This document shows positions 1-64,000 of a stretch of DNA of 64,000 nucleotides, one piece after another. The notes under the pieces were generated by a model. That model ran no database searches. It saw only the letters and a program-made list of their open reading frames with translations, and was not told where the DNA came from. The stretch is from Pseudomonas phage BRkr: the sequence record LC765218.1, one strand, 5' to 3'. Position numbers and translations under genes: made by a program. Each line of letters opens with the position of its first letter. Position 1 is the stretch's first letter.

Positions 1-309
1 ATCTGGGGTAGGGGGAAACGTAAAGATGTTGTAACGAATGGGTTGTACTGCATTGTCCATCTTGGGACCGGTAAGTTCGTCATGGGGCGAAGTAAAACAG
101 TCTCTAAAGATGTAGACCAATTGATCGCACGCATTAAAGGACAAGCTAGCCCTTGGCCTAAGATGAATCGATTGATGGAAGGTGATCCAGAAAACAGTGA
201 TCTGGAATTGTTGGAGTTTCCTGCAAGTCAAGCAGAAGCCAAACAAATCGAAGGTCGCATTCGGATCGCCCTAAAAGAAACGCAGTATAGCTATCTGTTA
301 CTCAATTGA
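1..309 (+). CDS. Hypothetical protein, 5' partial. Reading frame is open from the window edge; the track ORF begins at 43.
   Basis: The frame of ORF 43..309 has no stop codon back to base 1. A hairpin terminator follows at 308-333. Confidence 0.4.
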   Translation: MWGRGKRKDVVTNGLYCIVHLGTGKFVMGRSKTVSKDVDQLIARIKGQASPWPKMNRLMEGDPENSDLELLEFPASQAEAKQIEGRIRIALKETQYSYLLLN

Positions 310-333
310 GGACCTTCGGGTCCTCTTTATTCC
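308..333 (+). terminator. Intrinsic terminator hairpin GAGGACC-TTCG-GGTCCTC followed by TTTATTCC.
   Basis: UUCG tetraloop stem plus a U-rich tail after gene 1..309. Confidence 0.55.
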
Positions 334-346
334 CTTAGGAGCGAAC

Positions 347-991
347 ATGTCTAATGTAGTTGATGTTGCAGGAACTGTATCTGGTATGGCCATTCAACCG
401 AACAACCCTGTATTCGAGATGTCGCATGTACTCGAACAAAAGGTAGCAGATATCCAGAAGGCGATTGTTAATCAATTCGAAGGTAATGACTACGTTATTT
501 ATACGCGTCGTGCTGACGAACTGCCGCAAGCACGTTTCACCATTGGTCTTGGTCGAACCGGGTTACCTGAATTTGTTACCATGGGTCTTACTGAAAAAGA
601 TTACGTGCGTGACATTTTCCGTGCAGCTGCTGTAGCCGCAGATACTGTTGATATTGAGGAACGGGATCTGTACAACGCTGGAGACTGGGCAGACTATCTG
701 AACGAAAAGCTGTTGTCGACCAAAAATCTTCGCTACTACTATCGGTTCATTCCTATTGACTCCGAACAGTTCATGCATGGAGTTGGTTTGAACTGCGGCC
801 GTTTTTATGGACAGAACTCCGACCGTGTACGTGTAGTGCAATTGATTTACTCCCTGGATGGGTATTTCCCTGATGAAGAAGGTTATCCTTCTAATCTCAT
901 CGATCAACCTATCCTCCCGCAAATCCCTTACGGTTACCCGCATCGTGCATCTACACGTTTCGCTGGTACCGATAACCGTTGGTTGAATTGA
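347..991 (+). CDS. Hypothetical protein, 214 aa.
   Basis: Long ORF with a GGAGCGAAC-ATG ribosome-binding site, no overlapping alternative, tight spacing to neighbours. Confidence 0.6.
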   Translation: MSNVVDVAGTVSGMAIQPNNPVFEMSHVLEQKVADIQKAIVNQFEGNDYVIYTRRADELPQARFTIGLGRTGLPEFVTMGLTEKDYVRDIFRAAAVAADTVDIEERDLYNAGDWADYLNEKLLSTKNLRYYYRFIPIDSEQFMHGVGLNCGRFYGQNSDRVRVVQLIYSLDGYFPDEEGYPSNLIDQPILPQIPYGYPHRASTRFAGTDNRWLN

Positions 992-998
992 GGTAAAC

Positions 999-1229
999 AT
1001 GGAAAAGAAATTCAAATGTGGTACGTTCATTCTCACCAATAATCAGGTAAAGAATGCCAAAGGTGAGATCTATATGGAAGCAGATCAACCGGGTCGAATC
1101 ATGGTAGTCGATCCGGCAAAAGCTCCATTGATGTATGGTATTCGTCGAGATGAAACCACCATCAATTACGTGTATGTCACTGAAACTGATATCCGTGTAA
1201 ATCCGGCGTTCCCTCTACCAAGTCTGTGA
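999..1229 (+). CDS. Hypothetical protein, 76 aa.
   Basis: GAGGTAAAC-ATG ribosome-binding site 8 nt after the previous stop. Confidence 0.5.
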   Translation: MEKKFKCGTFILTNNQVKNAKGEIYMEADQPGRIMVVDPAKAPLMYGIRRDETTINYVYVTETDIRVNPAFPLPSL

Positions 1230-1236
1230 GGTAAGC

Positions 1237-1596
1237 ATGGTATTTAACTGGGATACATCGGGAGCGAATAATATTCGTAACCTGATGCTCCCCGTTCAAT
1301 CGCCGTACTACATGAAGGTCTCGACCGAAGATGGTCGGGATCTTTTGTGGTTCGTTCGAAAGCGCGGTGAGAAGATTGCTGAATGGATCACTTCTTATGT
1401 TAATGAGGAGTTGGTCCGGTGGAAAGACTTCAAAACAGCTCAGCTTATGCTGGCACATGTAACCACTCAACCTGACCTACCTAAGTTGATCCTGGCAATG
1501 GGTGAAACTCCGGGTAATTACAAAGTTAAACTTGTGTATCTCCGCGATCATGAGATTGCGGCAAGTACAACTATCTCAATCGCTAAAGAGGAATAA
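1237..1596 (+). CDS. Hypothetical protein, 119 aa.
   Basis: GAGGTAAGC-ATG ribosome-binding site, operon-like packing. Confidence 0.55.
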   Translation: MVFNWDTSGANNIRNLMLPVQSPYYMKVSTEDGRDLLWFVRKRGEKIAEWITSYVNEELVRWKDFKTAQLMLAHVTTQPDLPKLILAMGETPGNYKVKLVYLRDHEIAASTTISIAKEE

Positions 1597-1599
1597 GTC

Positions 1600-2079
1600 A
1601 TGGCCTATAGCCTGGGTATCGCTGTACGTGATAGTTCGGTATTGATCGTCACCAACGATTTCAAATACGAGAACATTGTTCTGTTTAAACCTATCAATGG
1701 CATGAAGATCGAAGGTGCTTCTGTTCATCTGGTATGCATCTGCTTCGGTGACAAAGAGAAGCGTTCTCTGGTTCACGAGATCATGACCAACAACGAACGG
1801 ACCGACTACAGTCGTGAAGACATTCTGGCCATGATGACCGAGCATGGTGTGGAACTTCGCGTTATCGCCGACAAAGTGGTCCATGTATTCCAGAACATCC
1901 GGGATGTGGCTACACACGGGATCATCGATTCCAATACCACTACCTTCTGGTTTGGCGATACGGAGCATCGTAAACTGTTCTTCCCGTATTGTGGTAAAGA
2001 AGGTAAACCTTTCCGTCAAGCTTATCGTGACGAAGAACTCTGTCGTGTATTCGAGTTCGTAACCGTTATCAACCTGTAA
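1600..2079 (+). CDS. Hypothetical protein, 159 aa.
   Basis: AAGAGGAATAAGTC-ATG ribosome-binding site. Terminator hairpin at 2090-2117 follows. Confidence 0.55.
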   Translation: MAYSLGIAVRDSSVLIVTNDFKYENIVLFKPINGMKIEGASVHLVCICFGDKEKRSLVHEIMTNNERTDYSREDILAMMTEHGVELRVIADKVVHVFQNIRDVATHGIIDSNTTTFWFGDTEHRKLFFPYCGKEGKPFRQAYRDEELCRVFEFVTVINL

Positions 2080-2089
2080 CAACATAATT

Positions 2090-2117
2090 GCCCTCCTTCG
2101 GGAGGGCTTCTATTTCG
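2090..2117 (+). terminator. Hairpin GCCCTCC-TTCG-GGAGGGC followed by TTCTATTTCG.
   Basis: UUCG tetraloop stem after gene 1600..2079. Confidence 0.55.
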
Positions 2118-2135
2118 TAAAGAGGAAAATCAAAA

Positions 2136-2516
2136 ATGAAACGTAAACTCGTAGATGTACAAGGTCTTCCCCGGCTTATCGTCGAACGTATCTCCAAACA
2201 TCGCATGCATCACCATAAGGATCGTGGTTGCAGTCCGCTGATTGTATTCGAACTGAATACCGCCCTCACTCGCATGGAAGTTCTTCTAGAGGCATTGTCT
2301 AAGATTGATTTCTATGACATGTCTCTTGTTCATGATCAGATCTTGTTTGACACAGAAGATGGCGATAACATCATCGCTATCTTCACTTCTTTCCAACGTC
2401 AGTTCATTGGACGCAATCCAACGACTGTTCTGCTTTTCGATGCAATTATCGACCTGTGCACTACTCTCCACATTCGCGACGAAGAATGGTGGGTTGAATA
2501 TAGCCGTTTCAATTAA
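2136..2516 (+). CDS. Hypothetical protein, 126 aa.
   Basis: AAGAGGAAAATCAAAA-ATG ribosome-binding site. Confidence 0.55.
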   Translation: MKRKLVDVQGLPRLIVERISKHRMHHHKDRGCSPLIVFELNTALTRMEVLLEALSKIDFYDMSLVHDQILFDTEDGDNIIAIFTSFQRQFIGRNPTTVLLFDAIIDLCTTLHIRDEEWWVEYSRFN

Positions 2517-2533
2517 CCAAAAGGAATATACAA

Positions 2534-3049
2534 ATGAAACATATCGTAGTTTATGGTAAGCAGGGTGTAATCATCGCACGTGATAAAGCCAATGAAGATA
2601 CGGACATCCGTTTCGATTGGGGTATGCGGCGAGAAGGCGAGGAAGATCTTGTAACCTATCGCGGTGAAACCGCGAAGCTTTTGGTTATCCAGTCTGGCGA
2701 TTGGGCAGCAAATGAACTTGTCCGTAATCGTCTAAAAATTCTTGACTTTGGTGGAAATATCATCGATGTCGATATCATCGATGCTCTTACCGATGAACTG
2801 GGGAATCATAAAGGCGATATCTGTGTCGCTCTTTTTACTGACCATTCGGTAACCACATTCACCCGAGATTACTCTGACAACAGTACTAGGGTCATCACAG
2901 ATATCTATCCCGAAACTGGTATGAGTTTCGTTAAGTCTCCTGACGTTGATCTCGATGGACTGGAGGACGCCGATACCCTCGATGAATTCTCCCAGTTGTT
3001 CTGGAAGGATCTTGATCTGATCATTAACGGATGGTACGAATTCAAATGA
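2534..3049 (+). CDS. Hypothetical protein, 171 aa.
   Basis: AAAAGGAATATACAA-ATG ribosome-binding site. Confidence 0.55.
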   Translation: MKHIVVYGKQGVIIARDKANEDTDIRFDWGMRREGEEDLVTYRGETAKLLVIQSGDWAANELVRNRLKILDFGGNIIDVDIIDALTDELGNHKGDICVALFTDHSVTTFTRDYSDNSTRVITDIYPETGMSFVKSPDVDLDGLEDADTLDEFSQLFWKDLDLIINGWYEFK

Positions 3050-3489
3050 GTGCTTTCATTCCTCAATGGCGTCGTGACACCAATAACATCGACCATAAAT
3101 ACGGCTTCGAACTGGCTGCATACGGTAACACCAACGGTTCCGGTATCTATGCTTTCATCGAACGTCACGTCAAATACGTAAACAAGAAAAAGAAACAGGA
3201 ACATGATGAAGTTATTCAAGTAATTCATCTTGGTAAACCGTATATCCGTAACTGGGTACATTACCCGGTAATCAATTCTACTGATCTCGGTTTGTTGTTC
3301 GGTCATGATGATGACATGCTTGACGATGCTTACAACCGTATTCAAACTGCGGAGTACGTATCGGTAGAGTTGATGGAATCTATTTCAAAAGAATATCAGG
3401 TCTATATCACAGCTGTGATTGACGATATCAAATACGTGTTCAGTCCTGAACGCACATTCAAGTCTGATGAGGGTTATGAAAATGGCTAA
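3046..3489 (+). CDS. Hypothetical protein, 147 aa. Start moved to the ATG that overlaps the upstream stop as ATGA.
   Basis: Same frame as track ORF 3031..3489. The ATGA start/stop overlap is typical of this block. Confidence 0.5.
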   Translation: MSAFIPQWRRDTNNIDHKYGFELAAYGNTNGSGIYAFIERHVKYVNKKKKQEHDEVIQVIHLGKPYIRNWVHYPVINSTDLGLLFGHDDDMLDDAYNRIQTAEYVSVELMESISKEYQVYITAVIDDIKYVFSPERTFKSDEGYENG

Positions 3490-4000
3490 GTCTAAGGAAC
3501 AGAAGAAAGCAGAAGCATTGGAACGTGCTCGTCATGCGTATCTGCGTGACAATCTTTACACCTTCTGCGGTTATATGCCTGGCGGTTCTCACTGGATTAT
3601 TGACGGTGATCCGAACGAACAACTTGAAGGGATGTTGGTCCAATGCAAATTGGTGATGGATAAGGTGAAAGAGCTCAAGCTCGAAAATCTGACTGCCAAC
3701 AAATCCATGTGGACCACCATGACAAGTTGGGATCCGCTGCATGTATTTACGTTCCTGATTGGACGTAAAGAAAATTTGTTGGAGTTGATCCGACAAATGC
3801 ATGATGCCCACTGCGCTGAAATGCCCGAGGGTGATCCGTGCCGCCGTGATCTTTACGGTAATGGTTTCGTTCGGGAAGAAGAACTGAATAAGTTCGTTAA
3901 ATGGTTGAAAGTAAGTCATCCGAAGTTCTTCACCACCTACAACTGGATGTCCTATAACGAAATTATCAAACCCGTCCAACCTAAAGTTACAACTGCTTAA
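3482..4000 (+). CDS. Hypothetical protein, 172 aa, N-terminus MAKSKEQKKAEALE.
   Basis: Same frame as track ORF 3419..4000. A GAGGGTT ribosome-binding site precedes ATGAAAATGGCT. The initiation region resembles the one at 5978. Confidence 0.5.
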   Translation: MAKSKEQKKAEALERARHAYLRDNLYTFCGYMPGGSHWIIDGDPNEQLEGMLVQCKLVMDKVKELKLENLTANKSMWTTMTSWDPLHVFTFLIGRKENLLELIRQMHDAHCAEMPEGDPCRRDLYGNGFVREEELNKFVKWLKVSHPKFFTTYNWMSYNEIIKPVQPKVTTA

Positions 4001-4026
4001 TTCCATCAAGCCCTGAGGAAATAGAA

Positions 4027-4482
4027 ATGCCTAAAGTTAATTCCATGCTCGAAAACAAACTCCGTGATCTGGCCAAGGACGAGCGTTACTACGCTGTGCT
4101 GACCGAACTGTTCCCGGCCATGATGCGTACCATGCCGTCTGGTCTGAACTACAAACCTGGTCGTGAAGGTGTTGTCGAGTTCCATCATCGCCTGGCTGAA
4201 CTGAATGACATCGTTCGTGAGATTGATGTCAGTTGGGGTGGTATGCCGATTGAAGACGAACCTTTCGTTAAATTGGCTACCATCGATTCTCTGGTGGTTC
4301 TTTCCACTCCGGCTGGTGTCCGTAAGTATGTTCACCAATGGCGTGATATCTGTAAAGCGCTGGAACTACCGGCAGACTCCGATGTATGGCGTGCACGTCA
4401 ACCTGAAGGGGTTGATATGAAATCTGTCTGGGCTGAGTTCCAGGAGGAACTCATTGCTTATCTACGCGAGGTAGTAGTCTAA
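4027..4482 (+). CDS. Hypothetical protein, 151 aa, paralog of the next gene.
   Basis: GAGGAAATAGAA-ATG ribosome-binding site. Shares the ENKLRDL...YYAVLTELFPAMMRTMPSGLNYK pattern with 4482..4943. Confidence 0.6.
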   Translation: MPKVNSMLENKLRDLAKDERYYAVLTELFPAMMRTMPSGLNYKPGREGVVEFHHRLAELNDIVREIDVSWGGMPIEDEPFVKLATIDSLVVLSTPAGVRKYVHQWRDICKALELPADSDVWRARQPEGVDMKSVWAEFQEELIAYLREVVV

Positions 4483-4943
4483 TGGCTAAAGCAACCACCA
4501 ACCCCATTATCCAGGAAAAACTGAACGAACTGCGATACGATAGCGACTGGCTTTACTACATGTCTATCCAATTTCCGAGTTGGATGTCCATGACGCCCGG
4601 AGCATCGAACTATAAAAACAGCATGACTCCAGATGAGTATTACGCACATATCCAAGCCTGGCGTTCGATGACGGATGATCTGATTCGTGTTCGTGAGGTT
4701 CTTGGTATCAGCATGAGCGGAATGACCAGTGAAACTCTGGTTCATTTGGATGTTAATGAAGTTATGCGTGAGTTCAGTCTGTCGGCTACACTGCGTAACC
4801 ATCGGAACCAATGGAAAGCTAATATGCTTTACCTAGGTCTTGATTGCGGCGACCACCTCTGGCGTCCAAAAGAAAGAGAGCTGGTAGTTGGTCAAACTGA
4901 GTGGGCTCGTTTCCGCGAGGCCATCATCAATGGCGTTTACTAA
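4482..4943 (+). CDS. Hypothetical protein, 153 aa, tandem paralog of 4027..4482.
   Basis: Start overlaps the upstream stop (TAATG). N-terminal half aligns with the previous protein: QEKLNELRYDSDWLYYMSIQFPSWMSMTPGASNYK. Confidence 0.6.
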   Translation: MAKATTNPIIQEKLNELRYDSDWLYYMSIQFPSWMSMTPGASNYKNSMTPDEYYAHIQAWRSMTDDLIRVREVLGISMSGMTSETLVHLDVNEVMREFSLSATLRNHRNQWKANMLYLGLDCGDHLWRPKERELVVGQTEWARFREAIINGVY

Positions 4944-4952
4944 GGAACTAAA

Positions 4953-5546
4953 ATGAAAAAGCTTACTCTGGAAGCCCTCCGAGGCAAACTACATGCAATG
5001 GCTTTTCTGCGGGTCAACTATCATGGTTGGATCATTCAACGTAATCGTGCAGCTGGCTACGATTTGATTAATATCGTTTATGACGATACCACTATCCTGG
5101 TAGGTACAGACGATCCCAAGCGGATTGGTTCTTTCAACAAATGGATGTCGGGTGTAGAGAAAGGTTATCTCGAACCGGTTAATGCCACCATTCGAAAGAT
5201 GTATTTGTCTCCTGAAGCTTTAGTCATGAATGGTGATTCCGAGGGTATGGATCTGGATGATCACCTCGGTTTCATCGGAGACGTACTTGGTAAGAATATC
5301 CAGGTCATAAAAGATGCTCGTCGTGAAAACAGTTTTGGTCATTATGTTCTAAAAGATGACAAGCTGTGGTACGTACACTACATGCCAAGTATCTACAAAG
5401 TCAATACGGGTGAAATGTTGTTCACCTGTTTTGAAGGTGAATACAAAAGTATTCCAGAATATCCGCAAACTTACGCTCCGGTAAGAATGCAGTTCAAGGT
5501 CGAATATAACCTTTCTGGTCGAGTGGAGCATCATGATGGAGACTAA
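4953..5546 (+). CDS. Hypothetical protein, 197 aa.
   Basis: TAAGGAACTAAA-ATG ribosome-binding site. Confidence 0.6.
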   Translation: MKKLTLEALRGKLHAMAFLRVNYHGWIIQRNRAAGYDLINIVYDDTTILVGTDDPKRIGSFNKWMSGVEKGYLEPVNATIRKMYLSPEALVMNGDSEGMDLDDHLGFIGDVLGKNIQVIKDARRENSFGHYVLKDDKLWYVHYMPSIYKVNTGEMLFTCFEGEYKSIPEYPQTYAPVRMQFKVEYNLSGRVEHHDGD

Positions 5547-6042
5547 AAAATCGACAAAGACACGTCGTCAAATCGCTGCATTTAAAAGAGCATTCGAATC
5601 ATGGATGGTGACGATTCGTAAGTTTCATTCTTACTCTGGTAAAGGTACACCAGATGTCAGTGTGATGACCGATCTCCTTCATTGCCATAGGAATCTTCTA
5701 TGTGTAGCGAAAGAAAACGGTATCTACATGGACGTGATGGGAGTAGATCCTGCTAACCACACTGTCTATGAACATGCGAGTTGGTTGCTTTCGTATTCCT
5801 ATTGGGACACGATCGTACATCTGAACTTTCAACTACCAAAGAACAAGTTTAAAATCTGGTCAGAACATCCCGTTAGCGAGAGACGTGCTTTCGGGAAAGC
5901 ACTTAATGTTCTTGCACTGGCTTTCAAACATTACGATGAACACAAAGAACTCCTCCGTGAGTTTAGGGATATTGAAAATGGCAAAAACGCAAAAGCAGAA
6001 AGCGCTGGAAGCAGCAACCCGGAAGCTGATCAAGTTCTATAG
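5533..6042 (+). CDS. Hypothetical protein, 169 aa.
   Basis: Start overlaps the previous gene's end. Long ORF. Confidence 0.5.
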   Translation: MMETKKSTKTRRQIAAFKRAFESWMVTIRKFHSYSGKGTPDVSVMTDLLHCHRNLLCVAKENGIYMDVMGVDPANHTVYEHASWLLSYSYWDTIVHLNFQLPKNKFKIWSEHPVSERRAFGKALNVLALAFKHYDEHKELLREFRDIENGKNAKAESAGSSNPEADQVL

Positions 6043-6424
6043 TGATACGTTTCCGATGTTGATCGTAGCTATCGAAATGTGCGAGGGTGATGGTTCCGAC
6101 CATCGCCTTCGTGCGGTATTCGATGCCTATAAAAAGACCTGTAAGATGGCAGAAGAGGCAGGAGTTGATCTTAGCCTCTATGGGGTCAAGCTAACTGACG
6201 TTGATACATTCACTAGTTTCCGCTGGTTCATCGAAGGTGACTATATTTGGGACATGATCAAGAAGCTCAATAAGGCGAAATATGATCAGGTTTCAGATCT
6301 TCCTCGCCTGACCGAATGGAGTGAGTTAGACGGCCATCAAAAACTTCAGTTCGCTCAAGGTCGTAATTACATCATCGATCGGCTTAAAGAAAAAGCCACT
6401 TGCGACCGATTCAAAAACTATTAA
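5978..6424 (+). CDS. Hypothetical protein, 148 aa, N-terminus MAKTQKQKALEAA. Overlaps the end of 5533..6042 by 64 nt.
   Basis: Same frame as track ORF 5885..6424. The ATTGAAA-ATGGCAAAA initiation region is near-identical to that of 3482. Confidence 0.4.
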   Translation: MAKTQKQKALEAATRKLIKFYSDTFPMLIVAIEMCEGDGSDHRLRAVFDAYKKTCKMAEEAGVDLSLYGVKLTDVDTFTSFRWFIEGDYIWDMIKKLNKAKYDQVSDLPRLTEWSELDGHQKLQFAQGRNYIIDRLKEKATCDRFKNY

Positions 6425-6431
6425 AAGGAGA

Positions 6432-6953
6432 TTGAAAATGACTAAGACTCTTCATGTCGTACGTGTCCGGGACGGTATCGTCGATAGCCTCAATAACGAG
6501 GGTTTGTGGATCGACAAACATGTAAACTGTCTTGAAGACAAATGGGAAGCTTACAAGCAGACCGTTCAGTTTCAAAACATGAACTGGGGTACTCTGTACT
6601 TCGTTAGCGAGGTCGATCCGAGCACTGGTGGTGACCTTACTCCTTATCGTTATCATGAGGTATGGATCTGTCAGCGAGGTGTTGTACAGAAGCTGGATCT
6701 GGTCGGTGATCTCGAAACTGGTATGATTGGTCCTGACCATGTCGTTGCGATTGTAACCACAAACGACGGTATAGAATATGGTTTCGTAAACAGTGTCTGG
6801 GGTGATCGTCTGGATCACAGCCATTACTACGGAGATGCTATTATGCTCCCGTGTGAAAATGCACAAGAGGCAGCAGCAGTAAATCGTATTCTGGAGAAAC
6901 TCTCGAATGGGATTACTCTGTCGGTTCCTCTTGTAATGAAACGGATTAAATAA
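6432..6953 (+). CDS. Hypothetical protein, 173 aa.
   Basis: AAAAGGAGATTGAAA-ATG ribosome-binding site. Confidence 0.6.
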   Translation: MKMTKTLHVVRVRDGIVDSLNNEGLWIDKHVNCLEDKWEAYKQTVQFQNMNWGTLYFVSEVDPSTGGDLTPYRYHEVWICQRGVVQKLDLVGDLETGMIGPDHVVAIVTTNDGIEYGFVNSVWGDRLDHSHYYGDAIMLPCENAQEAAAVNRILEKLSNGITLSVPLVMKRIK

Positions 6954-6966
6954 CGGAGTACTTCCC

Positions 6967-7326
6967 ATGGACTACAAATGGCACGGTAAGATCGTTGTAG
7001 AGATTCACGGTAGTGGTTGCAGCAATGGATCCGGTGTAAGTTATCTGGTACGGGAGGGTTCCAAAAAGCATGATCAACGAGACTATGCTATTATTTCCCG
7101 TATCGGATTCCAAGATACCTTGTTACTCGATGAGCATGAGGTCGAAGACTATCTGAATAACGTAGCTCCTTCGATCGCTCATGCCATTTGGGAGTCCGAA
7201 GGGCGGCCGAGTGATAATCGCATGAATATCCGTGCTCTACGTGTAGACATGGACAGTCTGTTCAATAGGTTCCAGATTTATTCTGGAAGTCCTATCGATA
7301 TGGACGATAGCTACAAGGCCGTGTAA
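6967..7326 (+). CDS. Hypothetical protein, 119 aa.
   Basis: GGAGTACTTCCC-ATG ribosome-binding site. A long perfect hairpin follows at 7324-7372. Confidence 0.55.
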   Translation: MDYKWHGKIVVEIHGSGCSNGSGVSYLVREGSKKHDQRDYAIISRIGFQDTLLLDEHEVEDYLNNVAPSIAHAIWESEGRPSDNRMNIRALRVDMDSLFNRFQIYSGSPIDMDDSYKAV

Positions 7327-7390
7327 GGCTCATAGACGATGGATGTTGTAAAAGGCATCCATCGTATGAGTTTATCAAGAGAAACGCATC

Positions 7391-7906
7391 ATGGACAAAC
7401 CAGAGCTGTTGTATCATGGCTCTCTCTACAAACAGAAGGAACTCATGCCAGGCTTTAAAAGGTCCGGTAAGTTAACAGTGTGGGATGGGGTTGAGTCTAA
7501 CCTAAATCTTTACGCTACCTCTGTCAAACGAGAAGCTGAACTACTTGGAATAGGTAGCGCTGTAGAAAAAGAGTTTAACTCTGATCGCTTCGTTGAGATC
7601 AATGGCGACATATGGATCTTCTCCGATCGATTAATCACACTTGAAGAATTCCTCAAGTTGACGATCTATGTTTACACTATTCCCTTCCGCGATTCAGATG
7701 GATGGCAGAAGAATAATAATCCGTATAACAACATTGATACTGAATGGACTACTCGGAAGACTATCCACAATGTCACAGTTGAAGAGGTAGACCTTCGTGA
7801 AGTTATGAAGGGTAAAGTTGTTACTTCGACTACTGCGCCCATGGATACAGATTTCAAGGTTCTTCTGCGTCGATATCCGAAAGACGTATTGATGTATAAA
7901 TTCTGA
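7391..7906 (+). CDS. Hypothetical protein, 171 aa.
   Basis: Long ORF. Terminator hairpin at 7905-7932 follows. Confidence 0.55.
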   Translation: MDKPELLYHGSLYKQKELMPGFKRSGKLTVWDGVESNLNLYATSVKREAELLGIGSAVEKEFNSDRFVEINGDIWIFSDRLITLEEFLKLTIYVYTIPFRDSDGWQKNNNPYNNIDTEWTTRKTIHNVTVEEVDLREVMKGKVVTSTTAPMDTDFKVLLRRYPKDVLMYKF

Positions 7907-7932
7907 GAGCTCTTCGGAGCTCTCTTTATTTC
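7905..7932 (+). terminator. Hairpin GAGAGCTC-TTCG-GAGCTCTC followed by TTTATTTCC.
   Basis: Perfect 8-bp stem with UUCG loop after gene 7391..7906. Confidence 0.55.
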
Positions 7933-7947
7933 CTCACGAGGTTTGAT

Positions 7948-8184
7948 ATGCTGACAGTTATCTTTAAGAGACATGACAAGCGTCATGAGCTCTGTATTGG
8001 CAATCCTGAAGATCTTATCGCTCTGTTGATTGTATTGCAGAATAGCGATGAGGTCAGTGAATATAAAGTTATTAACTCCGATTCAGGTGTAGTTAAAGAC
8101 TTTAAGATTTCTTTTGGTTGGGGTAATGAGTTCTTTAGTAAGAATGCTCCTGATGGTTTCACCTGGAGCAATAACCTTATCTAA
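7948..8184 (+). CDS. Hypothetical protein, 78 aa.
   Basis: ACGAGGTTTGAT-ATG ribosome-binding site. Terminator at 8226-8259 follows. Confidence 0.5.
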   Translation: MLTVIFKRHDKRHELCIGNPEDLIALLIVLQNSDEVSEYKVINSDSGVVKDFKISFGWGNEFFSKNAPDGFTWSNNLI

Positions 8185-8225
8185 AAAAAGTTAAGGAATT
8201 TTATACTGGATCACCTTGATCTAAT

Positions 8226-8259
8226 GAGGGGGAGATTACCCCTCTTTATTCTTCTTTTA
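8226..8259 (+). terminator. Hairpin GAGGGG-GAGATTA-CCCCTC followed by TTTATTCTTCTTTT.
   Basis: GC stem plus a T-rich tail after gene 7948..8184. Confidence 0.55.
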
Positions 8260-8426
8260 ATATACACTACCTTTAGGTACATCCGAAATGAGTATTAAAC
8301 TCCCAATACAATCCAGCATAATAGTTCCTCGGATAGCAGCTACCTCAAGAGTAGCTGTACCGAGTAAGAATACACTCCCCACCCCCGTTGTATGTAATTA
8401 CTTTAACCAAAAGAGGAAAATGCGAC

Positions 8427-9224
8427 ATGGCTAAATTCATTGGTATCTACGACCGTTTCGATATGGAGAAGGTCAAACAGGTTTTCAAGCTAACTGAACT
8501 TGACGATCTGGAAATCATTCCCTGTAATGGAGAGAACTTGCTGACTGGTGTAGTCGCTTACACTGGTGGTAACATCAGTCGTTATATGGAAGAGCAGCTT
8601 CATCAGGCTAAACTGATTCTGAATGGCCTCGGTATCTATTGCGAACACAATGAAGTCGACGTAGAAGATTCCAGCGCCACTAAGGTATACCTTGGACCGC
8701 ATGGTGATCTGTATCTGCTTTGTAAGAGCCATGTAGACTTCTTCGGAATGTCCCGTGAAGAAACCTGTTCACTGGGTATTGGTGATGGGTTCGCTCGTCC
8801 TGTTCAAATCCGTACCGACAACAACGAACACCTGTTCATTCGTGAGTTCTACTTCATGGGTGAACATAACGCACTGCGAAATGCGCGCCGCTATTTGCAG
8901 CACATCGTTCGCCGGAGTCGTCTCCTGAAAGAATCGGATATGGAGGAGATTTCTCGTCGAGCTGCTGGTAAGGTTACCATCATCGGAATTACTAGCCACG
9001 GTGTTGTCTACGATCTGGTTTCTCCGAAAGCGATCAAACAAATCCACAACATTCAATGGCGTCTGGATCCGATTGCTGAGCGTGTGGCTGGTTACACGAT
9101 CTATCAGGTTACCAGTAAATGCCGTGAACTTCCAGTAGCAACTAAATGGTCTCTGTTGGCTCTGGCTGATCGTGACTATCGTGATGCTATTAACCAATTC
9201 CTCCCGGAACAAGGTACCGAATAA
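8427..9224 (+). CDS. Hypothetical protein, 265 aa. Start reset to MAKFIGIY.
   Basis: Same frame as track ORF 8388..9224. AAGAGGA ribosome-binding site 8 nt upstream of the ATG at 8427. Confidence 0.6.
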   Translation: MAKFIGIYDRFDMEKVKQVFKLTELDDLEIIPCNGENLLTGVVAYTGGNISRYMEEQLHQAKLILNGLGIYCEHNEVDVEDSSATKVYLGPHGDLYLLCKSHVDFFGMSREETCSLGIGDGFARPVQIRTDNNEHLFIREFYFMGEHNALRNARRYLQHIVRRSRLLKESDMEEISRRAAGKVTIIGITSHGVVYDLVSPKAIKQIHNIQWRLDPIAERVAGYTIYQVTSKCRELPVATKWSLLALADRDYRDAINQFLPEQGTE

Positions 9225-9433
9225 TGTACTCTATCGCCTGGAATCAACTCGTTGACGATATTCTCAGTAAAGGCGTACTGCCTGTAACCATGAAAGCTAA
9301 AGCTGAGATGCCTACTCGGGCAAGACCACAGGTGATAACTGCATACGCGGACGGGATCTTCCCCGTCCGTGATATGTCGTGTCTTCCACATTCTCGTAAA
9401 TCGGTTTATTACAAACAAGGAAATGAAGTATGA
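9224..9433 (+). CDS. Hypothetical protein, 69 aa.
   Basis: Start overlaps the upstream stop (TAATG). Fills the gap between neighbouring genes. Confidence 0.35.
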   Translation: MYSIAWNQLVDDILSKGVLPVTMKAKAEMPTRARPQVITAYADGIFPVRDMSCLPHSRKSVYYKQGNEV

Positions 9434-9771
9434 ACGCTATCGAACAAGTAAACGCTGTTGAACATGATGAGTACGTCGATCTGGTTTTCCCGTACATGAT
9501 CGAAGATTTGGCTAACGCTGTCGATGGTGTTAACATCGCTGCATTGGAAGGTTTGGATTATCACATCGATAAGGCCCGCCAATACAAGGAAGAATGGGAG
9601 CAGGCTGGTCTGAGTTTCAACCGTGCCTCTCTGATCTACCTTCTCACCTTCATGCGTGTATTCATTCAGGATACCCCGAAGCACGAATCCTGTCAGTGGG
9701 TCATCAACAACTACAAGACTTATCTGCCGTTCTTGGAACGCGGTGAAGCCATCCATATTTTGGAGGAGTGA
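9430..9771 (+). CDS. Hypothetical protein, 113 aa.
   Basis: AAGGAAATGAAGT-ATG ribosome-binding site. Confidence 0.55.
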   Translation: MNAIEQVNAVEHDEYVDLVFPYMIEDLANAVDGVNIAALEGLDYHIDKARQYKEEWEQAGLSFNRASLIYLLTFMRVFIQDTPKHESCQWVINNYKTYLPFLERGEAIHILEE

Positions 9772-9773
9772 AT

Positions 9774-10334
9774 ATGAAAGGACAAATGCATTTCGCCCAG
9801 GCAGTTTTTGCCGATCAGGTTGTTTTCTTCGGTCGTAAGGATTGCGGTTTCAATACCCATGTCGTTCGCTTCCATGAAAATAACGACAACACTTACCATC
9901 CCCCGCAGGAAGAACGCAAACAGAAAATCAAGTGTATCATCATTGGTGGTGAAGATACTCTGGTTCGTCGTATTCGTGATCTGCTTTGGGATGATGATGT
10001 TGGCCGGTTTTACGATAGCTTTACTTCCGGCCATCTGAGTGAGATCCGCGCGTTGATCCAAGAAACCCATCACGATAACGGCGCTCAAGGTAACTGTCTG
10101 TTCATTAATGAACATCATCACGTTTATGATGTGTTCTGCGGTTATACCTATAATACTTCGATTCCGTTGACGCAGTGGTATCCGGACACTGCTATTGCGA
10201 AATCGTTGTATCATGGGATGGAAACCGGAGAATTGAAGACCGTCAAACTGTCGGGCTATGTGCTTGCAATGGAGCGTGTCGGTTTGCTCGCTGCGTGCGG
10301 GTATGATCGTTGGCGTGTAATTGACTTTGAGTGA
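9774..10334 (+). CDS. Hypothetical protein, 186 aa, His- and Cys-rich.
   Basis: Same frame as track ORF 9768..10334. GGAGGAGTGAAT-ATG ribosome-binding site. Confidence 0.55.
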   Translation: MKGQMHFAQAVFADQVVFFGRKDCGFNTHVVRFHENNDNTYHPPQEERKQKIKCIIIGGEDTLVRRIRDLLWDDDVGRFYDSFTSGHLSEIRALIQETHHDNGAQGNCLFINEHHHVYDVFCGYTYNTSIPLTQWYPDTAIAKSLYHGMETGELKTVKLSGYVLAMERVGLLAACGYDRWRVIDFE

Positions 10335-10339
10335 ATGAA

Positions 10340-10543
10340 ATGACTTATCGTGTTACTGTTCGTGCTAGTGAACGAATTGAAGCTTCAGCCTTGAAAGGGC
10401 GGACTTCTTATCTCTGTGCAGAAAAGGATGAACCCCTAACTCTGCTCGGTCAGATTCCTGGGACTGATCAATTTGTGGTCAGTGTTCAGGATCGTGCACG
10501 TCCTCTGGTATTCAAAGCCAGGGAACATGAACTGAAGTTCTAG
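10340..10543 (+). CDS. Hypothetical protein, 67 aa. A GTG start at 10331 is also possible.
   Basis: Short ORF filling the gap before the hairpin at 10549-10580. Confidence 0.35.
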   Translation: MTYRVTVRASERIEASALKGRTSYLCAEKDEPLTLLGQIPGTDQFVVSVQDRARPLVFKAREHELKF

Positions 10544-10548
10544 AAAAA

Positions 10549-10580
10549 GTAGACCTCTATTCTAACCGTTTAGAGGTCTA
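10549..10580 (+). terminator. Hairpin TAGACCTCTA…TAGAGGTCTA with a 10-bp stem. Its 3' arm overlaps a TCTATATTAC motif.
   Basis: Perfect inverted repeat after gene 10340..10543. Confidence 0.45.
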
Positions 10581-10585
10581 TATTA
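10576..10585 (+). promoter_or_regulatory. TCTATATTAC promoter-like motif 38 nt upstream of gene 10623. Overlaps the 3' arm of hairpin 10549-10580.
   Basis: An exact 10-mer shared by five sites. Confidence 0.4.
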
Positions 10586-10622
10586 CTTTTATGCCGTTAA
10601 GCTTAACCAAAAGGAAAATGCA

Positions 10623-11450
10623 ATGAACTTCAATGAAAGTGTCACAGCTGTCATGAACATTTACGTTGATGATCGTGAAAATAAATATGCGAAATATGTA
10701 GCGCGAGCTGCGCGTGAGGAAATTAAGTCATTCAATCTGAGTGAACTCACCAAGAACCATCGGATGCGTATTTCCGATAACGTGGAACCACATCTTCTTC
10801 GTTTTCATTTGCCGGGAGAACAAACGCAAAAGCTTTACCCGTATCATCAACTGATGCGTCGTCTGGCATATATCGAAGATTTCACCCTTAATGGCGACGT
10901 TAAGGTGGATGTAAAAATCGCACGTAATGTGTATCGTCCACCACACGTCGTAAACTTCACTGAAGGATTCTGGTTCGGTCCTGAAGTTCAGTCGTACAAA
11001 ATTTACAAGAATGCCCGAGGGAGAAAGGCTGAGTTCCGTCCCGGTTACGACGATTTGATCGAAGAAATCTATGTCGTCGGTGAAGGATCCTGGGCACAGA
11101 AATGTGCAGGTGAGCTTCGTCGTATTTCCCGTGAAGGTGGTAAAGAATACCGGTTCCCTATTGAGAAAATTAAAAAGCAGCAATGGCGTTATAAGTTCCT
11201 CCGCGGACAATGCTTTATCATCTTCAAGTGTTATACTGGTCTATTCATTGTGACCTATGAGCAACCTTTGTATCAACGTCACATTGGCGATGAAGAAAGG
11301 AAGAACCACGGTTACATGATCGGTGGGGAATATATTCCCGCACTCACTGAAAACATGCTTTCGATGGCCAACCATGAGATTATCGAGAAGCATCCGATCC
11401 AAAATACATACACTCGTGGAAACTTCAGCTACGTGAGGGAAAAGAAATGA
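10623..11450 (+). CDS. Hypothetical protein, 275 aa. Translationally coupled to the AAA+ ATPase gene downstream.
   Basis: AAAAGGAAA-ATGCA-ATG ribosome-binding site. A TCTATATTAC motif lies 38 nt upstream. Its stop overlaps the next start (ATGA). Confidence 0.6.
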   Translation: MNFNESVTAVMNIYVDDRENKYAKYVARAAREEIKSFNLSELTKNHRMRISDNVEPHLLRFHLPGEQTQKLYPYHQLMRRLAYIEDFTLNGDVKVDVKIARNVYRPPHVVNFTEGFWFGPEVQSYKIYKNARGRKAEFRPGYDDLIEEIYVVGEGSWAQKCAGELRRISREGGKEYRFPIEKIKKQQWRYKFLRGQCFIIFKCYTGLFIVTYEQPLYQRHIGDEERKNHGYMIGGEYIPALTENMLSMANHEIIEKHPIQNTYTRGNFSYVREKK

Positions 11451-12961
11451 TTCAGGAGTTTATGTCCTGGTACAAAGAGATCATGTCGATCAATCCGACA
11501 TTCGCATCTTTAGTCGGTGTTGGTTTGGGTGGCTGGGTGCTTATGATGGCGCGAAGTTTACCTAAGAAAATGTTCAACGCAATTCGGAATCAGGTTGTCA
11601 CATCCCTGATAATGAACAATGGTGGACATGGCCCTAATGAAGAACAGTGTATCGCCTTCATGAAGTGGTTCAAACAACAACCTATTGCCAGGTTCAGTCG
11701 GAAGCTATCGTTGAACTCTATGTGGAATGGTAGTCCCTCTCCTAGCACTGATATCGGTGCTGGTTTTGGTACCCATTTCTTCTTCTACAAAGGGCGCTTC
11801 TTCTGGTTCAATCGCTCTAAGCTGGATAGCTCTGGTACTCATATGGAAAAATTCCAGATTGAGATCCACGGCTTGACTAGGAACACTCAACTACTGTTAG
11901 ATCTTGTAGAGGAATTCCGTGTTAAGGGAGATGATAAAGAAGTCTGCGTCATTCCATGGGAAGGCTTGCGTTGGGGTGATTCTATCCCGATTACTAAACG
12001 CGCGCTGAACACAGTTATCATGAACCGCAAACAAAAAGCGGAGATCATTGGTAAGATTGAAGAGTTCTTCTCTGGACGGGAGTGGTATGAGTCCCGTGGC
12101 ATGCCGTACAAAATGTGCGCTATGCTTTCAGGTCCCCCTGGCACTGGTAAGACATCTATCGGTAAGGCAATCGCTTCGGCGTTTAATAAGAATATTTATT
12201 GGTTGTCTTTAGCCAGTATCTCAGATGAACTGCTTCGTAAAGCTGTTACGTCTATGCCTTCTGGTAGTGTTCTGATGATCGAGGACTTCGATACCAATAA
12301 GGCAGTCCAGAATCGTTCGCTTAAGAAACTGACAGCTGGCGAGGAAGATGAGTTGGATAGCCTTATCACTCAGATGGGGTTGACTAACTATCGAGTGATA
12401 GATAATGGCGGCGGACCCATGTGTATATGGGATATACCCGGTGAAGATTTCAGTGTTGGGTATCAGCAACACAACCCAACTGAATCGCGTCAATACCGAG
12501 ATGTCATTGGAAACAGCTTTGATGCACCGGTGCCGGAAGAACCCCTTTCTAAATACATTGCCGATGACCCAATTATGCTTCGCATATGGGAACTTCATAA
12601 CCGTCGTGCGAATGGAGGTGAAGAAGATACTCGCATGGGTGGCCTAACACTCTCTGGCCTGTTGAATGCCCTTGATGGGGTTGTTCCGTTGGATGGATCG
12701 CTGATTCTTCTAACTACCAACCATCCAGAGCACCTTGATCCAGCATTGGTTCGTAAGGGCCGTGTTGATCATCAATGGGAGATCGGTCTGCTGGAGGATG
12801 CAGAAGTTCGTGATTATATCGAGCTGATGTTCCCGTCTACTCAAGTGGATAAAGGCATTGTGTTCCGTTCAATTGCCGGTTGTGATCTGCAAGCTCTGTT
12901 TGCAGAAAACCGCAATGACGTTAAAGCCTTCATCGAGTCTATCCCGAAAGATATCGTTTGA
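11447..12961 (+). CDS. BCS1-like AAA+ ATPase, 504 aa.
   Basis: Walker A GPPGTGKTS. Walker B-like VLMIEDFD. The LSGLLNALDGV motif characteristic of the BCS1 family. Sensor and arginine region LLTTNHPEHLDPALVRKGRVD. A BCS1_N-like hydrophobic N-terminus. A roughly 100-aa insertion between Walker B and sensor 1. Confidence 0.75.
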   Translation: MIQEFMSWYKEIMSINPTFASLVGVGLGGWVLMMARSLPKKMFNAIRNQVVTSLIMNNGGHGPNEEQCIAFMKWFKQQPIARFSRKLSLNSMWNGSPSPSTDIGAGFGTHFFFYKGRFFWFNRSKLDSSGTHMEKFQIEIHGLTRNTQLLLDLVEEFRVKGDDKEVCVIPWEGLRWGDSIPITKRALNTVIMNRKQKAEIIGKIEEFFSGREWYESRGMPYKMCAMLSGPPGTGKTSIGKAIASAFNKNIYWLSLASISDELLRKAVTSMPSGSVLMIEDFDTNKAVQNRSLKKLTAGEEDELDSLITQMGLTNYRVIDNGGGPMCIWDIPGEDFSVGYQQHNPTESRQYRDVIGNSFDAPVPEEPLSKYIADDPIMLRIWELHNRRANGGEEDTRMGGLTLSGLLNALDGVVPLDGSLILLTTNHPEHLDPALVRKGRVDHQWEIGLLEDAEVRDYIELMFPSTQVDKGIVFRSIAGCDLQALFAENRNDVKAFIESIPKDIV

Positions 12962-13036
12962 CGATATATTGCGGTGGGGAAAACCCACCGCTTTTCTCAA
13001 TTAAATAGAAAATACAAATTCTAAGAGGAGTACCTG

Positions 13037-13726
13037 ATGTACACTAATGATTCCAAGACCGCAGCGTACGAGAATACTCGCCACCTGATCATGAAATACA
13101 TGGCCGACTTCACCAATACCTCAACCCCACCTAAAGTTAAAAAGGGTTGGTATGCTTTGGTCACCCGCGATACTGGGGACGTATGGCTTGCGGAGTCTCC
13201 GTCATTTTCTGCTGTAATGCAACGCTTCCGTTCTGGAAGTATGGCAAACATGCCGGTTGCTATTGATGAAGCAGTAAAGGCTGGTCAAAAACTGGATCTT
13301 TGGTTCTGTACTAAACCGGAGATCAATGTGGAACAACTGCGAGAAGAGTTGGATCAAAGGGATCAACTTCTGCAACGAACTGCGCCACGTAAATCTTCCA
13401 ATGGTAGGGTGTTCGTCATCCGCCATGATAAGTCGGCGGATTATTTCCTGACGAAAACCCGTAATAATAATACCACGGAATATGAAGTACTGACCAAGTT
13501 CATGTACTACATTGGTAAGATCGAACACTCTCACCATTTCCGTTCGAACAAGCTTCTTCAGAGCTTCGTTACTGAACAAGCTGAAGATATCCTGAAATGT
13601 CGGGGTTTCACTATCACCGAGGTAGCTGAGTTCAAGTCGATTGATGAAGCAATCGAGATCATGGAAAACTTCACCATCGATTCCCCTATGGGTCGATGCT
13701 TGAATCAAAGCTTCACTCGTCATTAA
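13037..13726 (+). CDS. Hypothetical protein, 229 aa.
   Basis: AAGAGGAGTACCTG-ATG ribosome-binding site. Hairpin terminator at 13735-13782 follows. Confidence 0.6.
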   Translation: MYTNDSKTAAYENTRHLIMKYMADFTNTSTPPKVKKGWYALVTRDTGDVWLAESPSFSAVMQRFRSGSMANMPVAIDEAVKAGQKLDLWFCTKPEINVEQLREELDQRDQLLQRTAPRKSSNGRVFVIRHDKSADYFLTKTRNNNTTEYEVLTKFMYYIGKIEHSHHFRSNKLLQSFVTEQAEDILKCRGFTITEVAEFKSIDEAIEIMENFTIDSPMGRCLNQSFTRH

Positions 13727-13734
13727 AATGTACT

Positions 13735-13782
13735 GAGGCTACATAATCTAGTGAGTGCTTATGTAGCCTCTAATCTCTTTTA
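13735..13782 (+). terminator. Long hairpin GAGGCTACATAA…TTATGTAGCCTC followed by TAATCTCTTTT.
   Basis: 12-bp perfect stem after gene 13037..13726. Confidence 0.5.
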
Positions 13783-13803
13783 AGAATTAATAGGAATAGC
13801 TCC

Positions 13804-14505
13804 ATGTCGACAAAGATCATCAATCTTCCCTTCGTACAACTGGTCCTGAAACGCATCAGTGATTATACGTTGAATCATCAGTCTGGTTTGGATGATGTAC
13901 CGCATCTGTGCGTAAAGGTAAAACATAACAACGGTTATGCCTGGTTTGGCGTTAACATTCTCAACCACGAAACTCGGGCATGGTCCAGTTTCGAGGTCGA
14001 TGAAATGAAAGCTCGTTTCCTCGAAGCAATCAACAAACTGTGCGATGTAATCGAGATCGTTACAGATGTATCACGACTGATGGAATCTATCCAAGATGTT
14101 GTAACTGGTCGTAAGCGTCCCACCTTCTTTGGTGGTCATGGAAACGACATGATCCAAATGCACACGATCAATAACGTGCAGTTGGATGTATATCGCGAAG
14201 ACATCAATTCAGACACCATGTCTTACGGAGGCTTTGCAGCTGAAGTTCGAATCAATGGTCAGGACTATCCTCTGTTCCTGTATCATCGTGGCGTTATTCT
14301 CTATCACTACATCAATGAGGTAGATGCCAAACGACTGATCGTAGATTCGTTGACCAACAACTTTGGTGAATTGTTTGAGAATTATGAAGTTGATGAACAA
14401 CATGTAAATGTATTCCGTGTAGTTGAACGCACGCGGAATAAAAATCGTAATGAGGCGGACAGTAGAACCATCCGTTCTCTGACCGATAGCCGACGGAGCG
14501 CATAA
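13804..14505 (+). CDS. Hypothetical protein, 233 aa.
   Basis: Long ORF. Start 20 nt after the hairpin tail. Confidence 0.6.
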   Translation: MSTKIINLPFVQLVLKRISDYTLNHQSGLDDVPHLCVKVKHNNGYAWFGVNILNHETRAWSSFEVDEMKARFLEAINKLCDVIEIVTDVSRLMESIQDVVTGRKRPTFFGGHGNDMIQMHTINNVQLDVYREDINSDTMSYGGFAAEVRINGQDYPLFLYHRGVILYHYINEVDAKRLIVDSLTNNFGELFENYEVDEQHVNVFRVVERTRNKNRNEADSRTIRSLTDSRRSA

Positions 14506-14927
14506 TGGCTTCTCAACTCATTGTTGTCGATCTCACTAAAGGTGGGCAAAAAGTCGACTTCAGTGAGTTGACTAGAGAGCCCACTGATAGTCTAATGTTC
14601 TATGTTGGAGAGGAACATGAGGCGGCCCATCTACATCAATTCTCCTATAACCCAGAATTCAGTAACTGGCAGAAACTAGAGTTCTGTATTTTCTGGGATC
14701 GTCAACATCGTCCTACAGCGGAAGATCCTCGTGTTGAAACTGACACTGAGTTATACATCCGTAAATTATGTAGACAATACGAAGTTGCCATCGATGGGTA
14801 CATGTTAGGTGTTAAGCACTTTGGACAACGTACTATCGTTGAGTTCAAAATGAAGGAAGAGATAGCTACTCCTCTAACTTTAGATTGGACAAAGGTCGAA
14901 CCTCCACCTAGGGAGGTAATCGTTTAG
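14505..14927 (+). CDS. Hypothetical protein, 140 aa.
   Basis: Start overlaps the upstream stop (TAATG). Confidence 0.55.
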   Translation: MASQLIVVDLTKGGQKVDFSELTREPTDSLMFYVGEEHEAAHLHQFSYNPEFSNWQKLEFCIFWDRQHRPTAEDPRVETDTELYIRKLCRQYEVAIDGYMLGVKHFGQRTIVEFKMKEEIATPLTLDWTKVEPPPREVIV

Positions 14928-15098
14928 TTAAAGGTTACGCACTATCATATGCGTTTCCTGATCCTTTACGATAGCTCTTTTACAATTTGGTTAAGCTGGG
15001 CTGAAATCCAGCGATCGACACGATGGGTTAGAGTCCCATCACCTTTAGGGGTCTTCCATCGGCTGATCCCTGTGACTAGTGTCACAACCAACCTTGAG

Positions 15099-15133
15099 CT
15101 CCCTCCCCTTGATCGGGGGAGGGGTTTATTTTG
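15099..15133 (+). terminator. Canonical rho-independent terminator CCCTCCCC-TTGATC-GGGGAGGGG followed by TTTATTTTG.
   Basis: GC-rich 8-9-bp stem plus a T-tract. Confidence 0.65.
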
Positions 15134-15157
15134 TCTCTCGTCAATAGGAACCTTCAA

Positions 15158-15625
15158 ATGGCAGTAACTCTTAAATTCCCTTTTATGCCGTCTCTTGAGC
15201 CAGCTGAGCTTACGGCTGTCATTCGCGATATCTATCTTGATCAATGCGCGGAGAAAGGCACGACTCCTCATCCCGAAGCATTTGAGCATCAGCCGGTTGT
15301 CCATGTAACGAATATGGTACATGGCGAGGGAGAAGATGTTCACTGGGCAGAAGATAGCGATAGTGAGAATCTACATATCTGCTTTACCTGCCCGCTGACT
15401 GGCGCACTTGCTAAGGTCGTCCAGCCTCTCAATTACACTGCCCCTATGAACAAGGTGTGTGTACGTCTCTGGATTGAGCATATGCTGCTCACCATGTTGG
15501 AACTTTTGCTGTTTACTCAAATGCAAGAACAAATTACAATAATGTCCAATGCAGCAAGCGAACGACGTACTATCATAACCAAATCCATCCATGCAAAGAA
15601 GGAGCAACTCGATGCAGCTCAGTGA
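15158..15625 (+). CDS. Hypothetical protein, 155 aa. Start reset downstream of the terminator at 15099-15133.
   Basis: Same frame as track ORF 15131..15625. AGGAACCTTCAA-ATG ribosome-binding site. Confidence 0.5.
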   Translation: MAVTLKFPFMPSLEPAELTAVIRDIYLDQCAEKGTTPHPEAFEHQPVVHVTNMVHGEGEDVHWAEDSDSENLHICFTCPLTGALAKVVQPLNYTAPMNKVCVRLWIEHMLLTMLELLLFTQMQEQITIMSNAASERRTIITKSIHAKKEQLDAAQ

Positions 15626-16142
15626 TCTACGTATCCCCACTGAGATCATTCCTATTGGTCTGTGCTGTCTTTGGGCGCGCGAACAATACGTTGATCCAAA
15701 TGGCAATTATCTATTCACTACCAAAGAGGTTATTAGAGGTATCCATCTGGATAAGATGGTGGAAGAGTTTAATAAAGCTATGCGTGAACATTTCTATCAT
15801 AGCAACCACATCGAGATCACTCTCCATGGTATCGAAATCAAAGATAACAAAGTCCATTACTTTCATCAAGAACCTGCTGTTGAGTTCTATGATAAAGTGA
15901 AAGCACAGTATTGCAACGTTGAGCTGGCTCGTTATGATGCTGACGTAATGGACAAAGACCTGTTCTTTGATATGGTGTCGAAAGAAATCGCTGACCTGAG
16001 TAAGATGATCATGCAGCATATCTACTTTAAGTTTGACCGAGTACAAGCGGAGACCTGGTCTCGTTACCTGCTAGCACGTGGATCTAATAAAAGAAACGGG
16101 GCTGGTCTTGAGTCAGTTGACGTAGAAGTTAAACTCTCGTAA
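15612..16142 (+). CDS. Hypothetical protein, 176 aa.
   Basis: Same frame as track ORF 15591..16142. AAGGAGCAACTCG-ATG ribosome-binding site. Confidence 0.5.
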   Translation: MQLSDLRIPTEIIPIGLCCLWAREQYVDPNGNYLFTTKEVIRGIHLDKMVEEFNKAMREHFYHSNHIEITLHGIEIKDNKVHYFHQEPAVEFYDKVKAQYCNVELARYDADVMDKDLFFDMVSKEIADLSKMIMQHIYFKFDRVQAETWSRYLLARGSNKRNGAGLESVDVEVKLS

Positions 16143-16538
16143 AAGAATACTTGAGTTGTAATGATATACGAGGACTAATGTCCCAACAGAACAGAGGTCA
16201 CCCGGATCATCTCCCCTAAGGCTCCCCGTCGCCATATTAGGGTGCCGCAGTGACCTCACCTTATTCCCACTAGCTTTCGGTGTAAGTGGGCTCTCTCCGC
16301 ATAAGATCGGAGAGACTAACAGCGATCCATGCCAAAGGATCAAGCCGAAGCAGGTATATTGACTTGGCCGTCTTTATATCTGAAGTTACGACGGTTACTA
16401 CCTCCAGTTGAGAGGGGTATCCCCGAGTGGCGTTACCTAACCAGATGGGTGCCGACCCGTAATCGGTGCCTTAGCTGGCCAGCTTTCTGGTAAGGTAATC
16501 TAACGAATAGCCCGCTCCGTTGAGGAGCGGGTTTTATT
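16143..16538 (+). ncRNA. Candidate structured noncoding RNA locus of about 400 nt. It is ORF-free and locally GC-rich, and ends in a canonical intrinsic terminator.
   Basis: No plus-strand ORF of 60 aa or more between 16143 and 16571. Inverted repeats GAGGTCAC...GTGACCTC and CTCTCTCCG-CATAAGAT-CGGAGAGAC. A GCCCGCTCC-GTTGA-GGAGCGGGT stem plus TTTTATT at 16510-16538. Confidence 0.35.
16510..16538 (+). terminator. Canonical rho-independent terminator GCCCGCTCC-GTTGA-GGAGCGGGT followed by TTTATTCC. Ends the structured noncoding locus.
   Basis: 9-bp GC stem plus a T-tract. Confidence 0.65.
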
Positions 16539-16571
16539 CCGTCTCAGCTTGTAAACAGGAGAATATAAAGA

Positions 16572-17249
16572 ATGACTATTGTCATATGGGATGGTAAGGA
16601 TCTTTTGGTTGATCGAGTTACTACGATCACCCAGAGCGATATCACTGGAGAGGATGGTACACCACAACCATACTACGTGGAACTGGACAAGTCCAAGATC
16701 TATCTTGCTTCTGAGAACAAATGGGAAGCTAAAGTCTGGGGTCGAGCTATAAAAGCATTTACAATGGTTGGTGATACGGAACATCGTCATTGCTGGCTGA
16801 ATTTCTTGGAGACAGGAGATGATGTACATAGTCTAGCAGAGACCGCAAAGAATTTCCAACACCTGCTTACGCCTAATGCCGAATACATCCTCATCGATGA
16901 AGATAATGTTCTTCATGTGTTCGAATCAACCCATGACATGTTTAGGAGCAATTATTATTCCACGCCTGCACGTAAACCAATCATCTTTGGATGCGCTGTA
17001 GCAGTTGAACTGCTGAATAATGTATTCACTTCATCTGAGAACAAACTGAGTCCGTTGGAATGTATGGTTCTAGCGCAAGCGCATTATCCCGTTTTGGGTA
17101 GGCGGTTTGACCACTGGAATGCTGAATCTAATATACTCACACGTGACAACGACCTTAGTGATCGTGCACGTCATTGGGTTGCTAGTCGTGCGGTGAAAAA
17201 GATTTCGGTTAACTCTAAACCACGCCCAGTTAATATCGTAAATAGGTAA
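16572..17249 (+). CDS. Hypothetical protein, 225 aa.
   Basis: AACAGGAGAATATAAAGA-ATG ribosome-binding site. Confidence 0.6.
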   Translation: MTIVIWDGKDLLVDRVTTITQSDITGEDGTPQPYYVELDKSKIYLASENKWEAKVWGRAIKAFTMVGDTEHRHCWLNFLETGDDVHSLAETAKNFQHLLTPNAEYILIDEDNVLHVFESTHDMFRSNYYSTPARKPIIFGCAVAVELLNNVFTSSENKLSPLECMVLAQAHYPVLGRRFDHWNAESNILTRDNDLSDRARHWVASRAVKKISVNSKPRPVNIVNR

Positions 17250-17254
17250 ATATA

Positions 17255-17383
17255 ATGCGCAACCTCCCTGAAGAACGGCTTAAACGTCGTCAACGTGATA
17301 TGCGTAAAGATAAGCTACAACGTGGATTGATGTGGTCGTTCATCAGTGTCGTTGTCGTTGTATCTATTATCCAACTCTTTTAA
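17255..17383 (+). CDS. Small hypothetical membrane protein, 42 aa (…LMWSFISVVVVVSIIQLF).
   Basis: Below the ORF-track size threshold. AATAGGTAAATATA-ATG ribosome-binding site. One predicted transmembrane helix. Fills the gap between adjacent genes. Confidence 0.35.
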   Translation: MRNLPEERLKRRQRDMRKDKLQRGLMWSFISVVVVVSIIQLF

Positions 17384-17390
17384 AAGGTAA

Positions 17391-17930
17391 TTGAAAATGT
17401 CCCAACATGAAATCGCTATTGCAAAAGAACTCTTCACCTTCAAAACTTTCGTTGAACGTATGGTCCACGCCGCAAAGCTTCTTGGTATGACCTGGCAGGT
17501 TAAAAGACGTAATGCTACCGGTGATATCGTTCACACTGAAGTAACTGGTAACGAAGGTGGTCTTGCTATCGTAGCTGACCATGAAATCGCAATACCGATC
17601 TACGGCGAACAACTCCTTCTAAATGAAGGTGAAACGCCATGGCTGATCGATGAAAAAGATCCTGCATTCATTGAGGTCAATCGCATACTGACTGAATACA
17701 ACCGTGTCATCACTGCGCCGCTGTATAAGTCGATGCGGGATATCCTCCCATTCTCCAAGCTTCTTGTTGATCGTTTTCCAATCTACAATGACCATCCCCA
17801 ATTTGCTACTTACCTGGCGGTAAATCCTCTCAATGAGACCGACGGTTATCGTATCAATAAAGATGGTAAATTCGCTTGGTGGACTGGTAGCGGTAAACAT
17901 CGTATTTACGATGTGATTGAATTCAATTAA
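17391..17930 (+). CDS. Hypothetical protein, 179 aa. Last gene of the plus-strand block.
   Basis: GGTAATTGAAA-ATG ribosome-binding site. Followed by a convergent hairpin terminator. Confidence 0.6.
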   Translation: MKMSQHEIAIAKELFTFKTFVERMVHAAKLLGMTWQVKRRNATGDIVHTEVTGNEGGLAIVADHEIAIPIYGEQLLLNEGETPWLIDEKDPAFIEVNRILTEYNRVITAPLYKSMRDILPFSKLLVDRFPIYNDHPQFATYLAVNPLNETDGYRINKDGKFAWWTGSGKHRIYDVIEFN

Positions 17931-17935
17931 CAGCA

Positions 17936-17980
17936 TAATGTCCTCTCCTTCGGGAGAGGACTTATGTCTTATTTTTTTTT
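17936..17980. terminator. Bidirectional convergent terminator CATAATGTCCTCTCC-TTCG-GGAGAGGACTTATG followed by T9. It lies between the plus-strand early block and the minus-strand block.
   Basis: UUCG-loop hairpin with a T9 tract. Separates convergent genes 17391..17930 and 17979..19139. Confidence 0.65.
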
Positions 17981-19139
17981 ATTCCATCAGCTTCCAGCAG
18001 ATATCGATATTAGATAGTAACCAGTGGTCATACCAAAGAATAGTAGCTCCAGTGGTATTCTGCCTAACGTACTTAGATGCTTTGTTATTAGATAGTGCCA
18101 CAGCTGTATACGCATCTTTCTTATTTATCATGTCGTATTTAACTTGTAAGTTAGATGCCGTACGTAAAAGTTTATTGTTGTTCATAGGTGTAAATAAGTT
18201 ATCAAACATCCATTGATCCATAATGAATGGTCGATAGGTATGCCCTTGATAAACAATATCACGACCTTGTTCAACTAAGCCTTTAAACCTACTATCACTT
18301 TTAATTTGCGGTGTTATATAAGTACCATCGAGCGTACCTGTAACAGCTGAAAAACCTGGATCAAAATCATTATTACCGAGAACGGTTACATACTCTTCAC
18401 TAGATAAGTTATTCTCATCGAGAGCACTTGCAAATAAACGGCGATATAAGTAATTATATTCACTGTCTGTAATTACGCGTACTACATACTCGTAACCATC
18501 TTTTGTTAATCGTGCTTTCCCTTGTGGGTATTCACCTAGATGGCTCGCTGTCTCTGGTGTATTTGTATTAACTAAGTCGTTAGCATACGCAGCACCTGCT
18601 ATGTAGAGATCTCTAAAGGATGCCCGTACAAGAGGTCTAGTTGGAACAAGTAGTACTTTGTTATTGTAGATACATTTCTCTAAGCGACCATTTGTTTTAT
18701 CACTTGGCACTATTCCATTATCCGCTCCACCCATAGCACTGACAATTTCATCAGTCCAGAAAGGTGGTGTATCAAATGTACCGTAGCGTCCTTGTAGAGA
18801 GTCTCCACGAATAACAAAATCAGGGAAACCTGGTTTAATTTCTAGACCAGTATTCCTTCGAGCTGATGTGGGGTATAGGGAACTGTATCTTGTTGTTCCA
18901 CGATACTCTAAACCAACCATGTAATACACTAGTCGATCATCATCTACTGTATCATCTCTGAAAGATAATGTGCCACGAAATACAGTAATCAAAGGTTCAG
19001 GTAAATTGTATTCTGTGAACCTATTATAACTTCGATAAATATTGATCGTATAATTTTCACCCATCGGGAGATTATTATAGTCAGCTAGATTGATAATAAT
19101 CATTGTGTGTCTAAGCCACCGTAAGTTAAGATTGGCCAA
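17979..19139 (-). CDS. Hypothetical protein, 386 aa. N-terminus MANLNLRW is shared with the upstream gene.
   Basis: Long minus-strand ORF with no competing ORF. Confidence 0.6.
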   Translation of the reverse strand: MANLNLRWLRHTMIIINLADYNNLPMGENYTINIYRSYNRFTEYNLPEPLITVFRGTLSFRDDTVDDDRLVYYMVGLEYRGTTRYSSLYPTSARRNTGLEIKPGFPDFVIRGDSLQGRYGTFDTPPFWTDEIVSAMGGADNGIVPSDKTNGRLEKCIYNNKVLLVPTRPLVRASFRDLYIAGAAYANDLVNTNTPETASHLGEYPQGKARLTKDGYEYVVRVITDSEYNYLYRRLFASALDENNLSSEEYVTVLGNNDFDPGFSAVTGTLDGTYITPQIKSDSRFKGLVEQGRDIVYQGHTYRPFIMDQWMFDNLFTPMNNNKLLRTASNLQVKYDMINKKDAYTAVALSNNKASKYVRQNTTGATILWYDHWLLSNIDICWKLME

Positions 19140-20080
19140 ATCAAAGCATGATTAACAGCTGTCTCTAATTCAGGTTCTTCCGATCTGTACGTTACCGGCA
19201 TTATTAAGTTAGCCGGATCAGTCGGGGAATCAGGAATATTTTTCGTCCAGTGTAATAGAGTTCTATCACTGTATTGTTGACCAGGACCAATTGATGGGAT
19301 GGATGTAAGTATAGTCCCGCTCAGTTCCCCTTGTGTGAAATGTGCAACGTTGCTATAGAAAGAGAACTTACCCGTTTTATTCGGGTTTATTTTCTGCCCT
19401 GTTACGTTACCATAAACCGTATCGATAACTCGACCGTACATTTCAGAAATAACATCGATCATATTTGCCAATGGAATAAATGTTCCATCTTTCATGTCAA
19501 GGGCTTGAGGGAATTGAACAATCCATCTATGACCACCTTTATTAACAGCTATCCAGCCTCCGTCTAGTAATGTCTTATAATTTTCATTCTCTTTATCAAC
19601 TTCATTATTATACGCTATCGGATATTCTAAGATATATTTAGATATACCGCGAATTCTATATTTATGCAAGTTGATGTTAGGCGGTGTTACTGGTGCAGGA
19701 ACAGTTATTCCGATCGCACTCCGAAGATCATCCAACGTAGGAATAATAGTCGATGAAATTTCATTGTGAGTACAATAGCCAAAATGTGCGTCACCAAACA
19801 CAGTTCTACCTAGACCAGGACCTGTGTCATTTTCACCTGAGAAACTAAATATCTTTGACCATGCTTCTTTATGATTATCCAAGGTAGTTTTAAGTCTATA
19901 TGTGTAAGTAGTAGACTCATCTAGCCCTTGATCTTGATAGCGTTCATCCGATGTTGGAACGGTAGCAATTAGAATACCTTCCCATTCGGCTAATGGTGCA
20001 TTACCTTCCGCTCTGTAGATACTTGTAAACGTTGGTTTATCCGGTAATGGATCCACCCAACGTAAATTGATGTTAATCAT
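19100..20080 (-). CDS. Hypothetical protein, 326 aa, N-terminus MININLRW.
   Basis: Long minus-strand ORF. Overlaps the downstream gene start by 40 nt. Confidence 0.6.
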   Translation of the reverse strand: MININLRWVDPLPDKPTFTSIYRAEGNAPLAEWEGILIATVPTSDERYQDQGLDESTTYTYRLKTTLDNHKEAWSKIFSFSGENDTGPGLGRTVFGDAHFGYCTHNEISSTIIPTLDDLRSAIGITVPAPVTPPNINLHKYRIRGISKYILEYPIAYNNEVDKENENYKTLLDGGWIAVNKGGHRWIVQFPQALDMKDGTFIPLANMIDVISEMYGRVIDTVYGNVTGQKINPNKTGKFSFYSNVAHFTQGELSGTILTSIPSIGPGQQYSDRTLLHWTKNIPDSPTDPANLIMPVTYRSEEPELETAVNHALIWPILTYGGLDTQ

Positions 20081-20328
20081 TGCTCTTCCTCAACGTCTGC
20101 TCGGTCAGCAGGTAATACGGTTGTAAAAGATAAGGCAATTGGGATAATACCATCTGTCTCATTAAACAGATCAGTTATCGGAAGTAGTATTTCTCTACCG
20201 TCGATTGTTAATAATGCTTCAAACATAAATATCTCACTATAGTTGACGGCATACACGAAGCCATTAAAATGACTCCGCGCATGCGTACTACATATCTACT
20301 GAGAAGATACACCTTCATATCATACCGG

Positions 20329-20361
20329 CATAAAGCCTTCCCCAACGGGAAGGCTTTTATG
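20329..20361 (-). terminator. Hairpin CATAAAGCCTTCCC-CAAC-GGGAAGGCTTTTATG. Identical to the copy at 40984-41016.
   Basis: Member of the conserved hairpin family. Lies after gene 20362..20538. Confidence 0.5.
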
Positions 20362-20538
20362 TTATTTATTTCTACGGGTTATCCGATAACCAAGTGCACC
20401 GAGATCAACTCTGAAAAACCCTTTACCTTTATTGAAACCACCACCAACTCTAACCATACGATCGCCTTTCGGCATCTCTATTTCAGTTAGTTTAAATGTA
20501 CGAGTGAAAGCTACATACTTGTGAACCAGTGTACTCAT
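20362..20538 (-). CDS. Hypothetical protein, 58 aa. Start reset to MSTLVHKY.
   Basis: A GAGGTGATT-ATG ribosome-binding site on the minus strand immediately after the upstream stop at 20546. Confidence 0.4.
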   Translation of the reverse strand: MSTLVHKYVAFTRTFKLTEIEMPKGDRMVRVGGGFNKGKGFFRVDLGALGYRITRRNK

Positions 20539-20545
20539 AATCACC

Positions 20546-20806
20546 TCAATGTAAAACGTTCGAACCGTCATGCTTATGGCAATCGCAGGTACAGAGTTCT
20601 TGCTCAATTCCACCTATGATTACAAACGTAGCCTTAGCTACAGGTACATCATGTTTCTTAGCATGCCATACAGCTAACTCATCTGTACGTTCTTTCTGAA
20701 CGATATCGTCTACAACGCCAAATATCTTTCTTAATACATCGATGTTAAAACTACCATCACGATTGATGTAGTTCATATAGACGGCATTACAACATGCGAA
20801 AGCCAT
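20546..20806 (-). CDS. Hypothetical protein, 86 aa, Cys-rich.
   Basis: Minus-strand ORF in operon packing. Confidence 0.5.
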   Translation of the reverse strand: MAFACCNAVYMNYINRDGSFNIDVLRKIFGVVDDIVQKERTDELAVWHAKKHDVPVAKATFVIIGGIEQELCTCDCHKHDGSNVLH

Positions 20807-21105
20807 TACTGTTTACTCCCTGTATAGAACAATGGACGCAAATCAGTTTGATAATACTCGTCCTTCACGTGTGTAAAGTTCTTATCAAAGCTTTCTGTTT
20901 TATAGGAAGTTCTCAATCCGTTAGGCCATACAACGAGCATATCACCAACTTCAAAGTCAGTGATCAGAGACTCGAATTCATTAGGGGTAATGGTATCACC
21001 GCCCGTCTTAACGAACCGACTAGCTATAAATCCACTCCCCCAATCAGAAGACATCCAGGCACCAGCTTCTGTGATAAGTTTTGCACGAACTAGAGTTTTA
21101 GTCAT
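20806..21105 (-). CDS. Hypothetical protein, 99 aa.
   Basis: Minus-strand ORF. Start and stop overlap its neighbours. Confidence 0.5.
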   Translation of the reverse strand: MTKTLVRAKLITEAGAWMSSDWGSGFIASRFVKTGGDTITPNEFESLITDFEVGDMLVVWPNGLRTSYKTESFDKNFTHVKDEYYQTDLRPLFYTGSKQ

Positions 21106-21283
21106 ATTTGTTTCCCCAGTTTACTGTTTTGTTGAGAAGAGTAGCACTTGGCTTTCTATTCCGAATTTGTCTTTTAATAGATTCGTTTAGCTCTTCCATT
21201 GTTTCTCGAACTTTAGCCAATCGTTCCTTTTGTTCATTTGTAGGAACACTACTAGCTATACCCTGCAAAGCTTTTAGTGACAC
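21098..21283 (-). CDS. Hypothetical protein, 61 aa.
   Basis: Short ORF between the HNH gene and the downstream gene. Confidence 0.4.
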   Translation of the reverse strand: MSLKALQGIASSVPTNEQKERLAKVRETMEELNESIKRQIRNRKPSATLLNKTVNWGNKYD

Positions 21284-21336
21284 GTCTTTACCCTAGATAA
21301 TGTTTAACCATAGGATCTGGTCTTTCAGTATATTCA

Positions 21337-21900
21337 TCATTGTATTTGGATTGAAGTCTCATAACCGCCAGACGTCTTGTACGACCTGAATCTTTTTGGA
21401 ACTGGTATATCGTAACGACGGCACCATTTTCTAACAGCGTTATCTGATACGCCGTATTTCTTCCCAATTTTAGTTAATGGTAAAATATGTAGATCGGCAA
21501 TGAGCTGATCTTTATCGGGTCGCTCCACTTTACGATTACCTTTACCCGTGCATTCAAGGCTACAATAATATTCTTGCTCTGTACTAAGTACAGAACCACA
21601 ACATCTACAAAGTTTAGTGGGGTACTTAGTTGGATCTATACCCATCCTCCGCATCCATGCATGTAATTTAACATGCATTGCATCGGGAAGGATTAGTAGA
21701 TTTTCTGGGTGATTATTGGACCTGTTCTCATCCAAGTGATGTACAACTTCATCGTCATATAAAGGACGACCCAATACTTCCTCGGCTACGACTCGATGTT
21801 CATAAACCCACCCCCACATATTCTTATTCTTCTTAGCTTCTGGGTGATCCGGCCTATAAAGCAAAATATATCCGTTCAGTTCTCTCGAACGCTCTTCCAT
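21337..21900 (-). CDS. HNH homing endonuclease, 187 aa.
   Basis: HNH motif VVHHLDENRSNNHPENLLILPDAMHVKLH. A Cys-rich zinc-binding region. A C-terminal helix-turn-helix-like basic tail. About 60% identical to 29604..30161. Confidence 0.8.
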   Translation of the reverse strand: MEERSRELNGYILLYRPDHPEAKKNKNMWGWVYEHRVVAEEVLGRPLYDDEVVHHLDENRSNNHPENLLILPDAMHVKLHAWMRRMGIDPTKYPTKLCRCCGSVLSTEQEYYCSLECTGKGNRKVERPDKDQLIADLHILPLTKIGKKYGVSDNAVRKWCRRYDIPVPKRFRSYKTSGGYETSIQIQ

Positions 21901-21975
21901 AATTCATTGCTCCAGGTTCAATCAATTATACAGCATATTGCAACTGGACCCAACCAGTTGCAATACATTAGAGAC

Positions 21976-22053
<78 letters not shown>

Positions 22054-22119
22054 GAAATTTGAATTGAGTACTGGAATCTACATCACTGAATACTCTCGTA
22101 TACTATTAGACACGAAGTA

Positions 22120-23700
22120 TTATTTTATTTCGTATTCGACTACGGGTGTTGTTTTAGATACATCACCACCAAATCGATAGACTCCATCGGATACAACTAA
22201 CATCTCTTCATACGAAGAAATAGCTGGGAAGGTATCTCCGATTAGTTCTGGCTCTTTATTAAGTTGCACCAAAGCTAATCGTGTTCCGGAGTTATTCGTC
22301 ACATAGATGTTATTACCGAATATGATTCCTCTATACGTCGAATATTTGTTGGCAGGCGCATTCAAAGGAATGACTTCAGTTGTACTAAAATCAGAACTAA
22401 TCTTTACGTAGTCCGTTGGCGAGATGTTTGTCCCACCTATTGTTAATCTACCTTGAGATGCAACGATAACTAATTCACCATTATCGTTAAATCCTAAATT
22501 ATGATGCCATAATTCAATTGGTAGAACATCAGCAATCATGCCGATTTCATATGTCGTAAGGTTAACTGTTATAATGTTCTTATGGATTTTATCACTGCGT
22601 CCAGAGAAACCACCAACAATGTACAGTATATCGTCTTTAACTATACTAGCTGTACGTTCGATGTAATATGCATCGACTAAACCTGGAATAGCAGCTAGCT
22701 TTTTAGTTTCCCATGTGTCGGTAGCTATCGTGTAAATATAAATAGTCGGACCAGTAGACAATGGGTTACCATGCAAAATCAACTTACCATTATTGTAAAC
22801 CATATTGGTTGTAGTTGTCTCGCCTTGGAACGGAACTGTAGATGGTAACTTGGTCCATGTTTTAGTATCTCGGTCTAACCGATGTAAGTCGGACATGAAC
22901 GTAGTAGGTCCTGTTGTATATCCACAGGCCATGTAAATATCGTTGTTATCCGAATCATACGCGAGTACTGGCATCCCACGTTGCGGCGGTGGATTTACAG
23001 TCGACAATACAGAGGTAATACCTTTAAGTTCCTTTGGCGGAATATATTCAAGTACCGGTCGCCATCCACGATAACTAGTAGCTTCTGTTGGCGGATGACC
23101 ATCGTAAATATAAAGGCCATTCTTTGCCTGAGGATGAGTTGTCGATGGTGAAAACTGTAGGTAATTACCATTGGTATTTCTATTAGCCGCCCAGTTATAA
23201 CTTCCGTTTCCGGCGCCTATAAGTTGTTCATCTGTGTACTTTGCCCAACTTCCTTTAGTTGTAACATTGCCAAAAATATCCCACAATTCAGAACCTTCAT
23301 TACCTTGAGTAGCGATATCCGAATAAGGATTTACTCCAGCATTCATTAGACGAACTTTAAACATGTTCCCATCGATTACAATAACTTTACTACCATCTAT
23401 TAAACCAGCCTCGTCAAGTTGGTTTGGACTAATGGAATGGAGAATAGCTGTCTTCGAATAATAAAGAATAACATTATTTCTAGATACTTTAATCCAACCA
23501 GCATCTGTATTTATAGTACCAATGGAGTCAAGCTCAACAAGTGTTCTTAACTGAGGGTAAGTTATAAACTTGTCGCTTGTCAACTCACCATACAGACCAA
23601 GTGTCGAATCACCTTGTTCAAAGGTAGATGGACCCGGTAGTTTATTTCCTGTAGCCTTAATGAGTGCAGACAATAATGATTCGAACATAATTTTATCCAT
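22120..23700 (-). CDS. Kelch-repeat beta-propeller protein, 526 aa. It has an N-terminal fibre-like module (MFESLLS…GDSTLGLYGE…GWRPVLEYI) followed by Kelch blades.
   Basis: Repeated blade motifs of the form hhYhhGG. N-terminal 35 aa and a GWRPVLE motif are shared with the 216-aa protein at 43297..43947. The MFExLLS N-terminus is shared with all Kelch paralogs. Confidence 0.75.
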   Translation of the reverse strand: MDKIMFESLLSALIKATGNKLPGPSTFEQGDSTLGLYGELTSDKFITYPQLRTLVELDSIGTINTDAGWIKVSRNNVILYYSKTAILHSISPNQLDEAGLIDGSKVIVIDGNMFKVRLMNAGVNPYSDIATQGNEGSELWDIFGNVTTKGSWAKYTDEQLIGAGNGSYNWAANRNTNGNYLQFSPSTTHPQAKNGLYIYDGHPPTEATSYRGWRPVLEYIPPKELKGITSVLSTVNPPPQRGMPVLAYDSDNNDIYMACGYTTGPTTFMSDLHRLDRDTKTWTKLPSTVPFQGETTTTNMVYNNGKLILHGNPLSTGPTIYIYTIATDTWETKKLAAIPGLVDAYYIERTASIVKDDILYIVGGFSGRSDKIHKNIITVNLTTYEIGMIADVLPIELWHHNLGFNDNGELVIVASQGRLTIGGTNISPTDYVKISSDFSTTEVIPLNAPANKYSTYRGIIFGNNIYVTNNSGTRLALVQLNKEPELIGDTFPAISSYEEMLVVSDGVYRFGGDVSKTTPVVEYEIK

Positions 23701-23852
23701 TGAAAAGTGACTGTTTACAGAGGGGTGGCTGTATAGAACTTCACGTTCCTACTCCCTTTCCGTCTAAGGCCTCCCCATTATAGGTACTTACCAAAAGACT
23801 AAATCATACAATTTGCAACATAAAGCCCGCCTTTCGGCAGGCCTTATTAAAA

Positions 23853-23938
23853 TGGTAGGAGCAGAGGGACTCGAACCCACAGTGCCTTACGACGGCTGGA
23901 CCTAAACCAGCTGGCTATACCAATTCGCCTATGCTCCC
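23853..23938 (-). tRNA. tRNA-Leu with anticodon TAG, 86 nt, type II with a long variable arm.
   Basis: Acceptor GGGAGCA/TGCTCCT, anticodon stem-loop GCTGG-TTTAGGT-CCAGC, T-loop TTCGAGT with one T-T mismatch in the T-stem, and an ACCA end. Confidence 0.7.
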
Positions 23939-23996
23939 ATGTAAAATAGCGCTTAACGCTAATTCTTACATATAATCACTATACCAGTATTTCTTT

Positions 23997-24935
23997 TCAC
24001 GGGTTTTCTGGATCGTAAACCCACAGGTCATTATGATAGACACCATTTGTATAACCACCAGATAAATAAATCTTACCGTTATAAACTTCCATATTGGCGT
24101 AGAACCGAGTAGGCGGCATCTTACCAGGAGGAAGAATTATATTTGACCATGTGTCAGTTTCAATATCGTAAACACTGAAAATATGATCGTTATTAATAGT
24201 GTTAGGAGTAGAACTTGTACCAGATTGACCACCGAATACATAGATCTTATTGTTAAGAGCTACGGCAGAATGTCTGTTCCTATTTACAAGACCATTCTTG
24301 TGGGGTGTCCATGTATTGTTGTCGACATTATAACTTCTGAATGTGGCAACTGACGTATTAGCTGTTTCATAGCCACCTAACGTGTAGAGGCGTCGACCAT
24401 GACTTGTTAAAGTCGCATAACGAATTTGATAAGGTGGTGTCAAGTTAGCTACTGTGAAGTTATCGGTATTATAGCTCTTAAATTCATACATAATACCTTG
24501 TGCACCGTTACCACCAAATAGGTACACCTTATTATCAATAGCTGACATGCAATGACTGTTACGTACGGCCAATCCACCATTAGAGCGTGTTACAGGTGTA
24601 ATTGTCTCACCATCAATCGTAAACTCAATCATCGTGTTTGTATCAGCAGAACCAGTGTATCCACCGAATACATAAAACTTGTTATCAACTAAACCACCAG
24701 CTGCACGTAAATTAACGTTTGCTCCTGCCGGTAGTTCTTTCCATTCGTCTGTTAAGAAATCATAGACGGATACAGTATTGAACGCGTTAGTGGTAGCACG
24801 TCTACCACCGAAGATATAAAGTTTGTCTCCTACGACAACAGAGGTTGACTGGTTTCTTCCGACGTCGGGTCCCTGTAGCTGAACCCAACCTTGCTTACTT
24901 TTATATTCCCCAATTCCTAACAATGCTTCAAACAT
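23997..24935 (-). CDS. Kelch-repeat beta-propeller protein, 312 aa.
   Basis: N-terminus MFEALLG. Five to six blades with LYIFGG, FYVFGG, VYLFGG, LYTLGG, IYVFGG and IYLSGG motifs. Confidence 0.75.
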   Translation of the reverse strand: MFEALLGIGEYKSKQGWVQLQGPDVGRNQSTSVVVGDKLYIFGGRRATTNAFNTVSVYDFLTDEWKELPAGANVNLRAAGGLVDNKFYVFGGYTGSADTNTMIEFTIDGETITPVTRSNGGLAVRNSHCMSAIDNKVYLFGGNGAQGIMYEFKSYNTDNFTVANLTPPYQIRYATLTSHGRRLYTLGGYETANTSVATFRSYNVDNNTWTPHKNGLVNRNRHSAVALNNKIYVFGGQSGTSSTPNTINNDHIFSVYDIETDTWSNIILPPGKMPPTRFYANMEVYNGKIYLSGGYTNGVYHNDLWVYDPENP

Positions 24936-24962
24936 AACGATTACCTTTCGTCAAAATCATAA

Positions 24963-24992
24963 CATATAACCTCCCCGAAGGGAGGCTTTATG
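24963..24992 (-). terminator. Hairpin of the family, CCTCCC-CGAA-GGGAGG with ATAA/CTTTATG flanks. The loop is UUCG on the minus strand.
   Basis: Lies after gene 24996..25298. Confidence 0.5.
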
Positions 24993-24995
24993 TTT

Positions 24996-25298
24996 TTAAT
25001 CTTGATTAGCTAACCATTCTTTAAGAAGAGCAACGAAATTGACAGGCTCTTTTACAATTTGACCATTTCGACAAACTGGTACTTTTTCAATATTCGGGTC
25101 ATCCATAATTGGTCGATACCATTCCTGGAATTTCTTATTCAGGTCCCGACTAAAAATTTCCGTAATGAGTGCGCCAAGTCCATCGTCTTGGAACGGAGCG
25201 GTTTCGTACATTTTTGTTCCTCTGTAGTTATAGCAAGTTTTACAAGGGCTAGCCGGTGGGTTACCCAAGCTGTAATGAAATCTCCACGTGTAGTACAA
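24996..25298 (-). CDS. Hypothetical protein, 100 aa, with a CKTC (CxxC) motif. Overlaps 25139..25498 in another frame.
   Basis: ORF ending at a hairpin terminator. One of the two overlapping ORFs may be spurious, or the pair may be one frameshifted gene. Confidence 0.35.
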   Translation of the reverse strand: MYYTWRFHYSLGNPPASPCKTCYNYRGTKMYETAPFQDDGLGALITEIFSRDLNKKFQEWYRPIMDDPNIEKVPVCRNGQIVKEPVNFVALLKEWLANQD

Positions 25299-25498
25299 TC
25301 GTAGCTTACATGTGCTTGATATTCAGGATGGTTAATATTGAATTTATCTATGACCTTAGACCGTAGATAGTCTTCGGCTGCTTTTGTTGACATCCCTTCT
25401 ATATTTGGGAATTCTTCAATAAGTAGCTCTGACAACATTTTATTTCTTGAAGCTAGGTCTATATCAGCCTCAGTATGACATGGCATGAAAGCTGTCAT
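25139..25498 (-). CDS. Hypothetical protein, 119 aa.
   Basis: Start abuts the upstream ORF at 25501. Overlaps 24996..25298. Confidence 0.4.
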   Translation of the reverse strand: MTAFMPCHTEADIDLASRNKMLSELLIEEFPNIEGMSTKAAEDYLRSKVIDKFNINHPEYQAHVSYDCTTRGDFITAWVTHRLALVKLAITTEEQKCTKPLRSKTMDLAHSLRKFLVGT

Positions 25499-26172
25499 GG
25501 TTACCTCTTTACATCCTTTGACATACTGTTATATAGCCCAGTATAAAACGACATAAAACTCTCCTTATCGGAGAGTCGTATATCGGATATCAAAACCAGT
25601 CTCTTTTTGATCATGACATCCATCGTGAGGTGACAGTTAGTGGAACTGAAGAGACACCTTTCCGTATGGTCGGCCCAATCGACTTCCCTCAATCATCGGC
25701 TTACCACTATTAGCCTTTGGTTTCCAGGTGCTATAAATGGTCACATCGAAATACTACAGTCTACTGGGCCTAATGTGAGATGTTTCTACAGGCAGCTTTC
25801 GATGAAGTAACTTTGTTCGTTACATACTGTAACCAACAGAGTATTTTTTTTAATCTAACGTACAGAGTACACCGATTAAACGGAACGGGCAGGTCAAGAC
25901 CCACCAAATAGCTTCAAATACTGCACCAATTATTTCACCAACTACATTGAGGGCTTGTCGCCCTTTATGCTGTTTTTCTTTTTTGACATCGGTCATTATT
26001 AACAAACCATAATTGGTACTTCAAGACCATTGCGTTCACAATGTTCTTCAAGTTTACGTTGAGCTTGGTTGAACTTAGCTAGTTCTTCAAGAGTTTTCTT
26101 TTGGTTATCAGCAAGTTGTTCTGGACTCTGACAATCGCGAATTGCTTTTATAGAAAGATTAGGAATCATAGG

Positions 26173-26709
26173 TCACCCGAAAGATTTACGTGCATCTGCT
26201 TCATTATCAAACAAACGACAACCCCAGATATAAGCTGCATCCAGTTCACCCCGGAAACAGTCTTTAACTTCTTTACTAGCTGTCTTCATGTAGTTATCTA
26301 CTGCATCTAAGAAAGAGTAACCTTCAGCTTTACCTACAAAGCTAGCTATACTGGATTCACCAGTAGCTCGATGACCTTCTTGCCAAATCTCATACTCTTT
26401 CTTCTTAAGTACAGTACCACGTTGTTCTTCTAAGACTTTCATTACTTGATCAAAGTCTTCATAACCCATGCGACTGAGACGAGCAATGAGACTTTGCTGT
26501 GCTTTACCATCTAACAACGTCTCATGCATCTCTTTGGTGGCTTCTAGGTACACGCCGTTTTGGAGGAGGATCAAGAAGTCATTAAACTTCATATATTCAC
26601 CACCCTCGTTATCTAAGACCATCTTAGTCTCATTGACAGTGTCCTGTGGACTCAATAGAATCTTAGGCACTGCGGGCGACCAACGTTTAATCAAACTTAA
26701 TGCTGACAT
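26173..26709 (-). CDS. Hypothetical protein, 178 aa. Start reset to MSALSLIKRW.
   Basis: AAAGGAAATAAC-ATG ribosome-binding site on the minus strand. The track's upstream extension overlaps the terminator hairpin. Confidence 0.55.
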   Translation of the reverse strand: MSALSLIKRWSPAVPKILLSPQDTVNETKMVLDNEGGEYMKFNDFLILLQNGVYLEATKEMHETLLDGKAQQSLIARLSRMGYEDFDQVMKVLEEQRGTVLKKKEYEIWQEGHRATGESSIASFVGKAEGYSFLDAVDNYMKTASKEVKDCFRGELDAAYIWGCRLFDNEADARKSFG

Positions 26710-26734
26710 GTTATTTCCTTTTGTAATAGTTGAC

Positions 26735-26765
26735 ATAAAGCTCTCCCCGAAGGGAGAGCACTATG
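26735..26765 (-). terminator. Hairpin CATAAAGCTCTCC-CCGAA-GGGAGAGCACTATG downstream of tRNA-Tyr.
   Basis: Family member between the tRNA at 26772-26860 and gene 26709. Confidence 0.5.
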
Positions 26766-26771
26766 ACGCAT

Positions 26772-26860
26772 TGGTGGAGAGGACTGGACTCGAACCAGTA
26801 ATGCCCGATACGGACGGCTGATTTACAGTCAGCTGGGGTTACCAATTTTCCTATCTCTCC
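26772..26860 (-). tRNA. tRNA-Tyr with anticodon GTA, 89 nt, type II.
   Basis: Acceptor GGAGAGA/CCTCTCC, anticodon stem-loop GCTGA-CTGTAAA-TCAGC, long variable arm, T-arm ACTGG-TTCGAGT-CCAGT, and an ACCA end. Confidence 0.75.
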
Positions 26861-26904
26861 GAAATCTGGTATAGTCTTACATAGTATTACTATACCAGTA
26901 TTTA

Positions 26905-28752
26905 TTAAATTCCAAGACGATAGAACTTGTCTGTAATTGTATTATTACTGGCTCCAGTTAGACCACCGCCAACATATGCTGTGCCATTAATAAATCCACC
27001 ATAGCCATCATTCACACCGTTTGGTAGTTCTGGTAGTTTACGCCAAGTTCTCGATTGGATATTATACGCATTGGCTTTTCTACGTTTGTCTTCGTCAACA
27101 CCGCCAATGTATATAATTTCTTCATCGTTAGTCAGCATTACACCGTAACTGTTAACACCTGGCCCATCGGTAGTCGGTAGAGACTCCCATGCAAATGTAT
27201 TCATATTCATTCGATCAAATCGACCGGATTGCGAACCATTTACAAATCCACCATAGACATACATGTACTCGCCGACAACAACCGCTCTATGTGAAGATCG
27301 TTGGATACCACCTTGCGCGACTCGTTTTGACCACATGTTAGATGCAATATCGTAGACGAACAACGCGTCAGATTCATTATTCCCGCCAAGCAAATAGAGC
27401 TTACCATTATAATGAACCATCGTAGCTTGTGTTCTAAATACTGGATTAGATGAACCCGGAGAAGCGGGTGTAATAGCCGTCCAATCATTGGTCGCTACGT
27501 TATAACGCCAGAAATCCGCTGATTGGTTAGATCCACTGAATAGGTACATATGTGTATCATTTGCAGCTGCACACATATTGGCACGTGCACTCGGACTTAA
27601 ACCAGATCCAGTGAATAGACCGTTCCATGTATTAGTCTCAGGATTATATTTATTAAACGCGCCTCTATATGCACCTGTACTTGTATACCCGCCGAACATA
27701 TACAGTTCATCATCTATTACAACCGCAGTGGAACCTCGACTATCATAAGGTGCGTTTGCCATTACTTCCCATTCAGTTTTACTTGGAGGGATAGGAATAG
27801 TGAATTTATAGATAGCTGCTTTCGTTCTTTCAGGGGTGTTAAAAAGGGCATCATCGATAACAATGTCCGAACCACCGATCAGATACAGATCGCCATTCGA
27901 TGGATTTAATGCGACTGATGTCCCATGGACCTCACCAATATTCGTCTCAGTAACAACAAATTGTTTTTCGGCGATATAATAACGAACACAATGAATCTTA
28001 CCATCTTTAACGATAGTGTAGTTAAAAGTCCCGTTCCAGTACTTACCACCTTGATGACCACCGTGGTAGTCTGTAGAGTATGAATGGTACAATGTCCATG
28101 TATTAATAGCACCGGTGTATTTATAAACATCTTGGTTAACAACCCAACTGCCAGAGATGTTCTTCCATCCACCCATCACATAGAAATTCCCTTTATGGCA
28201 GAATGCATACGCTCCAGATAGAATAACAGGGCACCGGGCACTCATTACTTCTCGAACGTTATTCGATAGTCTATAGCGAATCAAAAGATCTGTTGCATGT
28301 TCCAGTACCCAAATAAATTCACCGCCATCCCAATCGCCGATACTGTTATAAGTGGATGTATTCATCAACTGATTACTAATAAGATTATCATTAGGTACAG
28401 TTGGATTGATCATCGTGATGACGTTTTGTGTCCAAGAAGCGCCACGACGCCCACCGAACATGTAAAGTCTATCGGATGTTGGAACAAATACACCCGCCGT
28501 ATGACAAAGTGAATAACTATTTTGGACAGCTGTTTTACTGATTTGAGTACCAGTGCTATCAAAAATTCTGATGTTATTATCAGTTGTACTTCTTGATGGG
28601 GCACCACTATTAATATTTAATAAACCATTTCTGAAATAGGGTACCGATCCAACCAATCCAACATCCAGTTGTCCAAACAATGTTGGTTGGTTATACGGTA
28701 TCATTTCCACTGGCTTAGCTTGCCCAGCAGCTGATAACAATAATTCAAACAT
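26905..28752 (-). CDS. Kelch-repeat beta-propeller protein, 615 aa, probably two propellers.
   Basis: N-terminus MFELLLSAAG. At least ten blade motifs (LYMFGG, FYVMGG, LYLIGG, LYMFGG, MYLFSG, LYLLGG, MYVYGG and others). The 45-nt 5' leader is conserved with gene 30471..31478. Confidence 0.75.
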   Translation of the reverse strand: MFELLLSAAGQAKPVEMIPYNQPTLFGQLDVGLVGSVPYFRNGLLNINSGAPSRSTTDNNIRIFDSTGTQISKTAVQNSYSLCHTAGVFVPTSDRLYMFGGRRGASWTQNVITMINPTVPNDNLISNQLMNTSTYNSIGDWDGGEFIWVLEHATDLLIRYRLSNNVREVMSARCPVILSGAYAFCHKGNFYVMGGWKNISGSWVVNQDVYKYTGAINTWTLYHSYSTDYHGGHQGGKYWNGTFNYTIVKDGKIHCVRYYIAEKQFVVTETNIGEVHGTSVALNPSNGDLYLIGGSDIVIDDALFNTPERTKAAIYKFTIPIPPSKTEWEVMANAPYDSRGSTAVVIDDELYMFGGYTSTGAYRGAFNKYNPETNTWNGLFTGSGLSPSARANMCAAANDTHMYLFSGSNQSADFWRYNVATNDWTAITPASPGSSNPVFRTQATMVHYNGKLYLLGGNNESDALFVYDIASNMWSKRVAQGGIQRSSHRAVVVGEYMYVYGGFVNGSQSGRFDRMNMNTFAWESLPTTDGPGVNSYGVMLTNDEEIIYIGGVDEDKRRKANAYNIQSRTWRKLPELPNGVNDGYGGFINGTAYVGGGLTGASNNTITDKFYRLGI

Positions 28753-28820
28753 GAGTATGCTCTCAAGTAAACCATTTAGTTCATAAGATAATCAGTTTGA
28801 ATAAGTTGTAGGATGTATTG

Positions 28821-29477
28821 CTATTTCGTTATGGTTAACTCAACTTTTAAATACGCTCCGGGACTTGGAGGGTCATTAGGTTCAATAACCCGGAACGTTA
28901 TCGTATCCCCATATTTTTCTTTAATAGCCGATTCGAACGCATATATCGAAACATATTTATTATCTACAAAAATGTCGAAGGTTAGAACTGGTGGAATTGT
29001 CCTATATTCAGGGCTGGCCGGTGCCATATTTTCAGTTAAATAGATTAATGCTTCAGTTACACGTGTATCAATTTGGTATAGTAAATCATCTAACATTTCT
29101 ATATTGGTTAATCGTCCAACATTTCTATCATCCTTAATTATTTTATCGGCCAACTGTTTAGGTACAGGTGATAAAATAACATGTTTTCCTTTATATGCTT
29201 CAGCATGAGGTAATGGATCTTCTATTAAAAATACATTAATAAATCCAAATCCATCATACTCAATATCGTGTGTAGATGTATTTATGCCTAGTGACAGTAC
29301 TCCCTCACGTAACATATAGCCTTTAGCTAACACCTCATATGAATCAAGTGTTCTATGATATTTTGATCCATCTTCTATATGAGGACCACCATGGGTTCTA
29401 TGTCCTACAGCATTTATAACCTTAACTTCCATAAGGTTACTGTCATCTAAAAACAGGCCTTTTGATCTATTCAACAT
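28821..29477 (-). CDS. Hypothetical protein, 218 aa, with a GHRTHGGPH motif. Possibly a metal-dependent hydrolase.
   Basis: Long minus-strand ORF between a Kelch gene and a tRNA fragment. Confidence 0.55.
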   Translation of the reverse strand: MLNRSKGLFLDDSNLMEVKVINAVGHRTHGGPHIEDGSKYHRTLDSYEVLAKGYMLREGVLSLGINTSTHDIEYDGFGFINVFLIEDPLPHAEAYKGKHVILSPVPKQLADKIIKDDRNVGRLTNIEMLDDLLYQIDTRVTEALIYLTENMAPASPEYRTIPPVLTFDIFVDNKYVSIYAFESAIKEKYGDTITFRVIEPNDPPSPGAYLKVELTITK

Positions 29478-29526
29478 TTTCAGTATCTCCTATAACTCCG
29501 ATATTGGAGTATAACATCACGGCATA

Positions 29527-29551
29527 AAAGAGTAGCCAATGGCTACTCTTT
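29527..29551 (-). terminator. Hairpin AAAGAGTAGCC-AAT-GGCTACTCTTT directly downstream of the tRNA 3' fragment. It is a duplicate of the 30214-30237 hairpin.
   Basis: 11-bp stem. A paralogous tRNA-plus-hairpin module. Confidence 0.5.
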
Positions 29552-29557
29552 TGAATT

Positions 29558-29590
29558 TGGCTCCGCGACCTGGACTCGAACCAGGGACCC
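29558..29590 (-). tRNA. A 3' tRNA fragment (variable loop, T-arm, acceptor 3' strand and GCCA). It pairs with the 5' fragment at 30341-30374.
   Basis: The reverse complement reads GGGTC-CCTGG-TTCGAGT-CCAGG-TCGCGGA-G-CCA. The acceptor 3' strand TCGCGGA is perfectly complementary to TCCGCGA at the start of the 5' fragment. Confidence 0.5.
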
Positions 29591-29603
29591 AGTATATTTT
29601 TTT

Positions 29604-30161
29604 TTATTGTGTGGGGACCAAGGTGCTAATACCCCCATTAGCACCGACCCTAATAAACCTAGCCGGAATATTGATCTTGTATGCTCGGCACCATTTACGA
29701 ATAGCGTTATCGGATACTCCATACTTCTCTCCTATTTTTACAAGTGATAGCAATGTAACATCGAGGGCAAGTTGTTCTTTGGATGGTCGATCCACCTTAC
29801 GACGACCTTTGGCTGAACACTCGGGGCTACAGAATGTTATCAGTCGGTGACTAATGACAATACCACAGCCAGCACAAAGCTTAGTTGGATAGTTCCTAGG
29901 ATCAATACCGAGCCGTTTCATCCAACCATGTAACTTCATGTGTTGTGACTGAGGGAGAATCAATAAGTTCTCTGGATGGTTGTTAAGCTTATTCTCATCC
30001 AGATGATGAACTTCCTCGTCATCGTAAAGTGGTCTACCTAATGTGTCTTCTCCAACCACTCGATGTTCGTAAACCCATCCAAACATTTTAGGGTTAGCTA
30101 TGGCTTGACGATGTTCGGGTAAATATAATGCCCTATAGCCGTTAATTATTTTCTCTTTCAT
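29604..30161 (-). CDS. HNH homing endonuclease, 185 aa, paralog of 21337..21900. It lies between the two halves of a split tRNA gene.
   Basis: HNH motif EVHHLDENKLNNHPENLLILPQSQHMKLH, a Cys cluster, and a basic C-terminal tail. Confidence 0.8.
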   Translation of the reverse strand: MKEKIINGYRALYLPEHRQAIANPKMFGWVYEHRVVGEDTLGRPLYDDEEVHHLDENKLNNHPENLLILPQSQHMKLHGWMKRLGIDPRNYPTKLCAGCGIVISHRLITFCSPECSAKGRRKVDRPSKEQLALDVTLLSLVKIGEKYGVSDNAIRKWCRAYKINIPARFIRVGANGGISTLVPTQ

Positions 30162-30213
30162 ATCGAACCTAGGATATATAAATAGATCGCTAGTTCGATC
30201 TATGTGACGGAAT

Positions 30214-30237
30214 AAAGAGTAGCCGGAGCTACTCTTT
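30214..30237 (-). terminator. Hairpin AAAGAGTAGC-CGGA-GCTACTCTTT directly downstream of the GTT tRNA.
   Basis: 10-bp stem. Homologous to 29527-29551. Confidence 0.5.
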
Positions 30238-30242
30238 GAAAT

Positions 30243-30329
30243 TGGCTGGTAAGGTAGGATTCGAACCTACGATGGGCTTTCGCCAACGGATTAACAGTCC
30301 GCCCCCTGCTACCGCTCGGGTACTTACCA
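30243..30329 (-). tRNA. Atypical tRNA, 87 nt. It has a long Ser-like variable arm but anticodon GTT, which would read Asn codons.
   Basis: Acceptor TGGTAAG/CTTACCA (7/7), D-arm CCC-GAGCGGTAGCA-GGG, anticodon stem-loop GCGGA-CTGTTAA-TCCGT, variable arm TGGCGAAAGCCCATC, T-arm GTAGG-TTCGAAT-CCTAC, and a GCCA end. Confidence 0.6.
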
Positions 30330-30340
30330 AGAAAACTATC

Positions 30341-30374
30341 CAGTCGCTTGCTCTACCGACTGAGCTATCGCGGA
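30341..30374 (-). tRNA. A 5' tRNA fragment (acceptor 5' strand, D-arm and anticodon 5' stem). It pairs with the 3' fragment at 29558-29590.
   Basis: The reverse complement reads TCCGCGA-TA-GCTC-AGTCGGTA-GAGC-A-AGCGA-CTG. No matching anticodon 3' stem (TCGCT) occurs anywhere between the fragments. Confidence 0.5.
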
Positions 30375-30470
30375 AGAATTATTAACAACTTCTTTCTTGT
30401 AGAAAAATCACAAGTAACTGAATTACAGTATTTCACTACATATTATTACAATCTGAGTTAGATAGTTATT

Positions 30471-31478
30471 TTAATCAATGGCTAATGGTGCTAGTTTTAC
30501 CTGATAGATACCTGATAACAATTGGCTTTTTAACATATATGCTCCACCACCAACTGGCATTTTAGATCCACCTGCAATGATCATGCTATTATCTGGTCCT
30601 TTGGCTATAGATGAAATATTAAGGAATCCAATACCTAGTTCAAATGGTTCAGCCCATTTCCGGCGCCTAATATTAAAACGCTGTGCAAACATTTTAGTTA
30701 CACCGCCGACATCAACTGCATTAAGGTAATTAAAATATTCCCCATCTACATAACCATTACCTTGCCATATTGTTGCTTTGTCAGCAGGTATTATTAGCCA
30801 TGGTGTTAGTTCCCATACAAGTGTAGTAACATTGTATCTATAGACTTCTAAGTTTGGTATGTTCTTAGTATTATCCCAGCCACCAAAATGGTAGAAATAA
30901 CCATTATAATAAAATAATTGTTGACCTGACCTAGGTCCACCGCTATAGTCTTGACCGCCGAGCCAGTTCTTAGTCGATGGTTTTAATCGCATGGCGTTTG
31001 TACCAACTGGATTAACACACATAATAAGATCATTGCCATCAGACGCTGACGCAGTTCCCCATAATGCACCAGGACCACTATAACGCTCAACGCGACTACC
31101 TGTGCTTATATCAAAATGTTGTATAAAGTTAGAAGTACCTGTACCCCCATCACCTGCTGCGTTCCATCCAGTAATACCACCATAAACAATAAAGTTATTT
31201 TTATGTAATGTACCAAATCCAAGTGATACACCCGGTAAAAATGTACCAGATGCTGTTGCGCTTATCTCTGTAAATGGGTTTATAGTGAACCGTCTGAAAA
31301 CAGTTGCTGCTGATTGTCCTTCCGTATGATGTCCGGATCCAACATATAACGTATTTCCATCTACGTACGACATCGTACCTGCCAATGCTACCGGTAGGTC
31401 ACCTAATTTTATAATTTCACTAAATCCAACCAAGGGTGTTTCATCGCCTAAACCTGATGATAATAGTAATTCAAACAT
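30471..31478 (-). CDS. Kelch-repeat beta-propeller protein, 335 aa.
   Basis: N-terminus MFELLLSSGLG. Blade motifs LYVGSG, FIVYGG, FYHFGG. The 5' leader is conserved with gene 26905..28752. Confidence 0.75.
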   Translation of the reverse strand: MFELLLSSGLGDETPLVGFSEIIKLGDLPVALAGTMSYVDGNTLYVGSGHHTEGQSAATVFRRFTINPFTEISATASGTFLPGVSLGFGTLHKNNFIVYGGITGWNAAGDGGTGTSNFIQHFDISTGSRVERYSGPGALWGTASASDGNDLIMCVNPVGTNAMRLKPSTKNWLGGQDYSGGPRSGQQLFYYNGYFYHFGGWDNTKNIPNLEVYRYNVTTLVWELTPWLIIPADKATIWQGNGYVDGEYFNYLNAVDVGGVTKMFAQRFNIRRRKWAEPFELGIGFLNISSIAKGPDNSMIIAGGSKMPVGGGAYMLKSQLLSGIYQVKLAPLAID

Positions 31479-31560
31479 GAGTGTGCTCTCAAGTAAATCA
31501 TTTTAGATCATAGGATAACCTTTGCGGCTCAGATATTTATTTTATTATAATAGACAGCAT

Positions 31561-31596
31561 AATGCCTCCCTTAAATAGGGGAGGCATTATGCTTTA
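31561..31596 (-). terminator. Hairpin AATGCCTCCC-TTAAATA-GGGAGGCATT downstream of tRNA-Met.
   Basis: 10-bp stem plus a T-rich tail on the minus strand. Confidence 0.5.
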
Positions 31597-31602
31597 TTAA
31601 TT

Positions 31603-31679
31603 TGGTGGGTCCAGCAGGACTTGAACCTGCGACCAAGCGATTATGAGTCGCCTGCTCTAACCAACTGAGCTATAGACCC
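31603..31679 (-). tRNA. tRNA-Met with anticodon CAT, 77 nt, elongator-type. It could instead be Ile2 if lysidinylated.
   Basis: Acceptor GGGTCTA/TGGACCC with a 1-72 base pair, anticodon stem-loop GGCGA-CTCATAA-TCGCT, T-arm GCAGG-TTCAAGT-CCTGC, and an ACCA end. Confidence 0.8.
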
Positions 31680-31723
31680 TAATTCATTATCTACATATTA
31701 GTATACATAGGGCTCTTATGACA

Positions 31724-32071
31724 TCATGGACGGTCAGTCCAGTGCTTGAAATAGTTACCATCATTAGGGCGGCCATGTTTGGTAAGAATATTTTTAAGTT
31801 CTTCGCCAGACAACTTAATTCTATCGCCTACTGGACTATCCAGTTCAGGACAGGGTTCAGTCTTACGTGTGATGATTAGATTGTCAGTTCCATCTTTGAA
31901 GATAAAGATAAACTGAGTTTCATTATCACTAATCTTTTTCTTAACGCAATGTTTTACTTCTGGATGTTTCTTGTGGATAGCTACAAAAGATTCAACAAGA
32001 GTCAGTTTCATAAACTCAGGACTAACAAATGTGAAATATACAGCGTTCTGTGTTGGGGTTAGATGATTCAT
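31724..32071 (-). CDS. Hypothetical protein, 115 aa.
   Basis: Minus-strand ORF abutting 32074..32361. Confidence 0.5.
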   Translation of the reverse strand: MNHLTPTQNAVYFTFVSPEFMKLTLVESFVAIHKKHPEVKHCVKKKISDNETQFIFIFKDGTDNLIITRKTEPCPELDSPVGDRIKLSGEELKNILTKHGRPNDGNYFKHWTDRP

Positions 32072-32073
32072 AT

Positions 32074-32361
32074 TTACTCCGTATGTTTGAGATAGGTTTC
32101 AACTGCTTTAAGACCTTTATTAAAGAACATGGTTTCAACATAAGTAATATTACTTATACTCTCCTCGATAAGTTCCCATTTGATACAACGTGTAATAGCG
32201 TTGATTGTAATATCTAATCCGTTTGGGAATAGGGTTACTTCATCAGTAAGGCGAATCCAATCGGGAGCTTTCGCTCCATTACGTAAGCGGGGACTAAACG
32301 TAAGATTGTAGAGTTTCTGCAATGGTTCTTTTAGTAGCGCTTTTTGTTCTTGGTGTTCCAT
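32074..32361 (-). CDS. Hypothetical protein, 95 aa.
   Basis: Minus-strand ORF in operon packing. Confidence 0.5.
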   Translation of the reverse strand: MEHQEQKALLKEPLQKLYNLTFSPRLRNGAKAPDWIRLTDEVTLFPNGLDITINAITRCIKWELIEESISNITYVETMFFNKGLKAVETYLKHTE

Positions 32362-32370
32362 GCGTTTCTC

Positions 32371-32592
32371 TCAAAGACATTTGAATATAAAAATAGAATA
32401 CTCGTTATGATCAGTAACTTTCAAAACGTTATCCGTTCGTAGTATCTCGTGTCTACGGTATTTGTTTTCCAAAATGTCTAAGTGTGATATGCATTGTTCT
32501 TTATTTTCAAAATGAATGGTCGATTCTTTTGTAGATGTAATTCCAAACCAGCCAACATGTATTGCCAGAACAAACATTGTCGCGATGTTCAT
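32371..32592 (-). CDS. Hypothetical protein, 73 aa. Truncated from the track ORF because its upstream part overlaps tRNA-Pro and a hairpin.
   Basis: Internal Met at MNIATMF. The track's N-terminal extension covers tRNA 32648-32723, so it cannot be coding. Confidence 0.35.
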   Translation of the reverse strand: MNIATMFVLAIHVGWFGITSTKESTIHFENKEQCISHLDILENKYRRHEILRTDNVLKVTDHNEYSIFIFKCL

Positions 32593-32647
32593 GTTTATTA
32601 TCCCGATGCAATATAATACCCTCCATAACGGAGGGCTTATATTTAAA

Positions 32648-32723
32648 TGGTCGGAGTGGAGAGACTCGAACTCCCGACATCCTGCTCCCAAAGCAGGCGC
32701 GCTACCAACTGCGCTACACTCCG
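32648..32723 (-). tRNA. tRNA-Pro with anticodon TGG, 76 nt.
   Basis: Acceptor CGGAGTG/CACTCCG, D-arm GCGC-AGTTGGTA-GCGC, anticodon stem-loop CCTGC-TTTGGGA-GCAGG, T-arm GGGAG-TTCGAGT-CTCTC, and an ACCA end. Confidence 0.8.
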
Positions 32724-32729
32724 TAAATT

Positions 32730-32815
32730 TGGTACCCGGTGTCGGACTCGAACCGACACGGCTTTCGCCGAGAGATTTTAAGTCTCTTGTGTACTACCAA
32801 TTTCACCAACCGGGC
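32730..32815 (-). tRNA. tRNA-Leu with anticodon TAA, 86 nt, type II.
   Basis: Acceptor GCCCGGT/ACCGGGT, anticodon stem-loop AGAGA-CTTAAAA-TCTCT, variable arm CGGCGAAAGCCGTG, T-arm GTCGG-TTCGAGT-CCGAC, and an ACCA end. Confidence 0.8.
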
Positions 32816-33054
32816 ATTTCTTCTCTATAAATAGAGGCTCCTCAGTATTATTCAACATAAAGCCTCCCAGTGGGAGGCGATATGCTCATCAACACAACAA
32901 GGAGAAAGATACAACTTACCAACTGAAAGGAGGGGATCACAACAGGGAGTCTTACTTCCTAGAAGCCAGCTGGAAGGGTTGCTGGCTCCGGCGCGCTGTG
33001 ATCCTAGTAAAGATGAGGAGTGACATCTCTACATATCATTACATAGCTGGTAAG

Positions 33055-33783
33055 TTATTCTTCTTCGCTAACGAAAGCAATACGCTCTTCGATATTTTCC
33101 AGAGTTATTACTTCATCGAAGTTCTCAGTAGAAACACTTGTGAAATTATGTTCTTTATCAATTTGCGCTAGTCCAATCTGCATCACTTTGCGAGCGTCTG
33201 GGCTAAGTCCATCAATACCTGCTGCTTCAATAGCAGCTTTATATCCAGTGAGGGTAGTAAGAGAAGACATGTTCTTTTCCTCTTTTTTGTTTCTTACATG
33301 AATGAAGATTATAGGTCCTTCAGATTTATACATTTCAAAACCTGGAGTTAGGATAATCTCATTATTAATATTTTTAGCTACATAACCACCACGGATAACC
33401 TTGCTGATATAACTGTTCAAACCAGCACCGCCATCAGCGAAGTATTTCATGTCCTGTAGTTGTATTTCAGTGATACTTTTTAGTGTATAAAGATAAAACA
33501 CCTCTCCACCGAATTCTACAAGCATCCAATCAGGACCATATTTGTAACTCTTTACATTAGATCTTCCGGAGCGATTGTAGTAAGTCCACATATCGTCCGT
33601 ATTATTAATAAGCTCAGTTATGGTTGGTGGTTGGATAACGTTATCTGTATCTGGTTCTACCCATACATCGTAAGGACGATCCGCGCGTGGATTGTTAACT
33701 TCATCAAACAACTGATTGATGAGGTCATCCATTTCCGCTTCGAGTGATATCGCGTATCGCAGCAAAAGGTTAATGTTAGGCAT
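33055..33783 (-). CDS. Hypothetical protein, 242 aa. Start reset to MPNINLLLRY.
   Basis: AAAGGTAACAATC-ATG ribosome-binding site. The track's upstream extension overlaps the hairpin at 33810-33839. Confidence 0.55.
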   Translation of the reverse strand: MPNINLLLRYAISLEAEMDDLINQLFDEVNNPRADRPYDVWVEPDTDNVIQPPTITELINNTDDMWTYYNRSGRSNVKSYKYGPDWMLVEFGGEVFYLYTLKSITEIQLQDMKYFADGGAGLNSYISKVIRGGYVAKNINNEIILTPGFEMYKSEGPIIFIHVRNKKEEKNMSSLTTLTGYKAAIEAAGIDGLSPDARKVMQIGLAQIDKEHNFTSVSTENFDEVITLENIEERIAFVSEEE

Positions 33784-33809
33784 GATTGTTACCTTTAGAA
33801 TTGACATAA

Positions 33810-33839
33810 CATAAAGCCCTCCCGAAGGAGAGCTATATG
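33810..33839 (-). terminator. Family hairpin CATAAAGCCCTCC-CGAA-GGAGAGCTATATG. A C-A mismatch on the plus strand becomes a G-U wobble on the minus strand.
   Basis: Strand-specific pairing supports minus-strand function. Lies after gene 33841..34254. Confidence 0.5.
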
Positions 33840-33840
33840 T

Positions 33841-34254
33841 TTACATTACTTCTCGGGTACCATCTACCATTTCAAGAACTGTAATCGTTTTACCGACCTC
33901 TGGTTTCTTGTTAGCAACAGTTTGCACCAGATGTTGCTTTCCATCAGCTTCGATAATCATTTTACACTGGAATGTTTCAGTAGCCCCTATCTCGTTTCCG
34001 ACAGCACCGCCAGCGGCGCCTCCAACGAGACCACCAATCCAGCCGCCTGATTTACCGAAGATAGCTCTACCCAACATTGCACCGCCAACTGCACCTGCTG
34101 TACCGCCAACAGTTGCACCAACGATACTGTTATCTTTAGTAACCAGTTGACACTCAGACTGCTTTACGATACCAGTGGTAGAAGATTTGATCTCCCCTGC
34201 TGCAAATGCAATTAGAGGGAACATTAGAGTTACAGCAAGAGTGATCTTTTTCAT
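33841..34254 (-). CDS. Secreted glycine-zipper protein, 137 aa. Signal peptide followed by a Gly-zipper of the GxxxG type, in the OsmB / 17-kDa-antigen family.
   Basis: N-terminal MKKITLAVTLMFPLIAFAAGE signal peptide. A Gly-rich segment GATVGGTAGAVGGAMLGRAIFGKSGGWIGGLVGGAAGGAVG. Its start overlaps the nrdB stop. Confidence 0.6.
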   Translation of the reverse strand: MKKITLAVTLMFPLIAFAAGEIKSSTTGIVKQSECQLVTKDNSIVGATVGGTAGAVGGAMLGRAIFGKSGGWIGGLVGGAAGGAVGNEIGATETFQCKMIIEADGKQHLVQTVANKKPEVGKTITVLEMVDGTREVM

Positions 34255-35411
34255 TACAGGAAATCCACATCAAATTCGTCTTTCTCACCACGGGTGTCAA
34301 GAAGGTTAACCATGTAGTCACCTTTCTCTGCTTCTTGTGGAGAGGCTTGAGTTGCCGAAATGTCGAGATATTCTACCATGAACGGCAGTGGGTTATCTTC
34401 AGGGAATTCCAGAGGAACACCAGTAAGTTCCAGGTATTCTGCCGAATGCTTTTCCAGAGTCTCCGGAATAATATTCAGGAAAGTACCAGCAGCGTTACCA
34501 TTAAACAGAACCCATTGGAACAGTTTTTGTGCGTTAACGCCAGCCAAGCTACGACCTTCGGAGAACAGGTATTTAACCCAAGTAACTTCAGTCCGAATGA
34601 TTTCCCAGAACAGTTCAACGATTTGTGGTTTACATTGCTCATAAGCAGTCATACCACGTTCAGTTTTCAGAAGAGCCTTGATGACTTCTTGTCCGTATTG
34701 GGCATGGATCTCGAATTCATCTTGAGCGATCTTCTTAACCGCTTCACCGATTTGTTGGAACAGGCCAGTTTTACAAATAGCAAAAGTCACTGCAAACGAT
34801 GCCATGAACTGAATACGTTCCAACATATAAAGTGCAATGAAGAACATGAAGATCTTATTGTAAGTTTCCTGGTTGTTGGGTACTTGCTTCAATGCATAGG
34901 CGTGAGATGTATCGTGTGCTTCACCCATTACACGTGCAACAGCAACCATGCGTTCCTGTGCTTCTTCAACGCGCAGGATTTCATCGAGAATAACACGCGG
35001 ATTCTTAAACGAACCCCGGACAATCTCGGAATAAGTAAGGGCGTGAACATCTTCGTTATCATTGATTCGAACATAACCAGTCCAAATCCTAGAGTCAGTC
35101 ATTACAGGACCAAGAATATTCACAATTGCTCGACTAGCTACAGAGTCAGCTTCCCATTGCCATGCAAGGGTTTTGATCATCATGTCGTAAGTCGATTTAT
35201 TGCATGTTTCAAATTCGATAAGACATTGTTGGAAGTCGAATTCCAATTCGTCCCAGTCAAGCTTACGTAGACGTTTGTAGAGAGACCATGGTACAGGGAA
35301 GTGAGTATGAATAGAATCTAGGAGTCCAGGTTCTTGACCAAGGATAATTTCAGGTACGTCATAGTCGGTCTTTTCTACGTTAAAGATTTTCTTGGGGAGC
35401 TTGTCAGTCAT
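34254..35411 (-). CDS. nrdB: Ribonucleotide reductase class Ia beta subunit, 385 aa. Start reset to MTDKLPKK; the track used a TTG 51 nt upstream.
   Basis: Length and iron-centre and tyrosyl-radical-region motifs typical of NrdB (…MASFAVTFAI…EAVKKIAQDEFEIHAQYGQ…). AAGGAAACTGAA-ATG ribosome-binding site. Paired with nrdA upstream. Confidence 0.85.
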   Translation of the reverse strand: MTDKLPKKIFNVEKTDYDVPEIILGQEPGLLDSIHTHFPVPWSLYKRLRKLDWDELEFDFQQCLIEFETCNKSTYDMMIKTLAWQWEADSVASRAIVNILGPVMTDSRIWTGYVRINDNEDVHALTYSEIVRGSFKNPRVILDEILRVEEAQERMVAVARVMGEAHDTSHAYALKQVPNNQETYNKIFMFFIALYMLERIQFMASFAVTFAICKTGLFQQIGEAVKKIAQDEFEIHAQYGQEVIKALLKTERGMTAYEQCKPQIVELFWEIIRTEVTWVKYLFSEGRSLAGVNAQKLFQWVLFNGNAAGTFLNIIPETLEKHSAEYLELTGVPLEFPEDNPLPFMVEYLDISATQASPQEAEKGDYMVNLLDTRGEKDEFDVDFL

Positions 35412-35517
35412 TTCAGTTTCCTTGTTGATGTCAAAATTGCTTACAATTGATATGGTTATCAAGTAAAATTATAATAACATCTTGTTAGAATATTAAAGGG
35501 CAGCTAAGAGCACGATC

Positions 35518-36465
35518 ATGTTTGAATTATTGTTATCATTACCGAAGAGAGCACCGAAGCTGACATACACCTACGATTTAGTGACATTAACACCAAGACC
35601 AACAATAGCTAATCATGCCACGGCCTGTGAACATGCTGGAAAATATATGTTGGTGGTGGACTTAACGCATCTACTCGTTCTATAAACAACTTCGATATTT
35701 ACGATATTGAAAATGATGCATGGACAGTTGGTGCAGTACTACCTGGTCAAAGACGATCGGGTGTAATGGCAGCTGACGGTAATCGCGTTATTTACGTCGG
35801 TGGGTATAACCAAGGTGGTAACCCAGTAGGACCGTTCTCTACAATCTACACTTACAATACAGCTAATAATACTTGGGGAACTTCAAACACGAGCGACGTA
35901 GCGCGATTTGAAGCTACAGGTATCCCGTTAGCAGGTGGACAGGTTATTGACTACTCTGGTTGGTCTGGTACGACAATGTTACCCAACGCTAGTCGTATTG
36001 ATGTTAATCCAACTGGTGGTGTTAGTACAACCCCATTACCAAATATACCGGCAGCTTATAGAACCCGTTATGCTGGTTCGTGCCGTAATGGAAATGACAT
36101 TTATATTGGTGGTGGATTAGACTCTGCTGGTTCTCCAGTAGATACATTCTTTTTACTATAGCCCCGTCACGAATACATTTAGGGCACTTGCACCGTTGCC
36201 AGTAAAACTAAATGCGGTTCAGTTGATGTGGCATAACAATGAAGTTATTGCTTATCTAGTAAATAGTGGTATATGGGCATATAACCCTGGTTCAAATGAA
36301 TGGAGACCTGTAAATGAAACTCCATCTGGAAATGTACATGGTTTATCGACCGGTGTACAAGTTAATAACGAACTATATCTAATCGGTGGTTTTGATACAG
36401 CTCGTCATGGATACCTTTCTAAGATTGTACCAACCTTGGTAGCAATAGATGACGTTCCAGTGTGA
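35518..36465 (+). pseudogene. A Kelch-repeat paralog on the strand opposite to the nrdA-nrdB operon, disrupted by two homopolymer frameshifts.
   Basis: Three consecutive open segments: frame 1 35518-35685 (MFELLLSLPKRAPK…ACEHAG), frame 0 35631-36161 (KIYVGGGLNAS…IYIGGG…DTFF), frame 1 36142-36465 (YYSPVTNTFRALAPLP…LYLIGGFD). Concatenated they give a protein of about 330 aa that aligns to the other Kelch paralogs. Shifts fall at an A4 run (35640-35643) and a T5 run (36150-36154). Confidence 0.6.
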
Positions 36466-36468
36466 CAT

Positions 36469-36498
36469 CATAAAGCCCTCCCCTAAAGGGAGGGCGAT
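36469..36498. terminator. Family hairpin CATAAAGCCCTCCC-CTAAA-GGGAGGGCGATAT between the convergent Kelch pseudogene (plus strand) and nrdA (minus strand).
   Basis: 7-bp GC stem at a convergent junction. Confidence 0.5.
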
Positions 36499-36504
36499 AT
36501 ATCG

Positions 36505-38790
36505 TTACAGAGTACAGGCACCGCCAGCACATCCTTTCGAACCATCGTTATTTTCAAACGCAGATTCAAGAGCAGCCAGGGACAGGTTAGCAGAAGTCTC
36601 GGTATTCATGTAGTATCGAGTCTTCATACCAAGCTTAACTTGCAGGAAGTAGTCGCGAAGCATTTCGTTGGAGCTAATCTTCTCATCGCCGATAATCCGA
36701 CGATACAGGTCAGCAGAAATACCTTGGTCGGTCCATTTCTGGAAGATAGCGTAAGCTTCGATCATGTCCTTAGTTGGAATATCATAAGCCAGTTCGTACT
36801 TATACGCTTTGTCGTCTCCAAACGGGGCAGCCCAGTTAATCAGGTTATTGTTGTCCGACTTATTGATAACCAGACGACGAACCGGGTAAATAGAGTTAGC
36901 ACCACCTACCGCTTTCGAGGAGGCTTCACCTGGCATGTATGCAACAAGTACCGAGTGGCCGATACCACCGTTAGCAATGATTTCCTTACGAAGTTTCTCC
37001 CAGTTGTAAATGTTCTCAAACCCACCTGGTACGATTTCATCTACATTTCGTTTGTAGGTATCAAGAGGCAGCCAACCTTCAGGCCACAGAGTCTTATGTA
37101 TCCACGGTGCAAGACCACGTTCTTTAGAGATCCGCAGTGATGCCTCGATCAGGTGATACATGTGGCGTTCTGCAACAAAGTGCATCTCGCGCTTACCGGC
37201 CTCAGAAGAATACGCCAGACCGGCGCGGGCCATGTGTGTAGCAAGACCCATGATACCAACCCCAGCACTCATACGCTGTTTGGCAGTGAAACCGAGATGA
37301 GGGAAAGCATATTCTGCATTGAGGATACAATAATCAATCATCTTCAGTGCATAGTAAGCCGCTTTACGATAAGTTGCTGCATCAGGGATATTGTCAACAA
37401 CGATTGCTGCGAGAGAACAGGTAGCAATCTCACCTCGACCATGGTCTTCCTCAGAATAGAGGTCACGCATGTCGTAGTAAGGTTTGGTTGGTTCAGCAAT
37501 TTCCATGCAGAGGTTCGAACTATGAATCGGCTCTTTAAACGGAGTATGGCGATTCATTTCATCGATTTGAGCAGTATATGCAACACCAGTTTCATAGGCT
37601 TCGTTAAGAACCGTTTTTAGAAGATCCCGTGCATCGATGTATGTCTTAGTGAAATTCGGATCTGCTTCATACTTCTCGTAGAGTTCTTTGAACTTAGCTT
37701 GATCTTTACCGTAGAATGCTTCGAACAGGTCAGGTGCAGTATACGGGTTAAATACGAAGACCTTTTCATTCTTAGCTGCTTTAGCTGCGAACAGAACGTT
37801 ACCCATTGCTGCATAGTGAAGATCACGATTCTTACGGTCTTCAGTAGAGCGAGGGTTACGGAGTTGAGAGATCATATCCGCTTCTGGGTCAAAGAGACTA
37901 TAGAAGCTAGTTACAGCACCGCCGCGACCATTTTGCAGGTTAGCTCGAACAGCCTTACCCATTACATCGATGTAAGGTTTCTTACCTTGGTGAACGATGA
38001 GACCGTTACGTACAGGATCCCCAACAGAACGGGACATGATGTTTACACCAATACCAGCCGAAGACTGGGTCATGATGTTCGCGATGTAGTCTCCGATAGC
38101 CAACGAAGTACCGTTGTCGCCAGAAGCGAAGAGGCAGCAAGAAGCAAAGCCCCGCAGTACAGTACCAAGATTAACGTAGTTAGGAGTCGGCGCCGACAAT
38201 TGTTTTTGAGAGAACAATTCATAATAGTTCTTCACATGTTCCAGCCGCTCAGCTTTAGGTTCTTTCTCAGAAAGAGCCATTGCCATCCGCATGTATGTAA
38301 ACTGCTGAGTTTCATACTCTTTTCCAGACACGCGATTACGAAGGGAATACTTACCACGGATATGATGGAGAGCGAAATGGGGGGAATTGAAATCAAGATC
38401 ATGATTAATCATCTCCTGGATAGCCTGATATTCATCATCGCTATAATCCAGTTTGATCATTACTCCATCTTCATGCATTTTGGCATGAAGTTGTTTTACT
38501 GTCGGAATACCGTCCAGTCCATAGATTTTCTTACGCAGAAATACTGCGTACAGACGACCAGCCATTAGGTAATACGACCAGGTCTTACGATTAAGACATT
38601 CTTCGATCAGCCAACCCTGGAACTCCTGAGATGTAACCTTTTTGGGCTTACCGCTTACAGCACCTAGTACGATACTACCCCAGTCAACTTTGTTGCCCAG
38701 ACGTGCCGCTGCCCACTCACCCCAGCCATTTGCTTTCTCGTTATCGAAGGGTTGTTCAGTGCCATCCAGTTTGATAATAGTTTCAATCAT
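36505..38790 (-). CDS. nrdA: Ribonucleotide reductase class Ia alpha subunit, 761 aa.
   Basis: ATP-cone-like N-terminus, catalytic-site region …SNLCMEIA…, radical-transfer tyrosines, and a C-terminal redox Cys pair GCAGGACTL. Size matches NrdA. Confidence 0.9.
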   Translation of the reverse strand: MIETIIKLDGTEQPFDNEKANGWGEWAAARLGNKVDWGSIVLGAVSGKPKKVTSQEFQGWLIEECLNRKTWSYYLMAGRLYAVFLRKKIYGLDGIPTVKQLHAKMHEDGVMIKLDYSDDEYQAIQEMINHDLDFNSPHFALHHIRGKYSLRNRVSGKEYETQQFTYMRMAMALSEKEPKAERLEHVKNYYELFSQKQLSAPTPNYVNLGTVLRGFASCCLFASGDNGTSLAIGDYIANIMTQSSAGIGVNIMSRSVGDPVRNGLIVHQGKKPYIDVMGKAVRANLQNGRGGAVTSFYSLFDPEADMISQLRNPRSTEDRKNRDLHYAAMGNVLFAAKAAKNEKVFVFNPYTAPDLFEAFYGKDQAKFKELYEKYEADPNFTKTYIDARDLLKTVLNEAYETGVAYTAQIDEMNRHTPFKEPIHSSNLCMEIAEPTKPYYDMRDLYSEEDHGRGEIATCSLAAIVVDNIPDAATYRKAAYYALKMIDYCILNAEYAFPHLGFTAKQRMSAGVGIMGLATHMARAGLAYSSEAGKREMHFVAERHMYHLIEASLRISKERGLAPWIHKTLWPEGWLPLDTYKRNVDEIVPGGFENIYNWEKLRKEIIANGGIGHSVLVAYMPGEASSKAVGGANSIYPVRRLVINKSDNNNLINWAAPFGDDKAYKYELAYDIPTKDMIEAYAIFQKWTDQGISADLYRRIIGDEKISSNEMLRDYFLQVKLGMKTRYYMNTETSANLSLAALESAFENNDGSKGCAGGACTL

Positions 38791-38944
38791 CTCTATTTTT
38801 CCAGTTGTTTATTGCGTAAAACGTAAATTGATGAATTCTAACATAACTAAAACCACGCAAGTATTTTTACGATCATTTAGTTTTAAATAAGTTAAAATCT
38901 TCTAACAGCATACCATACAACACCTAAAAAGAAGAACTACTCAG

Positions 38945-39340
38945 ATGGAAAAGGATATGCTATTTATTTCAATCTGGAGAATACAAATGCCTTATTATCA
39001 AGCTATTCTACCACTCGTAGAAGCTCACCAATGGTTTAAAAATGGCGACCATCCCATGGACCGCACCGTTAATGGAATTAACGAAGGGGCTATCGTTGGA
39101 CGGCATATTAGCCATGGTAGTGTACAAGGTGGAATGATCTGTCCTGACTGTAACTGTAAGATGGCCCTTCATGGGATCCTTAAAGTTCGAACTGACGATA
39201 GTCCCGCTGTTGTTTGTCCAGGTGACTATATTGAGTTTATTCGGGATGACAAGAAACGTATTCTGAGTTACAGGCTTCATCATAAAAAAGAATTTGAAGC
39301 GATCTTTGAAAAAGTTGTTACCAATGGAGTTAAGAAATGA
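38945..39340 (+). CDS. Hypothetical protein, 131 aa, with a CPDCNC…HG motif.
   Basis: Plus-strand ORF opening the frd-containing cluster. Confidence 0.5.
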   Translation: MEKDMLFISIWRIQMPYYQAILPLVEAHQWFKNGDHPMDRTVNGINEGAIVGRHISHGSVQGGMICPDCNCKMALHGILKVRTDDSPAVVCPGDYIEFIRDDKKRILSYRLHHKKEFEAIFEKVVTNGVKK

Positions 39341-39918
39341 CCGCTGTTAATTACCCGTTTGTAGATACCATGGATAAATTTGATAAGATCACAAAAGGTC
39401 TTATTTTTGAACATCAAGCCGAGGGTGAGAGCGAAACGATGATTTCGCATGAACTCTCTATTCTTGATAATGACGGTGTTGTTCATTCACTTCATTTCAG
39501 TCAAATCACTAGCCTCATTGATACCATCACTGGTAAGCACCCTTCACTCGAACTCCCGCCACAACTATTCCTTATCACGCAATATCTGCTAGAGGATCTT
39601 AAGGAAGTTGGAGAGAAAGGATTTGTAATTACCGAATATTTTATCGATGTCCTTCCCACTGGTAATAAAGCTATTTTCCGTGGTACGCTGGCACATAAAT
39701 CGACAGTTGATGGACATCCTGACTTTGATCCGTCTTCCACGATTAGTAAAAAAGAGTTTGAGTTCTCTCTTAATCAATTCAGTATTCTACAGCAGATTGC
39801 TTTGAGTCATTGCATCGCTAATCTACACGAGGAGTGTGCTGGGTTCCGTGGCACTTTCGATGTGGAATATACTTTCCATTGGACGCCCTTTGCCTTTAAC
39901 GTTAAATTCTCCGAGTAA
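39337..39918 (+). CDS. Hypothetical protein, 193 aa.
   Basis: Start overlaps the upstream stop (ATGA). Confidence 0.55.
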   Translation: MTAVNYPFVDTMDKFDKITKGLIFEHQAEGESETMISHELSILDNDGVVHSLHFSQITSLIDTITGKHPSLELPPQLFLITQYLLEDLKEVGEKGFVITEYFIDVLPTGNKAIFRGTLAHKSTVDGHPDFDPSSTISKKEFEFSLNQFSILQQIALSHCIANLHEECAGFRGTFDVEYTFHWTPFAFNVKFSE

Positions 39919-39929
39919 GTGAGTTAATC

Positions 39930-40454
39930 ATGCCCACCCTAGCAATGATCTTTGCTGTATCCACGAATGGCATTATTGGAATCAATGGGAGTATTCCATG
40001 GCATATTCCTGAAGACTTTAAATGGTTTAAAGAAAAGACTTTAGGGCATGCTGTTGTAATGGGGCGGAAGACTTGGGAATCGTTAGGAAATAAACCTCTT
40101 CCAGGTCGGACTAACTATGTCCTTTCTTCAGATAGTGATAACTTGAAGGGAGATGGATATATCCATGTTAAGTCTTTAGACGAAGTACTAGAATTATCCC
40201 AAAATGAAAAGAAGGTTTTTATCATTGGTGGTGAAAGACTATTTAAAGATGGTATCACTCGTTGTAGTGAGTTCTATCGCACGATTGTTGATATGGACAT
40301 TGATTGTTCTTCCGATGACGTAACTGACGTTGCTAAGTTCGAGGAATATATTGATCCAATTAAATGGCGATTCATTTCCTGTCAGAAAGGTGTAACTAAC
40401 GCTCCCCGTAATCCAGGTCTTGGATATAGTTTGCAATACTGGGCAAGACGTTAA
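39930..40454 (+). CDS. frd: Dihydrofolate reductase, 174 aa.
   Basis: N-terminal DHFR signature MIFAVSTNGIIGINGSIPWHIPEDFKWFKEKTLGHAVVMGRKTWESLG plus …FIIGGERLF…. Length is typical. Confidence 0.8.
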   Translation: MPTLAMIFAVSTNGIIGINGSIPWHIPEDFKWFKEKTLGHAVVMGRKTWESLGNKPLPGRTNYVLSSDSDNLKGDGYIHVKSLDEVLELSQNEKKVFIIGGERLFKDGITRCSEFYRTIVDMDIDCSSDDVTDVAKFEEYIDPIKWRFISCQKGVTNAPRNPGLGYSLQYWARR

Positions 40455-40485
40455 CCCAATCCTTTGTGGTTAACGGAGATTGTAA

Positions 40486-40980
40486 ATGAGTAGCTATACT
40501 AAGTTTAATGCCAAGATGTCTATCCAGTATGACGATGATGCATCTGTTATTCTGGGTGATGACTACTGGCGGATTATGGAGACCTTTCAATACGACATTG
40601 GAAGTGAAGGCTCTGGTAAATACGCAGTTGTTAATAAATGTTTCCTAACAGATGGTGCATCTATTCCACGGCCAGTACGTTGGTTGATCCCTCGATTAGG
40701 TAAGCATGGTCAGGCAGCAGCGTTGCATGATAAGCTTTGTGAGACATACACTATCTTCCAGATGGTAGATGGGAAAGAGACAGAAGTTAAGGTAACTCGA
40801 AAAGAGATAGACCATATCTTCTATGAGGCGCTAAAAGTATCTAAGGTTAATCCAATTATCCGTGGTTTGATTCGTGCAGGTGTGGATAGCTACCGAATTG
40901 TTACACGTCCCTCTAAACCGAATGTTAAGAAAGAGAAACGTCGACTTGAACAACAATGTTCTTTAGGTCAAAGAGCTTAA
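40486..40980 (+). CDS. DUF1353-like hypothetical protein, 164 aa.
   Basis: The …FLTDGASIPR… motif is recalled as characteristic of the DUF1353 family. Followed by a convergent hairpin. Confidence 0.5.
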   Translation: MSSYTKFNAKMSIQYDDDASVILGDDYWRIMETFQYDIGSEGSGKYAVVNKCFLTDGASIPRPVRWLIPRLGKHGQAAALHDKLCETYTIFQMVDGKETEVKVTRKEIDHIFYEALKVSKVNPIIRGLIRAGVDSYRIVTRPSKPNVKKEKRRLEQQCSLGQRA

Positions 40981-40983
40981 CGG

Positions 40984-41016
40984 CATAAAGCCTTCCCCAA
41001 CGGGAAGGCTTTTATG
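40984..41016. terminator. Family hairpin between convergent gene 40486..40980 and terL. It is an identical copy of the 20329-20361 hairpin.
   Basis: The 33-nt identity with 20329-20361 extends to an exact GGCATAAAGCCTTCCCCAACGGGAAGGCTTTTATGTT 37-mer at 20327-20363 and 40982-41018. Confidence 0.55.
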
Positions 41017-41023
41017 TTGTCAC

Positions 41024-43210
41024 TTACCGTCCATAGAATCCAAGTGAATTGAAACTACGTTCTTGTTGGAAACGAGAAGTACGGACACGTCTAACACGAT
41101 CATCACGTACTTGTTTCAACATGGCGTCGATACCAACACCGGTTGTTTCTTCCATGTTAATACTCTTCGAAAGATTACGAAGACGCATCTCAAGCTTGGT
41201 AATTACGAATGGATTTGTCTCACCTTTTAGCTGAGCAATCAAGTCCTCGAACTCACCTTTGTTTTGCTTCTCTTTATCTTCACGATATTTTTCCAGAGCA
41301 GTTAACTCTACGTCACGAGTAACAGCACGGGAGAAAATTGTTGCTGGATTAATACCGTAATAAGAAAGGTTCTGTCCACGAATACATACCCAGTGCGCCA
41401 ACAGCATGGAAATTACCATGTCGTCGTGATTATCACGAGTGTGGTCAATTCGCCCATTCTTAATTGTCAAAGCAAGTAGTTCTGTAATCAGCGTCTTATC
41501 CGCCATTCTCCGGCTACCGTAATCCATTGAACTCGGTAATGCTTCAAGGAACAGGCTGTTACGAGAATACCGACCGGAACCTGAGGTGTTGAAACCAAAG
41601 TAACGTTTGAATCGATCATAGAACGAAGCAGGTCGTTGAGACAACGGAGTCTGAATATCACGGAACTCAGATTCTAGTACCGTGTGTTCATCTACGATTC
41701 TATTAAAGATTCGGCGGAACGGATCTATCCCAGCTTTATGCAGTTGCATTACAACGAAGTCAATGAGAGCAGTGCCCATCGATTTACGTTCAGGTACCCA
41801 TGTAATCGTCGGATAACGAATTAATAGATTACCGACGAATGCAGCAATAACAGGAACAGAGGTTTCATTATAACAACCAGCTGCTACTACTTCGTGTGTC
41901 TCCACATCGAATATAACCATACCAGTGGCGTCATTACCCGATCCTAAAAGTTCACTTGGGTCCATGCCCATCATAAAGCGACCTTCAGCCATTCTCTGGT
42001 CAACTTCATGTTTAGGGATATACCAGCGAATGGTGTAACCGTCTGGCGTGATCTCGGTCCAAATTGGTTCACGTTCAGATGATTTTAGCTGCTTCTTATG
42101 TTCGGGTGATAATGGAGAACCTTCACCACCAACAGTCCAGATATTGAAGAAGTCTCGGTCAGCGATCTCGCCAAAAGAACTAGACTCTTTAAGTTCCTGG
42201 AACAACCATTCATCTGTACGACCTAACTGCCTATGGTTAAAAGCTCCGTAGATGATAGGTTTCTGATCAGCCTTGGATCCTTTCTCCATTACCAACACTG
42301 CCATACGTTGGTTCACTAGATCGAACATTGTTTCAGACCAGGTATGTCCACCTGTCATGAACTTGTAAGCAAATGCTCCATCGCGAGTGGTAATGTTGCC
42401 AGCAGTTGTTGTAAAGATGTTTCCGTATGGTTGACCTTGACGCTTGGCTTCGGCACGGGCGGCTGAACCAGAGGCCAGGGCTACAGGAAGAGAGATCTCA
42501 ATCAAGTTAATATACGCAAATTCGTCGAACTGCATGATAGGTACTGTAAGACCACGACCAAGTTTGTCGGCAGCAATCTTATCGTTACGACCAACTGCGG
42601 TCTTATAACGGTTACCTAAACGAATACACGTCATCAGCTCGTTATTGTCCACGTCATTTGGATTAGCCCAGTGAATGTAATCAGGTAATAGATCTCGCAT
42701 TACCTTTAGACGTTCAATGTTCGCTGTTCGAAGTTTATTATCTTTAGTGATCAGGTTGATCGTGGTGTTCTCACCCCAGATATACATCATACCCGTCATC
42801 AAGATGTCAGTTGAAACCGATTTACCAGTCTGTCGTGGTTGTAACAGACCAAAGTCTAAGTGGTTAAAGAAGCACCAGAAAAGTGCAATGTTACCACGGT
42901 TAGCGCGGAAAGGGTTTGGGACGTTACCAGATGTCGCTGGGACACGGGCAACTTCACGGAAGTAATACCAAGGATTGTATTTACACTCCAAGGCAATCTT
43001 CATTTTTGTAGCATCGTCTAGATCTGGATCATAGGGATCTACTCCCTGAAGATCAGGCTGGAGTAATGCTAAAATGAATTTCCAGTTTGCTATTTTAAGC
43101 TCATCTCTATAAAGAGCTGCTAATTTTAAGAATGTTTTATTTGACGTTTTTGTATCCGCTATTGCTGTTGGGAACTTCTCCCAATCATCGCGGAATAAAA
43201 TAAGTTCCAT
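41024..43210 (-). CDS. terL: Terminase large subunit, 728 aa.
   Basis: ATPase Walker A LQPRQTGKSVST. Walker B-like MQFDEFAYI. C-terminal RNaseH-like nuclease region (…MVIFDVETHEV…). Size consistent with a jumbo-phage TerL. Confidence 0.75.
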   Translation of the reverse strand: MELILFRDDWEKFPTAIADTKTSNKTFLKLAALYRDELKIANWKFILALLQPDLQGVDPYDPDLDDATKMKIALECKYNPWYYFREVARVPATSGNVPNPFRANRGNIALFWCFFNHLDFGLLQPRQTGKSVSTDILMTGMMYIWGENTTINLITKDNKLRTANIERLKVMRDLLPDYIHWANPNDVDNNELMTCIRLGNRYKTAVGRNDKIAADKLGRGLTVPIMQFDEFAYINLIEISLPVALASGSAARAEAKRQGQPYGNIFTTTAGNITTRDGAFAYKFMTGGHTWSETMFDLVNQRMAVLVMEKGSKADQKPIIYGAFNHRQLGRTDEWLFQELKESSSFGEIADRDFFNIWTVGGEGSPLSPEHKKQLKSSEREPIWTEITPDGYTIRWYIPKHEVDQRMAEGRFMMGMDPSELLGSGNDATGMVIFDVETHEVVAAGCYNETSVPVIAAFVGNLLIRYPTITWVPERKSMGTALIDFVVMQLHKAGIDPFRRIFNRIVDEHTVLESEFRDIQTPLSQRPASFYDRFKRYFGFNTSGSGRYSRNSLFLEALPSSMDYGSRRMADKTLITELLALTIKNGRIDHTRDNHDDMVISMLLAHWVCIRGQNLSYYGINPATIFSRAVTRDVELTALEKYREDKEKQNKGEFEDLIAQLKGETNPFVITKLEMRLRNLSKSINMEETTGVGIDAMLKQVRDDRVRRVRTSRFQQERSFNSLGFYGR

Positions 43211-43262
43211 GACCGTTTCCTTAAAGAAACAAAAGGTTCATACCTTTAGGGTTAATTTACGA

Positions 43263-43291
43263 CATAAAGCTTCCCCCGAAGGGAAAGCTTC
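43263..43291 (-). terminator. Family hairpin CATAAAGCTTCCC-CCGAA-GGGAAAGCTTCTG between gene 43297..43947 and terL.
   Basis: UUCG loop on the minus strand. Confidence 0.5.
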
Positions 43292-43296
43292 TGTAT

Positions 43297-43947
43297 CTAG
43301 ATTAACTCTAGTACTGGGCGCCAACCATAACCTACGTTAGGTTGAGATGGTGCGTTCTGCCCCCACCCTGTTACGCCATTAGGTCCACCACGTAAGACTT
43401 TGAACCTAGGAGACCCAGTGTTACCATTAGTGGGTGTCCATGTCCAAATACCGAGGTTACTTGGATGTACAAATCCAAGATCCTCATTACTTAAATTTTC
43501 CCAGAATGTTCCAGTTGGATCATTCGCGGATACACGGTACATCAGCTGACCCCACTCCGAGTTGGCTGGGGAACCACTTGCACCGCCTGACAGATAAGAT
43601 ATCTTACAATCAATATCTTTTACTTTAGATGAATTAGTATTGAAGTTATTAATGGCCAAAACTAATTGATCAAAGGACATTGAATGACGGATAGTCTTTG
43701 TAGAGACTAAGAGTCGTCTGTCATTTAAAGAGAACATTAACCAATCTACATCTGTTTGATCTGGCATTCGCGTTCCATACGGATTACCAGAAAAACCGTG
43801 TACATCGTTCATTTGTTCAGCGCCAATGAAATCGGCAGCTGTAACTGTACCAAAATAACCTAGTGTCGAATCACCGGCTATCAGTTCAGTAGGTAAAACA
43901 CTTGGTTTAGCTCTTTTAGAGTTGACCGATAGTAAAATTTCAATCAT
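43297..43947 (-). CDS. Fibre-like protein, 216 aa. It shares an N-terminal module and a C-terminal GWRPVLE motif with the 526-aa Kelch protein.
   Basis: MIEILLSVNSKRAKPSVLPTELIAGDSTLGYFGTV… aligns to MFESLLSALIKATGNKLPGPSTFEQGDSTLGLYGEL… of 22120..23700. Ends …GYGWRPVLELI. Confidence 0.6.
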   Translation of the reverse strand: MIEILLSVNSKRAKPSVLPTELIAGDSTLGYFGTVTAADFIGAEQMNDVHGFSGNPYGTRMPDQTDVDWLMFSLNDRRLLVSTKTIRHSMSFDQLVLAINNFNTNSSKVKDIDCKISYLSGGASGSPANSEWGQLMYRVSANDPTGTFWENLSNEDLGFVHPSNLGIWTWTPTNGNTGSPRFKVLRGGPNGVTGWGQNAPSQPNVGYGWRPVLELI

Positions 43948-43973
43948 GGTCCAGCTCCTATTTGTTACATACT

Positions 43974-44005
43974 AAAACGACATAAAGCCGTCTCTAATGA
44001 GACGG
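43974..44005 (-). terminator. Family hairpin CATAAAGCCGTCTC-TAATG-AGACGGCACTATG.
   Basis: 8-bp stem with CATAAAG/CTATG flanks. Confidence 0.5.
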
Positions 44006-44014
44006 CACTATGCC

Positions 44015-45679
44015 TTAAGCGCGTTTCAGTACTGGAATACCGGTCATCGCCAATTGAAGATCAGTGTCGTATTCACGACGAATCCATTGGATGTAGAGAA
44101 GCTCTCCATCGGCAAGATCGTTATTAACACGCAACTTATCTTTCCATTGTTCAACACTGAACTCGTATTTGTTATGCAAGAAATGCAATACAAAGTGAGT
44201 TGGTGTAGGTGCCACAATTTCAGAGTCCGGATTTACAAGAGGCTCGGCTGCTTCATACATCTTCCGCAACCATGTTTCTTTGGTATTAGCTCCGTTCTGG
44301 AGACGTAGATCCCAAGCGTTGGTTTGGATGTATTCCAGATCGGCTTTCAGACCACGTCCATAAGCTGCGTCTACATCAGGACGAGTGTAGATTTCCCAGT
44401 TAGCATCACGGTTTTCACCAGATGTCAGGAGTGCAACTTGGAATGTAGTAACGAATCGATGTGGTGCGAAACGACCATCGACCTTGTTCAGGTTAACAGC
44501 GTAGGTAAGCGTTTGTAGATTACCATAACCCTTCGGATTGAATGGTGCTGAGTTAACACCAAGTTCAACCAAAGAAGTAACGTTGTAGAAACGTTGGCGA
44601 TCCAAGTTGTAAAGCCAGAATTCCAGACGGTAACCAGCAGTAACGTTTTGCCATACTGGATAAACGAATAGACGACATTCGTAAGCTCCATCGGCAGCAG
44701 TTGTACGGGCAATGTAGTTTTCTGTAATCCGACGATTTGCTGTTGGTGTCAACGCATAGGAAATTTCATCTTCTGCTAACTGGTAAGCAAGAGTAAGCGG
44801 GAACTCCTGTCCAATCTCAGTAGCGATATAGTTTTCCATGCCAAACAAGAACATTGTCGAGTTATCGATACCGCGACGTACTTTAGAACCACCACGATAG
44901 TTAATCATACCAACCATCGGAAGAGATTCAACGTTTACGTTCAGCGGGAATTCAATAACCTTAGGATCGGCAGCAGACAGGAACGGACTCTCGATCTCGA
45001 TACCGGCAATGTACTTCTTCGAATTATCAGACTGTCGAATTGCTTTCGTGTTTTGTACGAGCAACTGTGCTATCGACACAACCCCGCCAAGGTCATCGTA
45101 GGCCACCAAGGTGCAACGCTCACCGTCATCCATCTCCTCGGCTGTAAAACCAACCATAGGGGCCTTAATGACGTTCTGAGAGCCATTACCGACGGTTACT
45201 GTCTCAACTGGAATAAGTGGACCCGTGTAATCACCAGAGGGGGTGAAGAAAGCAGAGATGATCTTACCAAATTCTTCAGAGATATCACTACCCTTAAAGA
45301 CTTTGTAACTAGCAACCATCGAGCCATAAAAATGCAGACGTTTATCGGGTGCGAGAGTATGTGGAATAACGCTGGTATCAAGGAACAGACGGTAGCTTTC
45401 GGAGCTATAGCCTGGACCTACGCCCACCAGTACGTTTTCTTCGCCGTCGGGGTCAACTTTGGTTGGAGGATACCATTCTTTAAGAGTAGCTACGTGAGTA
45501 CCCTCTTCGACATCCTCAACTGTGAACCAGCCATTCTCGCGGTCCCAAACGAGGTCCCCAATATTGGGGACCCACTTATTTACTTGTCCAGCTTGCTGGA
45601 CGATATCTTTGCGGTTCCAAACCCACCAACCCCTATTAGGGTCCATGTAGTCGGAATTCCCGTATGGTACAGGAAGCAT
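44015..45679 (-). CDS. Hypothetical virion structural protein, 554 aa.
   Basis: Large ORF in the structural module upstream of terL. Translationally abuts 45681..48377. Confidence 0.55.
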
Positions 45680-45680
45680 G

Positions 45681-48377
45681 TTAAGTCCTCGTTAGGTATA
45701 CGAATGGCGCGATGTCCATAGGGCGCTGTAAATACAACTTCAGTACACGAATGTAGAAGTCATACTGATCAGTATCTAACCCAATAGGATCACTATGCCA
45801 ATGTGGATAAACTACCACATGGTTGGTGTTGTAGTCTGTGTTTAGGATATCAAATGGAACCAACCACTCGTAGGATGCCATAACCCGAGCAATATCCATC
45901 TCGTTGTAACGACCATTAACAAGCGGTGGCTTCAGCGTACCCTTAACAATGTCATGGAGAACTTTGTTAGAGAATGCCGAATATACCACATAACGACGTG
46001 TAACCGAGTCAACTTGATCGCGTGTTCTCTTAGGGAAATACGCTGTCATGTAATCGGAAACTTGTTTATCACGTTCGTCATCTGCGATACGTGCTTGCTG
46101 ATCAGTATCGTAAACATCACGGAAAGTGGATTGCGGTGTTTGGATTTGGAAGGGTGCTCCATTTCGTTCATCGGTAATCAGAAGAGAATTATTATCCTCC
46201 TCAAACACCAAATCTTCACGGGCGCGGTAATGTCCATCTACAATGATCCTTTGCATTTTGTGCGTATGGATATCGTAAATACCATTATTGGAAAGAACAT
46301 TATACTCTACCCAACCAACTTCACCAGGTTTATAACGCTGAAGATCAGGAGTACAGTAACCGGTACCTCGTACAAGAACGGTATTAATACCATCGACCAA
46401 ATACTCATGGTTATTCAGTACAGTCATAATACCTTTATCAAAGTAATCGAGACCATTTATGATCGGTCGATTATTTAAGAAGATATCTAGTTGTCCGAAT
46501 GGGATCTCCATGAGCTTGTTGATTAGTTCACCGTTATGCTCTTCCCAGTTATCGATTCCAAATCGAATAATACCCTGGTCTTTAGTAAACCGCATTTCCT
46601 TCAGGTAGAAGTAGTTATCCATACGGACATAACCGTACCATTCATTTGGTAAAGCAGTCCATGTCCATTTAGGATGTTCAATATCAGTTGTATCATGGAA
46701 ACCCCAATCATTTCGATTAGGTAGGTCAGTGATATCAATCCATTCGTTGGTTGGTACACCAGCCCAGACTTTACAGACGTAAAGACGGAAGTTATAACCT
46801 TCCGAAAGATCGACTGTTCCATTACCAAATACACCATGAAGATTGGTATCACCTTTACCAGTAATACATTCTACCATCTTACATTCGGTTTGATTTACCA
46901 CGCGGTATCGGCGCCCTGCGACATGATGGTAATAACCCAACAAAATCCCTTTCGAATCATATTCGAAAACAGTAGCATTTTCCCAATAGTTGTATGGAAG
47001 ACTTGCATATACTGTACCTTGGTCAACATGGACCTTGGTTGGATTATGTGCCTGAATATCTGCGGCTTTATGGTAACCGAATACATCGCCGGCAAAATTC
47101 TGGGCATCGATCTTACCCTGAGATATCTCATCAGGATCTTGGAAAGCGATAGGGTAGATTACATCTGGATCAGCGGACATGAATTGAACGTAAGCCGATT
47201 GTTCAAGATTCTCTGCTCTCCATAATGGGCAAGTAGCGTCTGCTCCAGTCATGGCCCTAAGGATATTATCCGAGGATAAACGATAGAGTTCTTGAATGCG
47301 GCCAACATCGGCTACCAGAGGTCGTTCGTATCCAGAATGACGAATGTAAAGGCGAAGGAACTTATCTTCAATACCTGTCCATTTGTCAGAAGGCCAACGC
47401 GATGGATCATTTGCATGGCGTGGGTCTTCAGGGTGACTTGTGATGAAAGACTGAATTCGATCAACAGGAGCCGAATAGTCTTTATGCGTCAACATTCGAA
47501 GCCAATTACCTTCATTGTGGTGATACATCACACCACTGAACCGACCAGGCAATGAACCCCTTTTGCAAAGATAAACATCTAGATCGTCGAAGTACTCAAT
47601 CGTGTTGACATTCTTATCGTCGTAGTGAAGGATATATTTCCTTTCTTTATCGAGCGTAGAATTGAATGTTTTAAGATCACGTAGATCTAAATCGACTACA
47701 CGTTTAATACTTGGATCAAGGATGAATTCACAGTAATCACCCGGACCAGCTGTTACTAACGATATCTCTTGTACGAACCTACCGTTAACGAAGTACTGGG
47801 GGTAACCGCCTTTAGTTTCAATCAAGTCCATAATTTGAATTTGGAATTGACGAAGCTCTTCGTTAGAGTTAGGTGTCAAAGTCATCACATCGATATAACG
47901 GGCTGCTGCTATATCGCTACGATCAGAGTTGAAATACGCGTTGTGATAAACATGGAGATATGGATTATTCTCGGCTTCGTCCAAATCAGGGAAGCGATCA
48001 TTTCGTCGAATAGCTACAAGCAAGTTTTGCGTTTGGGTTACCAGGATATATGTTTCAGAACGTGGGAACTGAATTCCATTACTGACATAAACTTCCGCGA
48101 GAGTATGTACCTCTTTACCCAGTTGCTCAAGGCTGATCCAGTTATTCAACAGCTTTGGAATACCAAGATGGCGAGGAATAACCTGACCGATTTGGTAGAT
48201 ATGCCAGAAGTCACGAGTAGAGATTTGTGGAAGTTTATAACGTTCGTGCTCCACCACGTAACTACCCCGTACACCGTAGCGGGGAGTTAATTGACGGAGC
48301 TTATATACGAACTGTCGATCCTGAGTAGGGTTACACCAAACGTTCTCAATTGCGTAGCGCAATAGATAGTCGTTCAT
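45681..48377 (-). CDS. Hypothetical large virion protein, 898 aa. A portal or large structural protein is a possibility but is unverified.
   Basis: Longest ORF in the window. Located in the structural module. Confidence 0.55.
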
Positions 48378-48387
48378 TAATCACCCA

Positions 48388-49323
48388 TTACTGATGCAGA
48401 CGTGTGAATTGCTCGGAAACCGCTTTGAAAACGAGGTCAGTAAAGACTTTAAGCTCGTTTCCACGAGCTAACGATTCTACTCGTTGAGTAATTACTGTTT
48501 TACGGTATGAGCGTTCTGCAATTGCCATGTAAAGCAATGCAATGAAAGTCGGTAAATGTTCGAGGGCTACACCCACGTTTTCACGGGAGTTTACACCGAA
48601 CCAAGAAGTCGAGATCAATGCAAAAAGATCCCCAAACTTCAATTCACCGGTACGCTGTTGACGGGAGTTAACTGACATCTCATGAATGAGGTCAGAGGCA
48701 TTCTCCAGCTTACCCATCGTTGCGGCAACATCGAGTACAAATTCTGGCGGCACCGAAGTGCAGCGAGAAATAATCGGTGCAAATTTCTCACGCTCTTCAC
48801 CCGGTTGACGAAGTTCAGGGGTGGACATGGCGTAATAGTAATAAGCCGTAATGACAAAGAGTGCCATCTGCGATTCGATCGGTAGATTGTAGCGTGTAAT
48901 CAATACACCGCTAACCCAACGATGGAATACTTTTGCAGGTAGGTCCGATAAGCGATTAAAGAAAGCTTCGTCGCCAGAAAGCAGGCGATTGTTCAAAGCT
49001 AGACGAACGCATTGGAACTGCCAGTCGTTTTGAGCGATCAAAGAATACTTCTGAGATCGAGCGTCAAACTTCATGTATTGGCGGCTATCAATAAGAAGCC
49101 GTGGTTTATTGGGTTCGCCCACATTGATAATCTGAGTGAAGTTCGGAATTGCTTCGTGTTCTTCACGAGGTGTTACGAACGCAGAGTTCATTAACTGATT
49201 TCCACCGGGTGTTTCTACCAGGGGGAATGGCAAATCAATTTCTGCCCGACGGGCTGCTGCGATCACCTGTTGATATTTAGGATAGATCCCACAGACTGTT
49301 GTTTGATACGGTAGCGAAAACAT
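48388..49323 (-). CDS. Hypothetical protein, 311 aa.
   Basis: Minus-strand ORF heading the structural operon. Confidence 0.55.
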   Translation of the reverse strand: MFSLPYQTTVCGIYPKYQQVIAAARRAEIDLPFPLVETPGGNQLMNSAFVTPREEHEAIPNFTQIINVGEPNKPRLLIDSRQYMKFDARSQKYSLIAQNDWQFQCVRLALNNRLLSGDEAFFNRLSDLPAKVFHRWVSGVLITRYNLPIESQMALFVITAYYYYAMSTPELRQPGEEREKFAPIISRCTSVPPEFVLDVAATMGKLENASDLIHEMSVNSRQQRTGELKFGDLFALISTSWFGVNSRENVGVALEHLPTFIALLYMAIAERSYRKTVITQRVESLARGNELKVFTDLVFKAVSEQFTRLHQ

Positions 49324-49454
49324 TACCGTTTTACTCCTTTCATGGGTAGGGAAAAATAACTATCACAGCCAACTATGAACAATATTTATGATTGACTGTT
49401 AGTTAACACTCATAACATCGAGTTTAAAGCTCCACATCTGGGAGAAACATAAAG

Positions 49455-51548
49455 ATGTCCACGTACTACAACGCTGTTCCTAAGGTTGTGTTTAACGGGA
49501 TTCGAGATCGTAGCCGTCGGGCGTTCATTCGTCCCGAGATTACTTTCGCCCAACACACTCCTCTGCTTCGTCTCTTCACTGAGACTGGCCCAACTGAAAC
49601 CACTTATGTAGGTGATTCCGAAGATGGCTTCGCGTCTATCTTTGGTCAAAGCTCTCTTGATCCACGCAGCAAGTATTTTAACCAGCAATCGCTGCTGGCG
49701 CTGAACCTGCTTGGTCAAGGTAACGGTTTCTATGTTAAACGCCTGAAACCCGAAGACGCTGGTAACCCTGCTCGAATCACTGTGGCCCTGGAAATGGTCC
49801 AAGACATGATTCCTGCTTCTGTGACCCGTCTCAGTGGCTTTAACTATCCTGATGCTGTAACTGACACTGGTAACGGTCCGATTGCTTCTGGTACCGATAC
49901 TGTTGAAGGTTATCGTGCACGCATCGTTCTGATTGCTGATAACCAATCCGAAGTGGGTACTCAACGGCGCCTGCCGGGTACCATGGTCTCCGGTATGGAC
50001 GGTAGTCAGTCCACTGTATATCCGCTGTTCGAACTACCCGCTTCGTTCTTCGGTCAGCCCGGTAATAACCTGGGCATGCGTATCTGGGCACCGACTCAGC
50101 TCGATCCGGATGGCTACGATGAATTCACCGGCCAGCGCTTCAAGACTCGTCTGTATCGTGTTCAATTCGTTGAACTCATGGACGGGACAAGCACTCCGAT
50201 CATCATCAAGACCAAGACCGATGAAGACTACGTCAACGTATCGTTCGACGAAGGTGTTTGGTCGGAACAGTATGATCGTGATCTAACCATCGATGAAGTT
50301 CTTATCGATCAGTATAACGACGACGGTATTGAGTCGGGTATGTCCCCGCTTTATAGCCCGTTCTCGCAGTGCTATGTATATCGTGACAACGTAGAACTCG
50401 TTCGCGAGATTATCTACGATGCAGAGACCCGTGTAAACCCGGCAATCAATGCACATATCGATGCACCTGGTCAGATTGACTTCCTCACTATGCTTGGTGA
50501 AGATGGTGACCCGTATCAATCCATCAAACTGGAAGGTCCGATTGAAGGTGGTGTGCTTCTAGGTAAGAACGCTACTGTCTACGCCCAAGGCGGTAAAGAC
50601 GGTACCACTACCCTGGATGAATACGTCAAGCTTGTTGACATCGAGAATACCAACTTTGGTAAGCTTGGTGATCAGTACGAAAACGTTGCGCTCTATCAAT
50701 TCGGTATCCTGTACGACACCGGTCTGCCGATGGCCTCGAAATATAAGGCAATGCAAGTATTGTCTGCTCGTCGTGACGTACAGTACTTCTTCACTACCTT
50801 TGTTGAAGGTGAGACCCGTCTTCCGACGGCATCTGAAGAAGTATCCCGTGTACAGGCTCTGATGACTCGTCTGAAGGCTTTCCCGGAAGCTACCCTGTAT
50901 GGTACCCCTGTGTGCCGTGCGATGATTGTAATGCAATCTGGTAAGCTTGTTGGCGGCGGTTACAATAAGTTTGTTCCGCAGTTGCTCGACGTTGCCATGA
51001 TGTGGTCGCGTTATGCTGGTGCTGGCACCGGTATCCTACGTGCAGGCGCTGAAATGGACGTTGATCCGAATAACCGTGTAACCATGGTTAAGAAGCTTAA
51101 CGTACCGTTCTTCAATGCTCGTACATCGGCTAACCTCTGGGCCAATGGTGCAACTTACTCTACTTCGTACGACCATCGTTCGAATTACTACCCGTGTCTG
51201 CGTTCGGTATATCTGGACGACACATCGGTACTGCTTAGCCCGATCACTGTGAATATCTGCTGCGTAATCATGCGGTTGATCCACAAGATCCATGCTAAGT
51301 TCTCGGGTAACGCTTTCCTGACTAAAGAACAGCTTGTTGAACGTTGCGACCAAGAGATCCTTGATCGTACTCGTGATCTGTTTGGTGGTCGTGTAGACGT
51401 GATCCCGCGTACCGAGATCACCGGTATTGATGAGAACAATGGCACCAGCTGGACTTGCACTGTGACTGTTGCGGCTAATAACCCGCGCACCACTCTGAAC
51501 TTCCAACTGGAAACCGTTCGCCGCGAGAACGTTACCGAGCAGCAATAA
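49455..51548 (+). CDS. Putative tail sheath protein, 697 aa. A major capsid protein or another major virion protein is the alternative.
   Basis: The C-terminal region (…[48 protein letters not shown]) resembles the conserved sheath C-terminal domain. Followed by a 291-aa gene, the same size pair as the phiKZ sheath and tube. Confidence 0.5.
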
Positions 51549-51580
51549 GCTCGGTAACTACTCATTTTTGAGGAATCGAA

Positions 51581-52456
51581 ATGAAACGTTATAATGACCC
51601 GATGGCTCCTCAGTCCGGCTACGGTGCAGGTGGTTCCAAGAACACCATCAACCTGGCTCAGGCTGGTACGGATGTCTTTCGTCCTGATCTGGCTAACCTT
51701 GCGAGTAACACTCCTTACGTTAGCCGGAACCTCGTCCCGTTCCTTCTGGAAGCTCCACGCTTCTTCCAATACGCTAGCAATAGCCGGCAACTAGTTCGTT
51801 CGCTTAAAGCCCTGGTAGAGAACCATGTTCGTACTATCGATGGTCTACAGCAGACTGTAACTGTTGATACCGCAGAAGCTCCTTGGGGTGGTTCTGGTGA
51901 AGCCATCCAGGCTGCCACCAACGTTACCCGTGCTCGTTCGACTCCGTCGTTGGGTTGCTGGGAACTGCAAGGTCGTGCTATCCAGCGTTACCTGAAATGG
52001 TGGATCACCTACGGTATCGGTGACGAGAATACCAAGATCCCGCGTATCGTTGCAGAAGGTAACGTTCCGCCGGAGAAATACGATGCTACCTTCTACGGTG
52101 CCACGATTCTATTCGTTGAACCAGACCCGACTTTCCAAGACGTTGTTAGCGCATATCTCTGCACCAACATGTTCCCGCTGTCGACTGGTCAATGGGAGAG
52201 CCGTAAAGACGCCGCACAGATCGGCCAGAACCTTGACCTCAGTATTGAGTTCTCGGCGATGACTGACGTATCTGAAGGTGTTACCATGTATGCTCGTCAA
52301 CTGTTCCGTACACTGAACATTAAAGGGATGAACCCGAACGAACAACGTGGTTGGATTGAATCCATCTCTGCTGACGTACGTGCCGCCAACATTGGTCTGC
52401 GTGATCAGCTGGAGAAATCCGCTACTAACCGTGTAACCTACGATGGTGCTGACTAA
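51581..52456 (+). CDS. Putative tail tube protein, 291 aa.
   Basis: Immediately downstream of the sheath-like gene with an AGGAATCGAA-ATG ribosome-binding site. Size matches the phiKZ-type tube. Assigned by position only. Confidence 0.4.
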
Positions 52457-52668
52457 TGGCTAATCCCCTTAAGCTAGATGATGCTTCGACGCAAACTCCC
52501 GCTCAAGGGGGTTCCGTTGAAAGGTACAACGATTTGATCTCTGCTGATGTCGCTGCTGAAGATAATGGTCTTTGGCACCGTATTAATCGAGTAGCTGCTT
52601 CTGTAGCTACCGATGCAGATAACATCGCTCGTGGTTTACCCGTAGAAGCAAACGCACAGTACGCTTGA
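52456..52668 (+). CDS. Hypothetical protein, 70 aa.
   Basis: Start overlaps the upstream stop (TAATG). Terminator follows at 52674-52698. Confidence 0.4.
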   Translation: MANPLKLDDASTQTPAQGGSVERYNDLISADVAAEDNGLWHRINRVAASVATDADNIARGLPVEANAQYA

Positions 52669-52673
52669 TATAT

Positions 52674-52698
52674 GGCCCAGCTTCGGCTGGGCTTTATG
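52674..52698 (+). terminator. Hairpin GGCCCAGC-TTCG-GCTGGGC followed by TTTATG after the sheath/tube operon.
   Basis: UUCG loop with a 7-8-bp GC stem. Confidence 0.6.
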
Positions 52699-52725
52699 TC
52701 GGCTTGTATTTAAATATATTAAAAA

Positions 52726-52735
52726 CCTATATTAC
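52726..52735 (+). promoter_or_regulatory. CCTATATTAC promoter-like motif 36 nt upstream of gene 52771.
   Basis: The TATATTAC core is shared by all five sites. Confidence 0.4.
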
Positions 52736-52770
52736 AAATGTGAATTCAATACCACAATAGGGATCTACAA

Positions 52771-53130
52771 ATGCACCTCAATAAAGAACTTCTCAAAGAA
52801 CTGTTCACTGTTATCGAAGACAATATGCGCACCAAAGGTGAGTACTTCGATAAACAAGTCCGTATCAGTACCTTCGGTGAACTGGAGATTCGTACCTTCG
52901 CCGGATCGTTCATCTTCTACAAAGCTGGTACCTCTGAACAGTATGCCATGTTCAGCGTGGAGTTCGATGCTACTGGCAAGATCATTCGTTTCATTGCACC
53001 AGCGCTGCTGCGTGCCACTATCTACTGGGATATGGTAGAAGACGAGAACTCAGAACCAGAATACCGTAAGGTCGATATCGAAGAGATGTTGATCAACGCT
53101 GTAACCAACCATTTCAAAACCGCTAAGTAA
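52771..53130 (+). CDS. Hypothetical protein, 119 aa.
   Basis: A CCTATATTAC motif 36 nt upstream. ORF with ribosome-binding site. Confidence 0.55.
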   Translation: MHLNKELLKELFTVIEDNMRTKGEYFDKQVRISTFGELEIRTFAGSFIFYKAGTSEQYAMFSVEFDATGKIIRFIAPALLRATIYWDMVEDENSEPEYRKVDIEEMLINAVTNHFKTAK

Positions 53131-53141
53131 GGAACATCGAA

Positions 53142-53507
53142 ATGCGTAAACTGTTCATCGCTGTGGTATCCACTATTGCATTACAAGTCGCTGTCGCTGA
53201 TCCGTTCAATCCGGTGGAATACGATGCCCAACTCTACGCTGAAATGGTAGATAGTTCTGATCTGATCTACTGTAACAAAGGTATCTGTAATTATGTCGAT
53301 AATGGTGACTTGTTCACCGAATTTGACATGCCGCCACCTGATGGTTACACAATCGCTTTTCCTAAAGGCAAATACAGTGAACATGAAATCAACAAATATC
53401 GACCACTGTTAACTGAGTTTTATCAAACCCTGGTAGCACTGAAGACTGGTGACTGCACTGGTCCTCTGAGTGAACAGACTAAACGTACCCTTAAATGCAT
53501 ACGGTGA
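53142..53507 (+). CDS. Secreted Cys-containing protein, 121 aa.
   Basis: Signal peptide MRKLFIAVVSTIALQVAVA-DP. GGAACATCGAA-ATG ribosome-binding site. Confidence 0.55.
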   Translation: MRKLFIAVVSTIALQVAVADPFNPVEYDAQLYAEMVDSSDLIYCNKGICNYVDNGDLFTEFDMPPPDGYTIAFPKGKYSEHEINKYRPLLTEFYQTLVALKTGDCTGPLSEQTKRTLKCIR

Positions 53508-53510
53508 GTT

Positions 53511-53714
53511 ATGGCCATAACAATTCCCTACACCCGACTGGCTTCCTTTAAGAACCTCGACAAGAATCTACGTTGGGGTCAAGCTTTCCATAGTCACATG
53601 GAACTTCACAAAATCACCAATCCGGAAGATAAGGAGTGGTGTGATAAACTATGGAATGCTGATGATCGGACTGCCGCTGATCTTCTCGCATCTGTAGTTG
53701 ATTACAATAACTAA
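53511..53714 (+). CDS. Hypothetical protein, 67 aa.
   Basis: Short ORF in operon packing. Confidence 0.4.
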   Translation: MAITIPYTRLASFKNLDKNLRWGQAFHSHMELHKITNPEDKEWCDKLWNADDRTAADLLASVVDYNN

Positions 53715-53929
53715 TGATCGCTTTCGGTTTAGCTAGTCTGTTCTTTATTGCAATGATTTTAAATATCGGATATCTCTATTCGACAAAGCAATATGAACAT
53801 GAAAAGCTAGCTAGGTGTGACTCAGTTACATTGAAACGATCTAAGTGGTGGATACGCGTATTCAAAGGCGGGAGAAATACATTACTCGCTTTGTTCGTTG
53901 TAATCCTGGCAGACCACTTATTCAAGTAA
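53714..53929 (+). CDS. Small membrane protein, 71 aa, with two predicted transmembrane segments.
   Basis: Hydrophobic MIAFGLASLFFIAMILNIGYLY and LLALFVVILADHLF segments. Start overlaps the upstream stop. Confidence 0.45.
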   Translation: MIAFGLASLFFIAMILNIGYLYSTKQYEHEKLARCDSVTLKRSKWWIRVFKGGRNTLLALFVVILADHLFK

Positions 53930-53934
53930 CACGA

Positions 53935-53977
53935 CATAAGCCCTCTCCTTCGGGAGAGGGCATTTATGTTTTTTTTT
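53935..53977. terminator. Bidirectional hairpin CATAAGCCCTCTCC-TTCG-GGAGAGGGCATTTATG followed by T9, between convergent genes.
   Basis: 10-bp stem, UUCG loop, T-tract. Confidence 0.65.
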
Positions 53978-53979
53978 CT

Positions 53980-55224
53980 TTACCTGGAATAATAATTCCT
54001 GGTCATAGCTCGAAGAATAATGTAAAGCATGATCCCAGTACGGGTAGCTGCAATAACAGCTGGGTTCTTAATCTTCGTTGCTTCTTTCACCATTGCTTCA
54101 CCGGTGTCCCGCATAAAGAGTACACGTGGATCTTCTGAACGCGAAGCCATCAGCTTAGCACGGATCTTCACGATAATACCGTTTAGGTCGGTATTACGCT
54201 GTACAGAGGTTTTAATCGACTGCATGTAGTCAAACGCGTAGAGCAGACATTCATCAACTAGTTTCTCTAGATGACCCATTCTCGGTTGACCATAATTTCG
54301 CGACATGTACTGTAGCGATTCCACTAGAAGCTTTGGAGGCATAGCTGCCATTGAGTTCTCAATCACACCCAACAGCTCAGGTCTAATAAAGTTCTGTTCG
54401 TTGTTAACAACACCATGCATGTAGCGAAGATAACCCGAATAACCGTTAACTTTATCTCTTAGTATTTGATCTCCATCAGTATTGACACCAATGTCAGAGG
54501 TCATAACCAATCTAGAACCAGATTGTAAAGTACGGATATAAACTTCGTAGTATTTATTGATCAATTCACGAATACGTGACTGCGTGTCAGTTACAACGCG
54601 TTTCGACATATAACCGTCTTTATCCTCGATCTTATCATGAAGATACGAGTAATAAATATTCGAAGTGTCGTTCGAAGAAATCCCCTCGGAACGTTCACGA
54701 ATTAATTTTCCCCAGCTACCAATAGCTTTAATATCAAACTTGTAGTTAAGAGCAGCAAATGTCGCTTCGGCCACTTCACGCCTAGCCGGATATTTAAATC
54801 GTCTAACCAATAGAGATGTTAGATATTTAAAATGTAGCACCATGAAAGCGCATGTAATTGCTTCTTGTTTGATATTCAACGGAATGTCATTACGTTTATT
54901 CAGTTGGATCGTAAGATAACCTGGAATATGGTTGAATGGATCAGATGCCACAATGTGTGTAGGATCGATACCTTCAGCTTTAACGAAATCGTGACGGAGT
55001 AGATCGTCATCTACACGTAGCACGTCATCAAACCAAATCTCACGGTCAGTATCATAGAAGCGAACTTCTTGAACACCTAGAAGAACTCCACCAAAAAATG
55101 CAGAGTGATCTTCATTACGGTTCATGTAACGGACGGTGTAGTCGATGATTCGTTTGCAAAGGTCTCGGTCAAACTTGACATCTTCGAAATGCTTGTCAAG
55201 AACTTGACGAATAGTGAGAGCCAT
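53980..55224 (-). CDS. Hypothetical protein, 414 aa. The only minus-strand gene in this plus-strand block.
   Basis: Long ORF bounded by a bidirectional hairpin at 53935-53977. Confidence 0.6.
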   Translation of the reverse strand: MALTIRQVLDKHFEDVKFDRDLCKRIIDYTVRYMNRNEDHSAFFGGVLLGVQEVRFYDTDREIWFDDVLRVDDDLLRHDFVKAEGIDPTHIVASDPFNHIPGYLTIQLNKRNDIPLNIKQEAITCAFMVLHFKYLTSLLVRRFKYPARREVAEATFAALNYKFDIKAIGSWGKLIRERSEGISSNDTSNIYYSYLHDKIEDKDGYMSKRVVTDTQSRIRELINKYYEVYIRTLQSGSRLVMTSDIGVNTDGDQILRDKVNGYSGYLRYMHGVVNNEQNFIRPELLGVIENSMAAMPPKLLVESLQYMSRNYGQPRMGHLEKLVDECLLYAFDYMQSIKTSVQRNTDLNGIIVKIRAKLMASRSEDPRVLFMRDTGEAMVKEATKIKNPAVIAATRTGIMLYIILRAMTRNYYSR

Positions 55225-55274
55225 GGTTATACCTCTTTGATTAATCAGATCATTGCGCTAAAAAATATCTTAGA

Positions 55275-55284
55275 TCTATATTAC
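55275..55284 (+). promoter_or_regulatory. TCTATATTAC promoter-like motif 40 nt upstream of gene 55324.
   Basis: Exact 10-mer repeat. Confidence 0.4.
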
Positions 55285-55323
55285 ATGCAAGCTAAACATT
55301 CCGTTAAAAAGAGGTTTTGCAAT

Positions 55324-56328
55324 ATGTCCAATGTTGTTGTAAAAGAAGAAGCTGTAAAACATGAAGAACCCAAATTCACCTGGGAAAACTGGTCAGCTAA
55401 ATATGTTGGTCTTGATCTGATCGAACCTGGTGTTCATGGCAACCTACTGGTAAGTGATTGGTATAATACCGGCTATGAAAATACCCAGGTTTCTGTAAAT
55501 CAATGTCCAAGACTAAATCAGTATATCTTCGATCTTAATACCCGAAAGATGATTGGTGCTATTGGCATCATTCGTAAATACGGGGGTGGTTATAATGGAT
55601 TCGGTGAAGAGGATGGTTATTACGAACCTTACCGTAATTCCAGTAATTCTATTGTTCTACGGAGCACCGATTTCACCAAGGTGTCGGTAAGTAAAGAACT
55701 AGCCACGCTTTATGGCGAGTATGCTGAGAAGAGTCCGGCTGGTAGTGAGCTATTGAAGCTCCTTGCTAAGGTATCAGACGAATTGGCCGGTAAAGGTTAT
55801 GCATTGAATTACCTTCACTCTGAACAGCAAGCAAACCGGACTATTGACGCAAAGCCTTACGCAAACGTCCGGATCGATTACGCTGGTAGTGATGTAATGG
55901 TGCAGCTCGATTCCACCATTGGTGAAGCTTCAAATGGCATCGTTGATAAACTGGCTCCCCTGTACCCTGACAATCTGTATGTTCTTGAAAACTACAGTTA
56001 TTCGCATCGGCGTGTGGATGTCGTTAGTCAGGTTGGTGGCATTCTTAAACGTAAGTACACAATTTGTCATTTTGAACATTACTCTGTAATCGACCAGCAA
56101 ACGGCATTCGTTGAACCTCTTACTCAAGAGCGCATTGAACAACTGCTAGTTAGTTACGCAAATCAACCTTCTAGTATTGATGCAAAAGAAATCATGGATA
56201 CTCTCCATGTCCTCGGTGCCACTAAACTGGTATCTGTTTCTAAGTCCATTCGTCATTACGAGACTATCATTAGTCTCCGTGCCATTGACGATAACAAAGA
56301 CGAAGTAACCATCACCATTGATTTCTAA
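55324..56328 (+). CDS. Hypothetical protein, 334 aa. Start reset to MSNVVVKEE because the track start overlaps the minus-strand gene.
   Basis: AAAAGAGGTTTTGCAAT-ATG ribosome-binding site. A TCTATATTAC motif 40 nt upstream. Confidence 0.55.
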   Translation: MSNVVVKEEAVKHEEPKFTWENWSAKYVGLDLIEPGVHGNLLVSDWYNTGYENTQVSVNQCPRLNQYIFDLNTRKMIGAIGIIRKYGGGYNGFGEEDGYYEPYRNSSNSIVLRSTDFTKVSVSKELATLYGEYAEKSPAGSELLKLLAKVSDELAGKGYALNYLHSEQQANRTIDAKPYANVRIDYAGSDVMVQLDSTIGEASNGIVDKLAPLYPDNLYVLENYSYSHRRVDVVSQVGGILKRKYTICHFEHYSVIDQQTAFVEPLTQERIEQLLVSYANQPSSIDAKEIMDTLHVLGATKLVSVSKSIRHYETIISLRAIDDNKDEVTITIDF

Positions 56329-56337
56329 GGAGTTATC

Positions 56338-56964
56338 ATGTCTCAACCAACCCTGCGTAATGAAGAAGTAACTTTCAAATCCCCAAGTAAGTCTGACGTT
56401 GTCGCACTGTATCTGGATGGAATGATGCGCAATGTTGGTTCCCGCTGGAAGTATGAGCAAGATGGGAATGTATTCCGTTTCTTGATTAATGGTGAGTATG
56501 CCAGTGACTGCATTGAAGTTTACGATAGTTCGACTATCGAAATTCCCATGTCCGCTGTTGATCTAACTCCCACGGAAATTCATCGCCTTTGGTTAGGCTC
56601 TGGTAGCATGTCTACCTTTGCATTGTCTAAAGCGATGGCTGTTATCACGGATATCGAGATCACCGCAAATAGTCTTCACCAGAAGACTGCTGTTCGAGCT
56701 CGATTCAGTTATGATGAACTCTCTGAAACTCATTACATCCAATGCCAGAACGTTCTGTTCGTTGTAAAGGCATATGTGGATGAGACATACATGATTCCGA
56801 ACGAGGCTGTGTTTGCTTACATGTCAAATGTAGCTGAACGTGAGATGGACGAGACTGATATCATCCGTCTGAAGCTGGATAAAGGTCTTCTTGTCATTGA
56901 ACTTAATGGGGTTGATTTCAAAACCATGCTCTGGCCAGAAGCATTCGTTAAAGTGTTTGGATAG
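56338..56964 (+). CDS. Hypothetical protein, 208 aa.
   Basis: AAGGAGTTATC-ATG ribosome-binding site. Confidence 0.55.
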   Translation: MSQPTLRNEEVTFKSPSKSDVVALYLDGMMRNVGSRWKYEQDGNVFRFLINGEYASDCIEVYDSSTIEIPMSAVDLTPTEIHRLWLGSGSMSTFALSKAMAVITDIEITANSLHQKTAVRARFSYDELSETHYIQCQNVLFVVKAYVDETYMIPNEAVFAYMSNVAEREMDETDIIRLKLDKGLLVIELNGVDFKTMLWPEAFVKVFG

Positions 56965-56967
56965 TTC

Positions 56968-57354
56968 ATGTTAGAGATTGGTGAAATTCGACATGAAGTA
57001 ATTGGTGAGTTCATAAAGGTCGAGAGGACACATGTTGTCCTCCCTGACTATCTTGAATCTCTTCTCGATTACGAGGGTAATATACGAACGTTGTTAACCA
57101 GTAAAGCTTTCGCTTGCACTAGGAAAGCCTATGGTATTTGGTTTGATGGTGATTTGCGTGGTTATGCTATTCTCTATACACCGGAGATGCATTTGGACTG
57201 TCTGTATATAGCAGAGTCAGCCCAAGGTATGGGGTATGGTGAACAGCTAGTACGATACATTCAAGCCAAGAAAGTTTTTGTACACAAAAAGAATGAAGCA
57301 GCTATAGCGCTTTATAAGAAAATTGGTTTAGTCATTGAGTTTGATGACGAATAA
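56968..57354 (+). CDS. GNAT-family N-acetyltransferase, 128 aa.
   Basis: Motif A region …LYIAESAQGMGYGEQLVRYIQ…, as in GCN5-related acetyltransferases. Confidence 0.7.
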   Translation: MLEIGEIRHEVIGEFIKVERTHVVLPDYLESLLDYEGNIRTLLTSKAFACTRKAYGIWFDGDLRGYAILYTPEMHLDCLYIAESAQGMGYGEQLVRYIQAKKVFVHKKNEAAIALYKKIGLVIEFDDE

Positions 57355-57462
57355 ATACTGAGATCCAGTATTTAATACAGGTTAGATTTCCCTGTTGTCT
57401 ATTTTGCATGAACGTTGCAAACGTTTTTTTGCATTCCGCAAAGACAACATAAAGGTGAAATC

Positions 57463-57810
57463 ATGTACTTCGGTATTTTTGAAAATGAGCAAGATGTAAT
57501 TTCTGAGTTCGGTCTGACTAATGGTGAACTTGATAATGCTACCATTCTTTTTGCGTGGTATGAATACGAGGATTACTCGGGTAGTGCTTTCGTGCTCTTT
57601 GAGCGCGATGGTAAATACTACGAGGTCCACGGTTCACATTGCAGCTGCTATGGGCTCAGTCCGGGCAGTGGTGGTGATAATCAATGGGATCCCGAAGAAT
57701 GTTCCGTAGAGTCCCTGAAAAAGACTACTCAGAATAGCTACTACCTCCATGGGGTTCGCCCCGCTTGGGAGAAGTTTCTTGCTTCCCTGGATGAACAGGT
57801 GAAATCTTAA
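57463..57810 (+). CDS. Hypothetical protein, 115 aa. Start reset to MYFGIFENEQ.
   Basis: AAAGGTGAAATC-ATG ribosome-binding site. Same frame as the track ORF. Confidence 0.45.
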   Translation: MYFGIFENEQDVISEFGLTNGELDNATILFAWYEYEDYSGSAFVLFERDGKYYEVHGSHCSCYGLSPGSGGDNQWDPEECSVESLKKTTQNSYYLHGVRPAWEKFLASLDEQVKS

Positions 57811-57820
57811 CCTGGCATTG

Positions 57821-57860
57821 GCCTCTCCTTCGGGAGAGGCTATATGTCGCCTTTTTCTTT
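57821..57860 (+). terminator. Hairpin GCCTCTCC-TTCG-GGAGAGGC followed by TATATGTCGCCTTTTTC.
   Basis: UUCG loop after gene 57463..57810. Confidence 0.55.
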
Positions 57861-57897
57861 TATCATGTGAACGCCAAATATAATTGAAGAGGTGCGT

Positions 57898-58659
57898 ATG
57901 AGTTGTTGTGCTCAGAGAGAAATCCCGGATACATCGATTGACCTGGATGGACTAGGTAGCGATTGTGATGTTTGGGCCCATCTCAAAGACATGTTTGATT
58001 ATCTCAAAGAAGAACGAGCTGGTGCCATTCCATGTGATATGACCCGGTATAGCGTTCAACATTCTTTGGTTGATGCCATGACGTACTTATTCGTTATCAC
58101 CGATCATCTGACTGGTGAAACGATTGAATACACCGTTGTAAAAGAATTTACAAAAGAAGGCCCGCAGGAAGCGTTTGAACGTGATTATCGTGAAAGAGAG
58201 CTACGGTATAACCGTGGTATCGTTCGCGCACTAGAGGATCATTTAGAGGCCCTACAAGAAGCACATCCAGATGATGGATATAAGCTTCGGAGGACCAAAG
58301 ATGGTTATCGTATTTTCCGACCAATCCAAAAAGATTTGGGTGTTGTTGTATTCAAGGTAGATTATGAAGTTGAAGATGGTCCTGTGATCATGCCTAGAAT
58401 TGCATCAGCAACAGAATTTCCGGATGTCCCCGGTGAGCTTGGTAGATCTATTGAACTACTGATTAAACGTTTTAGTAAACTCGGGGTCGTGTTCGAGGAA
58501 GAAGTGAAAGACGAACACGTAAATGATTACCGTGAAGTATCGTTAACTGGACGCGCATTCCGATCTCCATGGAACCATATGAAGATTACGATCAGTTATC
58601 AAGAGATCGCGTTGGATGATGACAAACTTCGCCGTTATCACGAATATTACACAATCTAA
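57898..58659 (+). CDS. Hypothetical protein, 253 aa.
   Basis: GAAGAGGTGCGT-ATG ribosome-binding site. The track used a GTG 6 nt upstream. Confidence 0.55.
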   Translation: MSCCAQREIPDTSIDLDGLGSDCDVWAHLKDMFDYLKEERAGAIPCDMTRYSVQHSLVDAMTYLFVITDHLTGETIEYTVVKEFTKEGPQEAFERDYRERELRYNRGIVRALEDHLEALQEAHPDDGYKLRRTKDGYRIFRPIQKDLGVVVFKVDYEVEDGPVIMPRIASATEFPDVPGELGRSIELLIKRFSKLGVVFEEEVKDEHVNDYREVSLTGRAFRSPWNHMKITISYQEIALDDDKLRRYHEYYTI

Positions 58660-58668
58660 GGATTTAAC

Positions 58669-58974
58669 ATGGCAACACAATTTGAAGTTACCTTGGAAGA
58701 AATAAAAGCCGAACTAGGTACCCCTCTAGAAATCGTTCCAATGGTCCTACATAAGCTTTTTCAACTTCCCTATGACTTACCCTATCCAAGTAAGATTCTC
58801 TTCGAAGAACAACGTCTGGAGAGCAATAAACCACGTCTACTGATCCGTAATAAAGATAGTATCGTAATCGGTATCGCTTTAGAACCTACAGTTGACAAAG
58901 CCTCTATCTTAACTTACATTAAGAAGGCTGCTCCCACAATAATGGATCTTCGTCCATGGGTTGAACGCGAGTAA
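58669..58974 (+). CDS. Hypothetical protein, 101 aa.
   Basis: AAGGATTTAAC-ATG ribosome-binding site. Terminator hairpin follows. Confidence 0.5.
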   Translation: MATQFEVTLEEIKAELGTPLEIVPMVLHKLFQLPYDLPYPSKILFEEQRLESNKPRLLIRNKDSIVIGIALEPTVDKASILTYIKKAAPTIMDLRPWVERE

Positions 58975-58981
58975 TATAAAC

Positions 58982-59019
58982 GCCTCCCTTCGGGGAGGCT
59001 TTATGTTGTATTTGTTTTT
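58982..59019 (+). terminator. Hairpin GCCTCCC-TTCG-GGGAGGC followed by TTTATGTTGTATTTGTTTTT.
   Basis: UUCG loop plus a T-rich tail after gene 58669..58974. Confidence 0.55.
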
Positions 59020-59022
59020 AAA

Positions 59023-59032
59023 TCTATATTAC
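59023..59032 (+). promoter_or_regulatory. TCTATATTAC promoter-like motif 35 nt upstream of gene 59067.
   Basis: Exact 10-mer repeat preceded by AAA. Confidence 0.4.
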
Positions 59033-59066
59033 TAAAATGATATTCAATCACTAAATAGGAGTTACG

Positions 59067-59852
59067 ATGAGCAATATTGATTTTAGTTTTAACGCAAAAG
59101 AATTAGGGCTCACCAAAAACCATCTAGACACCATCTGGTTCGATATTACAGGTAATGGCGCCTTGGATGCGTACAACATCCGTGTACAGGTGGAAAGCCA
59201 CAGTGGTTGGAGTAAACCAACTGTCACGTTCGAAGGACGAGATCGTTCTTACTTGAACGTACGTGGATTGAATTCTTCTTTCAATGAGGAATCGTACGTT
59301 GCCCATGTTAAGTCTTTGTTGCGTGACGTTTACATTGAAAAATGTGGGTGGATCGAACAACGTATTCAACGTGCGTATCGTGATGTAGTAGATGAGTTCT
59401 CTGACCGTGGCTTCTTGTCTAATACTACTGGTGTGTACCAGGTGATTACAGACGCCTCTGATAAACCGGTTAATTTCCAGATCATGGGTTTGGTATCGTC
59501 CTATGTATTTGGTGATCTCGATGAAGAGACTGATTCTATTCGTAAACTGGAAAACAATAATGTCTTACATTATCCGCAATGGGTTCGTCCAGAGGTTCTG
59601 CGTTTTGCGGAGGTAGCTAAACGACGGCTTGAATGGTTGACTGGTAGCAAGGGTGTCAAATCGTTCGTACACGTAATGAAAAACGATGCGAATGAATACA
59701 CCCGTTCTGTTGTTATCGCAGTTGATGATGTCGAAAGTATCTATCATGGAGTTGCAGTTGGATTCATGATGCATCCTATCCGTTACTTTGATATGGATAG
59801 GCTGGCTTGGGATCCTAAGTTTGTCTCCATGATCAAGCTTAGTAATCGTTAA
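59067..59852 (+). CDS. Hypothetical protein, 261 aa.
   Basis: TAGGAGTTACG-ATG ribosome-binding site. A TCTATATTAC motif 35 nt upstream. Confidence 0.6.
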   Translation: MSNIDFSFNAKELGLTKNHLDTIWFDITGNGALDAYNIRVQVESHSGWSKPTVTFEGRDRSYLNVRGLNSSFNEESYVAHVKSLLRDVYIEKCGWIEQRIQRAYRDVVDEFSDRGFLSNTTGVYQVITDASDKPVNFQIMGLVSSYVFGDLDEETDSIRKLENNNVLHYPQWVRPEVLRFAEVAKRRLEWLTGSKGVKSFVHVMKNDANEYTRSVVIAVDDVESIYHGVAVGFMMHPIRYFDMDRLAWDPKFVSMIKLSNR

Positions 59853-59854
59853 GG

Positions 59855-59898
59855 CATAAAGCCCTCTCCTTCGGGAGAGGGTTATTCCACTTTATTTT
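59855..59898 (+). terminator. Hairpin CATAAAGCCCTCTCC-TTCG-GGAGAGGGTTATTCCACTTTA followed by T7.
   Basis: 10-bp stem, UUCG loop, T7 tract after gene 59067..59852. Confidence 0.6.
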
Positions 59899-60171
59899 TT
59901 TCGCGGGGCCGGCCGCGCATAAGTAACTTGTTGTTAAAGAATAGATATCTTTAATAAAGAGTATTTTCCTTATTAAATGCTTTTTCTTTAAAAGAAATTT
60001 TATATAAATAGTAATTATATGTGGGGGGGACCCTTTGGGGGGGTCCCATATATAATTTCCTTATTCTTTAGTACGGGGTAGGGAAACAAAAACGACTATG
60101 TCGCAAAACTTGGAAGAGGGTGTCGTGGGGCTACAAAGCCCCATCCACCCAGTAGTAAAAATTATTTCAAA

Positions 60172-60181
60172 TCTATATTAC
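60172..60181 (+). promoter_or_regulatory. TCTATATTAC promoter-like motif 40 nt upstream of gene 60221.
   Basis: Exact 10-mer repeat preceded by AAA. Confidence 0.4.
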
Positions 60182-60220
60182 TTAGTTGAATATTAACTCG
60201 TAAAACTGGAAAAACCGAAA

Positions 60221-60442
60221 ATGAAAACATTGCTCCCTGATTCTTTGTTCTTGGTTAACAACGACGAAGACGTCCATGAGTTGATCAAACAGATGTACAT
60301 TAAGTTCAAAGTCGACATGGTCTCCCCTAAGACGATTCTCTGTTCTTATCCGTCAGTGATAATGGCAACGGTTAGTAAAGAGTATCAATCTCCAACGACC
60401 CTGATTATTCGTGTGGTACCCATTTCTGAAATTCTAACCTGA
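60221..60442 (+). CDS. Hypothetical protein, 73 aa.
   Basis: A TCTATATTAC motif 40 nt upstream. Short ORF. Confidence 0.4.
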   Translation: MKTLLPDSLFLVNNDEDVHELIKQMYIKFKVDMVSPKTILCSYPSVIMATVSKEYQSPTTLIIRVVPISEILT

Positions 60443-60452
60443 GGAAGTACAA

Positions 60453-60581
60453 ATGAGCGCTATCAATTACAACCGCCTGATGCAACATGCTATCGACAAC
60501 GGTGGCAAATTGGAACTGGTTATCCATGCAAGTGGTAACGGGTTTACTTTCTTGGTCCTTCCTAAAGAGGAATCGAAATGA
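60453..60581 (+). CDS. Small hypothetical protein, 42 aa (MSAINYNRLMQHAIDNGGKLELVIHASGNGFTFLVLPKEESK).
   Basis: Below the ORF-track threshold. GAGGAAGTACAA-ATG ribosome-binding site. Its stop overlaps the next start (ATGA). Confidence 0.35.
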   Translation: MSAINYNRLMQHAIDNGGKLELVIHASGNGFTFLVLPKEESK

Positions 60582-61342
60582 AATCTATTGGCGAAGCACT
60601 TCCAGCCATCAAAGATATCTTCAAGAACTTCCTGGTTATTGAAAACGTAGATGAAATCACCTTTGGTGCAGTTAACCCAGTTACCAACGATATCTTTCTG
60701 AAAGTATCGGAATGGAACGTAACACAGGAAGACTTCGAACTGACTTACAAACCTAGTGAGACAAATATTGAAATCACTAAACAGAATCTAGGTTCGTTCT
60801 TCAGTGTAATTGGTCAACGTAATACAGTTCATCAATTGGGAGAACATTATCAGAAGCTTATTGAACTGATGATTGCTGAAGGATATAAATTCTTCGATGT
60901 CCAAAGTTCTTGGAGCTTCGATACCGGTGTTCATTCGGTTAGTTATTATAAACCCAGTGAGTGGATCAAACAGGAAATCGGTCGTATTACTTTCTACAGT
61001 AATGATCGAGTATATCAGCTTCTAGTTCCTGAGAATACGTCATCTGCGATTAAACATGTCGAAGTTGATGAATACTGTCGTCCAAAGACAATCACGTTCT
61101 TGGATCTGAATACACTGAAGGTTAGTGAACGACACGAGTTTGACTTCGAGTCAATTCCGAAGATTTATCGGATAACGCCGACAATCAGGAATTTTGCTAA
61201 TCTGGATAGTGTATCCATTGTTAACACCATGGTTCACGATAACTGTACGGTAACCTTGATGGTAGGTTACTATCTTGGAGTCGATGTTCAGGTTAAAGTC
61301 TATCTCAATTCGTTCAAAGACCAAGAGCTAGTTCTTAGCTAA
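60578..61342 (+). CDS. Hypothetical protein, 254 aa.
   Basis: AAGAGGAATCGAA-ATG ribosome-binding site. Confidence 0.55.
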   Translation: MKSIGEALPAIKDIFKNFLVIENVDEITFGAVNPVTNDIFLKVSEWNVTQEDFELTYKPSETNIEITKQNLGSFFSVIGQRNTVHQLGEHYQKLIELMIAEGYKFFDVQSSWSFDTGVHSVSYYKPSEWIKQEIGRITFYSNDRVYQLLVPENTSSAIKHVEVDEYCRPKTITFLDLNTLKVSERHEFDFESIPKIYRITPTIRNFANLDSVSIVNTMVHDNCTVTLMVGYYLGVDVQVKVYLNSFKDQELVLS

Positions 61343-61488
61343 CAAATACCGGAGTTACGGTTAATATGTGTGACAATGGAGCGTTTGATAGTATTCATTT
61401 TGGGATGAACAGCAAGACTGTGCTCAATGAACAAGAACGCGACACGCTAGTTACAATTCAAGAAGGTTAATCAAGAGGAAACGTGGAA

Positions 61489-62436
61489 ATGACTAAAGTA
61501 AAAACTCGTGTATACTGCTGTGGTGGTGCTGGTCTGAATATTGGTGTAAACCTTCAATGGCATCCGGATCTGGTATACATTGACACCTGCGATAAGAACG
61601 TAAGTTCTAGTCATGATATCGATCGTGTCTTTTTGACCGAGGGTACTCGTGGGGCAGGTAAGAACCGTGCATTCATCATGCCTAAGGTTCGCCATCAGAT
61701 TGCACCTTTCCTTGAACGATATCCAGCTGGCGATTTCAATATCGTCCTGTTTTCTATGGGCGGTGGTTCTGGTTCTGTTCTTGGTCCGCTGATTGTATCG
61801 GCTCTGGCTAAAGCTGGTGAAACTGTAATTCCGGTCGTTGTCAGTGGTATTGAATCTACTGAGGTTCTGCAAAACGATATCGATACCATGAAGACTCTGG
61901 AAGGTATCGCTGCTGCAACCAACACCCCGATCAACATCTGTCCGATCGAAAACGTGAACGGCGTTCCGTATTCCGAAATCGACAAAGATGCGGTATTTGC
62001 TGTCCATGCTCTGATTTACCTGTCTAATCAGAAACATGAACGTCTCGATGTACTTGATCTGGATCACTGGGCACGCTTCACTAGTAAGCATAGTTACATC
62101 CAACCGCAACTGTGTGAACTGCATATCCATACTTCTCGTCAAGAAGCAGCTTCTGTCCCTGAGATGATTTCTGTCGCATCCCTGTACACAGATGCTTCCA
62201 AAGAAGTAGCTTATGGTAATCCGTTTGTTCGGACTGTGGGTATCGCATCCCCTGACGACGAAGACGCTCTGTCTGAGCAACTGCACTTCGTTATCAACTC
62301 GGTTGGTATCCAAGAGCGGATTAAGTCTCTCCTGGATCAAAAACAGGAACATCATCGTCAGCAAGTTCGTTACACCCAACGTGCTGCGATCGTTGATATC
62401 GATGACAACCGTTCTGATGATGGTTTCGTCCTCTAA
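61489..62436 (+). CDS. phuZ: Phage tubulin/FtsZ-family GTPase, PhuZ-like, 315 aa.
   Basis: Tubulin signature FSMGGGSGSVLGP, the GGGTGSG-type T4 loop. N-terminus MTKVKTRVYCCGGAGLNIG…DTCDKN. Acidic C-terminal tail …DIDDNRSDDGFVL. AAGAGGAAACGTGGAA-ATG ribosome-binding site. Confidence 0.8.
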   Translation: MTKVKTRVYCCGGAGLNIGVNLQWHPDLVYIDTCDKNVSSSHDIDRVFLTEGTRGAGKNRAFIMPKVRHQIAPFLERYPAGDFNIVLFSMGGGSGSVLGPLIVSALAKAGETVIPVVVSGIESTEVLQNDIDTMKTLEGIAAATNTPINICPIENVNGVPYSEIDKDAVFAVHALIYLSNQKHERLDVLDLDHWARFTSKHSYIQPQLCELHIHTSRQEAASVPEMISVASLYTDASKEVAYGNPFVRTVGIASPDDEDALSEQLHFVINSVGIQERIKSLLDQKQEHHRQQVRYTQRAAIVDIDDNRSDDGFVL

Positions 62437-62442
62437 ATAACT

Positions 62443-62469
62443 GGGGAGCTTCGGCTCCCCTTTTATTCC
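62443..62469 (+). terminator. Hairpin GGGGAGC-TTCG-GCTCCCC followed by TTTTATTCC after phuZ.
   Basis: Perfect 7-bp stem, UUCG loop, T-tract. Confidence 0.6.
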
Positions 62470-62484
62470 GTCTGGAGGTTTCAT

Positions 62485-62725
62485 GAGTTGGATCTTAGCT
62501 ACCATTGTCTCTACAGGAGCTATTGGCGAATTACCTGTAGTTAAAGAAGAAGAAGTTTCTGTGTCTTCCATTGAGGTGTGTAGAGCCATCATCGACCAAC
62601 ACAGTTCTTTGTATACCCGGAATAATTGGAATATCAGTTACCACCGTGGCGATAACAGTGAACTCCACGTTATAAACATGAATCGAACGACAAAGATTAT
62701 ATTTGTTTGTAAGGAGAAGAAATGA
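62485..62725 (+). CDS. Hypothetical protein, 80 aa.
   Basis: GGAGGTTTC-ATG ribosome-binding site after a hairpin. Confidence 0.4.
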
Positions 62726-63144
62726 TAAAGCTTACACCGGAACGTCTTATCAAACTGGCCGTTGATTGCACTGAAGTATTGATGCGAACTGTGGCACAGA
62801 ATGACCGTATTACCATTGGTGAACTCGCTATTAACTGCGACGTCTGTAATAACACAATGCGCAGTGCATTGAAAGCTTTGCTCTCTGACTCCGAGACAAG
62901 GGCTGCACTCCAAGTACTGTTTTATTATATCCAAGCAGAGGATACTTTCTACAAACAGGAAGATCTACCGGACGATGAGTTTATTCAAGCTCTGAGTGGA
63001 ACTGACCTTTATCAAAGGGATATAATGGACAGTGCCCGCATTTGGGCTACGTATGCCAGGCGCGATGCTATTGAAATGCATGAACATCGTAAAGCCGTAG
63101 GTGAACGAGCTATAGAACGTTATCAAGGTTATATGAAGCCTTAA
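62722..63144 (+). CDS. Hypothetical protein, 140 aa.
   Basis: Start overlaps the upstream stop. AAGGAGAAGAA-ATG ribosome-binding site. Confidence 0.5.
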   Translation: MIKLTPERLIKLAVDCTEVLMRTVAQNDRITIGELAINCDVCNNTMRSALKALLSDSETRAALQVLFYYIQAEDTFYKQEDLPDDEFIQALSGTDLYQRDIMDSARIWATYARRDAIEMHEHRKAVGERAIERYQGYMKP

Positions 63145-63220
63145 TAACCGTCCAATCTTTTGTATCAATTAACAACAGTAAGGAATCAATAATGAAACCT
63201 GATTAAACCTCTAAGGAGGA

Positions 63221-63718
63221 ATGATGGCTAAGACAGCAGCGAAAAAGCTCGATGAGCTAATGGCAGCTGAGCTTAACCTCGAACTCTCCAATTACACAGC
63301 GATGTTACACCATGCCGTCACCTTAGTCGGCGTTCTTGAAGGCTTTGTGTTTGTATATGACAAGAATGGAGTCACATGTTACGACAAAGTTGATGCGTGG
63401 TCTGAAGTCAATGGAATGCGTTTGAGGATAGCTCGGTTCCAGTCTAATCCAATGGTCGAGGATAGGCTTGCTAAAAGGATTTACAAACGTTGGTATGTTC
63501 ATGGGGGTGGAATGTTAATTCCATTGAACATTACTAAAGTAGATGACCTAAAAGAAAATTTCTATTTCAAGATTGATGACAACCCCGGTCATTGTACATT
63601 CACCATTTTTACAGAGGATGCTCCGTTTATACGTAGTAAGCCATTGTTATTTAACAGAAAGAGTCATCCCGGATGGGGTGTAACATTAACCGAAACATGT
63701 AAAGAAAAAGTGGCATAA
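63221..63718 (+). CDS. Hypothetical protein, 165 aa.
   Basis: TAAGGAGGA-ATG ribosome-binding site. Hairpin follows. Confidence 0.5.
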   Translation: MMAKTAAKKLDELMAAELNLELSNYTAMLHHAVTLVGVLEGFVFVYDKNGVTCYDKVDAWSEVNGMRLRIARFQSNPMVEDRLAKRIYKRWYVHGGGMLIPLNITKVDDLKENFYFKIDDNPGHCTFTIFTEDAPFIRSKPLLFNRKSHPGWGVTLTETCKEKVA

Positions 63719-63747
63719 ATGCTCTCCCTTAGATGGGAGAGCTTATG
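63714..63747 (+). terminator. Family hairpin CATAAATGCTCTCCC-TTAGAT-GGGAGAGCTTATG.
   Basis: 9-bp stem with CATAAA/CTTATG flanks. Confidence 0.5.
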
Positions 63748-63763
63748 TCCATGGGAGATAGAA

Positions 63764-64000
63764 ATGTTTAACGATATAGCTACCCTGATCCAGATCTGGA
63801 GACTTCTCGGCCGTCAGCGTTCTGCATGTATCGACCCTAATACCAAACGGCATGTTCAATTGTGGTATGCGCCAAATAAAAATTCTATCCTGATGCAAGG
63901 GACGGATCCAAATAAGCGGTTGTGTCCCGATGTTATATTTGAACTTGATCCTCTCTCGAAACGGCTTGATCGTATCAACTGTCTTTGGGCTGAAGATCAG
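63764..64000 (+). CDS. Hypothetical protein, 3' partial. Reading frame runs off the window end.
   Basis: GGGAGATAGAA-ATG ribosome-binding site. No stop codon through base 64000. Confidence 0.4.
   Translation, partial: MFNDIATLIQIWRLLGRQRSACIDPNTKRHVQLWYAPNKNSILMQGTDPNKRLCPDVIFELDPLSKRLDRINCLWAEDQ

What the first reader, a model, noticed from the sequence alone, without database searches (positions are those of the whole stretch)
35518..36465. An antisense Kelch paralog wedged between nrdB and nrdA, broken by two homopolymer frameshifts (A4 and T5)
The region between the minus-strand nrdA and nrdB carries a plus-strand Kelch gene whose product can be read only by switching frames twice. Frame 1 (35518-35685) gives MFELLLSLPKRAPK…ACEHAG. 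Frame 0 (35631-36161) gives KIYVGGGLNAS…NRVIYVGGY…DIYIGGGLDS…DTFF. Frame 1 again (36142-36465) gives YYSPVTNTFRALAPLP…ELYLIGGFD. Both shifts sit exactly at mononucleotide runs: GGAAAATAT at 35638-35646 and TTCTTTTTA at 36147-36155. The reconstructed 330-aa protein aligns along its whole length with the intact paralogs. Three readings are possible: a decaying inverted insertion into the nrd operon, homopolymer sequencing errors, or slippage-mediated (phase-variable) expression of a fibre paralog.
Basis: seen in the sequence. Interest (0 to 1): 0.6.

Follow-up and report, generated by a model that had tools for sequence, protein, structure and literature searches.

The report
Twice-frameshifted accessory Kelch virion gene
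A giant Pseudomonas phage carries, between its two ribonucleotide-reductase genes, a rare extra gene for a Kelch-propeller particle protein that two one-base slips have recently switched off; this is an ordinary gene loss, not a new expression mechanism.

Summary
Window 35518-36465 (+) is a 948-nt Kelch gene lying between nrdB and nrdA, both on the minus strand. It can be read only as three frame segments.

The one close relative that has the gene, Pseudomonas phage HHBS36_1, holds it at the same place as one intact 315-aa ORF. Against that ORF the window has A5->A4 at 35640-35643 and a T insertion in the run 36150-36154.

Repairing both sites gives an open 315-aa ORF, not 330 aa. It is 92% identical to HHBS36_1, scores as well on Pfam Kelch_1, and models as a confident six-bladed propeller.

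Between the two shifts dN/dS is 0.046 in the ancestral frame. The gene was therefore under strong constraint until shortly before it broke.

Sequencing error is unlikely. The other 18 window/HHBS36_1 indels in 58 kb all avoid coding bodies. Separately assembled Logan contigs of run DRR459603 match the window exactly, and one spans both sites.

The gene sits on a ~1-kb lineage-specific insertion that is absent from phiKZ, PA1C, phiLBG22, phiHQ, PS119XW and HPP-Temi. It is a distant paralog of phiKZ gp298, an adsorption factor dispensable on PAO1.

Best reading: a recent pseudogene of a dispensable host-range protein. Phase variation and programmed frameshifting are not supported.

The parts
34254..35411 (-). 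nrdB (ribonucleotide reductase small subunit), intact, 385 aa from ATG 35411
   Evidence: Colinear with HHBS36_1 CDS0009. dS=0.11 and dN=0 against HHBS36_1.
35455..36467 (+). Lineage-specific ~1.0-kb insertion (upstream region + Kelch ORF + 2 nt) that replaces ~46 nt of the PA1C-type nrdB-nrdA spacer
   Evidence: Junction alignments with PA1C. The phiKZ and PA1C spacers are homologous to each other and lack the gene. The gene is also absent from phiLBG22, phiHQ and PS119XW and from HPP-Temi. GC is 41.9% against 42.9% for the window.
35447..35475 (+). Sigma70-like promoter match TTGATA-17-TATAAT (11/12) upstream of the Kelch ATG. A 10/12 match on the minus strand (35496-35468) faces nrdB.
   Evidence: Consensus scan only. 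Function not shown. phiKZ-type phages use their own RNA polymerases (PMC7598289).
35518..35685 (+). Segment 1: start codon and codons 1-42 of the Kelch gene (MFELLLSLPKR...ACEHAGK), then 13 out-of-frame codons and TAA. This 55-aa ORF is what is actually encoded.
35640..35643 (+). Shift site 1: A4 run, where the intact ortholog has A5 (1-nt deletion)
35640..36152 (+). Segment 2: codons 42-212 of the ancestral protein (KIYVGGGLNAS...PVDTFF), readable only in the -1 frame. That frame stops at TAG 36159-36161.
   Evidence: dN/dS=0.046 in this frame against 5.8 and 1.5 in the other two frames.
36150..36154 (+). Shift site 2: T5 run (1-nt insertion). The ortholog reads TTCTTCTAT. Removing one T restores ...TFFYYSPV...
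36154..36465 (+). Segment 3: codons 213-315 (YYSPVTNTF...AIDDVPV) plus TGA, back in the frame of the ATG. From about 36223 onward the sequence is 100% identical to HHBS36_1.
36475..36495 (-). GC-rich hairpin followed by a T-rich tail on the minus strand: terminator-like element after nrdA, shared with phages that lack the insert. It also closes the Kelch gene on the plus strand, where it has no U tract.
36505..38790 (-). nrdA (ribonucleotide reductase large subunit), intact, 761 aa
   Evidence: dS=0.068 against HHBS36_1.
30471..31478 (-). Intact paralog: ortholog of phiKZ gp298 (335 aa, 90.7% aa identity), with the same MFELLLS N-terminus
   Evidence: (phrog_19623, E=1.6e-203). Function of gp298 from PMC12676376.
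26905..28752 (-). Intact paralog, 615 aa, MFELLLSAAG... N-terminus with Kelch repeats
23997..24935 (-). Intact paralog, 312 aa, MFEALLGIG... N-terminus, strong Kelch propeller
   Evidence: Kelch_1 E=3e-46.

Best explanation
This is a recently inactivated copy (pseudogene) of an accessory gene for a Kelch-propeller virion protein.

The intact form encodes 315 aa: a short N-terminal M-F-E-L-L-L-S peptide shared with other virion proteins of the phage, followed by a six-bladed Kelch beta-propeller. By analogy with its distant paralog phiKZ gp298, it would ride on the particle at low copy number and help adsorption to particular Pseudomonas aeruginosa strains, while being dispensable on permissive hosts. 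This functional step is inferred.

The gene arrived as a compact ~1-kb cassette between the nrdA terminator hairpin and the nrdB leader. It exists in the phage population as highly divergent alleles that are shuffled by recombination.

In this phage two replication-slippage mutations, A5->A4 and T4->T5, cut the product to 55 aa. This is shown, if the sequence is accepted as correct. The loss was tolerated because the function is conditional and the phage keeps three intact paralogs, including the gp298 ortholog. Whether the loss was neutral or selected, and whether it happened in nature or during laboratory propagation, cannot be told from the sequence.
For: - An intact ortholog of identical length lies at the identical position in HHBS36_1; the window differs by -1 and +1.
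- The repaired ORF has no stop codons, is 92% identical in protein, and scores 91.0 bits on Kelch_1 against 90.2 for the intact ortholog.
- The AF2 model has pLDDT 88.6 and pTM 0.88, with TM about 0.77 to six-bladed Kelch domains. The top viral matches are Kelch and virion proteins of PS119XW, Noxifer, PA7 and PhiPA3.
- dN/dS is 0.046 between the shifts in the ancestral frame (dS=0.84), so the breakage is recent relative to the age of the allele.
- The lesions look real. The 18 other indels against HHBS36_1 in 58.4 kb all fall in intergenic DNA or at the very ends of CDSs. This is the pattern of mutations filtered by selection, not of random errors.
- Logan contigs DRR459603_9 and _12 are 100% identical to the window over 12.2 kb; contig _9 includes both sites.
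- Dispensability is plausible. The gene is absent from six related phages. phiKZ gp298 is non-essential on PAO1 but is needed for adsorption to some wild isolates (PMC12676376). The window keeps an intact gp298 ortholog and two more Kelch paralogs.
Against: - Two hits in one 948-nt gene, with no other sign of decay, is somewhat unexpected for slow neutral loss.
- No read-level data were available. The Logan assembly probably uses the same reads as the deposited genome, so it excludes an assembler or polishing artefact but not a systematic read error.
- Only two alleles exist in all the databases searched, so the timing of the shifts cannot be polarised.
- 'Old but still translated by recoding' would also give a low dN/dS.
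- The function is inferred from a paralog that is only about 24% identical.
Confidence: 0.72

Rival explanations
1. Sequencing or assembly artefact: the phage really has A5 and T4 and one intact 315-aa ORF.
For: - Both changes are one-base run-length changes, the classic error type of some platforms.
- The repaired ORF is perfect and shows no decay.
- The two errors would cancel in length.
- The Logan contigs of the run are short and separated by a 32-nt gap, which hints at modest coverage.
Against: - No other coding body in 58 kb carries an indel relative to HHBS36_1. An error rate of 2 per 948 nt would predict on the order of a hundred.
- A separate k-mer assembly (Logan) of DRR459603 is identical over 12.2 kb, with one of its two contigs spanning both sites. 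That level of agreement is hard to obtain from error-prone reads.
- Runs of 4-5 nt are short for systematic consensus errors.
Confidence: 0.1
2. Phase-variable (contingency) expression: slipped-strand mispairing at the two tracts switches the gene ON and OFF within phage populations.
For: - The shifts lie in mononucleotide runs.
- The gene belongs to a host-range-type family in which variable expression could be useful.
Against: - The tracts are only 4 and 5 nt. The window contains hundreds of equal or longer runs, for example 61 A5 and 44 T5.
- The T tract is not conserved in the only ortholog, which reads TTCTTCTAT.
- Two independent tracts would both have to revert for the ON state.
- There are no heterogeneity data.
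Confidence: 0.04
3. Dual translational recoding: ribosomes slip -1 at GGA-AAA-U and +1 at UUU-UUA, giving a small amount of full-length protein. The arrangement is maintained to set the dose of a low-copy virion protein.
For: - At both sites the slipping tRNA re-pairs perfectly: Lys on A-AAA and Phe on U-UUU (read from the sequence).
- A low dN/dS in the out-of-frame middle segment would also fit continued translation.
- A hairpin 5 nt downstream of site 2 folds better than shuffles (z=-2.2).
- gp298-type proteins are of low abundance in the virion.
Against: - The ortholog is a single frame, so the arrangement is not conserved.
- U-GGA-AAA is not a canonical X-XXY-YYZ heptamer.
- There is no stimulatory structure after site 1 (z=-0.5), and the site-2 hairpin is absent from HHBS36_1.
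- UUA is not a slow codon here: it makes up 13% of Leu codons, is the commonest Leu codon in this gene, and the phage encodes tRNA-Leu(UAA).
- There is no Rfam match.
- Two inefficient events multiply to a negligible yield.
Confidence: 0.03
4. The pieces are expressed separately (55-aa, 131-aa and 79/89-aa products) and still act, for example by assembling into a split propeller.
For: Gene callers predict the 131-aa and 79-aa ORFs. Each piece retains Kelch motifs.
Against: - The middle frame has no start codon before 35766, so blade 1 is lost and the N-terminal peptide is detached from the propeller.
- There is no convincing ribosome-binding site before the internal starts.
- The ortholog is a single chain.
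Confidence: 0.01

Closest known systems
Pseudomonas phage HHBS36_1 CDS0008 (XOD41400.1, 'hypothetical protein')
   Different: It is intact in HHBS36_1. The first 720 nt are a very divergent allele (dS about 0.9 against 0.07-0.11 in the flanking nrd genes).
phiKZ gp298 (PHIKZ298) and its ortholog at window 30471-31478
   Same: A Kelch-repeat protein of similar size with the same MFELLLS N-terminus. It is a virion protein that is non-essential on PAO1 and acts as a strain-specific adsorption factor.
   Different: Only about 24% identical. The repaired protein does not hit the gp298 PHROG (phrog_19623). The genomic locus and strand differ. The gp298 copy in the window is intact.
Frameshift-inactivated accessory fibre genes of laboratory phages (lambda PaPa stf; fibreless laboratory T5)
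   Same: A dispensable adsorption or host-range gene silenced by a small mutation while the phage stays viable on its propagation host. The lambda stf case is from my own knowledge. The laboratory-adapted fibreless T5 is mentioned in PMC11313276.
   Different: Here there are two indels rather than one, the protein is a Kelch propeller and not a fibre, and it is unknown whether the loss arose in the laboratory.
Homopolymer contingency loci (phase variation)
   Same: Frame changes at mononucleotide runs.
   Different: The runs are far shorter than in known switches, they are not conserved, and two sites are involved.
Programmed -1 frameshift of phage tail assembly chaperones (lambda G/GT, G-GGA-AAG)
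   Same: Site 1 contains GGA-AAA, which resembles the lambda slippery sequence (my own knowledge).
   Different: The heptamer is not canonical (U-GGA-AAA), the arrangement is not conserved in the ortholog, and a second shift in the opposite direction would be needed.

Membership tests
Kelch-repeat beta-propeller proteins | Several Kelch motifs above the Pfam gathering threshold | tested here: met
   Kelch_1 scores 91.0 bits (cut-off 20.1) for the repaired protein and 90.2 bits for HHBS36_1. Kelch_6, Kelch_4, Kelch_2 and Kelch_3 are also above their cut-offs.
Kelch-repeat beta-propeller proteins | Closed six-bladed propeller fold | tested here: met
   AF2 pLDDT 88.6, pTM 0.88. Foldseek TM 0.74-0.78 to the LZTR1, NS1-BP and KLHL12 Kelch domains.
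phiKZ gp298 family (phrog_19623, virion structural or adsorption factor) | Significant match to the family profile | tested here: not met
   The intact HHBS36_1 ortholog, scanned in place of the repaired window protein, hits phrog_12615, 16120, 11786, 8229 and 16216 but not 19623 at E<=0.001. The window gp298 ortholog hits 19623 at E=1.6e-203. BLASTP against gp298 gives E=7e-4 to 0.03.
phiKZ gp298 family (phrog_19623, virion structural or adsorption factor) | Shared N-terminal MFELLLS peptide | tested here: met
   Identical first seven residues in the window copies at 35518, 30471-31478 and 26905-28752 and in phiKZ gp298.
phiKZ gp298 family (phrog_19623, virion structural or adsorption factor) | Presence in the virion and a role in adsorption | not testable with these tools
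   Known only for phiKZ gp298 (PMC12676376). The phiKZ structural atlas does not mention gp298.
N-acetylneuraminate epimerase (NanM, PF24996) | Score above the family gathering threshold | tested here: not met
   31.5-34.9 bits against a cut-off of 45.
Pseudogene | Reading frame disrupted relative to an intact ortholog | tested here: met
   -1 and +1 against HHBS36_1; the product stops after 55 codons.
Pseudogene | The lesions are real, not sequencing artefacts | tested here: inconclusive
   Supported by the absence of indels in all other coding bodies and by identical Logan contigs, one of which spans both sites.
Pseudogene | Relaxed selection or further decay | tested here: not met
   dN/dS is 0.05-0.07, there are no stop codons in the repaired frame, and the Kelch score is undiminished. 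If it is a pseudogene, it is a young one.
Phase-variable contingency locus | Long, conserved simple-sequence tract (typically at least 7-8 nt for homopolymers) | tested here: not met
   A4 and T5. The T tract is interrupted in the ortholog. Such runs are common across the window.
Phase-variable contingency locus | Run-length heterogeneity within populations | not testable with these tools
Programmed ribosomal frameshift | Frameshift arrangement conserved among orthologs | tested here: not met
   The HHBS36_1 ortholog is a single ORF.
Programmed ribosomal frameshift | Canonical slippery site plus a stimulator (structure, Shine-Dalgarno sequence or slow codon) | tested here: not met
   U-GGA-AAA is not X-XXY-YYZ. 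Site 1 downstream fold has z=-0.5. The site-2 hairpin (z=-2.2) is not conserved. UUA is not rare and a phage tRNA-Leu(UAA) is present. No Rfam match.

The most novel reading that the evidence does not exclude
The two shifts are not a dead end but a dosage device. A -1 slip on GGA-AAA-U and a +1 slip on UUU-UUA would together yield trace amounts of full-length Kelch protein. This would keep a low-copy adsorption factor on a minority of particles and would explain why the out-of-frame middle segment still looks perfectly conserved.
Probability: 0.03. Interest if true: 0.7.

Novelty: new member of a known kind. Interest (0 to 1): 0.25.

Why it matters
As a broken accessory gene it mainly matters for annotation. 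The locus should be marked as one frameshifted pseudogene, not as two or three small hypothetical genes.

The context is more useful. It shows a rare, compact Kelch cassette that has entered the nrdA-nrdB spacer of a few Pawinskivirus-like jumbo phages. The cassette circulates as very divergent alleles (dS about 0.9 against 0.1 in the flanking genes). It belongs to a set of propeller proteins with a common N-terminal peptide, one of which (phiKZ gp298) was recently shown to decide adsorption to wild P. aeruginosa strains.

For phage-therapy candidates of this group, which of these Kelch genes are present and intact may predict host range. This phage and HHBS36_1 form a natural broken/intact pair for testing that idea.

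Tried and rejected
- **Search for a third allele to date the shifts.** I used tblastn against 50,697 phage records, the 5.8-billion-protein search, IMG/VR by protein and by an exact 30-mer, GTDB genomes and JGI metagenomes. These returned only generic Kelch proteins at 24-40% identity, so the shifts could not be polarised.
- **Is the PA1C-type spacer a remnant of a deleted Kelch gene?** The local alignment score was no better than shuffles (103 of 500 shuffles scored as high). This was rejected. With the phiKZ spacer as outgroup, the gene is an insertion.
- **Known RNA elements.** Rfam gave no match at E<=1.
- **Stimulatory RNA structures.** There is none at site 1. The hairpin at site 2 is modest and not conserved.
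- **Repeats at the insert borders.** Only a 13-nt imperfect inverted repeat was found, probably a chance match.
- **Literature.** DRR459603 is not mentioned in any held paper. The phiKZ structural atlas does not place gp298.
- **Strict mutual exclusivity of gp298 and the nrd-Kelch gene.** HPP-Temi lacks both at the syntenic loci, so this stands only as 'never two intact copies' in a very small sample. The rest of the HHBS36_1 genome was not searched for a gp298 copy.

Full report
**What is in the sequence**

Window 35518-36465 on the plus strand lies between nrdB (34254-35411, minus strand) and nrdA (36505-38790, minus strand).
- The frame of the ATG at 35518 gives MFELLLSLPKRAPK...ACEHAGK and stops at 35683-35685.
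- The next frame is open from 35631 to 36161 and reads KIYVGGGLNAS...PVDTFF.
- The first frame is open again from 36142 to the TGA at 36463-36465 and reads YYSPVTNTF...LIGGFD...AIDDVPV.

GGAAAATAT begins at 35638 and TTCTTTTTA at 36147.

**Where the window comes from, and the key comparator**

The window is a phiKZ-related Pseudomonas jumbo phage of the PA1C / PS119XW / HPP-Temi group. HPP-Temi is classified in the genus Pawinskivirus.

The closest record is phage HHBS36_1 (PQ287642.1). It is colinear with the window at 91-99.5% identity over 58.4 kb. At exactly the same place, HHBS36_1 has one intact plus-strand ORF of 948 nt, the same length as the window interval. It is annotated as a hypothetical protein of 315 aa.

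The pairwise alignment shows only two indels in the gene:
- The window lacks one A of an A5 run (GGAAAAATA in HHBS36_1 against GGAAAATA).
- The window has one extra T, about 510 nt further on (TTCTTCTAT against TTCTTTTTAC).

Adding one A and removing one T gives an open 315-aa frame that is 92% identical to the HHBS36_1 protein.

**Is it a Kelch gene, and what are the paralogs?**

The repaired protein scores 91.0 bits on Pfam Kelch_1, and the HHBS36_1 protein scores 90.2 bits.

It is all-beta, and only the first ~10 and last ~5 residues are poorly ordered. The model superposes on six-bladed Kelch domains at TM about 0.77. Among viral models it best matches Kelch and 'virion structural' proteins of PS119XW, Noxifer, PA7 and PhiPA3.

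The window holds three intact paralogs with the same N-terminus:
- 30471-31478 (335 aa)
- 26905-28752 (615 aa)
- 23997-24935 (312 aa)

A 216-aa virion protein at 43297-43947 starts with MIEILLS.

Similarity of the broken gene to these paralogs is low: 23-26% identity, with a best E of about 2e-8 over residues 1-251. The statement that it aligns with the paralogs along its whole length is therefore only loosely true.

The 335-aa paralog is the ortholog of phiKZ gp298 (90.7% identity). A transposon-mutagenesis preprint (PMC12676376) reports the following for gp298:
- It is a Kelch protein.
- It is of low abundance in the virion.
- It tolerates insertions during growth on PAO1.
- It is required for adsorption to two wild isolates.

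The phiKZ cryo-EM atlas does not mention gp298. 'Fibre' is therefore not established for this family. 'Tail-associated adsorption factor' is the published inference.

**Insertion or deletion?**

PA1C, PS119XW, phiLBG22 and phiHQ match only the nrd flanks. PA1C has a 129-nt spacer between nrdB and nrdA, phiKZ has a 100-nt spacer, and HPP-Temi has 148 nt.

The junction alignments give these boundaries:
- Left homology ends near 35454.
- Right homology resumes at 36468, two bases after the Kelch stop codon and just before the GC-rich hairpin that follows nrdA.

The phiKZ and PA1C spacers are homologous to each other. The 46 nt specific to PA1C show no significant similarity to the insert. The gene is therefore a ~1.0-kb insertion in the HHBS36_1/window lineage.

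Its GC content equals that of the phage, so the source was another phage of this kind and not the host. The insert carries its own upstream region, with sigma70-like hexamers in both directions. Their use is unproven, because these phages transcribe with their own polymerases (PMC7598289).

**How old are the frameshifts?**

I computed Nei-Gojobori estimates between the repaired window gene and HHBS36_1:

| Region | dS | dN | dN/dS |
|---|---|---|---|
| Segment between the shifts, ancestral frame | 0.84 | 0.039 | 0.046 |
| Same segment, wrong frame (offset 1) | 0.039 | 0.224 | 5.8 |
| Same segment, wrong frame (offset 2) | 0.130 | 0.190 | 1.5 |
| Whole gene | 0.569 | 0.038 | 0.067 |
| nrdA | 0.068 | 0.001 | 0.008 |
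| nrdB | 0.112 | 0.000 | 0 |

The first 720 nt of the Kelch gene are thus a roughly ten-fold more divergent allelic patch. It was kept under strong purifying selection and moved by recombination. The last 228 nt and the terminator are identical in the two phages.

Because constraint is still fully visible in a frame that the window can no longer read, the shifts are young relative to the allele. The only alternative is that the frame is still being translated.

**Real or artefact?**

Across the 58.4 kb aligned with HHBS36_1 there are 20 indels. Checked against the HHBS36_1 annotation, the other 18 all lie in intergenic DNA or at the extreme ends of CDSs. Many of them are also homopolymer length changes.

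This is the signature of genuine mutations filtered by selection. Random homopolymer errors would fall mostly in coding sequence, which makes up most of the genome. The comparison with PA1C likewise shows no lesion in any window gene. Instead, PA1C itself lacks one G in nrdA.

The exact nrdA, 131-aa and gp298-like proteins of the window occur in only one public sample, run DRR459603. Its Logan contigs _9 (window 35406-39054) and _12 (26853-35373) are 100% identical to the window; contig _9 includes both shift sites.

This rules out an assembler or polishing artefact and argues for accurate reads. It is probably the same read set, however, so a systematic read error is not formally excluded. 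I put the artefact reading at about 10%.

**Phase variation and recoding**

The tracts are 4 and 5 nt long. The window contains 171 A4, 61 A5, 169 T4 and 44 T5 runs. In the ortholog the T tract is interrupted. Two tracts would have to change together to turn the gene ON. None of this resembles a contingency locus.

For ribosomal recoding, both sites allow perfect re-pairing of the slipping tRNA. That is true of any frameshift mutation in a homopolymer and only predicts trace leakiness. The evidence against a programmed event is:
- The arrangement is not conserved in the ortholog.
- U-GGA-AAA is not a canonical heptamer.
- No structure follows site 1 (z=-0.5). The hairpin after site 2 (z=-2.2) is absent from HHBS36_1.
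- UUA is a normal codon here, and the phage supplies a tRNA for it.
- Rfam finds nothing.

**Distribution pattern (a lead, not a result)**

| Phage | gp298 ortholog | nrd-Kelch gene | Calls |
|---|---|---|---|
| phiKZ, PA1C, phiLBG22, phiHQ | present | absent | 6, 43, 45 |
| HHBS36_1 | absent at the syntenic locus | intact | 16 |
| HPP-Temi | absent at the syntenic locus | absent | 73 |
| Window phage | intact | broken | this report |

No phage seen so far has both genes intact. With so few genomes this may be chance, and the rest of the HHBS36_1 genome was not searched. It would, however, fit redundancy of, or competition between, proteins that share one N-terminal docking peptide.

**Verdict**

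The best explanation is a young pseudogene of a dispensable, host-range-type Kelch virion protein carried on a rare insertion in the nrd spacer (confidence about 0.7). Sequencing error stands at about 0.1, and phase variation and recoding at a few percent each.

It is a new member of a known kind and of modest interest. It is chiefly an annotation fix, plus a convenient natural broken/intact pair (this phage and HHBS36_1) for testing what these Kelch proteins do.

Noticed in passing
window ~38189 (nrdA); L007:19798-19917 in PA1C: PA1C (MK599315) annotates nrdA as two overlapping CDSs. Compared with the window it lacks a single G (GTC-GCGCC against GTCGGCGCC). The PA1C split is therefore a frameshift or sequencing error in PA1C. 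nrdA is intact (761 aa) in the window, HHBS36_1 and HPP-Temi.
   Followed up: partly
window 28791-31458: A 2.7-kb block holding the gp298 ortholog, an HNH_3 endonuclease ORF and tRNA-Asn has no counterpart in HHBS36_1. HPP-Temi also lacks a gp298-sized gene at this locus. The tRNA/Kelch region is a hotspot of presence/absence variation.
   Followed up: partly
window 35518, 31478, 28752, 24935, 43947 (N-termini): Five ORFs start with M-[FI]-E-[LAI]-L-L-[SG]: four Kelch proteins and a 216-aa virion protein next to the tail genes. The only 32%-identical homologs from metagenomes begin with MLEINL and MLEDNL. This may be a shared docking peptide for modular virion proteins.
   Followed up: partly
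window 35520-36240 versus 34254-35159 and 36241-38790: There is a sharp mosaic boundary. The first 720 nt of the Kelch gene have dS about 0.9 against HHBS36_1, whereas the 3' end of the gene and most of nrdA and nrdB are 98-100% identical. A second, milder divergent patch covers the 5' end of nrdB (35160-35400, 88-93% identity).
   Followed up: yes
L028 (Logan ERR2586125 contig, 4244 nt), gene 2058-2963: The closest non-orthologous relative (P0001, 32% identity, 301 aa) sits next to a dCTP deaminase gene on a phage-like contig. This is another Kelch gene embedded among nucleotide-metabolism genes.
   Followed up: no
window 35447-35496: A divergent pair of near-consensus sigma70-type promoter matches lies at the left end of the insert: 11/12 on the plus strand toward the Kelch gene and 10/12 on the minus strand toward nrdB. 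This is unexpected for a phage group thought to be independent of host RNA polymerase.
   Followed up: no
window 35421-35433 and 36463-36475: A 13-nt imperfect inverted repeat (85% complementary) brackets the insertion. It is probably a chance match.
   Followed up: no
window 22065-22091: A 27-nt insertion relative to HHBS36_1 lies immediately beside tRNA-Thr (21976-22053), in intergenic DNA.
   Followed up: no
window 35374-35405: The two Logan contigs of DRR459603 that cover this region end 32 nt apart inside the start of nrdB. This suggests a local coverage gap in that run rather than a repeat, because the flanking 30-mers are unique in the window.
   Followed up: partly

Follow-up and report, generated by a model that had tools for sequence, protein, structure and literature searches.

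The window, the whole stretch of DNA analysed here, was 64,000 nt of Pseudomonas phage BRkr (record LC765218.1; one strand, 5' to 3'). An open reading frame of 315 codons and a TAA stop was translated without an internal stop at 61489..62436, and its product was assigned to the phage tubulin PhuZ. Features in and around this gene were as follows.

60165..60181, plus strand: promoter-like TTTCAAATCTATATTAC, the nearest same-strand motif upstream of PhuZ, an exact match to the extended motif, 40 nt before the ATG at 60221
60221..60442, 60453..60581 and 60578..61342, plus strand: three small genes lying after that motif and before PhuZ, equivalent to PS119XW gp025-gp027
61366..61470, plus strand: unannotated 34-codon ORF, apparently what an in-frame internal deletion has left of the ~100-aa gene found before PhuZ in HPP-Temi, PhiPA3 and 201phi2-1
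61473..61479, plus strand: Shine-Dalgarno-like AAGAGGA, 10 nt upstream of the PhuZ ATG and conserved in HPP-Temi and PS119XW
61489..62436, plus strand: PhuZ coding sequence, 315 aa plus TAA
61507..61545, plus strand: RVYCCGGAGLNIG, codons 7-19, N-terminal Rossmann start and T1 nucleotide-binding loop (G12, G13, G15)
61750..61788, plus strand: FSMGGGSGSVLGP, codons 88-100, tubulin/FtsZ T4 signature loop (G91, G92, S94, G95 and S96 invariant)
62047..62058, plus strand: DVLD, codons 187-190, T7-loop aspartates including catalytic Asp190 (D187 and D190 invariant)
62374..62433, plus strand: C-terminal tail with the acidic knuckle VDIDDNRSDDGFVL, codons 296-315 (D303, D305, D306, G312 and V314 invariant)
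62443..62467, plus strand: terminator-like hairpin GGGGAGC-TTCG-GCTCCCC followed by TTTTATT, beginning 7 nt past the PhuZ stop

The ATG at 61489 was assigned as the PhuZ start; AAGAGGA lies 5' of it, and aligned PhuZ homologues likewise begin M-T/S-K-V-K-T-R. A longer version starting at GTG 61483, listed by the ORF finder, was rejected for lack of conservation, the corresponding codon of HPP-Temi being ATC. The 315-aa plus-strand frame reported by an earlier sequence-only reading of the window was real, with its translation uninterrupted and its motifs where that reading had placed them, and the length given there for 201phi2-1 PhuZ was accurate (gp59 coding sequence 31884..32831, 948 nt; PDB chains 3r4v and 3rb8, 315 residues). 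A 373-aa ORF on the minus strand (61471..62592), which spans all of PhuZ, was not accepted as a gene. It runs antisense to PhuZ in codon alignment and stays open only because the codons TTA, CTA and TCA are unused in PhuZ; in the phiKZ type this antisense frame is broken by 18 stops, and in PhiPA3 and 201phi2-1 by one each. Other highly expressed genes of the window, such as those for the sheath and ribonucleotide reductase, also had stop-free antisense stretches of similar length.

Residue conservation was scored across five aligned PhuZ sequences with an identity range of 38-94%. The T1-loop glycines G12, G13 and G15 were invariant, as were the residues marked above, and the numbering of D187 and D190 was the same in the window protein, 201phi2-1 and PhiPA3. 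Three signatures on which PhuZ had originally been called were thus recovered: the N-terminal Rossmann start (residues 7-19), the GGGSGS T4 signature (residues 88-100, invariant in the alignment) and an acidic C-terminal tail, the last 20 residues (TQRAAIVDIDDNRSDDGFVL) holding five acidic and two basic side chains. D190A is the published hydrolysis-dead mutant, in which hydrolysis and filament dynamics are abolished (PMC4244570), and the corresponding PhiPA3 PhuZ-D190A has also been described (PMC7804931). The acidic knuckle of the tail forms a protofilament contact with the neighbouring subunit (PMC3678025). At the level of the sequence, the GTP-binding loops T1 and T4, catalytic D190 and the acidic knuckle were all intact. 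Codon comparisons showed strong purifying selection on the gene: dN/dS against HPP-Temi was 0.028, and third codon positions held 133 of the 153 differences; six synonymous and no non-synonymous differences separated it from PS119XW in 945 nt; and no non-synonymous change was found among six isolates from several countries.

In a PHROG search, the protein matched PHROG 4733 'tubulin PhuZ' over residues 1-315 of 315 (E=5.3e-105). Residues 186-274 matched PF22334 'Phage tubulin-like protein, C-terminal domain' over profile positions 1-88 of 88 (E=2.5e-41; 140.4 bits against a cut-off of 27). The N-terminal Tubulin/FtsZ GTPase domain, PF00091, scored 26.7 bits (E=8e-6), below the gathering threshold of 33; a sub-threshold PF00091 score is usual for such divergent tubulins. 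In a PDB sequence search, the 201phi2-1 PhuZ structures (3r4v, 3rb8, 3j5v) matched residues 4-314 at E~2e-90 and phiKZ gp39 matched residues 1-314 at E=7e-63. The gene was confirmed by these comparisons as a full-length member of the PhuZ family, and the PhuZ call of the sequence-only reading was correct: the best matches were phage PhuZ proteins and not FtsZ or TubZ.

Among experimentally characterised members, PhiPA3 gp028 PhuZ (genus Miltoncavirus, host P. aeruginosa) was the closest, with 69.8% identity, an equal length (315 aa), matching D190 numbering and an identical tail motif, DIDDNR-DDGFV. A downstream anchor gene, homologous to PhiPA3 gp030 and phiKZ gp41, was also conserved (60% identical). 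The two phages belong to different genera, the genes immediately flanking PhuZ in the window had no detectable homology to those of PhiPA3, and the gp027-like upstream gene appears cut to 34 codons in the window. The founding member, 201phi2-1 gp59 PhuZ (PDB 3R4V, 3RB8, 3J5V), was 49% identical over residues 4-314, had the same length and shared all signature residues; it differs in host (P. chlororaphis), genus (Serwervirus) and N-terminal strand (FAGGTG, against CCGGAG in the window protein). phiKZ gp39 (PDB 3ZBP, 3ZBQ; 'phiKZ TubZ') belongs to the same family and conserves the acidic knuckle and catalytic aspartates, but its identity to the window protein was only 37-38%, and phiKZ-type PhuZ proteins, at 325-333 aa, have 12 extra residues inserted behind the first strand-loop region.

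Nucleotide identity of the window to the Pseudomonas phages PA1C, PS119XW, phiLBG22, phiHQ and HHBS36_1, all of the genus Pawinskivirus, was 95-99.6%. It was collinear with the PS119XW genome at 88-98% nucleotide identity, and differed from its relatives in a few divergent blocks outside PhuZ, as a slightly different isolate. All 315 PhuZ residues were identical to those of PA1C, PS119XW, phiLBG22, phiHQ and HHBS36_1; six records carry the 100% identical protein, and in three of them it is already named 'tubulin PhuZ'. PhuZ of PS119XW (gp028, YP_010660768.1) and of the other four phages occupies the same genomic position with the same neighbours, and these genes differ from that of the window by synonymous changes only. 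NCBI taxonomy places Pawinskivirus under Chimalliviridae and assigns PS119XW and HPP-Temi to this genus. Literature searches turned up no experiment on PhuZ of the PA1C/PS119XW clade: PA1C was met only as the source of ChmB for crystallography, and papers on HPP-Temi and PS119XW only described their genomes.

Components of the phage nucleus were located in the window and in these relatives. Chimallin is gp054 of PS119XW (phrog_4795, E=8e-199), ~17.5 kb downstream of PhuZ and past the end of the window; within the window it was not found (best tblastn E=0.077). Split RNA polymerase (RNAP) beta-type subunits were identified as PS119XW gp055, gp069 and gp070 (RNAP beta-subunit PHROGs, E<=1e-170). 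A second beta-type pair was found at 117359-123375 of HHBS36_1, within the structural gene block and beside the giant tail and head protease genes. The virion or non-virion label of each set was inferred from these positions. No copy of the split subunits was found in the window. Chimallin and two split RNAP sets are therefore attributed to BRkr by proxy, through the collinear, near-identical genomes of its relatives, where they lie beyond the stretch that the window covers, as had been predicted; the check proposed with that prediction, run on these relatives, found them present. The accompanying statement that neither chimallin nor the polymerases were seen in the window held, but a second nucleus component that is in the window, ChmB, had been missed.

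39337..39918, plus strand: ChmB (PA1C gp2 homologue), nuclear-shell-associated; PDB 7UYX 'Bacteriophage PA1C gp2', E=7e-130, residues 1-193

ChmB is a nuclear-shell-associated protein conserved only among some chimalliviruses (PMC10643120). With chimallin and RNAPs in the relatives, ChmB in the window and Pawinskivirus in Chimalliviridae, the chimallivirus-like lifestyle first suggested from PhuZ was supported. PhuZ itself is non-essential, lies outside the 68-gene chimallivirus core and is missing from 24% of known chimalliviruses (PMC11724907). It is therefore a good positive indicator of a chimallivirus, but the defining marker is chimallin.

A sheath and tube pair of 697 and 291 aa had also been proposed from protein size.

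49455..51548, plus strand: tail sheath, 697 aa; phrog_3242 'tail sheath', E=1e-263; PS119XW gp010 carries the same annotation
51581..52456, plus strand: virion structural protein, 291 aa, directly after the sheath gene; phrog_3185, E=5.5e-119

The sheath was borne out by its PHROG and the second gene as that of a structural protein; from its position, which is the one ground for this identity, the 291-aa product is probably the tail tube.

The motif TATATTAC, a predicted phiKZ promoter (PMC7058600, Table 2), occurred seven times in the window against 3.1 expected, a weak excess when taken alone (4 of 100 shuffles reached seven). Its extended form, TTTNARRNCTATATTAC, gave eight matches with <=2 mismatches against 0.8 expected, and none of 100 shuffles reached eight; the motif noted in the sequence-only reading was thus a genuine, enriched promoter-like element. 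Five exact TATATTAC matches were intergenic, 36-50 nt upstream of plus-strand genes. The other two of the seven (57077 and 58971, minus strand) fell inside or at the end of plus-strand genes and are probably chance. Promoter-like sites besides that at 60165..60181 were as follows.

59016..59032, plus strand: TTTTAAATCTATATTAC, intergenic, between the equivalents of PS119XW gp023 and gp024, preceded by the hairpin GCCTCCC-ttcg-GGGAGGC
55268..55284, plus strand: TCTTAGATCTATATTAC, intergenic, upstream of the gp018 equivalent
52719..52735, plus strand: TTAAAAACCTATATTAC, intergenic, upstream of the gp013 equivalent
10570..10586, plus strand: TTAGAGGTCTATATTAC, intergenic, upstream of the gp361 equivalent

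Promoter and terminator assignments were made as pattern matches. The hairpin at 62443..62467, with a 7-bp stem containing six G-C pairs, is a putative terminator; 10 sites of this kind were counted in the surrounding 5-kb region, where shuffles gave 3.2 +/- 1.7. PhuZ probably ends a short transcription unit that would run from the promoter-like site at 60165-60181 to the hairpin and T-tract after the PhuZ stop. The 146 nt directly upstream of PhuZ contained no TATATTAC, so PhuZ might be served by a middle or late promoter of its own. Host sigma-70-type promoters gave no signal around PhuZ (6 sites against 12 +/- 3.5 in shuffles).

Together, PhuZ, ChmB and the phiKZ-type promoter motif place the window in a P. 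aeruginosa chimallivirus of the genus Pawinskivirus (Lin68/PA1C-type), and the gene at 61489..62436 was assigned, at a probability of about 0.97, as the PhuZ orthologue of a Pawinskivirus (PA1C/PS119XW/Lin68-type) P. aeruginosa jumbo phage of the family Chimalliviridae, whose members build a phage nucleus. From this placement a chimallin shell and two phage-encoded multisubunit RNA polymerases would be expected elsewhere in the genome, together with independence from host transcription and shelter from DNA-targeting defences. The identification is correct but ordinary and already known, since the identical protein is annotated in public records; its significance is one of correct classification only, the structure and cell biology of the family having been worked out in three related phages.

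The mechanism proposed for the window protein was drawn from experiments on the PhiPA3 (70% identical), 201phi2-1 (49%) and phiKZ (38%) proteins. By analogy with these, GTP-bound PhuZ monomers would assemble head to tail, so that each subunit completes with its T7 loop the GTPase site of the next, and the acidic C-terminal tail would run along the neighbouring subunit and widen the longitudinal contact. The filaments would make up a spindle with its anchorage close to the cell poles. Through dynamic instability they would, early in infection, push the phage nucleus in its chimallin shell to the middle of the cell. Treadmilling at a later stage would deliver newly made capsids to this shell to be packed with DNA, and would rotate the nucleus. 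PhuZ would raise burst size and yet be non-essential. PMC7804931 and PMC11724907 describe the dynamic instability, the treadmilling, the delivery of capsids and the rotation of the nucleus.

That the gene instead encodes a TubZ-type tubulin for plasmid or prophage segregation (type III partition with TubR and a centromere), or a bacterial FtsZ, is suggested by membership in the same tubulin/FtsZ superfamily and by the first publication of phiKZ gp39 as 'TubZ' (PMC3678025). TubZ of Bacillus plasmids and Clostridium phage c-st and FtsZ of bacteria and archaea share the GTPase fold and the GGGxGS signature with PhuZ, but neither had significant sequence similarity to the window protein: TubZ chains in the PDB matched only at E=0.08-0.1 (4xcq, 0.08; 3v3t, 0.1) and FtsZ chains only at E=0.03-1.5, FtsZ_C was not matched in Pfam, and the PhuZ structures scored ~60 to 90 orders of magnitude better. 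A tblastn search with PhuZ found no homologue at E<=1e-3 in 72,556 plasmid records, while all 207 matching phage records were jumbo-phage-sized genomes from Gram-negative hosts. The TubZ tail recruits centromere-bound TubR, whereas the PhuZ tail serves polymerisation and not cofactor recruitment (PMC3678025), and the flanking genes tested had no PHROG family annotation suggesting TubR. A segregation or division tubulin is effectively refuted, with hardly any probability left to it.

Loss of function was weighed against the same locus. PhuZ could be inactive or dispensable in this lineage and heading for the loss seen in the PhuZ-less chimallivirus clade, given that it is non-essential and lost in 24% of chimalliviruses (PMC11724907), that the gene directly upstream has undergone a 66-codon internal deletion in this lineage and that the other immediate neighbours are fast-evolving ORFans. 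Against this stand the intact GTP-binding, catalytic and knuckle residues, the dN/dS and isolate comparisons given above and an intact, conserved ribosome-binding site, which make decay highly improbable. A functional PhuZ that builds something other than the bipolar spindle of PhiPA3 and 201phi2-1, for example a Goslar-like vortex, with its rotation and positioning roles weighted differently, is also unlikely, if less remote. Filament architecture, bipolar spindle or vortex, is not readable from sequence, which alone does not fix the higher-order arrangement, and a passage of PMC11724907 describes PhuZ roles as 'diverse' across chimalliviruses and cites the vortex for the E. coli phage Goslar. 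The closest characterised homologue, however, is PhiPA3 PhuZ, which at 70% identity and from the same host species forms a bipolar spindle, centres the nucleus and treadmills (PMC7804931), and the interface residues tested were all conserved.

A PHROG scan of the genes at 60221..60442 and 60578..61342 returned no family, the product of 60578..61342 had no similarity to PhiPA3 gp026, and the immediate neighbours of PhuZ did not align with their positional counterparts in PhiPA3. The full ~100-aa gene preceding PhuZ is present in HPP-Temi, PhiPA3 (gp027) and 201phi2-1 (gp58). Compared with HPP-Temi, ~198 nt (66 codons) are missing from 61366..61470, and PS119XW has the same structure; the deletion was inferred from separate matches of the two ends, MAFFT having placed the 34-aa peptide and its DNA poorly. 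It is conceivable, but doubtful, that the Pawinskivirus PhuZ locus is functionally unlike that of the model phages, through the reduction of the upstream gene to a micro-ORF, through a third incompatibility allele, or both. Should the gp027/gp58 family turn out to associate with PhuZ, Pawinskivirus would represent a minimal or loss variant that arose naturally. PhuZ of phiKZ and PhiPA3 co-assemble into non-functional hybrid filaments (PMC7804931); the window allele is 70% identical to that of PhiPA3 and 37% to that of phiKZ, and all infect P. aeruginosa, so it could be a third 'virogenesis incompatibility' allele, which, if true, would poison or resist hybrid spindles in co-infections. The 34-residue micro-ORF product keeps both termini of the longer protein and its IHFG..KT motif.

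Window 61489..62436 (+) was open without an internal stop for 315 codons followed by TAA, and was single-copy in the window by local tblastn. Its product is full-length PhuZ, the tubulin-like GTPase of nucleus-forming jumbo phages. It matched PHROG 4733 'tubulin PhuZ' over residues 1-315 (E=5.3e-105) and Pfam PF22334 'Phage tubulin-like protein, C-terminal domain' at 140 bits (cut-off 27); the generic Tubulin/FtsZ GTPase domain of Pfam was found sub-threshold (26.7 vs 33 bits). The top solved structures were those of 201phi2-1 PhuZ (3R4V, 3RB8, 3J5V; E~2e-90, residues 4-314), and phiKZ gp39 (3ZBP) matched at E=7e-63. The sequence-only reading had named a PhuZ-like tubulin here, and its particulars were borne out: motifs RVYCCGGAGLNIG and FSMGGGSGSVLGP were placed correctly at residues 7-19 and 88-100, the acidic C-terminal tail (...VDIDDNRSDDGFVL) is present, and at 315 aa the protein is exactly as long as 201phi2-1 gp59 (from its CDS and from PDB chains of 315 residues). 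The observation was thus confirmed and its interpretation as PhuZ supported. The identification is already known: public records for this phage species already label the identical protein PhuZ. Six records contain it at 100% identity, and three of these give it the name 'tubulin PhuZ'.

The conserved start is the ATG at 61489, with AAGAGGA upstream at 61473-61479. A GTG start two codons longer, given by an ORF finder, was rejected; the more distant Pawinskivirus HPP-Temi has ATC there. A 373-aa antisense ORF spanning all of PhuZ (61471..62592, -) was judged to be an unconserved by-product of codon usage. It is the codon-aligned antisense frame, open because PhuZ lacks TTA, CTA and TCA codons; this frame contains 1 stop in PhiPA3, 1 in 201phi2-1 and 18 in the phiKZ type.

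The best matches were to phage PhuZ, as had been claimed, and not to FtsZ or TubZ plasmid-partition proteins. TubZ and FtsZ structures reached only E=0.03-1.5, and 72,556 plasmid records searched by tblastn yielded no homologue. This difference in scores, together with the lack of plasmid matches, excludes a TubZ or FtsZ. Among phages, tblastn returned 207 records, every one a jumbo phage of a Gram-negative host. A further solved relative (9pm9/9pmk, 'Tubulin/FtsZ GTPase domain-containing protein', 328 aa) matched residues 8-291 at E=5e-19, a score between those of the PhuZ and the TubZ/FtsZ structures.

PhuZ was aligned with its counterparts from HPP-Temi (94% identity), PhiPA3 (gp028, 70%), 201phi2-1 (gp59, 49%) and a phiKZ-type phage (38%). 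Invariant in all five sequences were G12, G13 and G15 of the T1 loop, G91, G92, S94, G95 and S96 of the T4 loop, D187 and D190 of the T7 loop, and D303, D305, D306, G312 and V314 of the C-terminal knuckle. With D190 replaced by alanine, the PhuZ proteins of 201phi2-1 and PhiPA3 no longer hydrolyse GTP and their filaments lose their dynamics (PMC4244570; PMC7804931). The GTP-binding, catalytic and tail-contact residues are intact, and the protein is strongly constrained. Against HPP-Temi, dN/dS was 0.028, with 133/153 differences at third codon positions; against the near-identical phage PS119XW there were six synonymous and zero non-synonymous differences. Purifying selection on the gene is strong, and a decaying copy of PhuZ is contradicted by both residue conservation and dN/dS. 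That PhuZ builds an architecture other than a spindle, such as a vortex, is unlikely given its 70% identity to the PhuZ of PhiPA3, which infects the same host species.

By analogy with homologues, GTP-bound PhuZ subunits would assemble head to tail, each activating hydrolysis in the next through its T7 aspartates, and the acidic knuckle would fold along the neighbouring subunit; this knuckle contact roughly doubles the longitudinal interface (PMC3678025). Hydrolysis would drive dynamic instability (PMC4244570). The spindle would centre the phage nucleus early in infection and later treadmill, bring capsids to the shell and rotate the nucleus; without functional PhuZ, progeny would fall by about 50% (PMC7804931; PMC11724907).

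Chimallin, the nuclear shell protein, and the RNA polymerases had been predicted to lie outside the window, with none inside, and this holds by proxy from the genomes of relatives. In PS119XW, gp054 at 41096-42961 is chimallin (E=8e-199 to phrog_4795, 'nuclear shell protein'); PhuZ lies ~17.5 kb upstream of it, and the window stops 1.56 kb past PhuZ. Chimallin is followed by split beta-type RNA polymerase subunits (gp055, gp069 and gp070, each E<=1e-170). Local tblastn of chimallin and these subunits against the window gave at best E=0.077. In HHBS36_1, another near-identical phage, two further beta-type subunits (550 and 1453 aa) are encoded within the structural block, adjoining giant tail protein and head-maturation protease genes, a position that probably marks this second pair as the virion polymerase. 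Within the window, the sheath claim was upheld (49455..51548, phrog_3242, E=1e-263); its 291-aa neighbour matched only 'virion structural protein' (phrog_3185), and the proposed tube identity comes from position alone. PhuZ is non-essential and falls outside the 68-gene core; one clade, which makes up 24% of known chimalliviruses, lacks it (PMC11724907). Finding PhuZ is a good positive sign of a chimallivirus lifestyle, but the gene does not define the family, for which chimallin is the true criterion; the absence of PhuZ would not have ruled out a nucleus-forming lifestyle. A second phage-nucleus component in the window had been overlooked:

39337..39918, + strand, ChmB, a nuclear-shell-associated protein (PMC10643120); PDB 7UYX (PA1C gp2 crystal structure), E=7e-130, product essentially identical to PA1C gp2

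The closest same-strand promoter-like motif upstream of PhuZ lies at 60165-60181. Between it and the end of the locus were found:

60221..60442, + strand, small ORF
60453..60581, + strand, small ORF
60578..61342, + strand, small ORF, separated from PhuZ by a 146-nt spacer
62443-62467, + strand, strong hairpin GGGGAGC-TTCG-GCTCCCC, then a TTTTATT T-tract, seven nt past the PhuZ stop

This anatomy suggests that PhuZ is expressed from the 60165-60181 motif to the 62443-62467 hairpin. The spacer contains no TATATTAC, the phiKZ-type promoter-like octamer, and therefore an extra middle or late PhuZ start site is possible. Terminator-like sites were enriched in the PhuZ region (10 vs 3.2 +/- 1.7 in shuffles). 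Hairpin-then-promoter-motif modules also occur at about 58981-59032 and 60131-60181. G+C-rich tetraloop hairpins (e.g., GCCTCCC-ttcg-GGGAGGC) recur on the + strand at these two places and at 62443-62467, and two precede a TTTnaRRtcTATATTAC motif by about 25-45 nt. Such pairs look like terminator-promoter modules punctuating a block of small + strand genes. Sigma-70-type promoter-like sites were not enriched and were fewer than in shuffles (6 vs 12.0 +/- 3.5, <2 sd; one 5-kb region, 59000..64000), which fits a phage not reliant on host RNA polymerase.

The spacer before PhuZ holds an unannotated 34-codon ORF (61366..61470, +; MCDNGAFDSIHFGMNSKTVLNEQERDTLVTIQEG). Both its ends match those of a ~100-aa gene preceding PhuZ in HPP-Temi, PhiPA3 (gp027) and 201phi2-1 (gp58), which implies that about 66 codons (~198 nt) were lost from the middle with the reading frame preserved; PS119XW has the same structure. 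Among the PhuZ flanks, 60221..60442, 60578..61342, 62483..62725 and 62722..63144 (+) matched no PHROG family, and 60578..61342 and 62722..63144 showed no similarity to PhiPA3 genes at equivalent positions. The product of 63221..63718 (+) is a homologue of PhiPA3 gp030 / phiKZ gp41 (60% identity). With PhuZ and 63221..63718 conserved and the flanks not, the locus mixes conserved genes with fast-turnover ORFans.

The bare TATATTAC octamer, the predicted phiKZ promoter (PMC7058600 Table 2), was weakly enriched (7 vs 3.1 expected; 4/100 shuffles reached 7). Five + strand matches (10579, 52728, 55277, 59025, 60174) were intergenic, 36-50 nt upstream of + strand genes, and shared the upstream context TTTnaRRtc. 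The extended form TTTNARRNCTATATTAC, allowing <=2 mismatches, gave 8 matches vs 0.8 expected (0/100 shuffles reached 8); the 201phi2-1 version, WTTTRARR_BTATATTAC, carries the same extension (PMC7058600 Table 2). Two exact matches on the minus strand overlap + strand genes and are probably due to chance: 57077 is inside an acetyltransferase-like gene equivalent to PS119XW gp020, and 58971 spans the stop codon that ends the gp023 equivalent.

The window was 95-99.6% identical in nucleotides to P. aeruginosa phages PA1C, PS119XW, phiLBG22, phiHQ and HHBS36_1, and about 81-85% identical to HPP-Temi. PS119XW and HPP-Temi belong to the genus Pawinskivirus, family Chimalliviridae in NCBI taxonomy; phiLBG22 is one of the giant P. 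aeruginosa phages grouped as the 'Lin68 species', which has long been known (PMC7909554). The window spans the conventional record start: window 38791 is PS119XW position 1, and window 1 is about PS119XW 268,239. Window blocks ~18323-20332, ~26907-31458 and ~35453-36467 had no megablast match to PS119XW and may be isolate-specific insertions or replacements. They sit among tRNA genes and small genes near ribonucleotide reductase genes, and their flanking segments were 88-91% identical vs 95-98% elsewhere.
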